A stretch of 64,000 nucleotides of DNA from Takakia lepidozioides (taxonomy: Eukaryota; Plantae; Bryophyta), in the NCBI GenBank assembly GCA_030704615.1, contig CM060734.1, forward strand, positions 50,530,001 through 50,594,000, in the 5' to 3' direction. Below the pieces are notes generated by a model. That model searched no databases, had not been told where the DNA came from, and saw only the letters and a program-made list of their open reading frames with translations. The translations under genes and the position numbers were made by a program. The number at the start of each line of letters is the position of its first letter. Within the stretch, counting starts at the first letter, position 1. Below, in pieces: positions 1 to 64,000 of the stretch.

Positions 1-504
1 ACATGGATGGATGAGCTCATCCAATGGATGGATCCATTCATGTATATGTCTTCAAAATGACACGTATACTAGTAAAGTCATATAAATGTCTTTAAAATGC
101 CATGTGTGTAGTGATGTGTAGTCATTATATATGAGTCATGAATCAATCTGCAGTCAAATAGTCATAAGTTTACATGCCATGTCATGTTGTGGATGAACTC
201 GTCCAATGGATGAATACATTCGTGTATTTGCCTTCAAAATGACACATGTAGCGATGTAGTCGTATAATTAGAGCTGTGAAACCATCTCCAGTCATGGAGT
301 CATAACATTCCATGAAACGTCGTCCATGTGTAGTCAAACATATCACACTAGTCATATAAACCATCCATGTCATTGTGGTCAACGATGTTTGACCAAATCT
401 TCCTAACTTTCCGGAATCATGTAGTGATATCATGCGTCATGTAGTGATAAAACTATGACTGCAACACATTTCAGCGCTCTGTAGTCATCGCCCCTAGTGC
501 AGTT

Positions 505-2190
505 TTATGACTCCGCCAAAGCCGTAGTCCTAAAAACGCTCATCTCTTGTAGTGCCTCTTTGCCCTTTTCCAGAGCTGTCAGGCTTGCACACGCATTGCA
601 AACGCACACAAATGTGATGTGGTCGGGCTTCACCCCTTCCCCCATCATTTGCTCATAGGTCTCCAAAGCCTCCACCCCACGTCCCTGCTGTGCATACCTT
701 GCAATCATCGTGCTCCACGACACCACATCTCGTTCAGCCATATTGTTGAAAACTGCCTTTGAATCCTTAATGCACTTACATACATGTTGACCAGGGCAGT
801 GTTCAGAATGACATCTGGTACAATTCCAGCTTTCACGATGTCATCATGGACCTCTTTCCCCTTTTCCAGGGCTCCCAGGCTTGCACACGCATTGCAAACA
901 CAAACGAACGTGATGTGCAACATTTGCTCATAGGTCTCCAAAGCATTCCTACCACACCCATGCTTGGTAAATCCTGCCAACATTATATTCCACGTGATCA
1001 AAGATGGTCGAGGCATTATGCTAAACACTTGGTGAGCATCCATGATGCTCCCACACTTAACATACATGTTGACAAGGGTGTTGAGGAGAAAAACACTTTG
1101 CGTGAATCCACTTTGGATAATCTGAGTGTGCACCTGCTTTCCAGCTTCCAGACCTTTCATCTTGATACACTTAAGCAAGAGACAGACAAATGTATCTGAA
1201 TCTGCTAAAATACCTCCTACATTGGGCATACATGTCCACGAGGGTATTCAGAATGACATCTGGTACAATTCCAGTTTTGGCGATACAACTATGCCCCTCT
1301 TAGCCCTTTTCCAGGGCTGCCAGGCTTGCACATGCATTGCAAATGCACACAAACGTGATGAGGTTGGGCTTCACCCCTTCCCCCATCATTTGATCATAGG
1401 TCTCCAAATCCACCATCCCATGTCCCTGCAATGCATACCCTACAAGCATCGCGTGCCACGACACCACATCTCGTTCAACCATAGTGTTGAAAACTCCCTT
1501 TGCATCCTCAATGCACCCACATTTGGCATACATGTCCACCAGGGCAGTGTTCAGAATGACATCTGTTACAATTCCAGCTTTTGCGATGCAACCATGCACC
1601 TCTTAGCCCTTTTCCAGGGCTGCTAGGCTTGCACATGCATTGCAAATGCACACAAACGTGATGGGGTTGGGCTTCACCCCTTCCCCCATCATTTGATCAT
1701 AGGTCTGGAGGAGTTTTGGTCCCTGGATCTAAATAGCAACAACACACGGGGAGTAATGCTGGCTGATGAGATGGGGTTGGGAAAGACAATTTCATGCACC
1801 TCTTTGCCCTTTTCCAGGGCTTCCAGGCTTGCAAACGCACAGACCTGATGTGGTCGGGCTTCACCCCTTCCACCATCATTTGCTCACACGTCTCCAAAGC
1901 CTCCATCCCGCGCCCCTGCTGTGCATACCCTGCAAGCATCGCATTCCACGACACCACATTTCATTCAACCATATTGTTGAACACTGCCTTCGCATCCTCG
2001 ATGCTCCAACATTTGGCATACATGTCCACGAGGGAATTGTTCAGAATGACATCGGGTACAATTCCAGCTCTGACAATGTCGCCGTGGGCCTCTTTGCCCT
2101 TTTCCAGAGCTGCCAGGCTTGCACACGCATTGCAAACACACACAAACGTGATGTGGTTGGGCTCACCCCTCACCCATCATTTGCTCATAG
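505..2190 (-). pseudogene. Disrupted PLS-class PPR gene (tandem P-L-S repeats, several frameshifts and stops)
   Basis: Minus-strand ORF fragments repeat VVSWxxMLAGYAQQG / PDHITFVCVCNACASLxALEKGK / LNTALVDMYAKCG motifs in different frames. Confidence 0.9.
1707..1792 (+). other. Inserted fragment of a SNF2-family helicase gene (Walker A region)
   Basis: Plus strand reads LEEFWSLDLNSNNTRGVMLADEMGLGKTI and interrupts the PPR repeat sequence. Confidence 0.75.
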
Positions 2191-3619
2191 GTCTGCGTCA
2201 TTAACTCATGTGTAAGCCGAGCCCGCATATGTACTACCAATGTGTCAATACTGATGCTTCTACCCACATGGGACAGGCCCAAAGCACCACCACAACTAAA
2301 CTTGACTAGCCTACATCAACATAAGCATTTATCAACAAACTATCCACACCATACCCCCCCTCATTTGGATCAATATAAATCCCTAGAAACTTGTGTCTCT
2401 GCTCTGCACAAAAGCCAGATCGTCACCCTTCACTCTCACAAAACTACATACAAAGAATGTCGGATTGCTTCCACGAGCAATTTCACACCCCTGACAACCT
2501 CTACCACACAGCCTCTATCTACATACCAAACATTCTAACGTTGTACCACCCATGTGCATCCACCCTCTGCCAAGCAGTCTAAATTGGTCTCACCAAAGGA
2601 CCCATAATTACAATCTACCACTCTTGGCTGTCTGAGCATCCTCATGGACATGAATTTACGTCTGCTGTGTTTGGCCACCTTCTGTAAAAGACACTATCGA
2701 GTTTTCCAATACTTAATGGCTAGAAGAAGGTGGCCAATATTGATCGTGGTAAATTCTGGATCACTGGGCAATTGATTTGGTCTCATTGAAGCCGGGAAAG
2801 CCACGGGACATTTGCGTTGTGTCAGGCCTGTAGTCTCCCAAACTACTCTCCAGTCAAAAACCAATACCAGCTGGCACAACTTCCCCAACACAGCCAGGGC
2901 GTCCAAGATTATCAACCACAACACCCACACCCCACTCAAACGCACACACTGCCAATCCGTTCATACACCCTGAAACCCTTACTAAAAGCCCTCGAAACAC
3001 ACCATATATCTACTTGGACGCATTTGCTCTTACCAATGTGCTCTGGACATAAATTTGAAATGGCTCGCCCATCATATCCAACTATCTGATGTGTTGCGCT
3101 CCCCATATGTATGCCCTCTTAGACTCCTTCCTCCTCTGTTGCCCCCCACCTAAATGAACATAGGTAGACACTTCCACATATTGAGCAAACCATCCCTGCG
3201 CAAATTTCAAAACATATTGCGGTTTTCATGCTCTGCAAATCCCTCCCCACTGGTGGATACCTACACCCCATTAAATATCAACCCTCTCTGCACTGGGACA
3301 GTCATTTCAAATTTCTGAATCCTTCTGTGATCATCAGTTGGTTCTAACTAAAAGTTGGAGACAAGAAGTTACCTTCATATTGCAGATAACCATGTGATCA
3401 TAAGGAAATGGCAAGAAGGACAGGGACTCTTGTGTTCATGCTGCTCGTGTTCCTCATATGGAAGGCAAATGCCACAAGGACTACGTCCGAAGCTTCCATG
3501 ATTTCCCCTCATGGATGCAGCTATAAGCAAGGATACTCATACTTACTAGAATTGTTCCAGCAAACACCCCAACCCTACTATCACCACTCGTCCTATCGCT
3601 GACTTCTTTGCTAAAAAAG

Positions 3620-3990
3620 GGCATTCACCTTTTTGCCTTGATTATGTCCCAGCTAATATAATGTGCAACAGGTTTCCTAAAGTCAGCAAGGACCCGCTTG
3701 TCCTTTTCCAGGGTTCCAAATTTGGCACATGCATTGAGAATGAACGTGACCCTGTTCGACCTTACCCCTTCATGTTGCATTTGCTCGTAGGTCTCAAAAA
3801 CATCTCTGCTGCACCCATACAGAGCACATCCTACAATCGCTGAACTCCAAGGGACAATATTTCATTTTGCCATATTGTTGAAACTTGACATGCATAGTTC
3901 ATGCTCCCACATTCGGCATACATGTCAGCAAGGGCAGACTCCAGTAAGCGCTAATCCAGTTTTAACAAAGTCAGCGTGTATCTCTAAGCA
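3620..3990 (-). pseudogene. Degenerate PPR fragment
   Basis: Minus frame reads ...ETYEQMQHEGVRSNRVTFILNACAKFGTLEKDK with stops nearby. Confidence 0.7.
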
Positions 3991-4179
3991 GACAGAGATT
4001 GAAACACGGTCTGGCAAGACCAAGCTGACTCTCGCAAAAACCTTGTACACATCAGGAAGAATACCAAATCATGGTACTAACAGGAGGTAGAGATTGAAAC
4101 ATGGCCTGGCAAGAATATGTTGTGTGTGCTGCTTGTGTCTGTAGTCAGATAATGTTGGATCGATCAGACATACAAAATT

Positions 4180-4278
4180 TGACGACGTACGAAACGTGGC
4201 GACGATGACGTGGCACTAAGGCACCTTATTCCTACTCTACGCTAAACTAGCTCTCGACCTTCGGTCGTTGCTAGAATT
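4180..4278 (+). mobile_element. Helitron-like 3' end (hairpin + CTAG); related copy at 25390-25520
   Basis: cgaccTTCGgtcg hairpin followed by ttgCTAG; shared gacgtggc...ctctacg..aaa...ttgctagaatt with the second copy. Confidence 0.4.
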
Positions 4279-4864
4279 TCTGAGAACAACATCCAGATAG
4301 ATGGACTATATTCAAGTTTTATGAAATGATGAACATGTATTGGCTCTCTTGTATATTAGAGAGAGACTACACATAATGTTAAAGTGAAGTGAGAAAATGT
4401 GGTCAAAGAAAGCAAGAGAGTCCATTGCAATTTGAGGCTTGTTTCATTTGATATTAATTTTACGAGTGTAATGATTTTGGCTCGTTTTGATACAACAAGT
4501 AGATTTTGATTTTTTTTTTGTTTTTTTTTAATAGAAGGAAACCTCGGACTGACAGCCCACAAATCAGGTCCTTGAGGAGGGGGAAAAATGAACCCCCTTT
4601 CATTTATGTGCCATGAGACCTAGGGATTATGAATGTTGTTTATATGATCATCTTTATTTTCAATTGGTTTTGATTTGAAATCATTGCTCAGAGCTCGCGG
4701 AGAGACCCCCAATATTGGTCTCTTTCAGGAAGCTTCCTTTTGAGGAAACTTCTCCATCAAGAAACCTCCATTGGGGAAGTTCTTAGGGAACTTCCTAGTA
4801 GCCAATATATATAGGAGGCGAGACTGGACACTCTTCAGTCTCGCCAACACAAGTTCAAGCTACT

Positions 4865-4995
4865 CTTGTTTCCAGTCCTAGTACTCCAGTCCAGCTTCCA
4901 GTACTCTAGTTCAGTTTCCAGTATCTGGTACTCCAGTCCAGTTCCCAGCATTCAAGTATTCAAGTCGAGTTCTAGTATCTTGTACTCTTGTCCAT
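4865..4995. repeat. Degenerate short-period tandem repeat (ccagt / tactc units)
   Basis: Repeated ccagtcc, ccagtac, tactccagt units. Confidence 0.55.
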
Positions 4996-6136
4996 TGTTA
5001 TAAAGATCATCTTGATTCATGTTTATCCATCATGCATTCGGTCACGCCGACCTTGACTTCTTGTCTAGTCTTGTACCTCTAGTTTGATCTCTTGTTTGTG
5101 TTTCAGTCATGTTCTCGTCCTTGACACTTAGTGAGAATGGTGTGCCATGTGGTGGGACATGCAAGGTTATAGCAGTGGATGTAAATGAAAGGCGGCTACG
5201 TATGCTCACAAAGATCGCGCAGCAGTAGGGCGTGGATGACATTGTCACTTCATACCACTATGACCTTCGTGATTTTGCGGTGCCCGAATCTTTTAGTTAA
5301 TTTTGCTGATGTTTAGCCATGCTTTTCTTTCCCAACCATCTATGGGAAGTTACAGACGGCCATAATTTTGCCAGGTTTTGTCCATATACGGTAGTCTTTA
5401 AGACTTTAAGATTAGAGAGCTTGCATGAATGTTCAAATCTAGGAATTTGGGATCTCTTGTTGACATTTGTGGTTATTGCTACAAAATGGTTATAAACAAA
5501 ATATTTACACAGTTTAATTAGCGACTACATGGTCGCATTTGTCATTGTTATCTTCCATTGTAGTGATTTGCAAAGTTGTGATAATTGTTATGGAGTGAAA
5601 TAGTGAGAAACTCATAGATTGTGGACAGTTATATGTTTCACCCATGCATGTGTGAGTCAAACGGTTTTACTGTTTAGCTCCCACTGTTTAGTTAATGTGT
5701 AGTGAAATCTTTTTTTAATCATAGTGATGTGTTCTTTCCCTACACGTGCAACCTCCCAATTTCACTATGTAGTACAACACAAAACTAGAACTCTAGATTC
5801 TGCTGCACAAAAATTAGACCTCTAGACTCCCAATTCACTATATAGTACTACACGAAACTGCAACTTTATACCTCATTGTGAAAGTACACACTATTTGTAG
5901 TATTCATATATTCTTTCTCACCAAATAAGATTGTGACACATGGCTTCTTAGTGAACTACCTCACTATATGTTCACCTATAGTAGTTGAATATATTCTTCA
6001 TTCCTAGTGATATGATACCACTACTAGGGTAGCCTGTGCCATTGGCCCAAGTGTCCAGTGTCATCTAATTCCAAGTGCAATCTCATATGTATCCATAGAC
6101 CCTTGTGTTTGAGAGATCTAGGCCTAGGGTAGCATG

Positions 6137-6221
6137 TGTCGTGCGCATACATATTGCTAGACAACTACATCGCTATCCAAACCACACCACACATATATGC
6201 ACAATAAAGTAGTCTACCACA
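6137..6221 (-). repeat. Terminal repeat block A1 (85 bp)
   Basis: Direct repeat of 6577-6661 with 3 substitutions. Confidence 0.95.
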
Positions 6222-6222
6222 A

Positions 6223-6574
6223 TGATAAACAAGCATAGAGACACTGTTGACACAAAACATATGAAATCCATCGCTATTACTCTTTATAATAGAAGTCGAG
6301 CCAGGGGCACCCCAAGCTATGGGGACTCCACCCCACAACAACCTACACTCCCATCATGAGTACACTCAGATCTAAACGCATGCAGGAGCTCGGTCGCGCA
6401 GGCTCAACTCGAGAGAGATGAGCTGCGCGACTGCCGCTCTCGTGAAAGATAAGACGGACCAGGTGTCAAACTAAACTTGACACCTGATTTAACACTTGAC
6501 CTAAATCCAAGTGTTAAATACAAATAACTAGTTTTATGCTAGCTGTTTTCACACTGTGCTTATTTAACTTGACA
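6223..6574 (-). repeat. LTR block B1 (352 bp)
   Basis: Direct repeat of 11129-11479; about 2 substitutions and one 1-bp indel seen. Confidence 0.95.
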
Positions 6575-6576
6575 GC

Positions 6577-6661
6577 TGTCGTGCGCATACATATCGCTAC
6601 ACAACTACATCGCTGTCCAAACCACACCACACATATATGCACAATAAAGTAGTCTACCACA
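6577..6661 (-). repeat. Repeat block A2, directly downstream of the polypurine tract in element orientation
   Basis: Minus strand: AGGGGGGcgat-TGTGGTAG...CACGACA-gc-TGTCAAG. Confidence 0.95.
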
Positions 6662-6920
6662 ATCGCCCCCCTAGCTGGTGGATAGGTCCCTCTACCTCCA
6701 GATAGCTACAAGACGTAATAGCCATAGCCGTACTAAGTCCTGTATCACTGTCCCTATCGTACTCAAACTCTATAGATCAAGAGGCCGGGTGCAAGAGTAG
6801 CCCCATCGTTAGTCGCCGTCTGGCAATCTGTGAACTTGAGCCAGGACTTCGTGTATTCAAGGTCTCCTGTAGAAGGGCCTTGCGTGGCTTGTTAGCCTCC
6901 CATGGTTGTATCCACTCCCA

Positions 6921-8168
6921 CTATCCAATGCATTGTGGACATAACCAATCCCCATTTGGAACCATCTCAAGAGGTGGAGTCAAGCACCCCATATGCCAAC
7001 CTCTAGAGCATCGATCACACACCAGCATGGTGGCTGCCCCTTTAGCAGACCCACACAACATGCACCTCAAACCTGCAGATACCACTGCCAGGTTTGGGTC
7101 AATCCTGCCATCGACATTTGGAAGGTGACATGGCGCACAATTACGCACATGGTCCTTCCAAGTTATGCCATCCCGACCCTCCAAGACCAAGACGCCTGAG
7201 GGCAAGACCTCTCGAACCCTCAAAATAACACGTCCTGCAGTCACATCCAGGGTCGTAGGAGCAGTCTGCTGCAGATAGACATAGTCACCAGGGTTGAATC
7301 TCCGAACCCCAGGACGATAGCCCCCACCACGTATGGTAGCATACCTCAACGTATCACGGTGTTGTGCAATGGCAAGGTTCTCGAAAGCCATGGGCATGAC
7401 TCTCTTGAACAACTCTGCACGCTGCTCACATGCACGGGCCCACACGTCCGGATCATCAAGGTTAAGAACTGTAGCAGCTTCTCTGCGAATGGATGTAGGC
7501 AAATCCGGCTCTCGGCCAAAGAGAAGAAAGTATGGTGAGAAGGAGGCAAGTGATGCTTGCTTGCTGAACCTGTAGCCCATGGCTAACCAGGGTAACTGAA
7601 GGTCCCAATCTCCTAGGTGTCCCTTCTGCAAGCCATACTTGCGCAAACCCCTCTTTACTGTCTGAACAACTCTCTCTGCCAAGCCATCGGCTTCAGGATG
7701 ATCCCGAGAAGTGGTGCGGTGGTCTATCAAGGCCTTGTCACATAAAGCCTGAAACTCCCCCAAGAACTCTCTCCCTTGGTCCGTGAGTACCTCAGCTGGA
7801 GCACCGAATCGGCTAAGCACACAATCCAGGAATGCATACGCAGCTCCCTCACTAGCCTTATCAGGCAATGGAACCAATTCAATCCACTTGGAGAAGTGCT
7901 CCACCATCACCAACACGTACTTGTTGTGGCGCATGGTCAGTGGCAACGGCCCTGCGAAGTCAAGACTCAACCTGTAGCCCAATCCCATGATCGGAAGAGG
8001 GTGCAATTGTGGAGTAGGGGCGTTGAATGAAGCACGCACCCTGTCACATACCATGCACCTAGCCACAAATTGTTGCACCTCTGTGTGCATACCACGCCAC
8101 CAATACTGCCCCTGCAGTAGACTATGAGTGCGTCGCACCCCAAAAATGCCCCAACTCCTCATGGGCAT
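6921..8168 (-). CDS. DDE integrase with C-terminal PHD finger (frameshifted from RT-RH near 8145)
   Basis: YWWRGM..CMVC zinc motif, SLDFAGPLP, VLTDQGREF, DGLAERVV; ends CMLC...CDRC..GWHMGCLTPPL..VPNGDWLCPQC (C4HC3). Confidence 0.92.
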   Translation of the reverse strand: MPMRSWGIFGVRRTHSLLQGQYWWRGMHTEVQQFVARCMVCDRVRASFNAPTPQLHPLPIMGLGYRLSLDFAGPLPLTMRHNKYVLVMVEHFSKWIELVPLPDKASEGAAYAFLDCVLSRFGAPAEVLTDQGREFLGEFQALCDKALIDHRTTSRDHPEADGLAERVVQTVKRGLRKYGLQKGHLGDWDLQLPWLAMGYRFSKQASLASFSPYFLLFGREPDLPTSIRREAATVLNLDDPDVWARACEQRAELFKRVMPMAFENLAIAQHRDTLRYATIRGGGYRPGVRRFNPGDYVYLQQTAPTTLDVTAGRVILRVREVLPSGVLVLEGRDGITWKDHVRNCAPCHLPNVDGRIDPNLAVVSAGLRCMLCGSAKGAATMLVCDRCSRGWHMGCLTPPLEMVPNGDWLCPQCIG

Positions 8169-10365
8169 GCCGCACTAACCGTGCCCGCTGTGTTGGGTGA
8201 GGCACAATCCTCACTCGACCATCCTCCCACACTCGGAGCAGGTGTGTCCCCTCCCACCTGAACGTCTTGGCTCGTTGTAGGATCCGATCCCTCTCCTTGG
8301 CAGTCATAGTGGCTGTCGTGTCTCCACTGCGGAGGTAGTCCAACACAACTGAATCCTCATGTATATCTTTGGCGCCACCCTGCTCATTGCTGGCCTCAGG
8401 GTCCTCAGACACTTGATCTACAGTCATCCCTGTTGTAGGTCCAACCTGGCCTTCCGCTGCCAAGATACACAGAAATGCAGATGCATGCCATCCGGGCACC
8501 ATCTCCTCGTCCGTCTCACCATGCCACCGAGCTCCAGTGTCATCCTGCTGGCTCGTGCATGGATTGCGACTCAACCCATCTGCATTTCGATTGACCAAAC
8601 CCGGTCGATGCACCACCTGAAAGTCATACTCTTGAAGGATGAGTGCCCACCGTGCAAGCTTCCCCGTAAGCTTGTCTGACTCCATCAACCACTTGAGTGG
8701 TTGGTGATCCGTGACAAGGGTGAAGAGATTGCCGTATAGATAGCACCTGAAGTGTGCCACGGCCCACACTGCAGCTAAGCATTCTCCCTCATATGAGCTA
8801 TACTTAAACTCTGCAGCATTGTTCGAGCGGCTAGCATAAGCCACTACGAACTCTCTTCCCTCATCATCCACCTGTGTGAGCACCGCTCCAAGCCCCAGCA
8901 TGCTCCAATCTGTATGCAGCTGAAAAGGACGCCCCCTGATAGGTCGTCTCAAGATGGGCGCCGAGGTCAACCTCGCCTTGAGCTCTTGAAAAGCTTGTTC
9001 TTGCTCATCTTCCCACTGCCACTCCTGGTCCACCTTGGTCAGCTTGGTTAGAGCCTTTGCAATGGCACTAAATCCCTTAACAAACCGTCTGTAATAGTTT
9101 GCTAACCCCATGAAAGCTCGAACTCGGCTCACATCCGTGGGGCGTGGAACCTGTGCAATGGACTCTACCTTAGTCTGCTGTACCCCCAATCCTCCAGGAT
9201 ATATCATGTGACCCAGATACTCAATCTGGTTGTGGAAAAACTTGCACTTGCCCGGATGTAACTTCAATCCGTGCGTCCTCAAGCGCTCAAATACCCCCTG
9301 AAGGTGTCTCTCATGCTCCTCCACCGTAGCACTAAAGATGATGATGTCATCTATGTAGCACCGAGCAAACTCCACCCCTGCTAGAATCCTGTCCATGACT
9401 CTTTGAAACTCAGCGGGAGCGTTTTTAAGCCCAAATGGTAAGAACCGCCACTGGTATAGGCAATCCTTCCCGTGCTCATTGATCCCCCAGAATGCCGTCT
9501 TTTGCTTATCCGCCTCCTTGATCGGCAACTGGTGATATCCGGATCGTAAATCCAACGTGCTAAAGACCTTGGAATGCCCAATGGCATCAAAGATCTCCTC
9601 TGGTGTTGGCATGGCATACCTATCGGACTTGGTCTGACGATTTACAGGCCGGTAATCACCACACATACGTCTCTCCGTCCAATTGCCATAGACATCCTTC
9701 TTAGCTGGCATCACTGTGGCTGAAGCATACTCTCCACCAGAGAGCTCCACCAAACCTGCCTCCCAGAGATCTTGAGTCCTCATCTGAATCAAAGACCTCT
9801 CCATGTCACTGTACCTATAGGGTCTCCGAAAGATTGGCGTGTCAGTGGCCAACTCAATACGGATCTCTTGACCCTTCAGTGCTCCCAAGTCCTTCAAACT
9901 GAAGGCAAAGCAATTCCTATAAGCCCTCAGGAACCGCCGTATACGTCGTCTCTCTCCTCCGGTGACAATGGGTCCAATGTCAGGCTCCCAATTGTCCTCC
10001 GTAACTGCAACCTTAAGTCCAGTGGGCTTAGAGGTAGAGGACGCGTCCCGTGGTTGCTATGCTGCAACCTCTTGAGCAGTACCCCCTTCCTGCTCAGTCA
10101 ATGACAAGGCCTCATCCTGCCCCATCATCTCATCATTGAGAACCTCCTCATCCCGAGAAGAATCCCCAACCTCATCCATCACAGCTGCCTTCGCTGCCAA
10201 CTCCCTCTGAACCTCGAGCACCTCCCACATGTGCCATGGATGTCTACACCTCGTGGTCCTCACCGGCTCGCCCCACTCGCTGCCTGTACCGTCTCGGTAG
10301 GCAGAGAGACCGTCAAGGAAGTGCACTCCGCACTCTACGTTGCTCAGCCATAGCCAAGCTGACAA
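8122..10365 (-). CDS. Gypsy reverse transcriptase and RNase H (in-frame TAG at 10057-10059 in the upstream linker)
   Basis: RMCGDYR, LDLRSGYHQ, PFGLKNAP, YIDDIII, HTDWS, TDHQPL, NADGLSR. Confidence 0.95.
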
Positions 10366-11030
10366 TCCAGGTCAAGCAATTGAGATCCATTGCTTGCCCC
10401 AACACCTGACGACGTGATGCCTCAGAAAGAGAAGGCACCGCCGTGGTCCCAGTGGAAAACCCCATAGCCCGCTCTCGCTCGTCGGCATTAGGCTCCACTA
10501 ACTGCTGCAACTGAGCATCCCACAGGAGGCCAGGTCCACCATCCCGAAAAGCATGGGATCCTGGGAAGCTGAGCAGTGTAGGTAATGCTGTTCGTGGTTG
10601 ACCCACCCTGTTGACCACTGCCAAAGGCGAACGGTCATCGTGTCTCACACGTTGAGACTGCCTTCCTGTGTCCAAAATGTTATCCACGGTGAGGTGTGCT
10701 GGCCGCTGCACCCCATCAAATGCACGCTTGAGCAGTGCGGGTGGCATAAAGTTAGTCCACCATAGTCGTGGACGATGAGCCCGTGACCCCACTGCAGCTG
10801 CATCCAGCAACACTGCTGACCCAAGCCACGACCGGACTTGATGCACACTGGCCATCACCCTGGCCCGAGAATCACCCATCAGTGGTACATTCTCCAAGAT
10901 GTATGCTGGAGATACGGCTTGATGAAGCTGCAAGCAGCGCAAAATCCGCACCATCTCCCAAAACAGACCCGTCCTCGAGTCTCGCAATCCATTGCCATGC
11001 CCGGCTGATGAATGCCCTTGGCAGGGCCAG
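10313..11030 (-). CDS. DNMT3-like C5-cytosine methyltransferase catalytic domain (N-terminal motif I missing)
   Basis: WPCQG (motif IV), YILENV (VI), AHRPRLWWTN (VIII), ERERAMGF (IX), RRQVLGQAM (X). Confidence 0.88.
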
Positions 11031-11112
11031 ATGGACTCCCGCCCCAAGATATATATTATAATAATGCTAAAACAAACATTGTATCTAGCTTAGCACCAGC
11101 ACACTAGATAAC

Positions 11113-11128
11113 GCTCATCTCTCTCGAG
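11113..11128 (-). promoter_or_regulatory. Self-complementary primer binding site
   Basis: CTCGAGAGAGATGAGC abuts block B2 and is complementary to 6408-6423 and 11314-11329 inside B. Confidence 0.8.
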
Positions 11129-11479
11129 TGATAAACAAGCATAGAGACACTGTTGACACAAAACATATGAAATCCATCGCTATCACTCTTTATAATAGAA
11201 GTCGAGCCAGGGGCACCCCAAGCTATGGGGACTCCACCCCACAACAACCTACACTCCCATCATGAGTACACTCAGATCTAAACGCATGCAGGAGCTCGGT
11301 CGCGCAGGCTCAACTCGAGAGAGATGAGTTGCGCGACTGCCGCTCTCGTGAAGATAAGACGGACCAGGTGTCAAACTAAACTTGACACCTGATTTAACAC
11401 TTGACCTAAATCCAAGTGTTAAATACAAATAACTAGTTTTATGCTAGCTGTTTTCACACTGTGCTTATTTAACTTGACA
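11129..11479 (-). repeat. LTR block B2 (5' end of the element)
   Basis: Near-identical to 6223-6574. Confidence 0.95.
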
Positions 11480-11749
11480 CATGTGTCATTGGCCCATGTG
11501 TGAAGAATTGAAATCTAAGCCAAATGCAATCTCATATGTATCCAAGTGCTTCTCCCATGTAGAGGCCCAAGTGCGACCTCGAGTGTCCAATGTCATCTAA
11601 GTCCAAGTGCCCCTATGCATCCTGAGACCTTGCAGTTTGGGAGATCTCCACATCATTGTTCCAACAAAGCCCACTTTGCTTTTTTGCAATCTCCCTTGTC
11701 GAGGCTTCATATATTGATATATCCACTTTGCTATTTTTTGCGAGTTTCC

Positions 11750-11955
11750 AACGACCAAAGTACTTGAAATTCCAAATCTGGGCCAATCATTGCTCCAGAA
11801 AAGCCCACTTTGCTAGCGAATTTTCTAGCGACCCAAAGTACTTGAAATTCCAAATCTCCTACTTAAAGGGCCAATCATTGCTCTACAAGAGCTCACCATG
11901 CTATTTTTCAAAAACAATTCCAGCGACCCAAAGCACTTGAAATTCCACATCTCCC
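11750..11955. repeat. Three imperfect copies of gacccaaagtacttgaaattccaaatct
   Basis: Copies near 11752, 11830 and 11925. Confidence 0.7.
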
Positions 11956-12784
11956 ACACTGCGGGTCCGAAAATATGAGACCAAGCCGGTGCACCGCTCC
12001 TCATCAAGGGCTTTCCAACGTGGCACCAAGCTCTATAGGGGACTCATTCAATTCCTAGCTACTAAGTACAATGGCCTTTACTCCAGGCTGCCAACCCTTC
12101 ATCCCCAATCCTGCCGCCATTCTCCCACCGCTAGAACTCTATATTATACATCTTACGCCAAATGAACATTAGAATACAAACCGATCTCCCTGGCTATCCT
12201 AACACCATCTCACCCCTTGAAGTCGTCTGGCTTAACAGTCCATCTCTCCCTGAATTTGAGGAACTTCACCCCTGCCAAAAAACGCTCATACTTGCTTACT
12301 TTAAAATCAGACACATCACGACACTTACCCAACTCACCACAGCCTTTGGCTATAGACTACTCTCACCCCGAGAGTTCACTCTCAAATACTCCAGAGCCAC
12401 TGTCAAAACATGTCAATACATGTCCCTGCTTCGAACCCTTTTCTGCCACAAGACTCCCTCATGTTCTCTTGAGTGCGACCTACCATGCAAACTCTTTCCC
12501 CATAACAAACTAGACCTTCTTCCTCAATATAAAACACACCCAGCCCCATCTATTCTAAGTATGATGGCAGCACATAAAGCTCACCCTGACCCTTCAAATT
12601 CTAACACCCCTCCCATGTCGCCTTGCCACTCTATGTCCCCCTCCCAAATGACCAATTCAAACTTGACCATCCCTCTGGCTCAACCACCCCCCACACCCCC
12701 ATCCAAACCTCCTCTACCCCGCTTACCCCGACCAGCCCGCCCTCGCCGGCCTCAACCCCGAGATATATTAACCCAGACAATCCG

Positions 12785-12932
12785 GAAGCCTTCATTATCG
12801 AAGCTATTCTAGGGATCAGAACTCAGATCACCACCGACAAATTTGGCGCCACATGCCTAGACACTTTCTACTTATGCAAATGGGTTGGGTACCCATCGGA
12901 AGATAATACCTAGCAAGCAGAGGACGACCTAT
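12785..12932 (+). pseudogene. Chromodomain within the LINE ORF (TAG at the conserved W)
   Basis: FIIEAILGIR...FYLCKWVGYPSEDNT*QAEDDL. Confidence 0.75.
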
Positions 12933-13380
12933 TTGGGTCCCATGAGGACTGTGACTCGGTCCACAACCTTAACATCCTCACCGCATTTCTTAAGTCCACT
13001 AATACCAACTACCTAGCCCATACCCACCAACAACACACTTCCCAAACCCAATCGATGGACGCCCGGTACGTCCATAACCCCCTAGTTGCCCCCGAGGTAC
13101 ATGTCTGCATCACAGAATGCAATCCTGACAAAGACATTCTACACACCTCCCCTATAATACGCTCCGGCAAGCACCTGTCCAAGTTATATGCCTCACATGG
13201 CTGCTTCATTGGTCTCATTCCTAATGACAGACTCACCTGGCTATGGCACAGATTCTCAAATTCAAACCCGCCACCTAGCCTACTCACGCCCGCTAAACAA
13301 GACTTCGCTACTAAAGTCTGCTGGCTCATGGATCGCTACTTGACTGATACCCCCTCCAAAAACCTCGCTCCCTCCTCAAG

Positions 13381-13700
13381 CTAAGACAAGCCCAATCCCA
13401 TATTACCCTTCCACCGGACATACTAGCACTCCTTATAAACTCCTTCCAAATTACACACTCTTATAACTCAAGCCTACTTACATGCCCTATGGTGCTTTCG
13501 TCATACTCAAGCCCACACCCCCGAGCCTGCATATTTGGAGCCTTAGGCTCTGCCTATCAATATACGTGGACGGGCCGCGGCTTTGCACAACCGTCCCAAG
13601 GATCCCACATGCATGACGTTTTACAATGGGCTCGCCACGCAGTCCAAACATCCCCCTCTACCGCCACCATCCTCCTTCTGACTCACCAACAATTGCCAAA
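13381..13700 (+). pseudogene. PCIF1/Dam-like N6-adenine methyltransferase-like domain within the LINE ORF
   Basis: ITLPPDILALLINSFQITHSYNSSLLTCP..SYSSPHPRACIFGALGSAY..TWTGRGFAQP follows the LP..F..FASPL..Y.S...FG..G....NPP spacing. Confidence 0.5.
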
Positions 13701-14109
13701 TGGCCCGCACCCTCTCTCCCAGCTACCCCATGAGGTTACGCCTCTAGTCGCTATCGACCCTGGCATCCAATACTCTCGCACCCCGCCCCTCCCCAAGTAC
13801 CTTAAACAGCAAGAACCCACCTTAACCAGGCCTTAACCCTCATACTGCTTGTCAATCGCACGACCACAACTACCCCCATACCCGCCGACTTCCCATCTCG
13901 CATCACTGCCTTCTAACAAACACACATAGCATGAAGGTCACCACATTCCCTATTCCCCCTCCCTAACGTCCGTTACCCCCCGCCTTTACCCTAAAATAAA
14001 TTCATCCAAAACATGGTCTCGAATGCTCACCCATCCACCCATCCCCCCTACCACACCTATCCACACCGAACCTCCGCTATTCCGGACGGATCTCCTTCTC
14101 AAATACCCG

Positions 14110-14510
14110 TCTGCCCACTCCCACTACACCGACGGATCCCTCATTGCTGGTCCTAGGGCTGGGTATGGTTTCTATCACACCGCTACCAACCAAGGCATTT
14201 CCCTACGTCTCCCTAGCCCGGCCACCATCCTTCGTGCCGAGTTCATGGCCATACATGTTGCCCTCACCCAGCTCTCATCATTCCCCCCACCCCATTATAT
14301 TTTTACTGATAGTCTCACATCACTCTTTCTCATCCGCAATCACCGCCATCGACCCTCTTCTCACCACTACCACTCTGACCGGAACCTAATCATAGTTCAA
14401 ATTGCTATCTCTATAAACCAGCCCATCCACTTTCTTAAAGTTCGCTCCCACACTGGCATCACTGGCAACGAAATGGCTAACTTCTTTGCCCAACAAGGTG
14501 CCACCCAATC
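14110..14510 (+). CDS. RNase H domain of the LINE
   Basis: YTDGS, RAEFMAI, IFTDS, KVRSHTGITGNEMAN. Confidence 0.9.
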
Positions 14511-15599
14511 CGAGGTGGACCCTACGTCGGATCCCATCCATGTGGCCCATACCTACCCCTTTTGGTTCATCCACCTCGTTCCAGGCCCCACGGAGCCTCG
14601 CCCTATCCGCAATCTCTCTACCACCCTTACTCGAGTAGGCAGCAAACAAGCCTCCTCCTCTGCAAGCCACACTAAGCTACATGTCCAGAAATGGACACAA
14701 TCTGATGTGCTACACCATAAGCTGTCTTATCACTTCTGGCACACTTTAATCTCGCCACCGATGCCCAAATAAAACAGAGCCTCAAATTCAGATATGCACA
14801 ATACATGGGCCACCAATGTAAACATATCTTTTGGCCTCACCTCTTCCTTACCCAAATTGTCCACTCTATGCTTGCACCCACTTTGCCCGTGACACTTGGC
14901 CCCACCTACTCAGCCAATGCACACATCCCATCATCCATGGCCTCCGTGTCACTCGACATAACCATGTTGTTTGGCACATCCATAAGCTACTCCTACGTCA
15001 ACCTGCAACACGTTGGTTTTCATTCATCAATGCGAGGACATATCAAGGTAGGCCCCCTGACCACACTGTACCCTTATGGCTTCTGCCCTGTTCATGCCGG
15101 CCACCCTCACCCTGCACATGTCCTACCAGACTCTGTCATGACATACTTCTAGTCCACATATTGCCTATGAATGCGCCTCCGCCAAGCATCCCATCCCCAA
15201 ACCTCACCATACACTTTATTGAATTCACATATTGTAATGATCGCTACCCCAGCTCCACCACATTGGAAAAACGTCAAAAATACGCTCCGTTCGTCCTATC
15301 CGTTTGCCATCCTGGCTGGTCCACATGGGGTCCACATGCCCCCTCACGATCATTACTACCGGCACCAGAGGCGGCATCCACAATGCTAGTATCTATGCCC
15401 TTCACACTAACTTCAAAATTCCTATCTCCCCTATACACAAATGCTTCAAGGCTATCCACCTAACTGTGATTCCCTCCCTCACTGCTATTATTACCAACAA
15501 AAGGCATCTTGAATCCCATATCTCTTCAGGCTCTTGAAACTCCGTATACCCTAGGGGTACCCCCTGGGATACCTTTCCGAGCACCAGTCCCCTGAGTTA

Positions 15600-15712
15600 C
15601 GGGGTGCCCTCCGGGCGCCCAATAGTTTTTATATAGGGCCCACCCCCGAAAGGGGGCAGTAGCCGCAAGGCGAAGTGGCTCTTAGTTACGCCGGCCTCGG
15701 CCGGAGTCATCT
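15600..15712 (+). ncRNA. Structured RNA element in the LINE 3' UTR
   Basis: ccccGAAAgggg, cAGTAgccGCAAggcGAAg and ccggcCTCGgccgg hairpins; diverged copy at 32160-32232. Confidence 0.55.
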
Positions 15713-15779
15713 CTCTATAAACTACTTATAATGTTGATAATCACCATCATAATATGTGATTATCTGATATGTGGCTCTT

Positions 15780-16020
15780 TATTGAAGTTGTTCACTATAT
15801 GGGTAGTGAAACATTTTACAATCCATAACCCATCTATCTAGAGTTGGTGGGCTCCACCACAGTAAAATATTTTCACTGACATATTCGACTGTCCTTCCTA
15901 CTTCACTACATGCCTGAATCGACTCACCCTTTGTCACAATCTGGTTTTTTGGTAAAAATGGTACTTTCAACTATTTTGACAGTGAAACAGACAGTCAAAA
16001 ATCCCGCATTTTGTTGTAGT
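15780..16020. mobile_element. Possible CACTA-type terminus with subterminal repeats
   Basis: Ends TTTTGTTGTAGT (reverse complement ACTACAACAAAA); repeated gtgaaa/gacagt motifs; partner end not found. Confidence 0.3.
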
Positions 16021-16023
16021 AAC

Positions 16024-17200
16024 TGTCAAGTTATTTTATCACTAGTGTGAAGTTAGCTAGGAAATAGCTAGCTTTTATATATTGATATTTGGGATTGACC
16101 CAAGTGTCAATCTAGGGGCCAATACATGTTTGGGCACCTTGCGTTGTTATTTTCACGGCAGATCGCGGTGGGCTCATCTTTCTCGAGTTGAGCCTCACCG
16201 CGTCTAGCTATGGCGCCGTAGTGTGGATTCCCCATGGCGTGGGGTGCACTTGGCTCGACTTAATATATGGGTAATGTTTTCATGTGCAAGTATGTGAGTT
16301 TGAGAGAGCTTGTGTGCTTGTATCATTCAATTTCTTATCACTCGAGAAAGATGAGCTCGAGTCTGTGAGTACCAGGTTCGAGTTAGTTGTAGCACTTGTG
16401 TTTTCAGATCATGAGAAACGGTTCAGCCTAGAGTGCAGGGATCCGTGCATAAGCCTATCCAAAGCGGATAGAGTGCAAAGGTGAACAGGTTGCAGGTTTG
16501 CAATGGATAGAAAGGCGATCAATGTTGCATAGCTCAACGCTATGGCAACTGAGTATGCGGTTCTAGTGTGAAGCGGATGAGATGCTGGCCACGAGTGGGC
16601 GAACTGGTGGTCGTCTTCTTCAGTTGCAGGCCGAGTTGAGGAGCTGCAGAAATGTGGGCTGCGCATGGGAAACTAGCATGTTGCAGGTTGGAGATGATAT
16701 GATCAGCTCCAGGTATTTCTACCCGAAACTAGTTGTTGCGGGTAGATGAGGAGCAGCCGAATGGTGGAGCTGCGAGGGAATGCATCGCAGCCTGTTGGGA
16801 GCTTCAGCTCCAAACTCATGAAGAGGTACGAGTGAAGAGAGGGGGCAGATCCCTCTTGTGTGCAAATTAGTGCACTTGTGAAACATGTGCTGAGTTGGAG
16901 TTTCAATCTGAAACTCAGCAGTGCAAGGGCTCTTAGAGTGGCAAGAGCGGGGGCTGGAAGGGCAGCAACAAGGCGTCCTAGAGCCAGGGAATGTGCAGTA
17001 GAACTGCACGTATATCAAGGTTGTAAAGGTGTGTATTTTCAGATTTGTTTTGTGAGCTTCATGAAGAAAATGGAGCTTGTTGGGCAGCATATAGCTTGCT
17101 TGTTGAGTTGGGGGCGCTTCTAGTGGGCCGTGAGAGCTCAGGAGTGCAGGGCAACGGGGCTGATGGCTCCGCAGAAGCCATAGCTTGTCGGCAGCAGGTG
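16024..17200 (+). mobile_element. Related Gypsy relic: B-type LTR (16024-16340), PBS (16341-16356), decayed gag-like region; 3' extent uncertain
   Basis: Starts TGTCAAGTT, ends TTATCA; shares ctcatct.tctcgagttgagcct, ccccat..c.tggggtgc.c.tggctcgactt with the reverse complement of block B. Confidence 0.8.
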
Positions 17201-18949
17201 CAGGAGCAAACCCCAGCTTGGGGAGAGCTCAGGAACGAGTGGGAATGGCCCGGAAATGCCTCGGGAACGTATGGGAACTTGTTGGGAGTTCCAGGGAACG
17301 TAGGGAATAGTGGCCGTGATGGGCCGTTGGGGCGGTATCACGAGATACCACGAGCCCAGGCCGTGACTGTTGACCGTGACCGTTGATTGTGACCGTTGGA
17401 AGCCGTGGTGTGGACACAACGGGTGGGCACGGTGACCAGATCGTGGGGATGGCGGGCCGTGAAGGCTTGTGGGAGTGGTACCACGGGGTATCAAGGGGCA
17501 GCCTGTGGCCAACGAGCGCCTAGGGCGGGCCATGAGGAGTTGTGGCAGTTGGAGCCACGGAAGGCCGCGAACAGGCAGAGTGAAAAAATTATTATTAAAA
17601 TAAAATTTAAAAAAAAAAGAAAAAAAAGAAAAAAAAGAAAAAACTTTTTCACTCGTTTCGTGGGACCTTGATGGGGAGGCTAGGCTCTGTAGAACAACGG
17701 TTTTGAGCTAGCTGATCCGGCAGAAAAGTCGGAATTGCCTCCTTGCTGCGTTTTAACAAAGGGGATTACTCCCCTGCAGGTAATCTTTTCGGGTTTTCAG
17801 TCCAATTCTTAACTATGGGGGAGACCAGCCTGCAGGTAATTCTTTTGGACAGAATGTTGTTGGGGCCTATATGTACCTCTATTTGCTCCATTTTTGAACC
17901 TTCAGCGAATGGTGTGGTTTCCTGATGTGATTCCATTATGAGGAATGACTGGTGGACATAAGGAGGCACTAGCGGACCCTGTGGAGGCTTGCATGGGGCC
18001 TTGGAGGCCAAGTTCATGAGCTCGTGGAGGGCGGTTTGAGGAGTGTCTATAGGATGCTCTCATGGTCATGCAAGTGAGAGAATAGAGGAAAAAAGAGGGT
18101 GTTGGGATGAGAGCATGCTGGGGATATGCATTGTTTTAGCTTCCCTTCCTCGTAGCTTTCCACTTTCTGTGTAGGCCGAGACTTTTCCGTAGGTGGAGGC
18201 AAGAGTCAGTCCGGGTTTGGGCTGGGGTGTCCTTGTAGGAGCGACACTGTGGAGTTGTGTTTTGGTGTGGGGGAGTTGTTGTTTTCATTCTTGTGTTTGG
18301 ATCCCCTCCACACCTGCATGCTTGATTGTGCGCCATGCTAGTTTTGTGTGGGCGCTTGATTTTATAGATGGTTGACTCGGGCTTGATCGCCGATCCAACC
18401 CTAGAGCATGCTGTCGATGGTGAGGCTGGGTTGATGACCAGTCAGACCATCTTTGTTTCTCCTGTGGTGAGGTTGGAGGTGATGACCAGCCAACCATAGG
18501 AGTGCCTGCGATGGATGCAGGTGCAGGTGCAGGTTATGTTAGGAACCTAATATTCCAAACCATAAGCCGCATCAGGTTCTCTACCCGGATACCTTGTGGA
18601 GAGGGGGTTAGAGACAAGTTTATGACCAGTTGAGTATCAGTTTGTCAACACGGAGGTGCCACTAGTTGCTGGGGAAAGTGCCGGTACGATCAGTAGCGAT
18701 ACTAGCGGGTATACGAGACGAGGTGTGCAGTTTAGGCCACATTCACCTCCTATGTCATCTACGGAAGGTTCTGATTCGGATTGTGAATCAGGAGGACTCA
18801 CACCGGCGGTGCAAGTTGTTTCCTTGCCATTGTTGTGGGACACAATGGAGGAGATGTATGGAGCCACCAAGGGGCCACGAAGGTGTGAGTCCTCATTTGG
18901 GGTTCTTGGATTGTCGCTTGAAGAACCTCTTCCATTTCCTTTCCTTCCT

Positions 18950-19390
18950 CACATTTCCATGCAATGCCTCGTGCAGAAAATGTCCTTGGAGGACTTGGCC
19001 GACATGCCATCCTGTAATTTGGCGGAGACTGTTCATAACGCCTGGATGCAGCAATCTACCAAAGCAGGTCGTGACTTGTATGTGGCCACTGCTGATGACA
19101 TGGTGCGGGCACTCACACAACAAACCAGGTACCGCAATTTTCTGATGGGACGGGGTGGAGGCAAGGGCCCCGGTTCGACTTTGTTGATGCTAAGGGCTGC
19201 GAGTAGGTCTGGAGACCCATCCAAGATGGCCAGAGCTCTGAACAGGTGCACTAAAAACTCCCCTTTGCAATCCAGGCTTCCTCATTTGGAAGACGAGGAA
19301 AGATCATGCAAAAGGAAATTGAACACTCTTCCAGGTTCAGATGGAAATTCCCATCGCCCAGACAGGGTCAATTTCTCTGTGCCAAAGTAG
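18950..19390 (+). pseudogene. Transposase-like C-terminal fragment (Mutator-like)
   Basis: CNLAETVHNAWMQQS resembles the N..E..H motif around the catalytic Glu of MULE DDE domains. Confidence 0.4.
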
Positions 19391-19500
19391 GCAGTTTTTG
19401 TTCAGGATGCCAACTGCTCTCACCACTCAGTGTTTGTTCTTGTGGGGATTACTGATAAGACAAACCCTGCACATGAGAGAAAGAGTTTTGCATAAAGTAG
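19391..19500 (+). pseudogene. Displaced DYW-domain tail plus 3' flank
   Basis: DAN..HH..CSCGDY-like sequence, homologous to 63310-63400 (minus) and 24880-25055 (minus). Confidence 0.7.
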
Positions 19501-22500
19501 AAAGTTGGAAAATCTCATTGCAACGAAGTTTGAAAATTTTCGGCAACATGGAAAGCTGCTGCAAACTGTAAATTTGCCTTGACTAGAAGAGATGGAAATA
19601 AAAGATGCCAGCCAGAAGCTAAGCGGAGTAAAGAGCCTCTTCCTGGACCACTGAACTTCAACTGTCCCCAAGACGAATGATCATCCATACATCAAGCACG
19701 CCTGGAGGGATTGGCATTGTCAGTTGAATGTGTAGTCTGAGTGAGTCATAGAAAAACAATTTTCAAAATGTGTCGGAGGACCTACGGCGATGTTACTGAT
19801 CAACCAAGCATTGGGCAAGAAGGAGACCTAGGCATGTGTCTGGAGATGATGGGAAGCTGTCTGAACATACAATTTGCTAGGGCATCAGCAAGAGAACAGC
19901 CTTGTGGACGCACACAGTTGCAAGTATGGCTCAAGCTCATAATTTTTCGAGAGCCGGTTTAGAAACAACAACCCGATATTACAATGGTCCTTGTGCCCGA
20001 ATGTTAATCTGGTGCTACATTATGGTCTACCATTGACATCATACTACTAGGGTTTTCCTGATAAAAATTGTGTCCGTCAGCAGAGAAACAGCTGAAGCAT
20101 TGTAGCCATTGACCCTTCGCTCAGTTTAAGCGGAACACAAAGGGACAGAAACTACCTTTGTCAGGGGCTGATGCTGGTAGTATGACTTACCTTGGAACAG
20201 ACAATTGATCCAAGTTTTCCCTTCACACAAGCATCAATCTGCTGTGTGTGGTTTGCCCAATAACTAGGCCCCAAAAGGACCTGGGCTTTTGGCTCAGCCT
20301 CGAGACTTTCAAGTTGCTAAACAGAGGTTTAACACAATTCCCTTCATGGATTTGGATTTGAAGAGGGTGTCTCTCTCGTGCGAGTACCCAGGACAATGAA
20401 TCAGAAAATGAATGTTGTCTTCAGGTTGCCCACACAACGGGCAATTGCAATCCCTCGTTCCTCACTGCATCTGTTTGCTGTTCAAAGGTAGGCTTCCTGC
20501 CCTGAGTTTAAAGTTCAGTCTAGTGCCGAGGGTGGGGAAACCCTTGAGGTCATCCATGATGGCCTCTCCCATGTCACAGACTGGAAACAAGTTCAGGGAG
20601 TTTTCTGCCTAACTTCATTTTCATCAGACAATTTCCTGGCAACAGACATGGCTTTGGAAAGTTCAGTCTCCAAGTCAGATTCATTTAGCAGGGTCATGGC
20701 TTGTGGACTTAGATTCAGATCCTTGAAAATCTCTTCAGGTGGGTCATGGCTTCTAGACTTAGTCTCAAATCCTTGAAAGGACTTAGATTCAGATCCTTGA
20801 ATATCTCTCTACCAGCAGATGTTGCTGCTAAGATTAGAACGGCCATGCATTAAATGCTGCTCAAAAGAGGAGGAACCGAGATCTGCTCTGAGTTATCCAC
20901 AGCATACAACTTGAGGACTACCTTAAGAGCCATACAAAGACACTGAATGCTGCAGCCCTCCTTGGTTGGGTCTGAGGCTCTGGGTGAGTGAGAGCATCAG
21001 AGGATACTTGGGGAAATGGACGCACTTCACAAAATTTTCAAATTTTCAAATGCCAAATGTCTAAAAGCAAAGCAGGAGTGTAAGAAAGATTGAAGACGCG
21101 GTCTCACACAGAGGTATAGAACACAGTGCACCAACACTAGAGGGAGACACCTGCCAGGCCAAATAACAGTGAGAATGGGAAAGAGTACCATGTGTTCAGA
21201 GGCACTAGCTTTTTCACCCTGTGCACCCGGCGTTGGCCCGCATTGCAGCCAAATTGTAACAGATCCACATTAGAGAAGCCAGCCAAGCCAAAATACGGGT
21301 CAAAAGGGACTGACCTATTGTAGAGACAACAGGGAAGGGCGAGGGTAAACAGAAAAAAAATCTTCGGCCATCCAGGCAAAAACTTAAACCACGGGCTTTA
21401 CTGAGCGACCAATTCAAAGTCTCTGCAAGCTCCTTTTACTTGTAGGCCTTAAGACAACCAATACTTTGTCCACCAAGGCTTAGGGAAGGAAAGAGATTAC
21501 TCATCAGATACAGGCCCCAGACCCATAGAGGGGCGAGATAGTATCTAATTATTAGACTTTCAAAGTTGGGTATGGCAACCCTTGAAACAATGCCATTGTC
21601 CTCTCTTTGCAGCTCTGGCTGATGTTGGCTACCACAGCCTAGCTGTATTGAGGACCTCAAAGATCCTGGTACATTTTGGGCAATGAACTAGTTTGACATC
21701 TCATTCTGAATCAGGCTAGAAGGTTGCAGCTTTTGTGAGAAACACCTAGCTATCAACCTTCATATTCTTTAAGCTTGAAGGTGTGGGAAGGTTCTTAGGA
21801 ACAAAAGTCCCTGGTATAAGTGCCATTGGCCTGTATCTCTAGCTTTCTTCTAGTAAAGGGGTTCTTCTCACCTCTCATGGTCAGTGAGAACTTTTCAAAG
21901 TGCATAAATACTGAGATGTGACATGTCATTTCCTCATCTAGGAGCATTCAGCTTCATCCGAGGGTCTATTTTCGCTGAGAACTTTGAAGTTGGAAAAATG
22001 CAGAGACATCTTGAAAGTTGGATACGTAGATTTCTGTTGTCAGTACAAGCATTCAAGCTTGAATGAAGCAAATGAACCTTGAATGAATTTAATGTTGAAT
22101 CTCTTCATGTGAATTCAAGTTTCTTTCATGTATGTCTACTTTCATACTCTTCAAGTTGGCTCTGATTTCCATCCAAACCAGTTATCCGCATGGCAGGAGA
22201 ACTACACTCTGGTGGGTTGCGTTAGCCACCATAAGTCTGACATCTGATCTCAGACAGGCGACCCTGTGTTGGCACTGTGGCCCCTGGCCAGAGCTTGGCT
22301 ATACCCTCATCTAAGGGATCACTACATCTTCTCTTTAGATAGCTCAGCATGTACCAAGAACATGATAATGCCAAACACCGAACAGGACAAGATTTCGGTC
22401 ATTTCAAGCATATAAGAGCATGACAACTATGCAAGTTTTCCAGTACACAGAGGGTAAATTGACAAAGGTGCTGGTGCTGCAAACCTTTACAGAATCAAAG

Positions 22501-24879
22501 AACATAGTCTCGCATGGAATTGAAGCTCAACCTGCGGTAACTGGGAAGGCAAGGTTGGTGACCAGCAACTCTACGCTGATTCTTCCATGGCATGTAAAAG
22601 TGATAAAAACCCAACTGGTGAAGACAATTGTATCATGTCTATTGTCCTTCACCTCTATCTGTCCTGGTGGAAGCCAATGGCATATGCAATCAAGACTTTG
22701 GTTGTGACTGTAAAGTACACAAAATTCATACTGAAGGGTCAGTTCAGCTCTCCAGCACTATTCAGGCAGCAAATACAATGTGGAGGGACTGCCAGAAAAT
22801 CTGGAGTTCTCAGTTTAGGGTCCAGTCCTGACCTCAAAACTGACTGTGATTTAGGACAACTCAGACCAGAAATACAGGCTTCATATGAACTTGCATCTGA
22901 GGAAGATTATACGTGAGCCTGGGACTGAAACTAAATCTTCAAATGAGAAGCGTTTGGCCGGACACATGAGGAACCAAAGCTCCCCCTGGCTCGAAGGTGT
23001 GCCGAGTTGTTGGGGACTGGAGATCACAATTGATGCAAAATACCCTTGGAGTACGAACCCTGCTGATCCCATCTTGGGGTTTCAGACCAACAAGCAGCTA
23101 TTGAGATGTCCTCATTGACCACTCCTTGTCAGCCTTCCTTACGCATAGCTGGAATACTAACCTCCCAGAGTCACCTATGGTGTTTTCACCCACCCAGGCT
23201 CTCCACAGAATTGAGTTTCTGCGTTGGAGTTCGTAGTTTTCACCAGTGTTACTCTCTGGTGCCCTAAGTCATGAGGATCCCTATGGCACAATTGCAACTA
23301 CAAACAGTATCACAGCTATTACCCACTGAATAGTGAGTGCCTGTTTTTTGGAGGTTTGCAAAGCATCATGGTAGCTATTCAGGCCGGAAATCTGTTGCTG
23401 TGAATCTTACTTGTGCAAGTAGACTGCTCCCCAGTCTACTGATTTTGCTGTTCAATACTCCAGACTCGGTGTTTTAGGGGGTATCTTTTTTCCTTTTTTG
23501 GTTTTCAAAACAGGCAATATTTGGTTTGACCAAGCAATTTCAGTGGTGGGTTTGATCTTAAAAGCCTGTTTTTCTAGCCATCATAAATCTGTGATACAAA
23601 AGTCAGGTTTTCCATGATTAGATATAGGGTGCTTTGGTGTTTTTAGGGGAGTTGAAATGGCCTCCATAGCTTGGAACTTCAAATTCGCAGCATGCCTCAT
23701 TTCTGAAAGTCCAATCTTGCCTTTGGTGACATCCAATGGGTTAACTGAGGCTACTCACTAAGTCAGATTTATGCAGCAGGGTCAAGGCTTCCAGACACTT
23801 GCTAACAATTTCCGTCTTGTACAGACGTTGAAGGGCCATCCAGAATCTCTTGTCATTACTCACGTACACAAGTTGTACAAGACATTGTAAGAAATAACTT
23901 GGAGAGGTACTCCCTGATGTTCCTGACCACTCTTGCTATCGTTTGAATTTTTTGACTTCTTGAATGTCCAGACTTAGCTCACTTTCAACAGTGGGCCTGC
24001 ATGAATTGATGCCTTGACAGTTCCCAACTCTTCTCTGTCACCTTTCTACTATGTCTTGTTGAAATTAGTGCCTAGAGTGAAGATGTTGCCAACGAAGGGG
24101 ATCATTTGAGTCCTCCAGATAAGATTGTATCCAGTTTCTCTGCCATGGTTGTATCACTTGTCCACCTGACCTTCTGAACAGTTATATTATTGGTGGCCGG
24201 GTCGCAGAATCTACACAGATAAAACAATTCCATGTCAAAAGGAATTTCCTGTTTCTGTTCCTTGGACATTGAATTGTTCGTATGTACATTTGTATTTTCA
24301 TACGTACATGGAACAATAATGCTGAGTATGAGGAAATATTATTATTCGTGGGCACTTGTAAATTTCCGCACCTAACGGAATTTGGGAACCACAAGTGTGT
24401 CTTGTTCACCTTCAGAGTGAAAGTGGCAGACAATCAATTTCTCCTTGAGTTCTTCCAGAAGGGCGAATCACGGTTAGAGAGGTGGTAGGCAGCTTGTTCC
24501 CAGCATAGAACAACTTGGCTAAGGGTATCCTGCAATCCGGCCACCAAAAATGAACTGGGAATCACTTCAGATCATCTCAAAGCAATCTTCAGGACCTAAA
24601 TTTGGACCTCAACATTACCACAATTTCACCTATGTACTTACCGTGGCCACATTGATACCTCCCCCTGCAACTTTGACAGTCTCGAGGCTGAGCCAATAGA
24701 CCAGGCCCTTTTGGGGCCTAGTTATTGGGCAAACCACACACAACAGATTGATGCTTGTGTGAAGGGATTTCTAGAGGATATCTGGAAAACTCGGATGAAT
24801 TGTCTGTTCCAAGGTAAGTCATACTACCCGCGGCGTCAGCCCCTGACAAAGGTAGTTTCTGTCCTTTTTTGTTTGAGAT

Positions 24880-25055
24880 TTTCCAACTTTGCTACTTTAT
24901 GCAACACTCTTTCTCTCATGTGCGGGGTTTGTCTCACCAGTAATCCCAACAAGAACAAACACTGAGTGGTGAGAGCAGTTGGCATCCTGAACAAAACTGC
25001 ATGTCCAACAATTTTCAACTGGAACTTATCACTTTGACAGTCGTCGCCCACGCGA
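24880..25055 (-). pseudogene. Displaced DYW-domain tail plus 3' flank
   Basis: RVGDDC..KIVGHAV..DAN..HH..CSCWDYW* across frameshifts. Confidence 0.7.
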
Positions 25056-28000
25056 CACTAACCACAGACAAGAGGATAAGAACTTACACATGGAGCTCGA
25101 AGGATTCCTGAAGAGCGTTCACGGGCTCCAATCCACCACAGCGGGTAGTCGAGTACTACTTTCAAAAGAGAAAACCGCAGGGACCTTTCTTCCTTTTGAT
25201 CCTCAAAAAACTGGACACGGGGTCGATGGCCACAAGGCTACAACACAATGCTTACGAGTACATTCTCTGTGCATCTGTCACTCAACGCCTCCATGAAAAT
25301 CCGTGTTCCGAGAGTTCAAGAAGCTTCAGACAGACAGCTCAAGAATGAATTTTTGGGCAGTCTGGGCAGGTTCCAAACAAATCGACATTGACGACGTGGC
25401 GATGATACGTGATGACGATGACGTGGCGAAAATGATGTGGCGATAAGGACATGGCACTATGGCACCCTATTCCCACTCTACGTTAAAAGTATTCTCCGAC
25501 CTACAATCGTTGCTAGAATTAGACATTTCAGCCCCTCGGATAGTTTGGGCTGAACTTGTGTTGCTGCTGAGAGAGGAGGGCAGACAAGAATTTGAATTCT
25601 TGCTCTTCCTACATTCGCACGTGCCTTGTCACAAACACCAACAAGCCCTGTCTTAGCATGTCAAGTGACATGCAATACTGGGATAATGTCCAGGTTCATA
25701 CATTCCCTTGTCCTCATCAAGTGATGGCACGAAGTAGGAGAAAGTATGCCTCCAGGACATTCGCAACCAACATGTCATGGGCAATACACAGACTTGCAGG
25801 CAACTATAAGATTGGATATGACATGCCAAAATTCTCCATTGCAACTCCGATTACAGGTCAGGGACAAGGTTAACGAGAGGACTATACCTTTTCAACACAA
25901 AGAACAGCTGTGGTAAACAGACACCACGACAGGGGAGAAGCAGCAATATGTGCCTTCCTACTCAAGGGAGCTAAAGAGATTCACGGGAGGAAAGGGGACA
26001 GAGACAATAATGCAGAGGGGCCGAAAGCGGGAGCGGGGGAGCGGCGAGGCTAGGTACAGGCCGTAGCCCTTGCTCTCGATGTCCCGCGAATTGGATCAAA
26101 TCGAATCTGAACATATCCCGCGTATTGCGGAGTGAGTTGCCATGTGTGAGCTCATGTCATGTTTGGCCCAGTTTGAAGGATGGTAGGTACACGAGCGACG
26201 AGGGACCTCCCGTCGCCACGTGCTCGTTTTTGGTTGGTCGTGCTCAACCAAAGCACTTCAAACCACCAAAAGTGGAGGGTGTGAAACCAGACGAGACGTC
26301 GGTATGTGGAGTTCTCTTTCGAGACATCGAGGGAGCTATGAATTTTTACTAGTACCTCACCGAGGTTTGAACACCAGCCTGTTTGAAATGCTGGGTACGT
26401 AAATTTTGTGACCGTCGGATGCTGACTAGTACTGGCACATCCGGCTGTCCATAATGGCGCCATTCACTGTTTTAGCGCGCCAATAAGTAAGCGGGTATAG
26501 CCCAGGGTTTTTTTTGCTTTAAAAGGGATTCACGCTGCTCGAAGGCACTTGTGTTGCTGCTGAGAGAGGAGGGTAGACAGCTTGGGATCTGATGTGTGCG
26601 TGATAGAGATTAGCTCGGGTAGCGAGAGCTCGCTGCTTGAGCGGGCTAATCAGATACACGAGGGAGAGGGGCTGCTTGGTTGCTCTAGGCTGAACCGAAT
26701 GAGCTGGTCAGAGCGATGTGGAGAAAACTGGAATACCCGATGGTTTTTGTCATGGTTTCCATCATGATTGCTTATGCGCTGGGAGAAGCAAAACACTTAC
26801 ATCAAGATGTGGTTCAGCCTCTTGCCTATGGTTGCACGGAGTACATGGTATGCTTCACCACCTGATTAGATACCTGATTAAGTCCATGTGAGTCGTCTTG
26901 TTGTATGTAGATGTTGATAACTTGTGCATCCGAAACTCACTAATCTTTTAAGTACAAGCTGTTACATGCTTATCTAGAGATGGATATGCATAATATGTAC
27001 GTACAACACTCAGCAAATTGATCATTGACAAAGAACTGATGGATAAGGGATCCATGTGCAAGTTGCAGGTGCAATTACATGACGGCTATGTGTCGTTGAT
27101 GCATCAGTTGGATCACTTAGCCATGCGAAGCAAAAGTCAAGCATCGCAGTCTGGCAGCACGATACTGCTAATGACTGCACCAAGCCTTGGTGGAACTCTC
27201 GTGTTTGAGCGCGACCAACATCAAGTTGCTTCATCTGATAACGTTGGCACGAACAAATAGCGGACTGGCAATCCACGGGTAAGCTCGCATGACAAGTATA
27301 TTACCAGTAGGGCCAGAGAAGTTTTCAAGAACCGTGACAATGAATTCTACGAACATAGACTGATGTGAGGGCAATAAGTTTAGAATTCAAGATGGATCTA
27401 TAGAGCAGCTTTCTTTACTGACTATGACATCGGATGTTGTGGTGAATTGTAATAGCCTATTGCTCACGATGGTTCAATTCAATCGAGGCTATTTCTCGCC
27501 CAAGCAAAGAAGTTAGCCTTGGAGTTTCGTCACACACACGCGGACCAGCTTGTGAAGAGCGAGGGCAATTTTGATGGACCGGCTTGTGAGGAGCGAGGGC
27601 AATTTTGATTAACCTCTAGTGACTCTTCAGAGATCATGACTCTATAAAAAGTTTTTGTAAAATTTTGTAAGGCTAGTTTCTATCTAGCTCGACAGCGGTA
27701 GTAAGTCTTAGCTTGAGCTTACGTAGTAGGAGCAAGGTAGCACGGGAGACCACTCGTTGCTGGAGCTCGACGGATTGATGTACTCATGGTGTGTTCCCAT
27801 GGAACCCAGGCGTCAAAACCCGCCATCTACAACGTGTCCAAGAGCCAGGTCCCGTCCAAGAGCCCAAGTTATGGAACTAGCATGGCTTGTGTTCCCCTGG
27901 AACCGGGGCGTCCCCTGACCTGACAGTCCAACTGTGTCCAACAGCCTTATCCAGACAACATGGCGCGGGGAGTCAAAGCCTGCCCGTTCCTATTGTGTGG

Positions 28001-29282
28001 CTTCTTGGAGATGCGGGTCTCCGGGCCGATGTCACCCCACCCTTTCTGCAGAGACGGGGAGGAGCAGCAAGGCTTGGAGCCGGAGTTTGCAACCACACCA
28101 TTACGACTGCCAGTAACAGCAGTCTGCGTTGAGCGGCTTCCGCGATGATGCACAAGTGGGCTTTGCCTCTACAATGTTACCTTGGGCTGAACTAATGTAG
28201 TGCAGATGTACAAACTTATGCTTTCACACTTGCGGCGCCAAGAGTACAAAGGACTGGGGCAGTAGCACCCTGATTTGAACATTCCTCTCTCTGGAGGTTG
28301 AAGTGCTTTGAATGTACTAGCAGGTTCAGTCGTTCAGACATGGGTGTAGGACATCACCAACACAACACAGAAACTGGCTAATGATAAAGAATGCAGATCC
28401 TCTCGGGCAATGCAGAATTTTGGCTGAACCATACTAAAGACGTCACCACCTTGGATGAGTTTCCAGGGACCTAGTGCACCTCTTGACAGGAATAGACTGC
28501 TTGAGCTATGAAACAGCAGTAATGGCCCACCTACTCACAAACTACATACATATTAATCCACCAGGGAGGTCCTCTCCACCAAGCAAACAGATCTGTTCCA
28601 CATCAGTGATACCAAGAAAGAATACATGTGTATCCTTAACAAAATAACAATCTCGAAAGCTTCCTGAAGCTTCCAAGCCATTTACCCTCCGAAAAGCAAC
28701 CTTATGAAACCACCGGCCTCAGTGAGGTAGAAAATTCTCATTAGGCCTTGGGTCTTGGGCTTGCCTCCCGCAATGCCTTCGATTCTAGCAATGCTCAGTT
28801 CATTCCAATCCACAACGATCCATTTTCCGTGTGTGTGTGTGCAGATCTGTGTGATCTGTGTGTGTGCTTCAATTCAAAGAATACGCTGGAAGATCCTCTC
28901 AGATCCGTGTCACAGAGGATCTTTCTGGGTAATCCTTGCATTGAAAGTACACTATAGTTTGTCTGTCTGTCTGTCTGTGGAGCCACAACTCCGATCTCCA
29001 GTTTTAATATCATATGTTTCAAGTCCTGGTGCTGCTCGTGGCTTGACCACTTTTCAAAAGCTGTCCAAAGAGTACAAGAAAGACAGTAAGGCGGGAGCAC
29101 AATACTGTCTGTCATTTATATTTAAGAGAACTTGAACCATGTAATAAGTTAAACAAACTTCAACCCCCATCTTAGAGATTAAAATTGCCAGCTCACATTC
29201 AGCATAGAAGAACCACACCAGTGACGGCTGCTCGTGAAATGGTACTATCCCATCCGGCCGATAATATCACTGCACCTAGCAC

Positions 29283-31011
29283 CTAACTACTCTTGCCTTT
29301 GACTCCTCCATTTTGACCGGATTCCCAAGAGACGTCATTTCGAGGGACTATCATCCCATATCCACCATGGTGTCGCTTGTATAGGATATTGATTTCTCCT
29401 ACAAACACGTATATTCCCAATGTTAAAAGCCATAGCTGAGCAGAGAGAGATGTGGAAGCTGCAATATAAACAAACACAAATAACGAGACACCTCAATGAG
29501 TGCATAAGTTTATGAGCAAACTTACCACTCTCAGCATTGCGGAAAGCATAAAAATCATGTCCCACGTTCACAAGTTGCTCCAGAGCCTCAAATGCTGTCA
29601 TAGGGTGCATCTCAAAGTACTTGGTGCGTACCACCTACAAGAAGCCCAGCCAGACACCTTTATCAAAAGCACTTACAGAGTGTTTCTGCGACCTCCATAT
29701 GCAACAATTGGCTCCCTTTCTAGCAGTAACATTAAGAAGTTGAGGTTCATCATGCCCCAACTCATATTCAGCACCTACACATTTTCATGTCTTGCATGTA
29801 TGTTCTTCATTAATGGTTTCCCCCTCATGTTGGATTTTCAAGCTTTAAACTTATGGGGCAGATTAAGCCCACAATGAGGGCCATCTACAAGAGTAGAAAG
29901 ACATTACTAAGTACCTCATCGGGCAAGTCATCAGCCTGCTTTTCGAGCAAGGGGGCAAGATCCACAACTTCATCTGACAGCAGCTCTCCAACTCGAGGCT
30001 GGTTGCGCATCTTCGATGTACGACCATGGCCTCCGTCCTTCTCCTTGATCTTCCGCAGCTTTCTTGAAATTAGATCAGACACCCTGTCGATGCTTGCGTA
30101 CATACTGCCTGCCTCCTCTTCTGCTCGTACAACTCCATGCTTCTTCGTGAACAGTGTAACCTGCAAAAGCGACACTGACATTTGGAGTTGACAGCAAAAC
30201 CAGCACACATTTAAAGACAAAAGCAAACAAAGCTACTCTTAAGAGGGGAGCAATGACAAGTAACAAGAGCAAGCGCCCATGCAGCTGTTTTGCTTCAAGT
30301 AACAACGCAGCTGAAGGTTTCAAGATGGCAACCAAATGCAGGTACATCACCTTCTCTAGGCCAGAAATGAGAATCTGCCATCAAAAACAAGTCACACAAA
30401 AACCTCATATTCCAGTTATGCATACGACCAACCGCACCTCGCACCTTTGAAGCTTTTGCCCGCGCACACCCTCCCCACCGCGCACTGACATCCTCACATC
30501 AACTTCCCTGACAAGGTTCCCGTGATTGTGGACGGCATTGCCTACTTTGTCCTCCACGTAGCTCTTAATTGCATCTGTCAGCTGTCATACCCATTCCCAT
30601 TTGACGACAACACATTAAACGCAATCTACCACTGAGGCTGCAGGGCATTTCACGTGATAAAGCAAGCACACAAAGAGATACACTCACCTCCATATGCTTG
30701 CCTTGAACAATCAAGCGCACAGAGGCTAATGCCCCACCCCATCCCCCGCTCCATGCAGCGCATGTTGTCATCCTACCCCGCTGCACGGTTCTATTGGAGA
30801 TCATCAGCAGACATGCATCAAAGCAGCTTTGTCCTTGAAAACTGGAGTTCAGGCTGGCCACGGAGTAAGGCGTGACTCCATACTGTTCCATTCTCAAGAA
30901 AGTAGATGAAAGAGCCACTCTGCCACCACCGCTGGGCAGCGCCCTGCTGCTCTTGCAACTACTGCATGTCACCCCCGCTGCATGACCCCCTGCCCACACA
31001 ACCACCGCCAT
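29283..31011 (-). CDS. PSRP1: Plastid ribosome hibernation factor (HPF/S30AE family), about 5 exons
   Basis: Transit peptide, then [11 protein letters not shown] / [11 protein letters not shown] / [21 protein letters not shown] / [18 protein letters not shown] / INILYKR..GGYG; GT-AG introns. Confidence 0.92.
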
Positions 31012-32159
31012 ATCTCGCCCTCACCTGCCTTCCAAAAAAAAGGAAAACAACTCGGATCTGCACAGCAGGAGCGTCACGGCTGTAATAAAAGGAATGGCAG
31101 CACCCAGACCGTTGCTGAGTTTTACTCTAGTGCAACTGGACATCAACGCAAAGATTTCCCTCTGCACATGCAGCCCTGATGATCGCAACCCAATGTGTAG
31201 CTACTCTCGACAGCTTCTCGTCTGCATCATCCAGCGTCCCCAAGCACGCATTCAGTCCAAGACGGGGAGAGGATATGCAGTGCCACGTTGGAATGGAGAT
31301 TGGAGATAGATGCAGATGCGCTCTGCAGGGTTTTTGATTCCACGCGTCTCCATCTCTGCAATACACTTGGTGACTGGTCGTCACTCACACCCTGTCTGCT
31401 ACCCCACCAGTTTTGCTGCATTAAACTCTCTTGTTTTTTTACCCTACTTGTTTTTCGGGCCTCCTGCAAGGCTTGTTTGGTCATCTCCTTCCTCCAGAGC
31501 TTGTTTCATGTGTCTACAGCTGTAGAACATTCACTGTGTAAATCCCGGTTGTGTTTATGCACCATCACACTCACGGGGCAGACTCAGAGGACAAAGGAGT
31601 CAGCGAAAGTTCTACCCCAGTGGCTCATTTTGAGCACAACATGTAAGTGGCAACTATTTGAGTATGTTTAGGAGAAGAAAGTATGCGGCGTGTGGGCCCT
31701 TCTCCCTCAGAGCAACAGCTCGCTCAGATGATCTGTGATCTCTTACTAAGCAAATAGTACATATATGTTTGAACAAGGTTGGTATGTACATATTATCATT
31801 CACAATCCATCAATATAACAGCAGCCCAGAGTTGCTAGTCATCATCATCATTGTTCTTGAAATCTCCCGTCCTTGTTGTGTGGCCCCACTGGATCTATGG
31901 ACTTCAAATCGATATTGCGAACTAAACAGGTCTACGATGACCACCGCTGTCTTGCACATCTGTATTGCCGACCGTGGATAACTTAATTTGTCTTCACTAT
32001 GAAACGTGACAGGTCTGCTAACCTTGGAGCTCTTCAGGAGAGCACCCAAAGTTGGTTACCAAAGATTTACAAATTGGAACTGGAAACCCAGTTTAAAATC
32101 GCTAAAATATTGCAGGACCGAGCTGGAAGACTTCTAGGAGGAGGCCACCTTTCATAGAA

Positions 32160-32278
32160 CCCACCTCCCAAAGGGGCAGTAGCCGCAAGGTGAAGGGCTC
32201 TTAGTTAGGCATGCTTGGGTCGGAGTCTTCTCTGGGGAGGAGGCAAGGTGAAGTAGCTCTCAGACGTTACGCAGGCTT
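32160..32278 (+). repeat. Diverged short copies of the LINE 3' structured element
   Basis: ggggcagtagccgcaaggtgaagggctcttagtta...ggagtc.tctct matches 15651-15715; a partial second unit follows. Confidence 0.75.
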
Positions 32279-32730
32279 CTCTCAACAAATAAGATTCTTT
32301 GTCTTCTCTGCAACAAATAAGATTCTTTGTCAAGAAGAATTCCACTTGCATACAAGTGCTGCACTCGACTAGGTAGGCCCTGTAGAGACGAGGGTGGGCA
32401 TCGTCAAGAAGTTTTGGTGCTGGAGAGACGTGGGTGGCGTTTGAATGTCCTTATCCTCCTACATTTGCAAAACGCGCTTGTGTCCGTCATCACACGATGA
32501 ATGCCACTGATGTATCTCCCATTTGAGGTAACCTGATGTCCAAATTAGAGAGTGTGAGATGGATCATGTGTATGTATGGAAGGCAGCAATGACAGTGCTG
32601 ACGGAGCTTCCTTTCCGCCGCTGATCATACACCACAACATATACAAAGAAGCTGTCGCCTATAAGGACAACAGAGAATTAGGAACAGGTTTGCAGTTCAC
32701 CCTCGACTAGATGCTGCAACGCTGGATGTG

Positions 32731-32802
32731 GCAGTAGCAGGATTTGACCCCAGGGTCATCCGGATGGCGCTCAGTGGACTTTACCAACTGAGCTACTGAC
32801 TG
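32731..32802 (-). mobile_element. tRNA-like sequence (SINE head or tRNA pseudogene)
   Basis: A box TAGCTCAGTTGG and B-box-like GGTCAAATCC at tRNA spacing; anticodon arm poor. Confidence 0.55.
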
Positions 32803-32937
32803 TTGGTATTTTTTCTTCTTTGTAATCTTGGGACTTTTTTTCTCACCTTTAAAAAAAAAAAAAGTTGAAAGGGTGTCCAGTGTCCACTCCCTAAGTTTTC
32901 CCTTAAAAAAAAAACAAAAAAGAAGGAAAAAAAGAAG

Positions 32938-33004
32938 GTGGGCCATGCTGTCAGAAGTGTAATGTCTACTTTGAGGTCTAAAGCCCTAGACTCTAAACCC
33001 TAAA
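32938..33004 (+). promoter_or_regulatory. Site II-like (TGGGCC) and telo-box (AAACCCTA) motifs upstream of ESF2
   Basis: gtgggcc at 32938 and taaaccctaaa just before the ATG; a combination typical of plant ribosome-biogenesis genes. Confidence 0.45.
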
Positions 33005-33017
33005 AGGAAGTTGCCTG

Positions 33018-35408
33018 ATGGAGGAGATGGACGAGGAGACTCAAGGAGAGAGCGATAATGAATCCCGGGAGCTGCCTGCAGATGAAGGAGGGGAGAGCAA
33101 GCGAGAATCCGCAGGGGAACGGAAGAGAGCATTGCGAGAAGGGGTGGATGGGGAGAAACGACGTAGAGGTAAAAAGAAAAGAAAAACGCAAGACGCAGCA
33201 GAAAGGACGGGCGGGAAGAGAGGGGTTTGTTATTTAAGCCGCATTCCTCCGCATCTGAAGCCCTTGAAGCTGCGTCATTTGCTGGCTCCATTTGGCGAAG
33301 TGTTGCGAATCTATCTCGCACCTGAAGGTATTCCTGTCAAAAAAAAGTTGAGTGATTTGAGGTGCATTATTCGGAGATGCTGGAGATTTCCACTTTATTG
33401 TAGTTGACACTTGAAAGAGGGTGGAGGTCGTGGATATTTCTCGATGTTACATTTTTGTTCTCTGTTTTTTCTGAGTTCCATTTGTGTACGTGTTTTGAGT
33501 TCTGGGGCCTTGAGGCAGGAGTGGGAGGGGTATTTCATTTATCTCTCTGGCTTTAATGTCACATCTTTTGTTGTGCAACGACGGTGATGATCTTGCAATG
33601 ACAGTGTTTTTCCAGGATTTGATGAAAAAAAAGTTGCATACCGTATCAGGCAACGAAATATTCGTCTAGTTTTATCATTCAGTGATAATTCAACACCTTT
33701 GGTTCAATAATGGAAGTCTCGCTGTAGCTGCACAAGGGGTTCAAGGTCGGAAACTAGTAGTTTTGATCTTAAAGTTAGTCTTAGCTTGCAACAGATGCAG
33801 CTGTAAGGATGCGACGGAAGCGCGCTGGAGGAAACAGCGGCAAGAATTTTACTGAAGGGTTTGTGTATACCACTGCCCGCTATCTTCGTAAAGATGAAGG
33901 ATTAAATCCTTGATGATTGGTACATGAGGTTTCTGTTGTTGTATCTTTTGGTATCATCACGAGTTTTAGGTCTTCTATCTTTTGTGTTTTGTTCACCAAT
34001 ATACGGTAAGGACATCTATGAGGGAAATGTGTGACCTGCCAAGCTCCTGATCTGTGCAGCTGGGTGGAATTTGCACACAAGAGCGATGCAAAGCAAATAG
34101 CAGCAATGCTGAACGGGGAGCCAATGGGTTTGTTCTTCAAATCTTTCTCTGTACGCCCTCTATTCAAGTATGCATGCTCGAAGTAAAACCTTCAGAGATT
34201 GTATGTTGGGATGACATATGCCTAAGTAGGACTATTGAATCACTACTTTGGAACTACATAGGCTTCATTCGTGTGGAGTGGGATTTGCAAGTTGTTAAAT
34301 GGTGACATCATCTTGTGTTGTGAGTAGAAATGAACCAAACTACAGGGACATCTACACGCAATTACAAAATGCTTAGGTAGGAACACCGAAAGAGGTGCTG
34401 AATAAGTGCCATTTGGAGTGTGGTGGTAACAGAAGCAAAGAAGCGCTCAGCGTATCACTACGACCTTTGGAACGTCAAATACCTACATAGGTTCAAATGG
34501 GACAACCTTACTGAAGAGATCGGTAGGTCTTCACTTTTGGGCTTTTCATGGGGCAACATGGAGGGATTGCATTGAGGGTGTCAGTGGATTATGAGACTAA
34601 AGAAGAGGGTTTCTTTGTAGCTACATGCACATTATTCTTGAACACTGGTCTACTTGCAAGTATACTGGGTGACACATGTAGAGCTCTATTGTTTGACTTG
34701 TTGGGAGTTATTGGTTTGACAGCCTACAAGAGTGCTGTGAGGGAGCAGAGATTGGCTGCTGAGATCTCAGCAGCCAGGAAGGAGCGTGACTTCTACCTAT
34801 CAAGGGTGGATCAGTCACGGGCCATCAACTCCATGGCAGAGCGGAAGAGAAAGGTACCTTTCTGCAGCATTCCATGTACCTGAGGTCTGACTTTCTAAGA
34901 AGGTTTAGTTAAGATGACTTTTGTCGTAGCCTTGTGGGCATAGACCCCGACATGAAAGAGAGTAAGCTGATTTGTGAGACATCAAAGTATTCCAACTTCA
35001 TCGTATGTTTTTGGATTCATTCTTACTGAAGAGTGCTTTGGTTAAGAGTTGTCTTGCTTGTCCTAATGACAGAAAATGGAACTGGAAGGAAATCAGCCGA
35101 AGACAGCACTCACAGAAGGACCAATCACAGGTGAGACCAAGGTTGTCCGATCCTTCCCACAGAGGAGATCAATGGTGGATGGGGCCATGGAAACAACTCC
35201 TCAACTGGCCCTCGATGTGTTGACTCGGGTGCGAGCTCTTTTCCCTCCTTCTCAAGTATGGTTTTCTTGACATCTGGGTCAATAACTTAGAATGTTACTG
35301 TTTCAATCTCCGTGTAGCTGTCAATGTCACTAACACCTGTGGCCAGCTAAAAATCTGATTCAATGACGTCCTACTCCTACAGGTTTTTGGGACGAAAGGA
35401 GCTCAGTA
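33018..35408 (+). CDS. ESF2: Pre-rRNA processing protein ESF2/ABT1 (RRM), about 7 exons
   Basis: RGVCYLSRIPPHLKP..RIYLAPE / FTEG / WVEF / YDLWNVKYLHRFKWDNLTEE / REQRLAAEISAARKERDFYL. Confidence 0.92.
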
Positions 35409-35672
35409 GTGCAATGGGATCTTCAGTTTGCTATCATTCATGGATTCCTCTTCCTGTCACCTGACTGAGGGCTCTTTCAGGGCTCATTGTACCATTATCA
35501 AATTATCAAAATAAGTGAAGCCCTACTCCTACAGGTTTTTGGGACGAAAGGAGCTCAGTAGTGCAATGGGATCTTCAGTTTGCTATCATTCATGGATTCC
35601 TCTTCTTGTCACCTGACTGAGGGCTCTTTCAGTGCTCATTGTACCATTATCAAATTATCAAAATAAGTGAAG
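35370..35672 (+). repeat. 152-bp tandem duplication covering the ESF2 last acceptor, stop and proximal 3' UTR
   Basis: Units start at 35370 and 35522, with about 2 mismatches. Confidence 0.95.
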
Positions 35673-36319
35673 AGGGCTTCAGTCAGTTCTCAATATACCA
35701 TGGCTCAAGTTGCGATGTGGTCAGAATTTATGACAACTTATGTAGAATATACGCATAATGCTAATCAGCAGTAGGTTCCGTAGTTGTTGGTTTTGGACCA
35801 TGTGACTGCTCAAATACAAGCTCACTTTTTTGTCCAATCATAGTATAGCATATGCGGTCTGATTGTTACTCCATTAATATGATGCAATTCACTTGCCCGC
35901 ATCAAGCAGGGTTGAGCTGAAAACTCAGACTAGGGGAAAAGACTCTCTGCGAGCTAATGACTAATGGCAAAGTAGAAGTATGTATTTCAGAGCTGTGACC
36001 GGAAATTCAAATGGAAGCCTGAGTTGCACAGTTGCAGACAAATTGATCCAAACATAACAGTAAATTAGTACACTTAACATTGTTTTTTTCAGCAACATGT
36101 CCAAATTAGCTACTTCGCCAGTAGCATTTCACTGGTTGACTTGTAACTTAATATTTTAAATAAACTGCTGGACTCTCCATATGCAATGCATGAACAGTCA
36201 AAACAAATCAGTTGTGGATAAGCAATAGACTGCTCCAAGAACCAGCAATGCCACAACAAGTATGACCTGATCTTTCCATCTCTCCCACAATTGAAAACCC
36301 ATGTCAGGTGTTCTGCCAA

Positions 36320-38726
36320 CTAGCCTCCACGGAACTTCCATTCGCGTCGGCACATGGGGCAGTGAGGGCGAGGACTCTGAGAGTTGACCCACTTGAGGAT
36401 GCAGTGCAAATGAAACGCATGATTGCAGGCACCCCAGACTGCATAGCCAACCATCCACATGAGACAGAGATCAGTGCCACCATACAATCCAAGAGAAACA
36501 TGAATAATCTACTGCCTCTCTGTAAGTGGGTTTGAGGGCTAGGCAAAATTATGACAAACACCACTAAGATACTCCATCTATGGTTTTCTCGTTGTCCTGC
36601 TTTTCCCCTGGATGCTATGAACTTTCCGTCTTTTGCTGACATTCTTTGTATTTTGTTCCGAGTTTCTGCCATTCTTGTCCCTGTGGACAGTATAGAAGTT
36701 TTTGTCTCTTTCATTCCTCAGATGCTTGCTGAAGGCCTTTCAAGAGAATATCTAGCTGCCTCCCTTCTGCTCTCTTTACACACTCTTCCCTCCTCCCACT
36801 CCCAGCCTTTCTCTCTACCGAAATGGGTGCAGGGCCTGCAACTGCAAAGCTGCAGCATGATCCAATGAGCCCCCTCTGTACCATGGCCCTCCCTGGGACT
36901 CATGGACCTAATAACTTCTGACTCACATCATCCTTGTTCTCATGTTGACCCAGTACGCTGCAGTAATAGGCTCTCTCTCTCGATACAGCACGTTCGGGTC
37001 TAATTTCTGGGCAGCTCACACACAGCAAGTTGATGCTTGTGTGAAGGGCTTTCTAGAGGATATCTGGAAAACCCGAACTAATTGTCTCTATCAAGGTAAG
37101 TCACACTACCGGAGTGAGCCCCTCGCAAAGGTAGTATCTGTTCTCATTTGTTCCCCCCAAACTGCGTGGAGTCTATGGCCCACAAACAAAGTCTTATGAG
37201 GACATTCTTTCAAGACTTACAAGTTCTTTTCTACTCCTTTAACCAGGCTGACGTGCAACCACAAACAAGACGTTCTATGAACATCTACCGGATGTCCATA
37301 GAGTCCTGGTTGCACAAGCTATGTTAGGCATGGATGGCCATGGAATCCACTCTCTTCCATTTAAAATAGTTCAAATTTGGACTTGACCTGTTGGTACCCT
37401 TTTCTTTATCTCTCTAAGAGGAACAAGAATACAAAAGATGATAGCCAGAAATTTCCAAATGGTGAAGATATTGGTCAAAGACAACTTTCGTGCTTAAAGG
37501 CAAAATGCTACCTCCCTACCCTCCTGGAAGTGGCCCGATAAACACCCCAGGTGCAAGTGCAGGCAAGAACACATCAATCAGTCATTATCTAAACCAAAAC
37601 ACTCCCTCAGAATTGTTTGGGAAGTAAAAGGAGATCAGAGGTGGTACTCAGAGGGCAGTCATCCCCAGGCATTTTGCAGTCAGGGCAGCAGCCATCAAAC
37701 GCCATGCGACATATGCCGCACGCATCATCATGCGCATCCCATGTCCACGATGCCACCCCATGCCATCTGCAGATCTCACCCTATCCTTTTTCAGTGTCGT
37801 TGTGAGATGCAAACAAACATCACAGGCAACAGTCATTTTATTGCATGTGGAAAAATTGCCAACCAGATTCAACAGACACTTTGCCTGCAAGGACATCACC
37901 ATGCAGGCTGTAAATTGACAATCAGTCAAAGGCCAAGAACAAACGAAATCTCACAATGGTTGCGTTCCTGAACTCAGGCATGAAAAGGGAGTATATTTTG
38001 AGCTTTCGTGAGAAAGCTCACGACCTCAGATTCATGCGCTTTACTTCACACCGTAAATTCAAAAATGGCCACAGTTTGGCAGGGAGAGAAAAGAAATCTA
38101 TGATATCCACAGGAGGCTCAGAGGTCCCATGGAACAGAGTAGAACCACACAGCAGACCGAAACCGAAGAAACCATCAAACCCCAAACGTTGCACAGAGAC
38201 GGCGTGCCCATCCCAGTTCAGAAACTAAACACTTCGGGTCCTCAGAACTGAGGAAGGGACAAGCATCTATGAAAGAACACCAGTATGTCCTAGGAAGTTG
38301 GGGAGAGAGGGAGAGAGGGAGAGAGAGAGAGAGAGAGCGTACTCTGATTATCGAGCAGCAGTGTGCACCGAGTCTTAAATCAAGAAATCCACATTGACTC
38401 TTAGTCTTTCTAATGTTTGAACGACGTTTCTGCATCTGTCAGTCCGGCTGTCCCACTCTCATTCTCTCTGACTGGACCAACTTTGCCATGGCTAACTTGG
38501 TGTGATGGTAATTGTTCACTCTCAAACCCTCTGCGTATAACCCTCTAACCCACAAATGCAAATGGAAGCAGATTAGCAAACGAGCTACTCAACAGCAAAA
38601 GGTTGGATTTCGTTTATCAAGAACGCTAACTTGATCTTCACACCCTTGGTCTTGCTAGCTACTTGACAGGCACTGTAAGGGATAATTGCATTGGTTAGAA
38701 AGGATACTCAGAATCTTCACTTTCAT
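36320..38726 (-). CDS. APC11: Anaphase-promoting complex RING subunit 11; exons 38726-38708, 38343 (1 nt, inferred), 37766-37648, 36438-36320
   Basis: MKVKIL-K-WHGVASWTWDAHDDACGICRMAFDGCCPDCKMPGDDCPL-IWGACNHAFHLHCILKWVNSQSPRPHCPMCRREWKFRGG*. Confidence 0.93.
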
Positions 38727-39189
38727 CGTTGAAGCTTTGTCCAGGGCCTCAGATCACAGCTCCTCCTGCCCAACTTCGCTTCCCTCCAACCCTAGGCCAT
38801 GCACATACAATGGCGGGACTCGCATTTAAATGAAAATGAGTGCCTTCTCTACTGTGTATCAACCCTCCATATAGCAGCCAATCAGACCGTTTTGAAACGG
38901 CTATATGAAACTACTAGGGTACACCGAAGAGGTTCATCTTGAAGATCGATTTGTCATCGACATTTTCATACCTTCGCTCTATACCTATATTCGCTGGACT
39001 TCCATACGTACTTTGAGGTACAGTACATCCCTGCGTCTAAAATGTGCAGAGATTCTCAAAGGACTCGCTAACAGTGTGTTTATCGTCCCCTGAGATGTAA
39101 CAGTGGGTTTACATCGAAGTGGGTGATCGCAAGAAATCAAGCGAACGATTTGCTTGGGAGATAAAATCACGGAGGGTGGCCATCCTTAA

Positions 39190-42100
39190 ATGGACAAGGA
39201 GATTGTAAACAGGAGCGTTGTGACATTCACAACGCGCATCAAAGAACTTGAAGCCATTGTTACTTCTCTTTCAGCTGAAATTGAGGTATCTCTCAAACTG
39301 GGCTTCCAGTCTATGCAACAACTCTATCTCTCTCTCAATTCGACACAACCAGAAGATGTATCCTCAGTGGAGATGCTGCCCCCTAGTAATATCTAGTAGG
39401 AGGGGCCCTGATTTTTTTAAACGTTGCATTGTTTGCAATTTTGCGGACTCTTGTGGAAGTCACTTGCGTCTTGGATGCCTTGATGATATAGAAATAGACA
39501 CGTTAGAGATTAGTAGCTTATAGTTCTAAGCTCTGAACGATTATGTGATAGAATCCCTTGTCCTGTCTTCAATGGGAAAAAGTGCTGGAGAATTACAGTG
39601 GTGGTCAAAACAGCAAACCTCTAAGGACTTCAACTTTCTGTTGGATGGCAGCTAAACCCTAAACCCTAACCTACGTCTAGTTCATACATGAGATCATAAC
39701 TTCAACGTGAATCTGCACAGTGCAAATTGTTAATAGGCTGATGCATGTTGCCTATGCAGATTCTCCAGAAGGAAAACGTGAGGCTGGCAAAGAGTCTATC
39801 AGACGGTACGAAAGATCAGGTGCAATTCTTGGGGCTGATCAATAAATGTTTTGCTTGATCTTAGCAATACTACACATGTGAACGAGGGCCACTCGCATTG
39901 TCTGTTGTCAATGGCATATGCGGCAGTTTTCTCACAGTTGTAGCCTCAAGATCAGTATAACCATGTCTGCTTGAATCTCAATTGAGGTTTTGTTCACGTG
40001 CCTGGAAAGACACCTCTGCTTTCCAGAAGGAAATTAAACTATCTATCCTGTCAAAACTCACATCCATTACGCTAAACATGAGATCTTAGTTGGATGGTGA
40101 AATATTTACAGCCACCAGTTTATCATGTTTGTGATGCTTGTATGCAACTTGAACTGGTGCAAGGGGGAATCTGCATGGACAGACTGATGGAGAGTCTCAT
40201 ACAGGGCCATCAATGAGAGCTGAAGAAAATCCGCAGTCTGCCTCTCAAGAAAGAAATCTTGCAGTAATCAATTGGGAGGGTGTCGATGCTTGCACAACCA
40301 GCACCTGTGACAAAGTCCAACCAAAAGCAGGGAAACGGAAGAAGAGAAGTAAGTCAGGCCACTGGATTCTGAAAGCACTTCTGTAAAATTGACATGCTTG
40401 GGGGCATCATTGCTTTTGTGAGCCTTTGAAAGGCTGAGCTTTACTGGGGGATTTCTGTATTTGGTAGCCACGACACAGTTGCTGTGAGGATATTCTTTCC
40501 TCCCATGCCTCCAGTAGGAATAGTTGGCCAGTGGGCGCTAGGGATTTGGATGAGATCTACACTGCCTGTAACATTTGGCCTTGCACTAGTACCGACAAAG
40601 AGTACTGTGAATAAATCATTTTCTAAGGGCCTCAGAGATAGTTGGCATTCGTTGTTATGTGACATGGTCAAGTAGATGCTGCAAAAGGAGACATATCCCA
40701 TTATTCCAAACGGCATGTCGCTTTGAAGCTCATGTATCTGGGTTCCAGGTAAAATGCGCTATATTTGATTGGTTTGATAGTGTGGCATTGAATGATACCT
40801 AAGGCCTTCAATTTTCCATATCCAACTTGGACAGGCTTCCCCACTATGATATGTCTTGATGAGTCTTCAGTTTCTGGAAATTTGTGGGAGGAGAGGGAAA
40901 GATGCAAGAGCTGTAATGTAAGGGTGGAACCTAAGGCAGCCAAGGATGGGCAGGTACCATGGATTTGCATCACAAGCTGGATCACAGAGGACAGTAGAGG
41001 TATGCTTAGCCTTTGTGACTAAGACTTTGAGCAAGATATGAATTGGAGATTGGCAACTATCTGCAACCATTCACATCATTCAGTTGCATCTAATGGCTGG
41101 AGTTCATGGCTGAAACTGGAGAATTTGAAGAGCTGTGGCATCCCTTTGAACATTTCAAACTCTTTAGTACATGCTGCTTGCAGAGGACATGTGTCAGCAG
41201 AAAGACTGTAGAAACTAGGTGGTTGCAAATTCGTGTTGATAACTCTCATGTGCATGCCTCATAAATGTGTTTTGGACATTTTGGTGGCTGGGAAAAAATG
41301 AGTTGCTAAGTGGTCTATCTTTGATGTGAAGGCGGAGCTATTTGCTGCTTTGGAGAAGACGCGGTTGATAATAGGGAAGCCATCTGATGCACAGTACTCA
41401 CGGTGCGGGAGAACTGACAAGGGGGTGTCTGCCATCGGCCAGGTCTTCTCTTTGTTCTTGGGAAGCTCTCTCATGGCTCCCTATGCCCTTGAAGGTGCCT
41501 TTCTAGGCTTGGTCATGATATTGCAGACTTGTTGGCTTCTCCTAGTCTTCGTGTATGGTAGGCTGGAAAGTTGGGAAATTTTTTGTCCTAGGTATGGCAA
41601 TGAAATGTGTATGTGTGATGTGGGTAGATGCTAATTTAGAATTTGGTGATCTGGGTATTGATATTGAGGATGGAACTGTGTTCACTGTGTACTTTGACTG
41701 TTTCTTGATCTAACAAAAGCTGCATAAAGTAGATCTGTGTGAAAAGAGCCTGATCTTTTAATGTGGGAACCCGGGGCAGGTAGTAGCACTTTATTTGCGC
41801 TCTAACCGGAAACTCCAGGAGGAAGGGCACTGTACGGTGCCCAAGAATGTAGAAGACACATCAGATTTAGCTGTGTCACTCGAACCTAGTGTTCCTGAGG
41901 AGATTCAGCAACAAGTGAAAGGAGGTGACAGAGAGGAGCTAATACAGACTGAGAATACAGCCAATGAAGTTCAAGGAGACAGGGTTATGATGGCAAGGGC
42001 AAGCCGTAGTGAAGAGGAAGTAGTTGCTGCAACAGCAGGTATAATGCTGCTTTATCTTTGAAAGGGAGGATCAAAGGATGGATCTGCTTGTAAGTGGAGA

Positions 42101-45100
42101 CAGAAGAATGAAATGAAATGAAATTGTACTTTATAATGTCCGTGGGAAGCTCAAAGAGCTTATGGGACAAGAGGAAGAAAGAAACAAGAAAGAGAGAGGG
42201 GCCACAAGCAGCCCAAAGCAACTATAGCTCAAGGGATTGTCTAAGAGGCACTTTATAACGTTCATTGGGGGAACCCCAAGGTCTGAATGGGACAACCTAG
42301 AATAACAAGAAAAAGGAAATAAAGATATAGAGACAGAAACAAATTAATTGTGTCTCCGGCCCAGACACCCCAAGGTACAAAGGTAAGGTGGGGACAAGGT
42401 CTCTCTTGCTAGAGAGGTAAACACTGACTGGTTCCAGAGCATGGCATGAATCAGACGAGGAGGAGATTGATTATGTGGGGGTGCTGAACCGTGCCCTTCC
42501 TGATGATATCCGGATGCTTGGTTGGTGCCCTGTTCCGCACGGCTTCAATGCCAGGTCTGTCTACTTACCTTCCTCGTATCGGTATTGAGCCATTCAGTTT
42601 AATTGGAAGTTGCACCGGCCTTCACAATCAACCTTCCAACCAGAATGCTGAGCTATTTTGCAAATCTGAATGGAGATCCTGTGACTCGCAGTAGAGATGT
42701 CCTCAGTTGTTCCACAGATAACATACCTACGTTTGGCACTTGATGAGAAGCCTGTACTAAACACCATCAGCTGGCCCGACCAAAATCTCAAAGGGCCTGT
42801 AATAATTTTTTGTCACAAAGGGATTTGGCTACAATTGCAAGTAATTGTTTTTCTATTCCTGATTGGGCAGGTTCAGTTGCTTGTATCGAGAGTATAAGTA
42901 CTTTTTCATCGATGATGGCCTCAATATCAATGTAAGTGCAGGTAGCTTAATAGCTCTGGAATCATTAAGTCTTAAGAATAGTAATGCTCATTGAATCTCT
43001 CAATAGTTATTCTACAATTCTATCAACTGGGGAGGATTTTTTTCTATAGTCATCATATTCGGGAACACGTTGCTTGCGATTTGAAATTGGCTGGGAGGGG
43101 TTTTAGTTAGTGCCTAGTATGTTGGGAAATTGTGCTCATCCCTACCCCACAGAGGCCTCATTGTCTGCCTGGCATTGAACTGTATATCTGTCCATATGCT
43201 TCCATATGCACAATTCGGAGGTCTTTGAAGCAGAAACATCTTTATCATGGCTTGCTGAATTTAGAAGTCCAGAAGTCATTACTTCAGAAGAAACTCTTTA
43301 CTAAATATTTGTGAAAACAATAGCATTATCCTGATATCGTGGAGTCAAAGATAAAGCATTAACATTTGAACACTATGTGCTTTCAGACTATCATTCTCTC
43401 TCAGTGCAAATATTATTCTGAAAATGCTTAAAATAAAATTTCGTGTTTTATTAATTGGGACGAGGCAATGGTGTGATTCATCCACGGCTCCCAAGTTTCT
43501 TGAACATATATGGGGCAGCCCATTTTAGGCCACTCAGGCTTTTGGAGATACATATGTACAATTCACATGTAATGGAGGAGCTTAGGAAAAAGTAAGTCCA
43601 ACACCTGCATTTCTTGTTAATTCAATGGTGGTGTTCTTGGTTAACTCTCGTTTACTCCCAGATTAAGGTAACTTTGGTTAGCCGAGAAAGCCTCAACTTA
43701 GCTGATTATACTTGCTTCAGGAAATGAAGGTGGCTTGTAAGAAATTTGAGGGGGAGCATGATTTTTCCAATTTCTGCAAAATGGATGCGGCCAACGTGCA
43801 CAACTATGTGCGTACCATCAACAACTTCACCATTGTTCCCGTTGACGAAAGGTGTGCATCCTTCTTTCCTCCTATATTCTTTATGCTTTTAGTGTCACAC
43901 ACATTACCATATGTTAGTTCCCTCCTCTTTCTATATTGAGTACCAATTCCAAGAAAAAAACATTCATACAAGGATAAAGGGGAAGACAAAGTCTTGACAA
44001 TAGAGATGTGAAAATTGGAATCTTACAATGATGATTCAAAACCTCCAAGTCATGTGGACCAGAGCATGAATTGATCTAGAAAATATGGAACTGAACAGGT
44101 GGGGAGGTCGGCAGGTCTGGGTGATGAGAGTAAAAGGGACTGCGTTTCTCTGGCATCAAGTCCGGTGCATGGCTGCGGTTCTTTTCATGGTGGGTTATGG
44201 GCATGAGTCTCCTATGGTGAGTTGTGCACTTTTTCTGAACTGATTGCTCTTTTGTCTGCTGTGATGAGCACTGTGGCAATTTCCAGTAGAGTTTCTATAC
44301 CTGCTGGTGCTTTGTGGAACTATGAAAAAGATGTTGCTTGTTAACCGACATTTCAGGGACTTGTCAATGCGTGTATGTTCTTCCTCTGTGATTCTAGCCA
44401 GTGATTGGATTGCCTTTGGCCATGAGGGTCCCCTCTGTCATATTCTGAACTGTTGGGTGACCACTCTGTGAGGCTTCCGTGGACTGTACAGTCAAGTGTG
44501 CGTAATAGCCAAGGTAATGCTAGGCTTTTTGCTGAAGTATGCCTAGAGTGGTTGCCGTCTGCCTCGTGGAAGACCAGCCCCTCAGGAAAGAAATGGTGGT
44601 ATTGCATACCATACTATGCTGCCATGCATGTCTTTTTCCCCACTGGCTGTGATACCCTATTTGAGACCCTAGTTCACCTGTTTCATTTGTCTGATTCCAA
44701 GGCAGCTATGGTGGGTCCCCTGTAGTCTCATAAATGAACCAGGAGTAGAGTCACAGCAGAGTATAGGCGTGGGGTGCAGGTTGTGGAGGAACTGCTGGAT
44801 CTTAGCAAGTTTGTGAGAAAACCGCAGTACATCATGGCTCCTGAGCTACCCCTGCTTCTCTCTTCATGCGGTTTTCAGGGCCTGGTTTTCCAGTGCCTTC
44901 ATGGTATTACCCCTTTAATTATTAGTTATTGAGCTGAGAGAGAGATTATGATGTACTCAGTGCTTGATAGCCTTGTCATTCTGTCATGTAACCTTCTGGG
45001 AAAAGATGTTTTCATTAGATGTTTCTTGCCGTAGCTATACCCTTGTGGGTGAAGAGATAGGATGCTGAAGATAATTATATTGTATGCTGTAGCAGATGGA

Positions 45101-45672
45101 TTGAGGCACCTCCGATTGCACTTGGAGAAACAGTTGCAGGATATCCTTGTGAATGCTGCCCTCCTGCAACAAGGCTTGTTGGAGCTCACCATCTCTGGTG
45201 GGATATTACATGTCTATTCATTGTGTGGTCAACCTGAGAAGTCGTGCTGCACAATGGACCGTTTGTGAGTACATTTGAATTTGTGCTACATGGCTCCATT
45301 GATAGTTAGATCCATGCTGGAGACAGTCATGGGATGTGCTTTGTTTTCAGGAAACACTTTAAGGATGTGCCCCAACCACGAAAGCAAGAAGAGCATTCAT
45401 GTTCCACTTACAATCCGCCCAACTGAGCGTAAGTATTTGTTTCTGTCACACCTGTTACTGTGTTGAGTTTTTTGTAGTTCCCAGACATTCAAGGGTTTTG
45501 AGCAGCTGGAATGGTGAAATATGAGCTGTATGTTGAAACATTTAACGTAATCACTTGCATTTCATGCCAGAACTTTGACATATCTTTGCAAATCTAATTG
45601 CCAAACTGGGCTTATGCAGCAAGCTACAAGGAGCGTCGGGGAAGGACGACTTCTCTAACTGCAGGTGCATAG
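39190..45672 (+). CDS. tRNA pseudouridine 38/39 synthase (TruA family, PUS3/DEG1-like), multi-exon; start uncertain
   Basis: RHVALKLMYLG / YHGFASQ / YSRCGRTDKGVSAIGQ / LNRALPDDIR / ARFSCLYREYKY / GEHDFSNFCKMD / AFLWHQVRCM / KPQYIMAPELPL. Confidence 0.92.
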
Positions 45673-47179
45673 TGGACAATTATCATCACATCTATACCAT
45701 GGCATGTAGCTCATTGTTATAACCCCTGGAACCCTTGATACAGTGCTATGACTTCCCACAACATTTACCTGTCTCTCTGCAATTCATCTTCCTCAAAAGT
45801 TGTAGGTATGAGTTGGGGACTTGGGCAGATAGGACAACTGAGTTTCTCTCTTTTGCGCTTCAGTTTGTCTGAAGCATTTTTTTGTGCATCTTTCAGCTTC
45901 ATCATCGTTTAACGTGGTATGCTTGGTCAGGCCATCCTGATGTGATATTCTGAGGCAACACAATGCCTACATTTTTAGATTACTTGTTATACAGACTTGT
46001 CACACCGTTGTGGAATGTTGCGGCTCACAAAAGAGTTGAGGCTTACAAAAGAGTTGAGGCTTTTCTTTAATAGCACAAGGGAGAGAGAACTTCTTGACCT
46101 GTTGCAGGCTTGTCCTGACCTGGTCTTGTTCTTGACCTGGTCCCTAAGTATTATAAGAATTATGAAGTATTAAGAAGTATTATTGCGAGTCCATCGTTCA
46201 ATTCACTAAGTGCCACTCCACTACAGTTACTATTCTTGTCGCTTGTTGCTTGTCCGTAAAAACATTAAAATCAATTTTCCATAATTTACAATTTATTGGA
46301 TAGTATTGAAGTTTTTATGTATATTTACTGTAGATTTATATTATCGTTTATATTTTTTTATATCTAGATATCAAAATGCAAATATAGTTTGAATACAAGG
46401 AAAGCAACAAAATATTTTTGCGGTCAATAAACTATAGGTCTCCTCCACAATTAGTTATCCATGTTATTTTTTCATCTTGTAACTATTTTTTAAGAACATC
46501 AATTCCAATGACTCTCCTCCTATTTTCTTAAAAAACAAAACAAAACAAAACAAAATCAATTTTATCTTCACTTTTATCCAACAATAATTTTATGAGGTTT
46601 TAATGCAGATATTCTACAAATGAATTCCGTATCAACAAAACAATTATAAATATTCATGACATGGAAATCCAATTCACAATTATAAATATCATACCTAGTA
46701 TTACCAAAAGCTTATCAGACGGACCATACTACATAGATCTGTATTTATTGCTTTCAAATTATCTAAGTATTAATTTTGCTGCCAACATCTCTCATCAACT
46801 AGGAGGAGCCACTGCACTCATGGCTGATTTTTGCACCTGTCACAAGGCATTTGACAGGCAGAAAAAGGCGAAAAAAAGGCAATGAGAAAAAAATGCCTGT
46901 CACAGTGAAAGTCAAAAAACAAAATAGCCTGTCAAAAGAAAGGCAGAAATTTCTGATAATTAGGGGTAATTTGATTACTAAGTCCACCTAGGAGAGGCTC
47001 ACAAAGCCTGAAAGCTACAAATGAATAGAAAATCTGCAGAGATTATTGATAGTTATTAGCAATTTTATTACTAAGTCCACCTAGAGGCTAGGAGAGGCTA
47101 AAAAAGGTACAATTTGCTAGTAGTTTTTGTTAATCTTACTAGTAAGTCCACCTAGGGGAGCCTCACCGAGCATTGCCAG

Positions 47180-47448
47180 CAGTGTTTTTCCTAGGAAATT
47201 TGGAAAACAGCACGAGTGGCTACAGTTATGCAGAAAATAGCAGTACATTCTATTCATCCACTGAAATCATCCACTTCTGTACCATAATCCATATATATCA
47301 TCCATATTTGGCAAATGCATCCATAATTTATTTTTATTTGGAGAAATTTGGCAATTTCATCCATGAAAACATGGGACTTTCGACAGAATATTCCTTTATT
47401 TTTTTGAGGTCGAAATCTGGCGAAAATTTGCCTATAAAAAAAACGTTG
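47180..47448. mobile_element. hAT-like MITE
   Basis: TIR CAGTGTTTTT..TAGG.AAATTT versus AAATTTGCCTA.AAAAAAACGTTG; 8-bp TSD attgccag / agtgccag (7 of 8). Confidence 0.7.
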
Positions 47449-47589
47449 AGTGCCAGCTGCCCTTCTTTGTTTTTCAAGCCTTAAACCTCCAAGCTTACTT
47501 AGGCTCTCCCTCTTTGTTTCATGTGCGTGCTCCAGCCTCCATTCTTAGTTTTTTTTTTTTTTTTTCTTTCCTTGAGACCAGGTGTTGAG

Positions 47590-47700
47590 TAGACAGATAT
47601 GTGGAAATATCCATTTTGGATAATGTGGGCATGCACTTGCTTTCTTGTTTCTAGGTCTTTACTCTTGATACACCCTTGTAAAATGCACAATTAAGTACTC
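47590..47700 (-). pseudogene. Small PPR fragment
   Basis: CILQGCIKSKDLETRKQVHAHIIQNG, similar to the L motif at 1100-1200. Confidence 0.6.
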
Positions 47701-48663
47701 GAGTCTGGCGGCCAAAATGAATTGCTGGTTCAAATCGTGTAGTGCCTGTTTGACTTGTTCTCCCTTACACCGTGTACCCACAGCCACAACAGTGCCAGAA
47801 AAATTCTTCTTGAGTCCCTCTCCTGATCGTGTTTCATGACTCAAAATCTTAACTTACAATCAACTGGCATATTGTATTCCTAGCTCATTGATAAGCCAAG
47901 AGAATCTCTCTCAAAGAAGAGAGGCTTGGGACTACCTATGAAGAGGTTAAAAATGCTAAAGTCTTATAGTTAGAGAATAAGTGGTACAAATGCTACATGT
48001 TTGGGTTGGAACCCATGAAAATAGTAAAGACAATACCATATGTATTCACGGACTGGAGCTTCACTAATTGTAGTTGTAAGAAGTTCACATTTTATTTTAT
48101 TTTTATTTTTTAACTTCACACTTCTTTTATTTTTCGTCTTAATTTCATATGACAAAATTGTGTGAAAGGTCAAAAATCTGTCAACCTGTCATGTGAAAGG
48201 CATTTTCTCAAAGTTGTATGTCACAGTGAAAGTTAAAAAAAAAATTTAACATTTCACAAAAAAGGTAGGCCTACCTGTCAAAAAACAACTCTGGCTGCAC
48301 TTGCCCCAATACTTGCCCCAATACGGCAATCTACCCCAAAAAAGTGCTCCATGGTTGGCTCAGCGTGTTGCGGGCCCGCCTTAATCGTGGTGCCGGGCAC
48401 TTTGCCAATTATACCGGGACCCACCAACCAGGCTACATTAAACTTGTAAGTTATTTGGGAGTTAATGCGATATGATGGCCTCGGTCAACGCGCCCAGATT
48501 GTGATCAAGGGCGTGCCCGGGGGCTATCTGGTATCATCCCACAAAATTTACTGTCGTCCCTGTAAACGAGGGCATATAGCGTTTGACTTGCCGTGCTAAC
48601 CATGGAGATGCTCTAAGGTATATTCATCAATGCAGTATCTAGACCTTTGGTCAACCACGTTAA

Positions 48664-49525
48664 GGGTCATTCACACTTGCTGATACACTCATTGGTCGCT
48701 GATACCTACTTCTGTTCATATATACAACCTCGCCACCGATTAGGATCCTACGTGACTGATTACGTGGCACACTATCGGCGCGCTTATCGTTGAGCGATAA
48801 CCCCGCTCATACCTTACGCCGGATCTTCACATTTTGAACATTCACGCGCCTATTGCCGGCAATCTATCACTCCGAAACCTCAGCATGTAAATTATCTATC
48901 TCTCTATCTCCTTCATTGAGGCCCAGCTTCGTTGCAAGCTTCACGCAAGCTTCGGGGCAGTGAATGTTGCAGATTGCGTTGATATGCATAGGTTGGGCGA
49001 GATGCAGACACAATCCTCTAGTGCAATGGATCTCTCGCAGTGGATCTGTAGAGGCAACAAGGCCAATGCGAGGGAGAGGGAGAGAAGGCCGAGGAGCAGC
49101 TAATTCGGGAAGGCAGAAGACACAAGGTTAAGGATTTTTGTGCTTCCAAAACAATATGAAAGAACTGCATCAACAGAATTACCTTAAGTGGCCTCATGAT
49201 GTTGAATTGCTCAAACCTCAGTAGTCTGACAAGTCTTCAGGAGAAATGCTTAATTTCGCTGCTAGAAGGAAGAAGGAGTTGGACAAGCTGTGATGGGCCT
49301 CAATTATCACACGTTATCGCATGTTTGTTTCATGAACAGGGATAGCGTGTGTGAGTTGAGAGCTTACGACATGGTCTATTTATCAACAAGTATAAACGGT
49401 GATAGTATGCTGCTAATAAATAGTTACCGAAACCATAAAAAAAAATTAGGTCGAGGTGATAAAATGAGATGTTGATAATGTTAACCTATTTTACGTTGGT
49501 AGCATATCAGCAAGTGTGAAGGCTC
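48664..49525. mobile_element. PIF/Harbinger-like non-autonomous element
   Basis: taa-GGGTCATTCACACTTGCTGATA ... TATCAGCAAGTGTGAAGGCTC imperfect TIRs; right TSD degenerate. Confidence 0.55.
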
Positions 49526-50789
49526 TTTTATCCATGTAGGATATTGAGATTGATTAGGAAATGGCTATAAGAAAACCTATTTCTAAGAAATACTTTGCAC
49601 CCATCTATAAAGACATATTGGGAGTGGGGGACATTGTTGCTTTCAAAACCAATATGCAGATGAATTAATTGAAATCAAATAGTATTGTAATTTGTTCGTA
49701 ACAATCAAAACATAGGTTGTGCGCTGATTGGTTGCCATGAACAGTTTTAAAGTTTCTTTGAGCTTGGGAGGCGTTAGTTTTTGAAGGGGGCAATCCTTCA
49801 CATACATCAAACATGAGTCTTAATTTGGTCTCCTTGTTCATCCTAACTACTAACTAGTTGTGGTACAGGCTCATTGGCCTGACCATTCTGCATACATATT
49901 ATTCTTTGATAAATAATAATTTTATTTTTGAATTATCTGTGTTCATTCTACGGACTGTCCACCAATGGAGTGACATCACAATAATTTTCTAAATAAATTG
50001 TATGTGGAGTCATCAGATTTTGGAGTCATCAGGATTCAAAGCTGAAACTGTCACCAAAAATGTCTTTAAACGACATTTTACGTGTGCATGTATGTCACAA
50101 ATAGGAGTAGGTTGAGGATAAGACTCATCACCTACTACCGGGTAAGTAGTTTGCTTTCAAGACCAACATTTGGTCAAATCTTAAATGTCCTTTAGTTCGT
50201 CAAATTGATCATGGGAGGTCGTGATCAAATTGACACCCATGATATGTGTGTATATTGCTAATAAATTGTTGTGGGCAAAAAACACTAATGTTTTAAGGTA
50301 GGATAGCCACTCCATTTCCTCTAATTCCTCGTCCTTCCTTACACTGCTGATTGTAGTATCATCAAATTTGTTGTAGCCACCACTGGTAATGCTCAATCTT
50401 TGCGGGAACCAAGTTGGTTAAGCATCACCTCGATGGCAACAATGAAAGCTCCTGATTATCTCTTAAGATTTGTGCCATTGAGCTCACTTTCAAACGTTAC
50501 AGTCCAGAAGTATCATCACTGTTCAGAATATAGGCTGCCAGTCTACCATCATTGTTGAACTTCTCTGTACAATCCATGCAATCAGTAGAACATTTCGACC
50601 CAGCAAGCACAGCTTAATATTATTCAATGTAGCAATAGGATAGAACTCTACAATAGCGTTCATTACCCGGAACAATAATGCCGCCGTCGTTGAAAATTAG
50701 CATATCAGTTTACTATCAAACCTGACGTTTCATTATCTGCTCATGAGAGCCATCACTGAATAAACTAATCAGGAATCAATAGACAGACT

Positions 50790-52827
50790 TCACTGATGTG
50801 GGTAGACAGGAGGCTCTGCATACCCAAAGCATGAAAGATTTACTATTTTACATAAAACTGCCCCATCTATCTTATGCAACTACACATCTGTCCCTAACTG
50901 CAACTGCTTCCACTCTTGTTCCGATGGTTGGTTTCAGATATCCTTCACAAATGGCAGGGGCGCCAAAGAAGTCTGATGTAGTACTCTCCAGGAAATAAAT
51001 GAAGAGATCATACAGACAACAGTTTTCTACGGGGAGTCCGAATCACCTGTGGCAATTATCAACAATAAGTCTTTGTTGTCCCGGTAAGCCTGAATAAGTG
51101 CCGCTGCTTTATAAGCAAAGAAACCCAACATAAGGGGTGTCACCTGCTCACATCAACAACATTCATCCCTGGTAAGAAAGGACTTCCTAAACTTCGACTT
51201 CACCTCTTACTAGTTTAAGAAGATGAGCAGAAGTTAGCCTAAAAGATAGGTCACTGTGTTCCAGAAACAGTCTCCTGATGAACCTATCATTTGACCTAGG
51301 GAGTACATTTAAGATCAATAGAAACGATTTGATAACATACCTCCAAGTGAAAAGAGTCGCTAGAAGTTCCTGTAAAATGAGTAGAGATAGCCCAGAGGAA
51401 GTAGAGTGCAGCAGGGATGACTAAGCGTGGAGATGATAATGAAATTCCACACCCACGAATAGCCTTCTCCAAGGACTCTTGCACATCACTACTGCGTATG
51501 CCGATTCTATACCAAACATCCAAATCCGTCAGCTCTGATCACTGTGGCTGATAGGACATGCTGCACAGGTTGCACCCTAGAAACACGAAACCATCGCCTT
51601 TAACTCAAAAATCCGTATAATACTATAATCCACAATGATCTTGGACAGAGGTTTAGTCAGCTTACGTCTTCTTTCTCCTTTTCTGGAAGATTTCGGCAAT
51701 ATTCTTTTCCGACACCGAGTCAGCATGACGATAGAGCAATTGCAAGTACATGTAGCTGCATTTTCATCATTAGCATATGTGAGTACTCCACTAGATGCTC
51801 TGCTGCTAACAAAGTTTCTCAAAGACAATGAGTCCAATGACATACCAAAATATGTGAGATACAAATTAACATAAATATAAAATTCACCATGATGATAATC
51901 GTACCAAAGCAAAAAACGCTATCATGAAGCTCACCTTCCAACCGCTCCAATGGTGTAGCTGATGGCAGTCTGCACGAACGGAGCAAACACAACAGGTTCA
52001 GAATTTCCACATGCAATCAACAAAATGCTCGTACCATCAATATTTCACTCAATAGGTACCGCTCCCAATAATCAACTGAAGAAAATCAAAACCTAGAGAC
52101 TACACCCTACAGTGCGTTGAGGCAGGAAATGAAGTGTTGGATTGACAACCTGTGGGGACAAAGTGAGAAAGATGTATGCATCAACAGCCGCTGCTACTCC
52201 AATTGTTGTAGATGAAAGATCCTTCTTCAGCTGCACACAATCAGAAGCCATGCGTAATCAACAAACACACAATTCATTTGTGTGCTCGAACCCAAAACTC
52301 AAATAAAATCCCTTGATGACCTAATCTTCAAAATCTCCAAAGATTTCCAAACACAGTCACAAACGCATTGCTAGTTCAGGCTGCTTACAGCTTCATACTC
52401 CTCGAAACCCTTCCTCCGCCGATTCGCCCTCGCTTGTTCTTTGTCCTGAGCACATTTTCCACATCAATACACATCAGAACCACTTTCACTCAAACCCTAT
52501 CCCCAAAACCCCACAAACAAAAAGACGCTCCCTCACATAACCGCCATAGCCAAAAATAAATCAAAAACCAACACAATGCACCTCTGCGCTTGAGCTCGTC
52601 GTCGGCTTCTCGTCCTCCACAACGGACTCAGACAAAGACCCGCCAACGGCAGCCACTAGTAGCGACCTCCTCGCACTGCCATGGCAGCTACTTGCCCCTC
52701 TCGCAATGCAGCTGGATTGCAGCGTAAGCTGGTGGAGGGATGCACCCAGAAACAAAGAAGCCACCTTTGAGTTCGCATGGAACCCAGTGCCGAGCACAGC
52801 GAGAGTGGACGTCAGAGACGACGCCAT
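50790..52827 (-). CDS. Plastid-targeted membrane protein, CGL160/ATP synthase protein I-like family, about 8 exons
   Basis: Transit peptide; EEYEA-LKKDL; YMYLQLLYRHADSV; IGIRSSDV..SSPRLVIPAALY; LGFFAYKAAALIQAYRDN; canonical splice sites. Confidence 0.7.
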
Positions 52828-53678
52828 AGCTCGAAATTCTCTGTAAATTCGACGAATTCAGTTCCACCCACACACAGACACAAACAAAATCAATACTCAA
52901 ATCAACCCAAAAGACTAAAACCCCAGAGGAAGAAGACGATGGAGAACACTCTACTGCCTTCAGGATTTGTTTGCATGCTTCAATCTGTTCGCCCCATTTG
53001 CAATCCCATGGTCTCTCGCACTCTTGCAATTTGTGCTGCACCATGTTTCAATTCGGTCACTTGATAGTGGCGGTTTTAGACTGAACAGTCATTTGAGTCA
53101 CTCTATACTTAACGAGATTCCCTTTTTCCCTCTCGACTAACAGCTCACTTGACAGCGGATTTTCTGGCGAAGCAGACATTCCAGTCCTGGAGTGGTGGAC
53201 TGGCCATGTTTATGCGTGAGACATCACAGATACTGTCTGCATAAAACGGACTTTAACATCTTTAGAGAGGCTAAAGATGTTAAACGAGTGTTCAATAGCA
53301 GTTCGATCGATTACACCAAGTAGTAGAGCTGCTAAATGGGTGCAAGTTCAAGGAGGAGACAATGCGACAGGGCGAAGGGACTAAAGAGAACAAGGATGGA
53401 AGAATGCAGACCTGAGGCAGCTAGGGCAGCATAGAAGCGGAGACCTTGGTGGTGACGCAGGCAATTTCTTTCACCAGGAACAGTACATCAATGAGTGGGA
53501 TTACGCGTCCAGAGTAATATCCAGCTGTTTACACTGAGAGGAGATCTTCACAGTAGGAACTACCGTCTTCTGAAAGGAGGTGCAAGGGATTGAGCGAGAA
53601 GAAGGGCTGAAGCAGTTCCGGAGGAATGACTGAGGAAATGCAATTGCAAGGTTGAGGACATCAGAAGTTTGGGGGTGC

Positions 53679-53903
53679 TCAACTGGTGGCACAAAATAAC
53701 GTTGAGAAACAGATGTTGGAATGCAGCATGAAGAGCAATCGATTCGAGTCCATGGGCAGGCTACAGACCTTCGTCTGCACTGAAGATTAAAGAACTCTTG
53801 GCTCGACGAAAAAATTTCATCCATTTCCCTTTGGAAGGCTGAAGAGTTCAGAGTTCAGAGCCTCGATTGTTTTGTGTAGTCCTTGTCATTTATGCATACA
53901 TGC
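53679..53903 (+). repeat. About 220-bp direct repeat of 59535-59752
   Basis: tcaactggtggcacaaaataac...tcatttatgcatacatg present at both sites. Confidence 0.9.
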
Positions 53904-53909
53904 ATATAC

Positions 53910-56900
53910 CCAAAAGTTACCTAGGAATCGTTTCAGGGAGCCCTCCAGAGAAGCTCGAGCTCGCTAATAATATGTTCCAATCATGTGGCCATCGATCTGA
54001 GCTCTGAGTGTTAAGCATCGCAAAGTGTTACGCATCGGATGCTAGGCAGAGGCACGGTGGGCCGACATGATGTGTACCTTTGATGGGGGCACCTCCTTCG
54101 CAGGCTGCACGTCAGCGTTTTTTTTGTCCGTGGATAATTTTTGCCAAAAGGCTCCCCTTTTCGATGGGCGAAGTACCGTCCTACCTCACCTTCTTTTCAG
54201 TTTTTCGGAGGGTGAACAAGAGGTTGTCGCCACGGTATGACTGCCACCGTGGACCTGTTAAAACATGCCACCTGCCATACAAGCACCCCCCGAAAAAAGG
54301 AGCTGGCACCTCTAGAAAGGTCCCGGGTAGAATAGACAGGTGGTAGACTGCTTCCATCTCCTTGGAAGGTTTCTAGGTAGAGCGATTGTGGAGAGTTGGG
54401 CTCTGAGAGTTGAGAGACAGCCGACGCCGAGGAGGGGAAGCGATCTGTCATGGAAGCAGAAGAGAAGCACGTGCAGGGTTGACAGTCCAGAGAAGAGTAG
54501 CTCCAGTCTGAACAGATTGGCGCCTACAGGTGCTCCTTGGTGTCATGACGGAGGACTTAGTGGACAGAAGTGAATGTTGGCATTCCTCAGGCAATCTCTT
54601 ATGTACACAAGTTCTTGCAGCACCTCGTGATCTCTCTTATCCTCCTGTCGCTACAGGTAAATTATCCTGACTCTGATCTTCTCTGCATTACTCAAATTGA
54701 AACCCTGTATATTCATGTTAAAGGATGTGAAGTCTTACCAGATATTTGCACTCAGGGACATCACTAATTTTTCAAATTTTGGTTTGCAGGACTTTGGCTC
54801 ACCTCAAGTCCTTGGAATACTTGTAAAGGTGGACATCAGATACCAGGAGGGCTGAGACACTGCTGCACCATGTCGATAGCATGCGTACTGCATGACATGC
54901 GATTGAAGAATAACTCAAATATTTACATACGTGTATAGTGAAATTGTCTAAAAGTAACATGACTCCCACATAGAGTACAGAGGGAGGGAGGTCACACGAC
55001 GGAGCTAGTCCACCTGTGCAGAACCTCTTCAAATTATTAATGACGTATTTAAGGCCTTATTGGCTGTAGCTACTTAGGGTAGCTGCATGACTCCCACATA
55101 GCCAGAGGGTAGAGAGGACATACGAACTGAGCAGCTACACAGTACACCTGTGCATCCCTACTATTCATGCATCCTCTCTAAGTTATTGTCTGTGGCCTAG
55201 CCTTACTGTAGGTACATATCTTACTGCACGAAGTGATCAGATCCCATGTCTTAGAACGAAAAACTTCTCCAACCATATTAACCTGACCTGCCGCATGAGG
55301 CCTAGGCTTACTCTATCCCACTGGCGGCTCACTCATTGGCGCAGGTGGAAGGTCGCCAAGCACAGCGGGGAGCATCGACGGTTCTTCCCTGGAAGCAGTC
55401 GCAGACAACTGATCTACATCTCGTCCGTCCTCCGTGAAGAAGTTCTCGTTCGTGAAGCTGAACTTGCATATATAACAGATTGCTAGATGACAAGTTGGTG
55501 GTAGCTTCAAGTTAACATGGACAGTGGCATAGAGTAGCCTCTGCCCCATGCGGCCGGTTAGGTTAATGCGGCATGGACAAGTTTGCCGTTCTAAGACCTG
55601 GGCCCTGATCACTTCCTGCAGTATGCACTATGTACATACAATAATGCTACGCCATCGACAATAACTTGAAGAGGATGCATGCACAGTAGTAATGCACAGG
55701 TGTAATGTGTAGCTGCTGAGTTGGTATGTCCTCTCTCCCTCTGTCTATGCAGGGAGTCATGTAACTACCCTTGGGCAGTACGCACATTAAAATAATAATA
55801 TTTGTTTGCAAATGGAAGAGGTCCATAGTCCATAGTGCTTTCCAGCATCCTTGTCTAACCTCCCCTACTGAGTCCAAGTTTTTCACCTCTGTATATTACC
55901 TCACATGTCAGTACTAGTGATCCTTCTTCATCTTCACTACAGATTTGTACTTCCACAAAACATTCTTGTTGAGATACTCTTGCAGAACTGGCGCTTCCTC
56001 GCCAGTACTTGGTTTTCCAGTGGTGTTGCATGCAGCAATTAGAATACACGAAGGATAGCAGCTTGCAGTCAGATTTCACATGCATCTCATTCTGGGAGGA
56101 CTCTCCGTCTGCACGTCATGCCTGGGCTTATAATGTTTATAGAATATTGTGATTGTCCACGGGTAGCAGGATTTCTACCTAGAGAGAGAGAGAAAGAGTA
56201 CCTCATATACGATTAACCTACACCCAGGTGCATCGCTTCTGCGCATGAATCCTCTAATTCAAACTATTGATGGCATGTAAAGGCTTATCGCATGTAGCTA
56301 ACGGCAAAGAGTCAAGCCCCAGGACTCACTTCTCCATTCCTGACCTGGGACCTGCGGCCATTTGAGACCCTTTACTTAAATCTGTGCCACTAGACCGTCG
56401 CTCCTTGGCGCAGATGCCTGGTGGACACGCACACCTTTCCCCGCATTTTGAGGCTGGGAAGTATCTTTTCTCCTTCGTATAAGTATCTCCTCCCTCCTTG
56501 GTGCAGCTGGCCAATGAGCGGCTAGGACCGCAATTCCCTGTCGCAATGAAAATGCTGAGCTTGCTGCAACAAGATCGAGCAACAGTGATCGACTTTGTCA
56601 ACAGGCTATATGTATGGAGATATGGAACATCACAGTTCGTTGGAGTTGACATAAGACTAGCCGAAGCTTTTCCATTTTCCCATCGATATAAGTATTTGGA
56701 TTCACTGTGGAGAGACGACCCTATATCGAGGATTACGGATGGAATACTCTGGTGTGCTGAAGTGGATGCCTAGCAGTTGTTCGATGAGGTTTGTATAGCA
56801 AGCAGAGCTCGCAGATTATATTTAATCAGGAGATAATAAGATGATCATGAGCTTGAATGCAGCTGCATGTCACATGCATAGCAAGATGAGGAATCACATG

Positions 56901-59464
56901 CATAATAGTAAAGCTAGAATTCGAAAGCCATGTAAGCATAATAACCCGAAGCAATTATTAATTTGGTAGTACCTGATCATAGATCCACTTGTGATGTCTA
57001 TGGAGTGCGGATTCGGCCTATTGCACCTGCTCAAAGATGTGTTAGTGGTGCCCAACATGTAATTCGTGCTGATTACCCTAAGCTGAGCTAAGGTTGATCT
57101 CGAAGCCTTTTCCCCCGGGAACAATAGGTCATACTCCTCTATCCCTCGCTCACCAATCGTAGGATGAAACACTTACATGCACGTTGTACCGCACCCGCAG
57201 TGGCAGCAGCAGGATCCATGATCACATGACATTGCGCTTCTTAAGAGGTTTGAGTGTCAGGAGAAAAAGTCTCGAAAAGCAAGAACGTAGCTAGCACCAG
57301 ACATTCAGCATTAGAGCAGTGAGAGATGAGTCTCAGATGAGTTAGCTTGCTCGCTTTTATAGTAGCTAGCCTCCGCGCATCGCGCACACCACGATCTTCG
57401 AAGCTTCCTCGTTTTTGCTTGCAGCTTCTACTGGAAGGTGAGAAGGCTGGTAAGATATTCTAGACTCATTTCCCTCAGTACAGCATTTGCTAAGCTTTCC
57501 TTCTAATCCAAAGCACTCGGATCAGCAGCCAATGCAGAATATCATTACTGCATCATACAACTCTTACGGATTCGAGCACAAGTTCCCCTCAGACCCTAAA
57601 ACCAGTCGCTTCAACTGCACCAATTTGCAAAATATTAAAAATAGTTGCAGTAAAGCGACGGAGATATGAGCGAGGCTCTAGTCGGTGCATACTGATCCGT
57701 AGCTGTGCATACTATGAATAGATTGACAACAAATGTGTGTTGTGTTTGTTGTTGCTGTCAAGGTCACACTCAGATTTAGAATCGCAGTGTCTCTTGTGAT
57801 CTCTGCAACCGCCCATCACATAACTAGACTGTGCGGTGGGCCATGGACCCACGCGAGTGATTGGGAGTCTCACTGATGTAGTTTTCAGCGAAAAACTATG
57901 ACTGTCAAACTTGCCTCCATCAAATGTTGCATCAAATTGCTGCGAGGTGGCCCCTCCTGTTAGAGTCGTTCAAGGAGCTTTCTTTTGCTTCTTCATCAGC
58001 TCACTTCGGTGCACGTTCCGTCAAGGAATGGGTGTACCGCCACCTCAGCAGCCCTACTTGGCTGCTGAGGACTTGTTCCGCTTGTTTTGTGTCTACTCCC
58101 ACTCACATGTCTGTGGCCTGGTGGTAAAGCCGCTCTTGTATGGACCTATGGGATTGGGGCTGGGGCTCTGCTCCTGTGATAATGCCTCAATGGCTCAGAA
58201 AGGGGGTGTAGTTTCCAATGTTGGGCGGTTATTTAAATTTCTCTCTAATACCCTTAGCTATCCGGTTATATATACATGTGACCCGCTGAGGTGAAAAAAT
58301 GAAATAACCAGTCCAGTTAGGAACCTGCAGAGGTCAGGCATTCAAATATCGGAGCAAAGAACCTTTTAAAGAACTGCCCAATACCCGCAGTTACCGCAGG
58401 TTATATCTAGCCATAAAAAATTTAGTAACCGCAACTACAAGTTAATTTTGAAGCAACCGGAACGGCCGGTTATGAAAAAAATCAAATAACAGCCCCACAC
58501 TGTGGGGCTGGTGTTTTTTTTTTTTTTTTCCAAAACAGGTGGCGGAGACCCTGGTGTTTCTTGGAAAACCAAAAACGAAAAGAGCAAAGAAAGCAAAAGT
58601 GTAAGTTAGCCCCAAAAAACCCCAAACAAAAAGATTGTAAACATCAATAAATATTGGTGTTAAATATTCTAACCTAATTTGGTGAACATCCTAATATGAA
58701 AATGTGAAAGTTCATACCAGGGCCTCTGTCCCCTGTTAAAAAGCAAAGAACAAAAAAAGTGAGAGGATCAACTTCACTGCGTTTTTTTTCATTTTTCAAA
58801 AGTAGCACAAGCTGCCACCTGTCTATTCTACCCAGCACCCCAGGAAAAAAGGAGCTGGCACCTCTAGAAAGGTCGCTATATGACAGGTGGCATGTTTTAA
58901 CAGGTCCACGGTGGCCGACAACCTCTTGTTCACCCTCTGTTTTGGCGAAAAACTGAAAGAAAAGGCCTTCATTTTCGTTCAGTTAGTGAATACTCAGCCC
59001 AACGAAAAGGGGAGCCTTTTGGCAAAAATTCACGAAACAAACGGTGACTTGCAGTCCAAAGTACAAATTTTTCCAGACTTTCTTGAAAGACTAATGTGTG
59101 GGTGCCATCATGCCCACTGTCATTGCCCCACAAACTCCAAATATGTTTAGAATTCCCCAAATTGCCTGGAAGATTTTAGACCCCAAGGCCAACGGCTAGG
59201 GACGGGCAGTATATTCTGGGCCACGTTGCACCCCCTCACCACATCACCCCCTCCCTTTCAGCCTGGCCCTGGCCTTCCCCATCAAAGGTCCATCATGTAG
59301 GGCCGGGTGGGCCTCCCCACCGTGCCTCTGCTCAGGATGCGTAACACTTAAGCGATGCTTAACACTCAGAGCTCAGATCGATGGCCACATGATTGGAACA
59401 TATTATTAGCGAGCTCGAGCTTCTCTGGAGGGGCTCCCTGAAACGATTCCTAGGTAACTTTTGG
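53910..59464. mobile_element. 5.5-kb element with long TIRs and ATAC(C) TSD, no recognisable transposase
   Basis: CCAAAAGTTACCTAGG... nearly perfect inverted match for about 110 bp and patchy to about 430 bp; ATAC at 53906-53909 and 59465-59468. Confidence 0.85.
58215..58502. mobile_element. Nested MITE-like inverted-repeat element
   Basis: caatgttgggcggttattt ... aaataacagccccacactg; internal cggtta/taaccg motifs; no TSD found. Confidence 0.4.
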
Positions 59465-60123
59465 ATACCAAGACAAGAGGTGCGGGGCAAGATGATAATT
59501 CAGTTTACTTTCAGAATTTAGCAGTTTGTGTTCGTCAACTGGTGGCACAAAATAACAGTGGATGAACAGTATGCAGCATGAAGAGCAATCGATTCGAGTC
59601 CATGGGCAGGCTACAGACCTTCATCTGCACTGAAGATTAAAGAACTCTTGGCTAGAAGAAAAAATTTCATCCATTTCCCTTTGGAAGGCTGAAGAGTTCA
59701 GAGTTCAAAGCCTCCATTGTTTTGCGTAGTCCTGGTCATTTATGCATACATGTATGGACGTATTGTACATAATATAACATGAGGCTGGATCTAACATTCG
59801 GCCACATTCGGCCTTTCATCGCATACCTGTACTCGCCTTACCTGCACTCTGTGAAAAAGATGTATGTACACGTACATATGATGTGATCCAGTTTCTCCTT
59901 AGATTTTTGAGTAGTTCAACTGGTCAATTTGGCAGCAATTAGGCCTTGTGGGTGACAACACATTGCAGCAGCTGCAGCAGCTGCATACATATTAGGCCCT
60001 GCTGCGCCTGCCTGGAGCCCAGGTTGAAGTGCTGCGTGTGCGGAGGTCGTGGTATCTTCACACACAACTTTGTGTTGGTTAAACTTTAACAAATAATCTT
60101 CTGTGCAAGTTCAGGAACGAAGA

Positions 60124-61072
60124 ATGTCTGAAGTGATGGATTTGGACCCCTTGCTTTGGACCTCACTGAGGGAAATCTCAGCTGACCTGTTTGAAATGAT
60201 GATAGTTACCCACCTTCCCATTCCAAAATTGTTTCAGATGCAGATACTGCATAGGCCGTGGTTGAACTTCCTCGTTTCGCAAAAGTCATTTCATTACTAC
60301 ATGATCGTCCTAGCCATCTGGAATCATCATACGGACACCTACATTACTTTCTCTGAAGCGTCAATGACATGAACAGTGACTGTTTCGTTGCTCTTGAGCA
60401 CAACACAGGAAAATGGCAGCATATGCCTCCATTATCGTTTCTCCCAGATTCTCAATCTAAGATCATTGTCGCAGGGGCTGGGGGCCTGCTATAAGTTCTA
60501 TAGTTGGAGTGTCCGAGGAATAGTTTTTAACAGGTCCTCTGGAATTAATAGTGTGTAACCCACTGACCAGACGGTACAGAGAGTTGCCCAGATTGAATGG
60601 ACTCCCCAACCACTGTGATCTCTTCATTGCGCATTTCCTCTTCGATGTATCCACCGAGGCATGCAAGATCAGTACTGTGGGTCTCAACGGGATCACTCGA
60701 ATCCCGGACTCTGACTACCAAGTCACTTGCAACAGCATTATCAACATTGGTAGCTTTCCAGGCGCATCTGGTGTTGGGAGTATTGAGGGTGGCACAGCCT
60801 CTTGCAATGGAGGAGTATACATGTTAATTGACAATTCCCAATGTACCCTCGACAATTTGGTCGGTTGGAGTTTCGATGTGCAAACAGGGGCTTGGACGAG
60901 GGATGCCTGCATCTCCAGACCGTTTACAAGTCAAATCGCAACATTCAGAACACCAATACTTATTGAATGTTTGGATGAACTATACGCTGTGGTCCCTGTC
61001 ACTGTAGTTGAACCTACACTCCCTCAAGTTCAATCACGACGAAGTCTGCGACTAGACACATTCTCACCTTGA
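60124..61072 (+). pseudogene. F-box (kelch/FBA-type) pseudogene
   Basis: LDPLLWTSL...HLPIPKLFQM..W F-box-like start and VCNPLTRRYRELP motif, broken by frameshifts. Confidence 0.65.
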
Positions 61073-63334
61073 AAAGCTAGGATTAGAGAGATGCTGTCCA
61101 AGGAAGGACTTTGAGCACTGACTGGTTCTCAGCATACAGGGTTGCTAGGCATGTTACTGGTTTCTAACATACACTTTATGTGTGAATATTTCGTCAAAAT
61201 TTGTTGGGCTGTCGGCTTTTGACGATGACGGTTTGAGATTTGCCAATTAGGTCTTTGACATTATCAACCACAATCAGGTAGTTCAGGTGGGCCTCAGACT
61301 CTCACCTCAAATCTTATGAACGAGCCCAAGAGATGCTACTCGAGGTTGAAACATCCATGGGCACCCAAAGGGCTGAGAGTCTCTCCCAAAAACTCAGCAG
61401 TTTTGCGATTCACGAAGCAGATTCAAGCATATTGGACCTGCATCACACTTCTCTATGGCAACCCCAGCCAGCACTTCCCCGCCAACCCCCGCACTCAATT
61501 GGAGCAACAATTCTCTCAATTTGTTGACCCTTCCTTGTCGGTGTCCTTCTAGCAACTGCTAGCTTCAGTCCCTCTCGGCCACACAGACCCCTTTCATCAG
61601 CAGGGCACAATGGCACGGTACCCAACGGGGCTCCTCCAAGCCAACAGCTCTTCCAAATTGTGGATGTCAACTATGTGCAGGCATGGCAGCTCCAGAACTA
61701 CGGCACAGAATGGGAGGAAGACGAGGTCGGCCAATTCTTCATCTCTCAGGCCCGTACCTGGAATACGCTTAGCACTGCTTCCTCATCATGGCAAGTCAAA
61801 CAATCCCCAGAAGCGAACAAACACTCAGCAGTGAAGCTGCACCTCTCACACCAACAAGCTTCACAATGGGGCAAATAGCAATGGCTCAGGAGAACTTGGG
61901 GAGATGTGGACAATATTAATTATACAAAACCAGAAGATCATACCAGTCCCGCAGATACCAGTCTGCACATAAAAAATCATGCTTCTATTGATACCCGACG
62001 AATATGAAAATTCTTCACCAGGGTCTTATGCTTCACTTGTCCTTGCAAGGCATTAGTTGGAAATTCTTCTGACCAAGTCCATCCTTAATGAAACTTACAG
62101 TTCATAAGCTGATCAGCAGAAAATCTGGATGCTGAGCTCCTGGTCAACCCTATGCTCAGCAATGGATTGATCACAAACAGCAGCAGATGCTTCCCACAGT
62201 CTACTCGCAAGTTGTCTACCATATGAAAGCATGGAAGACTTCATAGTGAACCCCCTCGCACCAAAGAAGTATTTGCCTGACACTTCCTGCTCACATTCAA
62301 TATGAAATTAGACCCATTGTCTTCATCCTCTCACATGACTGCATCGCTACTCAAAGCTCTCGGTGCATTACTACTGACCTCCCAGTTTTCTCAGGAAATT
62401 TTACTTCACTTTGATTTGAGTGCTTAAGAGTCATAATGCTTTGAAGCATGGAATATAAAGCAGCTCTCACAAGACTTGTCTTCAGGTCAAGAACGGTGTG
62501 AGGATACCCACCCAAGGAGCCAAAGCGGCATCAACAACTGATGCAGCTCCAACTGCTGGTGACTGCAAGACACCGAGCAGCATGAGAACCACAATGCTCA
62601 GCTTCGCAAGCCAAACAGGTACTTCCCGCAAAATCTCAGTATTCACTGCCCCCAGATCTGCAGCACTGCTGACAAAAATGCAACATTAAGCACTCGATCT
62701 GTAGGGAAGCAGATAAAGTTGAGGAGTGGGTCTGAGGAGAAGACCGTACACGACTGAGATGTGAGAAGAGTCGTCACTTGAGTGCAGCCGACAGTGAAGT
62801 TCATATGAGTAAACACACTGCACAACACCCCACCATCACTCATTCGAAAACCAATACAAGGACAAACACCTTCAGTCCTATTGGTCATGTACACCTTCAT
62901 CCCCCACCCGTGGAAGTAGCAACAGAGTTAAGGCAGCCTCAGTATGGTGCAGCCTCAACCTAAAACACGAGTGAAAGCACTCCAGGAACAGCAGCCAGCT
63001 GACAGGGCCCTGTGGACGTTAGCTCTGACACATAGTTGCAATGTGGCTCAAGCAGGCTGCTAACAGGCTGCTAACTCTTCCAGAGCCGGTTTAGAAACAC
63101 CAACCTGATATTACAATGGTCCTTGTGCCCGAAATATTCTGTCCGTCAGCAGAGAAACAGCCGAATTAAAGACAACCCACGAACCCCCTGGCATCTCCCT
63201 GCGAATCTGAAATGAAGCCCTGAGCACCATGTAGATACAAAAGCAGTGTTCTTCAACCCTGTATGTATGCTTTCTTGAATAGTTCGCTGTATGTCAAGAA
63301 GGGTGGCACACTTTCTTTCATGCATGTTACTTGT

Positions 63335-64000
63335 TCACCAGTACTCCCCGCAAGAACAAAACCCATCTTGGAAGTGGTGAAAGCGGTTGGCATCCCGTAC
63401 AACAATTGCCCGGCCAACAATCTTCGAAATGAACCTGGTGGTTGTGTGGCAGTCACCACAAACGCGAAGGTTCTTGATGATACAGAGAGGTGTCCCAGCA
63501 GGCGTGCTGATGATCCCAAATGCAATGGCTAGCTTCTCACTGTGGTGGCAAAGAAAAAATTCCTTTTGCTCCTCCTCCACATCATGCAATGCAAACCGCG
63601 TGTCAGGCACATACCCAGCCTCCTTCATCCACCCAAATAACCTTTCCAGCTCAGTGTGGATTTGCTCAGTTTGTGGATGCAATTTCGTGTGTACACTGAA
63701 TGTATGTACATGATTGTTGACCTCAATGCAACTGCGGCCTGTCTCTTTTTGTACACCTCTGTCCTTCATCATTCTTCTTACCTTTGCAGTGTCGTCCCAC
63801 CTGCCAGCTGCAGCATAGATGTTTGATAGCAGCACATAAGTTGCAGCGTCCTGTGGATCCAACGTGAGAAGGCATTTTGCTGCACGTTCAGCCACCTCCA
63901 CATTGCCATGAATTCTGCAAGCACCAAGCAAGGCCCCCCACACTGCAGCTGCTGGCTCCATTGGCATTTTGCTGATGAAGTCCTCTGCCTCATCTAATCG
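63335..64000 (-). CDS. PLS-class PPR RNA-editing factor, E1/E2/DYW C-terminus (extends beyond the window)
   Basis: VWGALLGACRIHGN, YVLLSNIYAAAGRW, HHSEKLAIAFG, KNLRVCGDCH, CSCGEYW. Confidence 0.96.
   Translation of the reverse strand, partial: RLDEAEDFISKMPMEPAAAVWGALLGACRIHGNVEVAERAAKCLLTLDPQDAATYVLLSNIYAAAGRWDDTAKVRRMMKDRGVQKETGRSCIEVNNHVHTFSVHTKLHPQTEQIHTELERLFGWMKEAGYVPDTRFALHDVEEEQKEFFLCHHSEKLAIAFGIISTPAGTPLCIIKNLRVCGDCHTTTRFISKIVGRAIVVRDANRFHHFQDGFCSCGEYW

Follow-up and report, generated by a model that had tools for sequence, protein, structure and literature searches.

In the Ngaro, PAT-like and VIPER retroelements the direct repeats are split and follow the order A1-internal-B1-A2-B2 (PMC8969392, PMC4157794, PMC7192593). 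A DIRS-like repeat layout has also been stated for a Gypsy-type element, KnitGypsy-Dnmt3 of Klebsormidium nitens, in the legend of Fig. 4c of de Mendoza et al. 2018 (PMC5890265); the searchable part of that paper's text and supplements describes neither the termini and duplications of this element nor its PBS and PPT, and proposes no mechanism. There is also precedent for the cleavage of palindromic LTR-LTR junctions by retroviral integrases (PMC1905944, PMC1180852).

Here we analyse an element with permuted repeats from Takakia lepidozioides, found in a stretch of 64,000 nt (GCA_030704615.1 CM060734.1:50530001-50594000) that we refer to as the window. The first-pass annotation of this DNA knew of no description of such an arrangement. 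The layout itself is already in print, in the one figure legend mentioned above (PMC5890265), while a mechanism for the permuted repeats appears to be undescribed in the literature searched.

Anatomy and coding content of the window element

The window element is an internally deleted Ty3/Gypsy-type retrotransposon of 5,343 bp, a broken copy from the plant lineage, and the only full copy of its family in the window. Direct reading of the minus strand (6137-11479) gives the order B(351)-PBS-internal-PPT-A(87)-GC-B(352)-A(87), with CATG on both flanks. The 5' copy of the B block (B1, 11129-11479, minus strand) forms the end of the element, starting with TGTCAAG without any A upstream, and is adjoined by a candidate self-priming primer-binding site (PBS), which reads CTCGAGAGAGATGAGC along the element (11113-11128, minus strand). 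The internal region (6664-11128 in plus-strand coordinates) lies between A1 and B1 and includes the polypurine tract (PPT) AGGGGGGCG (element orientation; 6664-6672, minus strand), immediately 3' of which stands A1, the internal copy of the 87-nt A block (6577-6663, minus strand). The spacer GC (6575-6576) separates A1 from the 3' copy of the 352-nt B block (B2, 6223-6574, minus strand), which also begins with TGTCAAG, and the terminal A2 (6137-6223, minus strand) closes the element with ...CGCACGACA. Base 6223 is common to A2 and B2, and the B/A join falls at 6221-6223. At the A1/B2 boundary lies the palindrome GACA-GC-TGTC (GACAGCTGTC, 6571-6580), which we propose as a putative integrase cut site.

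A1 and A2 are 96.6% identical over 87 nt, and B1 and B2 99.1% over 352 nt; probes of 18 and 19 nt taken from the termini have exactly two matching places each, two matches being obtained in 0 of 100 shuffles. Two full LTRs were not found at the integrated ends, which are B (5') and A (3'), and the sole complete A-NN-B unit is internal. The same four nucleotides, CATG, are duplicated at 6133-6136 on the 3' side of the element and at 11480-11483 on its 5' side. If the flanks are joined without the element, an alignment with the adjacent repeat unit (6023-6053) runs across the junction and has 28 matches in 31 core positions. Thus, direct reading and repeat alignment bear out what the first-pass annotation had noticed here: the permuted order, the TGTC...GACA ends that coincide with the boundary palindrome, the position of the B/A join, the clean duplication, and the restoration of a local repeat unit upon removal of the element. 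The same holds for a relic of a related element at 16024-16359 (plus strand), said to start at TGTCAAG with no A block upstream; it consists of a B-like block (~70% identity) with precisely this start, followed by the PBS-like CTCGAGAAAGATGAGC. Its coding part and 3' end were looked for and neither was found.

Along the minus strand, the pol domains follow the order RT - RNase H - integrase (PF00078, PF17917/PF17919, then PF17921 and PF00665), the order of Ty3/Gypsy elements. According to Pfam, the ORF at 8122-10056 encodes RT and RNase H (PF00078, 1.5e-32; PF17917, 1.2e-35), and the ORF at 6921-8174 an integrase with an H2C2 zinc domain (PF17921, 9e-11), an rve core (PF00665, 5e-13) and a C-terminal PHD finger (PF00628, 1e-10); the two are in different frames, with the break within 8122-8174. 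The catalytic residues D72, D132 and E167 of the 417-aa integrase ORF, with 35 residues between D and E, form a D,D35E triad. A tyrosine recombinase domain (PF00589) was detected neither in the 16 ORFs of at least 80 aa of the window element nor in 20 ORF pieces of the relative L007 and 48 of L019 and L041 (cut-offs E <= 0.01 or 0.001), in agreement with the earlier classification as a Gypsy element with a DDE integrase.

A further minus-strand ORF (10313-11089) carries a partial C5 cytosine DNA methyltransferase (DNMT) domain (PF00145, 1.4e-8, profile positions 70-156 of 324), a domain also present in L007, L019 and a Marchantia match. Homology of this ORF to full-length relatives begins at 11029, where the tblastn match to the DNMT ORF of L007 starts at residue 142 of the query; aligned contigs have a loose end at the same position (38 contigs of run X1 and one of X9). 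Gag and protease are absent from the window copy, which lacks ~4 kb of sequence relative to L007; a protease match (PF13975, 6e-6) was found in L041.

The PBS is complementary over 15-16 nt to the middle of B (11314-11328 in B1, 6409-6424 in B2), a match equalled in 0 of 1000 shuffles, and it closes a long-range stem in the predicted fold (z = -4.99). Complementarity of 15-16 nt is also seen in the relic at 16024, with a compensatory change (a covarying pair), and exact complementarity to mid-B extends over 13 nt in L032 and 11 nt in L019. Six elements (L019, L027, L032, L039 and L057, and L041 with one change) have the motif TTAGTTTTTCTAGA at B position 163-183, and L053 has a covarying variant of it at position 183. 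To judge from this complementarity, the PBS would be of the self-priming, Tf1-like kind. The first-pass annotation was right that the PBS adjoins B and the PPT adjoins A; a tRNA-like PBS is rejected, as the sequence is complementary to the middle of B.

Conservation of the permuted layout

The first-pass annotation had suggested that its reading be checked by tabulating the other copies, and that ordinary AB-internal-AB proviruses among them would speak against it. We have surveyed relatives from metagenomes together with the window element, counting non-duplicate, independent elements; the metagenomes stem from a small number of sampling campaigns, and the copies in them are degenerate and of some age. 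The order B-int-A-NN-B-A, with the terminal A abutting the flank, was found in 17 independent elements, and B-int-A in 8. Three further elements end after A-NN-B, two of them (L007, L038) at a contig end and one (L030) in which no A2 was found. All 18 5' ends pass from flank into B-PBS, and the alternative form B-A-NN-B-int-A was seen in 0/18. The permuted layout is common to all classifiable relatives, i.e. it is family-wide, and no ordinary AB-internal-AB copy was encountered among them.

The termini are always TGTC...GACA, and the spacer between A and B is exactly 2 nt long (...ACA-NN-TGTCA...) in 20 elements. In the nine complete elements, 32 of 36 positions of the 4-bp duplications match and five duplications are perfect, while the next four nucleotides outward match at 13 of 32 positions (eight elements). 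The window element itself, with TGTC...GACA between CATG repeats, has the TG...CA termini and short target-site duplication of Ty3/Gypsy LTR retrotransposons. A G-run PPT directly precedes the A-start in every relative where A1 was found, and the PBS directly follows the B-end in the relatives. Within a copy, B1 and B2, and likewise A1 and A2, are 80-99% alike, whereas divergence between copies is strong, with ~70% identity or less between subfamilies, which indicates that both copies of each block are remade from one template in each cycle.

In the RT tree all permuted elements fall into one clade with two deep branches, to which the three loci that have ordinary LTR pairs do not belong. Down to ~40% RT identity, the clade has kept RT, RNase H, PPT and PBS. 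The family has a very high copy number (57,997 contigs aligned in run X1), and contigs with differing sequence beside the A2 terminus were found in runs X1 (11) and X4 (7), with loose ends at 6577 and agreement of 0.43-0.47. Of 14 elements in the large clade, seven have an exactly blunt B/A join; in the others the join is off by 1-3 nt (in one case ~10), always on the B side. The same -2 is found in L041 and L049, which are sister elements in the RT tree, so that part of this variation follows lineage; it is compatible with fresh ligation in every cycle, but no proof of it. The sequencing runs consisted of short contigs, none from a source recorded as RNA, and no circle, extrachromosomal read spanning the junction or cDNA end was seen.

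Origin of the permuted repeats

With the PPT adjoining A and the PBS adjoining B, reverse transcription should yield LTRs of the form A-NN-B, and yet integration uses the B-start and the A-end. This discrepancy is most economically read as the sign of an intermediate in which the ends have been joined into an LTR-LTR junction and which the integrase cuts at the internal palindrome. We consider it somewhat more probable than its negation that the layout arises by joining the ends of the reverse-transcribed DNA, followed by an integrase cut at GACA-NN-TGTC in the PBS-side LTR copy. The RNA would start near the PBS complement in mid-B, as in Tf1, and be reverse transcribed into linear DNA with A-NN-B LTRs, whose B-end would be joined to the A-start, forming a 2-LTR circle or a comparable molecule with an LTR-LTR junction. 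The DDE integrase would nick 3' of each palindrome CA, the nicks being 2 bp apart, and the two processed ends would go into the target with a stagger of 4 bp. The full ends would pass to the next RNA through the internal A-NN-B copy. The B-int-A copies could result from cutting of both palindromes, from a one-LTR circle, or from later recombination between A1 and A2.

A symmetric 2-LTR circle contains two identical palindromes, so their random use predicts equal numbers of B-A-NN-B-int-A and B-int-A-NN-B-A. The observed 17 elements of the latter form against 0/18 5' ends of the former count against random palindrome use on a circle, and no sequence feature accounts for the exclusive use of the PBS-side palindrome. 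Here the interpretation in the first-pass annotation, of circularised cDNA and an integrase site inside the LTR, meets its difficulty: the order, duplication, ends and palindrome agree with it, but the equal numbers it predicts are not seen.

Alternatively, the B/A adjacency may be made without circle ligation, either by the RT, through a plus-strand end-to-end template jump from the B-end to the A-start, or by head-to-tail joining of two cDNAs; on the resulting linear molecule, longer than one unit, integrase would then choose the B-start together with an A-end downstream of it. Such a route accounts for the same sequence facts as end joining followed by a palindrome cut. An RT-made junction would be asymmetric, nicked or flapped, which could explain the use of the PBS-side palindrome only, and the join variation lies wholly on the B side, i.e. 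that of the minus-strand primer. Nonetheless, we regard this route as rather unlikely: it has no direct evidence in its favour, end-to-end template jumps that need no homology are known mainly from the reverse transcriptases of non-LTR elements, and the concatemer version offers several equivalent site pairs, so that it again predicts the unseen form. More doubtful still is a DIRS-like replication without an ordinary LTR stage, in which the internal A-NN-B would serve only as a bridging template (cf. the internal complementary region of DIRS-1), the missing transcript termini would be rebuilt, and linear DNA running from B-start to A-end would be made directly and inserted by integrase. The repeat order is that of the Ngaro/PAT split direct repeats (as described in PMC8969392, PMC4157794), and in the internal A-NN-B junction the two termini do stand next to each other, at a constant spacing. 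However, this scheme gives no reason why in every element A starts exactly after the G-run PPT and B ends exactly at the PBS, we found no strand-transfer scheme in which these primers would lead to a B-start and an A-end, and a templated B/A join would leave the join indels unaccounted for.

The remaining explanations have much less in their favour. The termini resemble short inverted repeats (TGTCATG / CACGACA) with 4-bp duplications, as would befit a single permutation followed by DNA-level spread, in which the integrase would serve as a transposase, cut-and-paste or copy-paste, for the TGTC...GACA ends without reverse transcription in each cycle. We consider this very unlikely, as copying of DNA would not renew the within-copy likeness of B and A against the divergence between subfamilies, and the conservation of RT, RNase H, PPT and PBS and the copy number also speak against it. 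Split direct repeats are the hallmark of the DIRS/Ngaro/PAT groups, but a tyrosine-recombinase element, or a Gypsy element moved by such a recombinase in trans, is highly improbable given that PF00589 is missing from every scanned ORF set, that the DDE triad is intact, and that 4-bp duplications are evident, whereas DIRS elements are described as devoid of them (in the account of PMC8969392). Finally, a one-off rearrangement or mis-assembly might be suspected where the window holds one full copy and the aligned contigs are too short to span A2-B2-A1. This suspicion, to which we attach next to no weight, is already contradicted by the same order in 17 independent elements from other assemblies, by many distinct flanks beside the A-end terminus in reads of the same organism label, and by the layout printed for Klebsormidium (Fig. 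4c legend, PMC5890265).

Returning to end joining followed by a palindrome cut, we see an even chance that throughout this old clade of streptophyte Ty3/Gypsy elements a joined-ends DNA, probably circular, is the obligatory integration precursor, and that what the integrase recognises as att site is not the tips of the LTR but a GACA-NN-TGTC in its interior. If so, every provirus of the clade would be a circular permutation of an ordinary provirus. The circle-junction route, long since abandoned for retroviral integration, would then be realised in nature, and the clade would have converged with the tyrosine-recombinase retroelements.

Relation to known systems

KnitGypsy-Dnmt3 shares with the window element a Gypsy-type pol, a C5-DNMT domain and the DIRS-like repeat order (as far as the legend in PMC5890265 goes), and K. 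nitens retrotransposon proteins match the window RT ORF at 43-44% identity in protein comparison only. On the other hand, the nearest named relatives of the window element are liverwort proteins (73-77% identity), and the window copy retains only a part of the DNMT. With the Ngaro, PAT-like and VIPER elements the family shares split direct repeats, in its own case as B-int-A-NN-B-A. A joined-ends (circular) stage may be a further point of likeness, although for DIRS-1 itself it is just a long-standing model (according to PMC7192593). A tyrosine recombinase is encoded by the elements of the DIRS order, which are described as free of target-site duplications, whereas the window family combines a DDE integrase with TG...CA ends and duplications of 4 bp.

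Like Tf1/Sushi and Tcn1, the family has no tRNA-like PBS, but a sequence just 3' of the 5' repeat that is complementary to the interior of this repeat (cf. PMC6317226, the main text of which does not mention PHD, methyltransferase, Marchantia or Klebsormidium). Those elements have ordinary LTR pairs, whereas the window family, the priming of which is deduced from sequence, is permuted. In the case of foamy virus and HIV-1 2-LTR circles a DDE integrase likewise acts on a short palindrome formed by two head-to-head viral ends (PMC1180852, PMC1905944). In these retroviruses it is the circle junction that forms the palindrome, and the provirus has ordinary LTRs, while in the window family the palindrome is internal to the LTR, and B/A, the presumed circle junction, comes to lie within the integrated copy.

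Permuted repeats and reverse-transcription signals

On the plus strand, the Gypsy element lies between two CATG duplications (6133-6136 and 11480-11483) and consists of the repeat blocks A2 (6137-6223) and B2 (6223-6574, base 6223 being common to both), a GC spacer (6575-6576), the block A1 (6577-6663), the internal part (6664-11128) and the block B1 (11129-11479). Because the element is coded on the minus strand, the order in element orientation is B-PBS-internal-PPT-A-GC-B-A; the block coordinates thus bear out the permuted order proposed in the first-pass annotation. The palindrome that it had placed at the A1|B2 boundary, GACAGCTGTC, is indeed present at 6571-6580, and removal of the element restores a local repeat as it had claimed, with the joined flanks aligning over the junction with the unit from 6023 (core 28/31). 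Identity is 96.6% between A1 and A2 (87 nt) and 99.1% between B1 and B2 (352 nt), and terminus probes of 18 and 19 nt occur exactly twice each, a result given by 0 of 100 shuffles. B alone, which starts with TG and ends with CA, was considered as the LTR and ruled out, since the duplications flank the B1 start and the A2 end, not the B2 end. The sequencing runs compared with the window (X1 and X4 among them) consist of short contigs, none of which spans A2-B2-A1; in a run guessed to be RNA, the contigs end at the repeat borders and are uninformative about transcript ends.

The element is surrounded by a satellite-like array (5990-6136 and 11484-11700), with flank repeat pairs at 6050-6078/11582-11610, 6071-6095/11520-11544 and 6035-6054/11482-11501. 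Contigs join the satellite units in several registers, and in one of them unit position 6068 is linked through 'GT' straight to the A-end terminus; this would mark a further insertion of the family into this satellite. At 12135-15537 the plus strand carries remains of another retroelement, with an RNase H match (PF00075, 2.6e-13; 13930-14772, plus strand), a weak chromodomain match (12605-12913, plus strand) and a GC skew that is strongly negative (-0.37 to -0.46); RT, integrase and recombinase matches are absent from its scanned ORFs. A second subfamily of the permuted Gypsy family is represented by a relic at 16024-16359, which comprises a B-like block (~70% identity) and a PBS-like motif; downstream of it, neither a PPT nor an A block nor a coding part could be recognised. 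That the relic starts with TGTCAAG and has no A block before it agrees with the earlier description.

In every element with A1 found, among the window element and its relatives from metagenome contigs (designated by L-numbers), a G-run directly precedes the A start (AGGGGGGCG in the window); at the B end, a conserved motif, the PBS, comes directly after. The PBS motif is not tRNA-like, and it is complementary to a mid-B stretch over 15 and 16 nt in the window element and the relic at 16024, respectively, and over 13 and 11 nt in L032 and L019; for each of these four, 0 of 1000 shuffles reached the observed length. The relic exhibits a compensatory change in this pairing. In the large clade of relatives, TTAGTTTTTCTAGA at B position 163-183 stands opposite TCTAGAAAAACTA (L019, L027, L032, L039, L057); L041 keeps the pair apart from one change, and L053 has a covarying variant. 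The case for the PBS was built on exact matches, position and covariation; the shuffle test with G:U pairs is weak in the A-rich clade, where 10-12 of 14 pairs were attained by many of the shuffled sequences, and the PBS coordinates of L007 and L015 in that test were off. When the window sequence from the mid-B partner to the PBS is folded as RNA, the pairing closes the stretch (-89.5 kcal/mol, z = -4.99). From this arrangement we infer that the window family would prime itself from the PBS. In the relevant passages of PMC6317226, the self-priming Tf1/Sushi elements have the same PBS arrangement as the window element, and such an arrangement is predicted for the plant Tcn1. The repeat borders coincide exactly with the linear cDNA ends expected from the plus- and minus-strand primers, and therefore the reverse-transcription LTR should be A-NN-B, where NN denotes the 2-nt spacer at the A|B boundary.

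Coding content and relatives

The minus strand of the window element contains three ORFs: one with a partial C5 DNA methyltransferase domain (DNMT; PF00145 profile positions 70-156 of 324), one for RT-RNase H, and one for an integrase with an H2C2 zinc domain, an rve core and a C-terminal PHD finger. Residues D72, D132 and E167 are present in the integrase, the last two spaced by 35 residues. No tyrosine recombinase match was found among the 16 ORFs of at least 80 aa within the element, and PF00589 is absent from the Pfam-scanned ORF pieces of L019, L041 and L007, which contain protease, DNMT, RT, RNase H and integrase domains. The window copy is defective: its integrase and RT/RNase H ORFs are out of frame with each other (break at 8122-8174), and 10057-10371 is in yet another frame. 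Of the contig depth summed at position 8142 in X1, roughly three quarters agrees with the window state (145,426 of 592,993 differ). In the DNMT ORF of L007, a full-length relative, similarity to the window begins at residue 142, corresponding to window position 11029, where 38 X1 contigs and one 5-kb contig under another organism label continue into differing sequence; therefore, the window copy lacks ~4 kb, a stretch that in relatives contains the gag-side and protease regions and the initial part of the DNMT. A defective subfamily may be the amplified one, presumably mobilised in trans.

The closest named proteins to the RT ORF come from liverworts (Calypogeia, 74%; Marchantia, 77%; Riccia), and the Marchantia match also bears PF00145; Klebsormidium and Closterium proteins follow, with 41-53% identity. 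The family is extremely abundant in reads under the window's organism label (57,997 contigs placed in X1), and its A-end terminus is abutted by differing sequence in 11 contigs of X1 and 7 of X4.

Scanning of metagenome contigs with an RT alignment yielded 80 loci, which were classed by self-comparison and motif maps (B-start, B-end|PBS, PPT|A-start, A-end), five duplicates being removed (L018 = L019, L025 = L023, L028 = L027, L040 = L041, L063 = L057). Seventeen elements, the window counted, read PPT-A-NN-B-A|flank. Three further elements have A-NN-B and then end, with L007 and L038 stopping at the contig end; in L030, where A-NN-B is present, A2 was not found. Eight elements read PPT-A|flank and are thus B-int-A copies. 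L004, which has a B|A join but in which A1 was not found, was excluded from the counts, and L006 has a truncated A2. All 18 readable 5' ends are flank|B-PBS. The termini of the classified elements are invariably TGTCA(T/A)G... and ...ACG(A/T)CA, and in 20 of 20 A|B junctions read, ...ACA and TGT... are separated by exactly two bases (GC, AC, AT or GT). Nine elements have both ends; in these, the 4 nt immediately beyond the termini match at 32 of 36 positions, with perfect duplications in five (CATG, ATAA, TTTT, GTTT, TACA), and the next 4 nt outward match at 13 of 32 (eight elements); the 3' end of L027/L028 is too degenerate for its duplication to be scored.

In a quick RT tree (FastTree, 75 rows, stops read through as X, rows with at least 70% cover retained), every permuted element falls within one clade with two deep branches, the B-int-A copies are dispersed among the other permuted elements, and the three loci with an ordinary LTR pair (L058, L066, L080) lie outside. 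Repeats or the junction motif were sought in a sister subclade (L011, L012, L037, L064, L072) and in L017, and none were found, leaving these loci unclassified. Several features of individual loci may be added. In L015 and L016, different B-int-A copies of the window-like clade, TACAC directly follows the A-end, and in L015 TACA also precedes the B-start; a target preference may lie behind this, or it may be chance. A large-clade element (L057/L063) contains a 919-nt direct repeat pair (3956-4867 and 8931-9847), one copy of it within the RT match, suggestive of another LTR element nested in this one. The metagenome contigs L023/L025 (11340-11515, 13409-13592) and L037 (16350-16719) have local repeats and tandem arrays next to family members but unrelated to them.

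A candidate route of integration

The integration ends of these elements are the B-start and the A-end, i.e. the halves of the A-NN-B junction, not the LTR tips. The mechanism put forward in the first-pass annotation, with circularised cDNA and an integrase site inside the LTR, is the best available reading of these sequences, and we give it about an even chance of being correct. The tips of the linear cDNA would be joined, giving the B-end|A-start adjacency found on the 3' side, and the joined-ends molecule (a 2-LTR circle or equivalent) would be opened at GACA-NN-TGTC of the PBS-side LTR copy, which would yield precisely the order seen in the elements. If the nicks fell 3' of each CA, with two bases between them, the two CA-3'OH ends would be recessed and bear 2-nt overhangs, as is usual for a strand-transfer substrate. 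The 4-bp duplications fit a DDE integrase, and palindromic LTR-LTR junctions are reportedly cleaved by foamy virus and HIV-1 integrases (statements in PMC1180852 and PMC1905944). Alternatively, the permuted family could be propagated at the DNA level; against this, B1 and B2, and likewise A1 and A2, are 80-99% alike within copies despite the wide divergence of the subfamilies, which speaks for renewal in each cycle from one template. In attempts to obtain B-int-A-B-A directly through strand transfers that use the PBS and PPT as observed, the terminal A was never produced, not even with a 3' RNA tail as a second plus-strand primer.

Several points fit poorly with integration from a joined-ends molecule or leave room for more than one reading. 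Cutting the other, identical site of a symmetric circle is expected to give the mirror form B-A-NN-B-int-A, with A-NN upstream of B, which was seen at 0 of the 18 readable 5' ends, versus 17 elements of the observed form. The choice of site must be biased, because selection cannot remove dead mirror insertions from the genome. No sequence-based reason for the PBS-side bias was found; our guesses are a nicked junction made by RT or an accessory site close to the PBS. Of the eight B-int-A copies, four are complete and have duplications, which are perfect in three; B-int-A copies could stem from cutting at both sites, from a one-LTR circle, or from A1/A2 recombination at a later time. The B|A join is exact and blunt in 7 of 14 large-clade elements and off by 1-3 nt (once ~10) in the other seven, always on the B side. 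In the window-like clade (window, L006, L008), the B-end CA is followed by A minus its first base, a join that would be exact if priming began one base later. We rejected the variation of the join as proof of fresh end-joining: the sisters L041 and L049 share the -2 state, and AT slippage could cause it.

Place among known retroelements

A Gypsy element with a Dnmt3-type domain is known from Klebsormidium nitens (KnitGypsy-Dnmt3; de Mendoza et al. 2018, PMC5890265), and the window element belongs, as a representative from the liverwort lineage, to the type of element first drawn there. The first-pass annotation knew of no description of such an arrangement; the layout is in fact already in print, though only in one figure legend of that paper (Fig. 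4c). Termini, duplications and mechanism were not found in its main text and three supplementary texts, the supplementary figures not being searchable. In the literature searched, the name KnitGypsy-Dnmt3 was found in no other paper, and searches on split direct repeats with Gypsy or a DDE integrase, and on PHD, DNMT or Marchantia LTR elements, brought up no further description. As far as our searches reach, the family-wide termini, duplications and invariant spacer are not in print, and neither are the self-priming PBS and the absence of the mirror form.

The family is large, ancient, and extremely abundant in at least one plant-lineage genome, and it always appears as a rotated provirus that keeps RT, PPT, PBS and DDE integrase. 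The textbook view has LTR retroelements integrating by the tips of a linear DNA and treats circles as dead ends. If the proposed mechanism is true, a DDE integrase is able to work routinely on a site inside a joined-ends molecule, split direct repeats are explained without a tyrosine recombinase, and the old question of circular precursors becomes testable in a tractable host (a liverwort or Klebsormidium); annotators should then expect LTR finders to overlook this clade or call it wrongly. The window element resembles LTR retrotransposons in its reverse transcription and insertion chemistry, but lacks the two terminal LTRs that define them. With the Ngaro and PAT elements, as characterized in portions of PMC8969392, PMC4157794 and PMC7192593, it shares the order of the repeats, but it differs from them both in their defining recombinase and in their lack of duplications.

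Follow-up and report, generated by a model that had tools for sequence, protein, structure and literature searches.

A defective Gypsy-type retrotransposon copy in Takakia lepidozioides with a DNMT3-like methyltransferase fragment and a PHD-tipped integrase

The locus

The window, a stretch of 64,000 nucleotides from Takakia lepidozioides, contains a retrotransposon copy that occupies positions 11479..6137 of the minus strand, between 4-bp CATG target duplications (Table 1). The neighbouring genes encode PPR and DYW-type PPR proteins. A preliminary description of this DNA had reported a polyprotein with a DNMT3-like methyltransferase and an integrase tipped by a PHD finger, and all the named parts are present on the minus strand. 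The terminal repeats and the target duplication, the loss of the 5' half of the element and a second frameshift near 8142 were not part of that description.

Table 1. Features of the retrotransposon copy, in window coordinates
Feature	Position	Strand	Basis or remark
Target-site duplication CATG, upstream copy	11480..11483	-	flank ...ACATG then TGTCAAG; same letters at 6136..6133
Repeat A1, 5' terminal repeat, starts TGTC	11130..11479	-	repeat comparison
Stretch inside A, exact complement of the 16 nt after A1	11313..11328	-	predicted RNA 5' end if self-primed
PBS-like 16-mer immediately 3' of A1, predicted self-priming site	11114..11129	-	complementarity
Remnant or filler, primer site to breakpoint	11030..11113	-	low-copy in reads
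DNMT3-like C5-methyltransferase fragment, motifs IV-X only	10316..11029	-	Pfam, alignment, tblastn, motif reading
Motif IV WPCQG	11029..11015	-	motif reading
Catalytic Cys codon	11023..11021	-	motif reading
Motif VI ENV	10894..10886	-	motif reading
Motif VIII RAHRPR	10783..10766	-	motif reading
DNMT motif EPNADERERAMGF	10495..10457	-	motif reading
Motif X GQAMDLN	10399..10379	-	motif reading
Linker ORF, 104 aa, between DNMT and RT, in RT frame	10060..10371	-	HPWxxW..VL motif common to relatives
Frame change after DNMT domain	10242..10319	-	tblastn: frame +3 to +1
Premature TGA	10315..10313	-	sibling comparison
In-frame stop TAG (10059..10057), then CAA CCA	10051..10059	-	ORF1/ORF2 boundary
RT and RNase H, uninterrupted over 644 codons	8125..10056	-	ORF list, Pfam, motif reading
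RT motif YIDD	9357..9346	-	motif reading
Extra base in T/G run, frame shift between RNase H and integrase	8142	-	sibling contigs, three-frame reading
Integrase: H2C2 zinc domain, DDE core, long C-terminal region	6924..8150	-	Pfam, motif reading
PHD finger, complete C4HC3, final domain before stop TAG 6923..6921	6930..7064	-	Pfam, motif reading
Polypurine tract AGGGGGGCG directly beside B1	6664..6672	-	same tract, same position in L056, L053, L050
Repeat B1	6577..6663	-	96.6% identity over 87 nt with 6137..6223
B1/A2 junction GACA-GC-TGTC	6571..6580	-	10-bp palindrome, the element's two termini joined
Repeat A2	6224..6574	-	repeat comparison
Repeat B2, 3' terminal repeat, end GACA	6137..6223	-	repeat comparison
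Target-site duplication CATG, downstream copy	6133..6136	-	flank letters

Terminal repeats

The copy has the TG..CA termini and the short target duplication of Ty3/Gypsy elements, and perfect 4-bp duplications flank 6 of the 6 independent insertions for which both ends are in hand. Two identical long repeats at the very ends, as in LTR elements, are absent. The 5' end of the element is repeat A, the 3' end is repeat B, and the complete order is A-coding-B-A-B. This order is found whole in three relatives (L050, L053 and L056) and at the 3' end only in three others (L009, L011 and L049). B was found upstream of A1 in none of 18 loci, and the polypurine tract and primer site enclose a B-A unit. 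The joined termini at the B1/A2 junction are also present in one contig of set X7. The copy is young because A1 is 99.1% identical to 6223..6574 (A2) over 352 nt.

No TGG tRNA-type primer site follows A1 in the window copy. The perfect 16-nt self-complement found there was reached in none of 200 shuffles, in which the maximum was 9, and four relatives (L004, L029, L071 and L072) display pairing at the same relative places with other letters.

Integrase and PHD finger

The order of RT, RNase H and DDE integrase constitutes the Gypsy-type domain content. Pfam matches to RVT_1 (E 1.5e-32) and RT_RNaseH (E 1.2e-35) lie in the ORF 10056..8122, and matches to Integrase_H2C2 (E 9.1e-11) and rve (E 5.2e-13) lie in the ORF 8174..6921, where the D, D and E motifs of the integrase are readable. 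The latter ORF also contains the PHD finger (PF00628, E 1.1e-10, 41.8 bits at a cut-off of 24), the C4HC3 zinc ligands of which have canonical spacing in residues 371-415. The PHD finger stands where a chromodomain would be, as had been proposed, and Pfam gives no Chromo match in the integrase ORF. Chromovirus membership was rejected on this account.

The best 60 of 97 matches to solved PHD structures are led by CHD4, PHF12, PHD1 of KDM5B/A, ATXR5, PHF21A, DPF3, AIRE and UHRF1, and contain no fingers of the ING, BPTF or TAF3 type. The leading fingers are presumably readers of unmodified K4 or R2. As its nearest solved relatives do, the PHD finger of the element would read H3 unmethylated at K4, a specificity read from similarity to solved fingers only. 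It is rather unlikely that the finger recognizes H3K4me3, found at active promoters, or a non-histone partner. PHD fingers are versatile and promoter-targeting LTR elements are known, but the composition of the best 60 matches argues against such a specificity.

Methyltransferase domain

The DNMT fragment retains two thirds of a C5-methyltransferase, from the C-terminal side. Motifs IV, VI, VIII, IX and X, with PC and ENV intact, precede RT just as the preliminary description had stated. They were located by motif reading, and Pfam gives a match to DNA_methylase in the ORF 11089..10313 (E 1.4e-8, 35 bits at a cut-off of 22, profile positions 70-156 of 324). The relatives of the DNMT ORF comprise 71 longer proteins at E<=1e-3. 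In the full-library search, the cut-off of E<=1e-3 is passed by 1209 cluster representatives, of which 177 reach E<=1e-30. Judged by these values, the similarity is far above chance.

The family DNMT profile matches the solved structures of DNMT3A (2.4e-25, 92.6 bits), DNMT3C (5e-24) and DNMT3B (3.5e-23), the best match to DNMT3A/B/C covering motifs I-VIII and IX-X; DRM (3.7e-12, 49 bits) and M.HhaI (1.8e-8) are matched more weakly. On these scores the family DNMT is nearest to DNMT3A/B/C among solved structures. The motif order in relatives is I, IV, VI, VIII, X, and the circular permutation of the DRM type (VI-X before I-V) is absent from them. Since motif I stands before motif IV in the relatives, the domain is not rearranged like DRM. 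Identity with plant DRM was rejected because of the unpermuted motif order and the 49 bits compared with 92.6 for DNMT3A. Pfam scans of relatives detected no ADD or PWWP domain in the family proteins.

A 25-row alignment shows no variation in the second R of R-x-R or in the E of ENV. At least 90% of its rows also have the Cys and Gln of motif IV, the first R of R-x-R and the N of ENV. Conservation of PC, ENV and R-x-R across the family suggests that the DNMT is catalytically active. It is improbable that the domain has been kept as a non-catalytic module, made with Gag, for instance for binding of DNA or nucleosomes or for assembly. The position of the DNMT in the Gag-protease ORF, apart from RT and integrase, would suit such a module, and in the only published test the isolated DNMT domain of KnitGypsy-Dnmt3, the Klebsormidium nitens element, gave no methylation in yeast according to the account in PMC5890265, whose authors drew no conclusion from this because human DNMT3B failed too. 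However, the catalytic residues are conserved, the motif-I region of the family DNMT can be aligned with DNMT3A, and the SymbioDIRS-Dnmt3 enzymes, which belong to another element class, are reported in the same account to be active (PMC5890265).

Among the few metagenome copies that are intact, pairwise dN/dS is 0.60 for the C-terminal part of the DNMT (9 pairs), 0.60 for RT (15 pairs) and 0.93 for PHD (68 pairs). These high values are mainly due to decay after insertion and offer no positive evidence that DNMT or PHD is under selection.

The stop codon in front of the reverse transcriptase

The DNMT ORF lies in one frame, and the linker and RT ORFs share another, in which they are split by nothing but the TAG. 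One frameshift and one TAG between the DNMT and the pol frame, as originally noted, are thus borne out by the ORF frames. The view of the TAG as damage did not hold. A stop is found at 48 of 49 CAA-CYN sites (35 TAG and 13 TAA, the one exception being GAG) in relatives otherwise 60-70% identical to the window. In intact relatives, ORF1 is gag-PR-DNMT, the gag having a CCHC motif, and ORF2 is RT-RH-INT-PHD. Proteins of the ORF1 type from Marchantia and Calypogeia end 84-130 aa past the DNMT domain, and independent gene calls for Marchantia, Calypogeia and metagenomes have ORF1 finish at the stop and ORF2 begin just past it. The TAG is a conserved and probably leaky feature of the family, not damage. 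Plant-virus stops that are read through have a consensus context; in most relatives the stop is followed by CAA CCC, which fits this consensus in the first codon only.

It is very unlikely that decay alone produced both the TAG and the frame breaks from an ancestor with one gag-pol ORF. DNMT and RT are indeed joined in several predicted proteins (P0046, P0068, P0047/P0084, P0306 of K. nitens and P0010 of Marchantia), but decay would hardly leave TAG or TAA at the identical codon in copies so diverged, nor would separate gene calls place the ORF boundary there. The frame breaks, unlike the stop, are missing in sibling copies.

Deletion and frame lesions

About 3.9 kb, comprising gag, protease and DNMT motifs I-III, is gone at 11029/11030. 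The DNMT homology begins at the W of WPCQ (11029), the tblastn match at reference residue 143, and the distance from the end of A1 to the DNMT is 3.8 kb in full-length relatives versus about 100 nt in the window. Past 11029, 38 loose ends of X1 contigs, 7 of X2 and 1 of X9 run on into sequence that encodes the missing ...IDLVVAG. Gag and protease in front of RT, as expected of Ty3/Gypsy, are absent from the window copy; relatives have CCHC and Asp_protease. Summed depth at 11030..11113 in X2 is 36-218 compared with thousands in the adjoining repeat-derived parts, and no contig among those listed bridges the breakpoint with at least 31 letters on each side. The deletion junction rests on the window sequence and on single-copy-level depth in one run, possibly of the same source.

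At the frame change that follows the DNMT domain, the window copy lacks one base at 10316 and one at 10270 in comparison with sibling copies. The extra base at 8142 is missing from 45 X1, 3 X5 and 1 X9 contigs, and RNase H and integrase are in a single frame in relatives. Both frame breaks are private to the window copy. With motifs I-III, gag and protease lost, the copy cannot methylate anything. It is recently inserted yet defective, and appears to be dead, so that it could move, if at all, only with the proteins of intact siblings.

Relatives and phylogeny

The DNMT is encoded by 144 of 242 candidate metagenome stretches, from which 80 loci were kept, and is not private to the window copy. 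The order PR-DNMT-RT-RH-INT-PHD is found in every long locus having these parts and in proteins of Marchantia, Calypogeia and Sphagnum; the Pfam domain scan was run on 14 relatives. The closest named relatives are from liverworts (Calypogeia 74%, Marchantia 70-72%). As a rough indicator of abundance in the host, not of copy number, 59,164 X1 contigs align to 6.4 kb at >=90% and 2,810 X2 contigs to 761 nt at >=97%. To judge from these matches, the family is abundant in liverwort-like land plants, beyond the alga Klebsormidium, with many copies in liverworts and Sphagnum.

The K. nitens protein P0306 has the order DNMT-RT-RH-INT, and its integrase is 58% identical to that of the window over 320 aa. 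Trees of integrase and DNMT, both unrooted, were obtained by a quick search with host DNMT3 rows left out. A 26-row clade of the integrase tree (76 rows, SH-aLRT 99) comprises the window, K. nitens and all rows with DNMT before RT, and none of the 33 RT-DNMT-INT rows. The DNMT tree (65 rows) has an A/B split with SH-aLRT 98, and the window adjoins Calypogeia and Marchantia. The K. nitens element and the window are on the same side of the supported branch in both trees (99 and 98). The agreement on the main split indicates that the DNMT co-diverges with the integrase.

There is virtually no chance that the DNMT is a piece of a host DNMT3 gene caught by the window copy alone (transduplication) and without a role in the family: the fragment has neither a start codon nor motifs I-III and abuts the 5' repeat like captured scrap, but a full-length DNMT is found at this very position of the element in the 80 kept loci and in proteins of liverworts, Sphagnum and K. 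nitens, the two trees share their main split, and sibling contigs extend past the breakpoint with the missing part. The claim of a land-plant lineage stands in part. The PPR/DYW neighbours and the liverwort relatives agree with it, but the lineage is not separate from Klebsormidium, with which it shares clade, domain order and repeats. By sequence, the window element is a land-plant member of the already known Gypsy-DNMT3 type (KnitGypsy-Dnmt3).

Proposed working of the element

The window most probably holds a defective copy of a Gypsy-DNMT3 element, the family DNMT of which is likely to methylate the element's own DNA, while the integrase PHD finger would tether integration to the tails of histone H3. 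Translation of ORF2 would depend on read-through at the conserved UAG/UAA-CAA stop. The DNMT would then be made together with Gag and protease and outnumber RT and integrase. Reverse transcription may be self-primed by the 5' end of the RNA, which would fold back on the 16-mer after A.

A bolder proposal, which we put forward tentatively and consider doubtful, is that the elements form an ancient, green-lineage-wide, integrase-bearing clade with a complete read-write epigenetic kit (the writer being a DNMT3 produced together with Gag, the reader a PHD finger for H3K4me0 on the integrase), and that their integrase cuts the internal palindrome GACA-GC-TGTC and not the repeat tips. Reverse transcription would then yield ordinary B-A long terminal repeats, the palindrome would be a built-in 'circle junction', and a single cut of the two-LTR circle would result in A-coding-B-A-B copies with 4-bp target duplications. 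No LTR element is known to integrate by cutting at an internal palindrome.

Comparison with known systems

Chromoviruses have a chromodomain at the C-terminus of the integrase, a histone reader thought, as put in PMC6673714, to steer integration. The window has a PHD finger there, by sequence also a domain of the histone-reader type. PHD fingers within Gypsy pol are found in the green-algal Gypsy-7a_cRei (figure legend, PMC9940879) and in the Gypsy-type REM1 of Chlamydomonas (as cited in PMC6673714), for neither of which that legend or citation describes a DNMT. Identity between volvocine proteins and the C-terminal part of the window integrase is about 50%.

DIRS/PAT-like elements, including SymbioDIRS-Dnmt3, share with the window the split A-coding-B-A-B repeats and the internal joined termini (PMC5890265, Fig. 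1e legend). They have a tyrosine recombinase and make no target duplication, whereas the window has an rve DDE integrase, 4-bp duplications and TG..CA, and its polypurine tract and primer site are positioned LTR-style. DIRS/PAT-like membership was rejected because of the rve integrase and the 4-bp target duplications. The family DNMT differs from host DNMT3A/B/C in a longer VIII-IX stretch and in being embedded in a retrotransposon.

Chlorophyte elements of the RT-RNase H-DNMT-integrase-PHD type, which were likewise not in the preliminary description, have a DNMT and a PHD-tipped integrase that are both homologous to those of the window. No paper describing them was found; their proteins, from Scenedesmus sp. 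PABB004, Haematococcus lacustris and Chromochloris zofingiensis, are annotated as 'pol' or hypothetical. A scan of 19 long representatives revealed PHD in 16, and some of the elements have a G-patch between DNMT and integrase. Their DNMT lies between RNase H and integrase, unlike that of the window, which lies before RT, and they stand opposite the window across the best-supported split of both trees.

The closest known system is KnitGypsy-Dnmt3 of K. nitens, described by de Mendoza et al. 2018, a survey that, as presented in PMC5890265, was without liverworts or Sphagnum. The word PHD is absent from the text and legends of PMC5890265, and P0306 is partial, ending about 40 residues before the position of the PHD finger in the window integrase. 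The hosts differ, a land plant with liverwort-like relatives in one case and an alga in the other, and the sub-lineage of the window has the conserved stop between DNMT and RT, whereas the K. nitens protein is continuous. Both elements have a non-rearranged DNMT3-type methyltransferase before RT in a polyprotein of Gypsy content, and both have the A-coding-B-A-B repeats (PMC5890265, Fig. 4c legend).

Organization of the window copy

The element is comprised of four pieces on the minus strand, with ORFs read from stop to stop and domains assigned by Pfam. The preliminary description had placed C5-methyltransferase motifs before the reverse transcriptase (RT), one frameshift and one TAG away from the pol frame, and a PHD finger at the tip of the integrase. 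This description is correct: the WPCQG, ENV, RAHRPR and GQAMDLN motifs, the RT YIDD box and the integrase D, D and E were all located, and the linker and RT ORFs lie in one frame parted by the TAG only. The profiles proposed as a check (DNA_methylase, RVT_1, rve and PHD) all matched, and the C4HC3 pattern of the finger is whole.

Features of the window copy and its surroundings
Feature	Position	Strand	Remarks
Repeat A pair, 352 nt	11479..11129 and 6574..6223	minus	99.1% identical
DNMT ORF	11089..10313	minus	Pfam DNA_methylase E 1.4e-8, profile positions 70-156 of 324
Linker ORF, 104 codons	10371..10057	minus	frame differs from DNMT ORF
TAG between linker and RT ORFs	10059..10057	minus	sole separator; both ORFs in one frame
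RT/RNase H ORF	10056..8122	minus	RVT_1 1.5e-32, RT_RNaseH 1.2e-35
Integrase/PHD ORF	8174..6921	minus	Integrase_H2C2 9.1e-11, rve 5.2e-13, PHD 1.1e-10
PHD finger, complete C4HC3	7064..6930, residues 371-415	minus	pattern match
Polypurine tract AGGGGGGCG	6672..6664	minus	abuts B1, likewise in loci L056, L053 and L050
Repeat B pair, 87 nt	6663..6577 and 6223..6137	minus	96.6% identical
PPR repeats	708-1247	minus	Pfam PPR
Chromodomain fragment, other element	12605-12913	plus	Pfam Chromo E 5.8e-5, below cut-off
RNase H, other element	13930-14769	plus	E 2.6e-13
End of DYW-type PPR editing-factor gene, E-motif and DYW deaminase	63338-64000	minus	cut by window end

The copy is defective. Homology to the DNMT begins exactly at the Trp of WPCQ (11029), upstream of which the aligned relatives have 142 more residues, including motif I (LFGGIGTGL-like). 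In full-length relatives a CCHC gag and an aspartic protease occupy the interval of about 3.8 kb from the end of A1 to the DNMT domain; in the window this interval is only about 100 nt, so that the copy lacks about 3.9 kb. In three sequencing runs (X1, X2 and X9), contigs depart from the window at 11029 and then encode the missing part of the DNMT. Compared with the window, sibling contigs carry one extra base at 10316 and another at 10270, which accounts for the shift of frame behind the DNMT domain. A further shift, between RNase H and integrase, is due to the one base that the window has in excess of its siblings at 8142; in relatives these two domains share a single frame.

The insertion is young, since A1 and A2 are 99.1% alike. 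The stretch from the primer site to the breakpoint has a single-copy-like depth in run X2, and the deletion form is therefore probably not itself a multiplied subfamily. No contig among those listed bridges the breakpoint by 31 letters per side. The family itself appears highly repeated in the organism of run X1, where 59,164 contigs match its sequence at 90% or more, a rough sign of repetition and not a copy number. Joints in X1 that skip the whole element were considered as an empty-site allele and rejected, because their sides are of 20-27 letters in locally repeated flanks.

Beside the copy, at 12135-15460 on the plus strand, lies the remnant of another mobile element with a very C-poor/G-rich skew (GC skew -0.46 to -0.37). 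The minus strand of 500-4000 contains arrays of PPR repeats with families of 54-300-nt direct repeats. Taken with the liverwort-like closest relatives of the element, the PPR genes indicate a bryophyte as host; DYW proteins are not known from marchantiid liverworts, and on that ground a leafy liverwort would be plausible.

Distribution and phylogeny of the family

A search among longer proteins gave 71 relatives of the DNMT ORF. The best are from Calypogeia fissa (74% identity), Marchantia polymorpha (many, about 70%) and Sphagnum (52-56%), together with many metagenome proteins. A scan of metagenomes confirmed 144 of 242 candidate stretches, from which 80 loci were kept. Domain queries mapped on the 35 loci of at least 9 kb gave the order protease-DNMT-RT-RNase H-integrase-PHD wherever the parts were present. 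The preliminary description had allowed that the DNMT segment might be a capture peculiar to this one copy. It is not, as the DNMT stands at the same place in relatives and the order is constant.

The search of the full library yielded 1209 cluster representatives with E<=1e-3, of which 177 had E<=1e-30. Two arrangements are found: type A, with the DNMT before RT as in the window and in Klebsormidium nitens, and type B, with the DNMT between RNase H and integrase. By Pfam, 22 long representatives comprise 19 of type B (16 of them with a PHD match), one of type A and two with a DNMT only. Domain cuts of 417 proteins gave 107 RT-DNMT-INT, 44 DNMT-INT, 16 RT-DNMT, 4 DNMT-RT-INT, 4 DNMT-RT, 95 DNMT only and 30 RT-INT. 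Chlorophyte green algae and metagenomes commonly have the type B order RT-RNase H-DNMT-integrase-PHD (proteins P0096, P0272 and P0285 and 16 other long representatives); named proteins come from Scenedesmus, Haematococcus and Chromochloris. In some type B proteins (P0178, P0285, P0271 and P0278) a G-patch domain separates the DNMT from the integrase.

The partial KFL_009030040, the one named protein from K. nitens, is of type A (DNMT-RT-RH-INT). Its integrase is 58% identical to that of the window over 320 residues, and the protein ends about 40 residues before the PHD position. A search with integrase residues 200-417 gave no K. nitens protein among the best 120 of 179 matches.

Two trees, both unrooted and from quick searches, bear on the history of the DNMT. 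Of the 76 rows in the integrase tree, 30 are a random sample of the type B proteins for which an integrase cut was available. A group of 26 rows (SH-aLRT 99) takes in the window, K. nitens, the ORF2-only rows (RT to PHD) and three of the four DNMT-before-RT rows, and contains none of the 33 RT-DNMT-INT rows. The fourth DNMT-before-RT row, P0071, stands on a long branch outside it. The DNMT tree of 65 rows separates type A (32 rows and the window) from type B (32 rows) with SH-aLRT 98, and the window adjoins the Calypogeia/Marchantia group (98). From the two trees, the DNMT has travelled with the element, although they do not date the time of capture.

Several further observations concern individual sequences. 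The 455-aa family member P0033, which has a DNMT only (52% identical; contig of 2410 nt), bears the annotation of a DNA cytosine methyltransferase from a 'Candidatus Obscuribacterales' MAG; it is probably a fragment of a eukaryotic retrotransposon binned into a bacterial genome. The integrase has its closest relative in P0316 (80% over 322 columns), an ORF on a TRINITY contig of a EukProt transcriptome assembly, a hint that some species transcribe the ORF2 of a close relative. Run X6, only guessed to be RNA, has two long near-identical contigs, which were not taken as evidence of transcription. Six metagenome loci (L024, L051, L053, L056, L062 and L063) hold at least two copies nested or adjacent, some oppositely oriented, suggesting that copies tend to pile up in the same regions.

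The methyltransferase and the PHD finger

The trees contain no host DNMT3 or DRM rows; the comparison with these enzymes comes instead from a search of all solved chains with a profile of 16 family sequences. For the METHYLTRANSFERASE type, the profile scored 2.4e-25 (92.6 bits) with DNMT3A, 5e-24 with DNMT3C and 3.5e-23 with DNMT3B, versus 3.7e-12 (49 bits) with plant DRM and 1.8e-8 with M.HhaI. These scores, together with a motif order that is not permuted, support the earlier designation 'DNMT3-like'. Motif I was obtained from natural intact relatives, not from a family consensus. An alignment of 25 rows has no variation at the E of ENV or at the second R of R-x-R, and at least 90% of rows keep the motif IV Cys and Gln, the ENV N and the first R of R-x-R. 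For pairwise dN/dS on metagenome copies, only those free of stops and split alignments were admitted, and the open full-length segments that passed numbered 5 for the C-terminal part of the DNMT, 6 for RT, 2 for RNase H, 1 for the integrase parts and 15 for the PHD finger; the ratios gave no positive indication of selection on the DNMT or the finger.

The best solved matches of the PHD finger are CHD4 (1.9e-16), PHF12, KDM5B PHD1 (1.1e-13), KDM5A PHD1, ATXR5, MLL3, PHF21A and DPF3, with AIRE and UHRF1 later among the matches. Most of these are readers of H3 with unmethylated K4 or R2. The finger carried by the integrase could guide integration via H3. For the family, the predicted self-methylation and H3-guided integration are both likely; for the window copy itself both are impossible.

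The C-terminal part of the window's integrase shares about 50% identity with volvocine proteins. PHD fingers are noted in the green-algal Gypsy-7a_cRei, in a figure legend of PMC9940879, and in REM1, as cited in PMC6673714. As to catalysis, the one published test is in section 10 of de Mendoza et al. (PMC5890265): yeast expressing the K. nitens DNMT domain by itself showed no methylation, a result from which the authors drew no conclusion because human DNMT3B also failed, whereas SymbioDIRS-Dnmt3 enzymes carried out de novo CG methylation.

A conserved stop before the reverse transcriptase

The stop before RT was surveyed in 58 loci with an RT N-terminus, the window included, 49 of which show the codon pair CAA-CYN at the corresponding alignment position. 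Immediately ahead of the pair, 48 of the 49 have a stop (TAG in 35, TAA in 13) and one has GAG. In intact copies the frame upstream of the stop is that of the DNMT, with 449-451 codons open in loci L003 and L004. Gene calls for ORF1 (gag-protease-DNMT) in Marchantia, Calypogeia and metagenomes end 84-130 residues past the DNMT domain, and ORF2-type proteins begin just after. Type A members further removed from the window, among them K. nitens, lack the stop.

The read-through context of the tobacco mosaic virus type is UAG with CAA-YYA after it. The CAA CCA of the window fits it; the CAA CCC of relatives fits in part only. The TAG before RT is probably a leaky stop. If so, the DNMT would be produced together with Gag and protease and would outnumber the RT and integrase, which come from read-through.

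Terminal repeats and replication signals

Repeat searches gave the order A1 - coding - B1 - A2 - B2 in the sense of the element, which starts with TGTC, ends with GACA and is flanked by CATG on either side. In relatives the target duplications are CATA (L056 and L053, one insertion in two samples) and TCTC (L050), and in three copies of the form A-coding-B they are TACA, TGTG and TGTT. A perfect 4-bp duplication was present in all six independent insertions with both ends in hand. The likeness of the flanks 11482-11544 and 6035-6095 (64 nt, 81%) was rejected as part of the element because of its place beyond the target duplication; a repeat local to the target is the better reading. The upstream flank (11745-11957) has 40-nt repeats spaced about 78-95 nt, and the insertion site seems to be a local tandem repeat.

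The 16 nt following A1 are the exact complement of 16 nt within A (11328..11313), a match reached by none of 200 shuffles. Pairing of 10-12 nt, with different letters, occurs at equivalent relative places in four loci (L004, L029, L071 and L072); exact matching gave none in the remaining loci, many of which are degenerate. No tRNA-type primer site was seen after A1 of the window copy, and no TGG. By analogy, the pairing looks like a signal for self-priming, a feature of Tf1-like elements.

The polypurine tract and the primer site would delimit a B-A unit as the repeat built by reverse transcription, yet every integrated copy runs from the start of A to the end of B with 4-bp duplications, which is a concrete puzzle as to mechanism. 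The A2|B2 junction (6218-6230) is the end of the primer-defined B-A unit joined to its start, and resembles the junction of a two-LTR circle. The B1|A2 junction (6571-6580), GACA-GC-TGTC, is a palindrome of the two termini of the integrated element. B was found upstream of A1 in none of 18 loci, and 3' of the PHD finger B-A-B occurs in six loci and B only in nine. In the boldest reading, A-coding-B-A-B copies would arise when a two-LTR circle is cut at its internal palindrome. The A-coding-B copies, which do not have the second A and B, are whole in L015, L038 and L071 and seen as 3' ends in L025, L026, L041, L043, L044 and L051; those with both ends visible keep 4-bp target duplications. They could be either primary products or derivatives of B x B recombination.

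Comparison with known systems

In the genome arms race it is rare for a retrotransposon to bear the very enzyme with which its host silences it. In the literature found, retrotransposons with a DNMT are known from K. nitens and dinoflagellates only, later papers speaking of 'streptophytes (Gypsy-DNMT3)'; the streptophyte example there rests on one alga. The 2018 survey contained no liverwort (PMC5890265). In the literature found, with subscription journals thinly covered, there was no description of DNMT-bearing retrotransposons in liverworts or mosses, of the chlorophyte RT-RH-DNMT-INT-PHD type, or of a DNMT-PHD pairing. Three features of the family were not found in print: the constant pairing with PHD, the stop conserved before RT, and permuted ends that carry target duplications.

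The lineage is abundant in bryophytes, and many of its Marchantia polymorpha proteins are annotated but unremarked. In the sub-lineage of the window the DNMT sits in the frame of Gag and protease, before the conserved stop. Since Marchantia is a genetic model, this abundance, the PHD pairing and the Gag-frame DNMT make the role of the DNMT experimentally approachable.

The window element is a land-plant member of the already known Gypsy-DNMT3. A DIRS-like repeat order was noted in the K. nitens element, KnitGypsy-Dnmt3, by de Mendoza et al. in the legend of their Fig. 4c (PMC5890265). The present analysis adds the combination of DIRS-like repeats with integrase-type ends and target duplications.

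Follow-up and report, generated by a model that had tools for sequence, protein, structure and literature searches.

A decayed land-plant LINE copy, likely of Dualen/RandI type, with a chromodomain and a predicted PCIF1-like fold that lacks the catalytic motif

Introduction

The described elements that most resemble the locus reported here are the Dualen/RandI retrotransposons of green algae and cryptophytes. Their published parts are a protease, APE, reverse transcriptase (RT), RNase H, CCHC knuckle and restriction-like endonuclease (RLE), with a SET domain in one cryptophyte element (PMC5029228). Dualen has been assigned to the RLE-to-APE transition among LINEs, and in Chlamydomonas one of its families is active (PMC9977147). 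RandI copies end in (ATT)n or (CTATTT)n tails, and Chlamydomonas also has SINEX elements with RandI tails (PMC3747384).

Several other retroelements carry methyltransferases (MTases). The MTases of DIRS elements have been called PCIF1-derived and likely inactive (PMC4738411), PCIF1/CAPAM being the cap-specific m6Am methyltransferase. Both DIRS and DAM-LTR/EpiLTR elements have an amino-methyltransferase within the retroelement, sometimes with a chromodomain; DAM-LTRs are reported to be absent from Streptophyta, and DIRS and LTR Dam domains expressed in E. coli showed no activity (10.64898/2026.05.21.726589). The available text of that source contains no match for PCIF1 or Dualen. SymbioLINE-Dnmt and KnitGypsy-Dnmt3 likewise carry MTases, which are cytosine enzymes, the SymbioLINE DNMT being a separate upstream ORF (PMC5890265). 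The element described below shares with DIRS and DAM-LTR/EpiLTR a predicted amino-methyltransferase domain; unlike DIRS (YR) and DAM-LTR/EpiLTR (LTR), it is a LINE, and its domain is unlike the cytosine enzymes of SymbioLINE-Dnmt and KnitGypsy-Dnmt3.

Among the literature matches listed, none linked Dualen/RandI to a PCIF1-like domain, a chromodomain or land plants. The founding Dualen paper (Kojima and Fujiwara 2005), Repbase or supplements may already note the domain. The available portions of PMC8226300, PMC6338049, PMC5718144, 10.64898/2025.12.07.692804 and 10.64898/2026.10.22.757692 hold no such Dualen/PCIF1 link.

Results

A dead 3′ fragment of a multi-copy retrotransposon

We analyzed a stretch of 64,000 nucleotides of plant nuclear DNA, referred to as the window herein. 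PPR repeats and an S30AE/PSRP1-like gene mark it as such, and the type of PPR suggests that the host is a non-seed land plant. Three-frame translation and tblastn with intact relatives delineated a single broken ORF on the + strand, from ∼12135 to 15537, which is interrupted by five frameshifts (near 12750, 13357, 14745, 14850 and 15300) and three stops (at 12911, 13834 and 13927). From 5′ to 3′ we found a post-RT region, a chromodomain, a PCIF1-like domain, an RNase H, a CCHC knuckle, an RLE and a structured 3′ end (Table 1). An earlier note on this DNA had claimed the order chromodomain, methyltransferase-like segment, RNase H, knuckle and RLE, which Pfam, profiles and predicted folds bear out; the span that it gave, 12070..15540, located the element correctly but stopped short of its end at ∼15716.

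Neither translation nor Pfam revealed an RT within 12074-15716. For comparison we used long RT-bearing relatives, namely 63 proteins of 1864-4776 aa obtained by a search with residues 1500-3308 of the relative P0035. A profile of the RT-to-MTase region from 55 of these proteins matched the frame of 12135-12750 with E 1.8e-4, the best of 288 control pieces reaching E 0.5. The RT motif lies 582-985 residues ahead of the MTase in 55 of 56 long relatives. Since the element begins only ∼430 codons before its MTase domain, the RT has been cut off, and the loss by 5′ truncation proposed in the earlier note agrees with a start downstream of the expected RT position. With five frameshifts, three stops and no RT, the copy in the window is a dead fragment. 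We did not accept a 7-bp repeat, CTCTATA (12031 and 15713), as a target-site duplication, since 12020-12045 resembles a neighboring repeat. Directly upstream of the 5′ edge, 11745-12045 is a high-depth repeat with three internal 40-nt copies.

Sibling copies were found in contigs from two runs of one sample, in which all 30 bins of the element were covered. Summed depth in run X1, which is not copy number, was 89-3040 over 12074-15635, compared with ∼30 for a near-identical record, and rose to 105,687 (again depth rather than copies) in the bin with 15636-15716. The element belongs to a multi-copy family. The siblings depart from the window copy at its breaks near 12748, 12911, 13357 and 14745 (the last in under half of the depth), and therefore the family likely had one open frame.

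Table 1 Features of the element and its surroundings (window positions).
Feature	Positions	Strand	Remarks
5′-truncated, decayed non-LTR retrotransposon copy	12074..15716	+	5′ edge uncertain, ∼12045-12135
Post-RT region and Pro-rich linker	12135..12750	+	relatives' profile; frameshift near 12750
Chromodomain	12791..12943	+	Pfam PF00385; stop (TAG) at 12911
PCIF1/CAPAM-like domain, predicted (helical-domain end and Rossmann core)	13150..13870	+	limits inferred from P0245 alignment
SAM-binding motif position	13459..13485	+	SYNSSLLTC; ERFASPLN in long relatives
Catalytic motif position	13585..13596	+	AQPS; NPEY in many long relatives, AHP in close clade
RNase H	14119..14502	+	Pfam E 2.6e-13; stop upstream at 13927
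CCHC zinc knuckle	14858..14920	+	second Cys altered; frameshifts near 14745 and 14850
RHN and RLE, up to ORF stop	14954..15537	+	frameshift near 15300
Conserved RNA structure at the 3′ terminus, with a short (TC)n tail	15635..15716	+	shared with relative loci
Solo 3′ terminal unit	32154..32233	+	83% identical; no attached coding sequence
Gypsy element	6223-11484	-	LTRs 6223-6579 and 11129-11484, 99% identical

The C-terminal half resembles Dualen/RandI

The RNase H retains its D-E-D-H residues (His at 14449) and has Asn at the last acidic position. Downstream, the RHN motif at 14954 precedes a PD..E-type RLE core at 15134-15235. Pfam had no match on the CCHC and RLE pieces, and a CCHC-RHN-RLE profile built from 17 relatives found Bombyx R2 as its best, weak PDB match (8IBW/8GH6, E 0.047). 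The close-clade RLE reads EFT at the D/E-x-K position (15218-15235; E134 invariant, F135 and T136 at least 90% conserved in 17 rows), an unusual variant of the RLE active site.

The order RNase H, CCHC, RLE downstream of the RT position is that of Dualen/RandI, as are the 3′ tails of short tandem repeats and, in long relatives, a protease (Josephin, OTU or Ulp1 in some of them), APE and RT. The N-terminal cysteine protease is missing from the window copy by truncation, and APE is absent from it as well. Unlike described Dualen/RandI elements, this one sits in a land plant, its copy in the window has neither APE nor RT, and its relatives include PCIF1-like, PHD and chromo modules that are not among the parts listed in the available text of PMC5029228. 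The earlier note had taken RNase H together with RLE to characterize Dualen/RandI. Both are present here, but the combination is not unique, since the non-LTR element Utopia of oomycetes has it too (PMC4640811). In Utopia, however, the RNase H lies upstream of the RT and has Arg in place of His (PMC4640811), whereas in our element it adjoins the CCHC-RLE part and has the His.

Protein and metagenome searches yielded neither an RT nor an APE belonging to the close clade. Word-index protein searches with two read-through pieces yielded no longer relatives, which is weak evidence; a metagenome scan with P0164 gave no match; and a second scan turned up 50 loci, of which 47 were shorter than 3.4 kb, with no RT region seen among the 50. 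The assignment accordingly rests on architecture and the C-terminal half. On these grounds we infer that the element is likely a Dualen/RandI-like LINE, as the earlier note had proposed. A separate RLE-only lineage, which shares this half with Dualen and has lost APE or uses a different RT, would explain why no RT-bearing member of the close clade was found and why its branch is long and weakly placed in the tree. We regard such a lineage as unlikely, given that the region from post-RT to RLE is collinear with proteins having protease, APE, RT, MTase, RNase H and RLE, and given tandem-repeat tails like those of RandI (PMC3747384).

The methyltransferase-like segment is predicted to fold like PCIF1/CAPAM

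The segment ahead of the RNase H, interrupted by the frameshift near 13357 and the stop at 13834, had been called PCIF1/Dam-like. On its own, 13348-13833 gave a weak Pfam match to PCIF1_WW (PF12237, E 0.24); a sequence search of the MTase piece alone against the PDB gave no PCIF1, only chance light-harvesting matches; and a PDB search with a 61-sequence profile was uninformative for the MTase, being swamped by RNase H. A profile of 38 close-clade sequences found only zebrafish CAPAM in the PDB (E 0.068), the match reaching upstream of the 13357 frameshift.

An AlphaFold model of the window piece (pLDDT 84.5) placed CAPAM at Foldseek ranks 1-6 (prob 0.99-1.00, E 0.01-0.03), with no match at E <= 0.001. 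When this model was compared with 48,161 chains, CAPAM was the sole chain with Z >= 8 (Z 10.1, rmsd 4.1, 145 aligned). The model of the close relative P0245 matched CAPAM with a Foldseek E of 1.9e-9, and in the chain comparison it reached Z 15.9 (216 aligned at rmsd 4.0), the runner-up having Z 8.8. Residues 175-410 of P0245 align with zebrafish CAPAM 422-659. That region of CAPAM comprises the MTase domain plus the last part of the helical domain; in CAPAM the helical domain helps bind RNA and cap (PMC8287941). Dam was not the best match: Z was 7.7 for T4 Dam and 7.0 for E. coli Dam, level with unrelated MTases, and Pfam Dam had no match on the window piece and a weak one in 1 of 52 relatives' protein scans (P0029, E 0.0017). 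The models thus predict a PCIF1/CAPAM-type MTase fold rather than Dam. A fold check set beforehand on 13381-13700 came out in favor of an MTase, with CAPAM as the top fold match. Of the two names given to the segment only PCIF1 stands, Dam being merely among generic Rossmann matches, and its extent is wider than 13381-13700, reaching ∼13150-13870 across the frameshift.

The likeness to PCIF1/CAPAM lies in the predicted Rossmann MTase fold. Unlike that enzyme, the element has no WW domain and a chromodomain precedes instead; most of the helical domain is missing, the match beginning at CAPAM residue 422; the NPPF motif gives way to AQPS in the window copy, to AHP in the close clade and to NPEY in many long relatives; and the domain is embedded in a retrotransposon polyprotein.

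The PCIF1-like module is widespread among Dualen-like proteins

A search with the MTase-RNase H piece against 1.84 billion representatives returned 753 matches at E <= 0.001, and PCIF1_WW was present in 20 of 26 matches chosen for Pfam, several far above the cut-off. For instance, P0035 (3308 aa) combines Josephin, RT, PCIF1_WW and RNase H, and P0115 combines Josephin, APE, RT and PCIF1_WW. Among the 63 long relatives, the MTase profile matched 59 and the RLE profile 55, while precomputed annotation placed APE in 35. APE and RLE occur together in 32 of the 63, all 32 of which carry the MTase; the close clade contributes none of these. Since 59 of 63 long Dualen-like proteins carry the domain, it is no special capture by the window element. 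A PHD pattern lies within 600 residues upstream in 20 of the 59 MTase-bearing proteins. Named hosts were Chlorella desiccata, Haematococcus and Cymbomonas, most long relatives being metagenome proteins, and Pfam has already annotated PF12237 on many of them. The Dualen-like P0225 (4319 aa) has PCIF1_WW (NPEY) and then a C5 DNA methylase before the RNase H; by analogy, it is the LINE counterpart of the dual-methyltransferase EpiLTRs.

Loss of the catalytic motif is a trait of the close clade

The AQPS that the earlier note reported at the NPPF-type position is present and aligns with the NPEY of long relatives. We compared this position in the 59 MTase-bearing long relatives and in 46 close relatives (at least 31.5% identity over the domain, leaving out four near-duplicates and P0110, which lies elsewhere in the tree). 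The catalytic Asn is found in 30 of the 59 (26 as NPxY, mostly NPEY) and is missing from the other 29, which are scattered over several tree branches. No close relative has it (0/46); His takes its place in 37/46, the next residue is Pro in 35/46, and several relatives read AHPP. The family in the window genome has Gln at the catalytic position and Asn where relatives carry F/Y. Likewise, the motif-I acid is D/E in 51 of the 59 long relatives, compared with Ser in 40 of the 46 close ones. In a FastTree tree of 101 rows (midpoint-rooted, no outgroup, 16 near-duplicates left out), nine close-clade rows formed one branch with support 1.0. Because none of the 46 close relatives keeps Asn, motif loss is a trait of the clade and not the decay of this copy. 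"Inactive or decayed", the earlier note's wording for the domain, is therefore probably right as to inactivity and wrong as to decay of this copy alone.

Whether a domain without the motif could still act depends on how the motif works. Its form is [DNSH]PP[YFW], in which the final aromatic is needed to stack the target base (PMC4738411). Since His is an allowed first residue, weak activity of the close-clade domain is possible, and an HPP/QP variant could methylate adenine in element RNA or cDNA as part of a true reader plus writer, all the more as His and Pro are frequent in the close clade and the predicted fold is intact. We nevertheless consider continued catalysis quite unlikely. The final aromatic, mostly missing in the close clade, and the motif-I acid have been lost together; this genome's own family has Gln, with Asn at the relatives' F/Y position; and Asn has also gone from 29 of the 59 long relatives, in several parts of the tree. 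This branch's domain, judged by its residues, likely no longer methylates.

The opposite view is that the domain is a vestige with no job, a mere spacer in the polyprotein. Across three relatives, identity amounts to 43-47% in the MTase, 40-52% in RNase H and 30-41% in the linker that separates the two. The MTase domain thus appears about as well conserved as RNase H in all three relatives compared, and the linker values, little below those of the MTase, weaken the argument for constraint; the catalytic residues, too, are lost. Many close relatives are fragments of copies that are probably decayed. However, conservation reaches at least 90% at Y39, C46, F63, W74, G78 and W94 among 38 sequences, the fold prediction is confident, and variation among siblings is biased to third positions. 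In 20-22 contigs per run from one sample, 18 sites over 13440-13620 vary when counted at >=25%, and third codon positions account for 10 of these sites (p 0.043). In most siblings L13474 is replaced by Pro and A13525 by Asp, both nearer PCIF1, and across AQPS no variant reached 25% in about 20 contigs per run. A vestige is accordingly very unlikely in our estimation.

Since the clade lost the motif and the domain stays conserved, a reader plus a pseudo-enzyme is likely for this branch, rather than a reader plus a writer. "Reader-plus-writer", the earlier note's term for the element, fails for this family, in which motif loss is common to the whole close clade, and fits the NPEY relatives better. 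The simplest reading of the alignments would be an ancestral enzyme that was inactivated repeatedly and still kept.

A canonical chromodomain occurs in some subfamilies

With the TAG at 12911 read as X, Pfam Chromo matched at E 6.6e-6 (26.4 bits, cut-off 25.1). The aromatic residues F12791, W12881 and Y12890, which we take to be cage aromatics by analogy with HP1, are present. The canonical pattern is also found in the relative P0006, whose chromodomain matches those of SUV39H1, CDYL2 and HP1 at E 1e-4 to 2e-3. Both Pfam Chromo and the cage pattern are absent from the sister subfamilies P0087, P0092, P0083, P0126 and P0019, so histone reading is not clade-wide; the same hairpin insert is nonetheless common to these subfamilies. 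The model of P0245 matched the Chp1 chromodomain weakly (rank 41, prob 0.89, E 0.096). Precomputed Chromo occurs in 0/63 long relatives. A chromo-like Y-x-V-x-W barrel, picked by pattern in 52 of them, resembles the close-clade chromodomain weakly (hhalign E 0.012, control 0.68) and as its counterpart is a lead only.

A structured 3′ end is shared with related loci and solo units

The 3′ end combines a closing stem, a GAAA hairpin, an AGUA..GAA junction whose stem varies in length, a further hairpin and a tandem-repeat tail. The window has this structure after the ORF, as do L004, L005, L016, L019, L031 and L039, and looser forms occur in L009, L038 and L046. The closing stem is altered on both sides, AGGGCC/GGCTCT versus GTGTCC/GGACAC. 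The structure pattern had seven matches against two in 20 shuffles, a biased count as the pattern was derived from the same sequences. Folding was better than that of shuffles for L004 and L038 (z -3.7 and -3.9) and no better for the window's 85-nt unit (z -1.17). No Rfam family was found for this end. Tails are (TCTA)n or (TTC)n in the loci, (ATT)n in L038 and a short (TC)n in the window copy. By analogy with the tails shared by SINEX and RandI, these features are compatible with RT recognition of the 3′ structure and with SINE-like or heavily truncated copies.

Depth over the 85-nt unit (15632-15716; 32154-32233) exceeds that over the coding region by a factor of tens to hundreds, and in other copies the unit has a T-rich 5′ flank and a (CT)n tail. 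It also occurs in two runs guessed to be RNA. The deep copies are possibly a SINE or extreme truncations. On eukaryotic contigs of 20-65 kb, a BING4/WD40 gene has as its neighbor a short remnant whose 3′ structure resembles that of the window copy (L046/L048/L049, 10001-10400).

Proposed mechanism and meaning

Our preferred reading, to which we give a probability of roughly 0.6, is that the locus is a broken 3′ part, lacking the RT, of a LINE that is multi-copy and likely of the Dualen/RandI group, with a chromodomain and a motif-less domain of predicted PCIF1 fold that likely serves as a non-catalytic RNA-binding or scaffold module. An intact element would encode one polyprotein that grips its own RNA via the structured 3′ end. 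The RLE, plus APE if this branch kept it, would nick DNA; the RNA would be copied by target-primed reverse transcription and then cleared by RNase H. Copying that stops early could leave 5′-truncated copies and many solo 3′ units. By analogy with chromoviruses and HP1, the chromodomain may tether the complex to methyl-lysine histone H3, which would bias insertion to silent chromatin. The PCIF1-like module may be ancestral in Dualen, with NPEY forms probably active N6-adenine methyltransferases, and would have been kept in this branch as a pseudo-enzyme.

A broader proposal, which we put forward tentatively and hold to be possible rather than probable, is that PHD, chromo and PCIF1-type parts form an undescribed clade-wide Dualen module. 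NPEY forms would mark their own capped RNA (m6Am) or cDNA at reader-chosen chromatin, and the land-plant branch would have a pseudo-enzyme, with some subfamilies keeping a canonical chromodomain. If true, NPEY Dualen elements would be retrotransposons with a captured mRNA-cap writer. The NPEY and Asn-less forms offer a natural experiment on writer versus pseudo-enzyme. Since one Dualen family is active in Chlamydomonas, a retroelement-borne adenine methyltransferase would be testable in a live element. The range of Dualen would also extend to land plants. The main interest lies in the clade-wide module that the dead window copy exposes.

Neighborhood of the element

The nearest feature is a Gypsy element whose LTR ends at 11484, ∼590 bp away, close to the 600 bp previously given for the spacing to a DNMT-PHD Gypsy. 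Beyond position we found no link between the two, and a functional one was rejected, the Gypsy LTRs being nearly identical and the LINE copy far more decayed. The Gypsy has RT, RNase H, integrase and PHD; abutting its LTR is an incomplete C5 DNA methylase, which matches Pfam positions 70-156 of 324. No gag or protease ORF was seen in it, so it seems to have lost internal sequence. One of its LTRs lies between the copies of an 87-bp direct repeat (6137-6223, 6577-6663). Farther away, 185-nt direct repeats and nested inverted arms (53907-54346 with 58812-59467) at 53721-59755 suggest another mobile element. Lastly, the window holds PPR repeats (705-1244), a broken PPR array on the - strand (500-2200) and an intron-split S30AE/PSRP1-like gene near 29885-30229.
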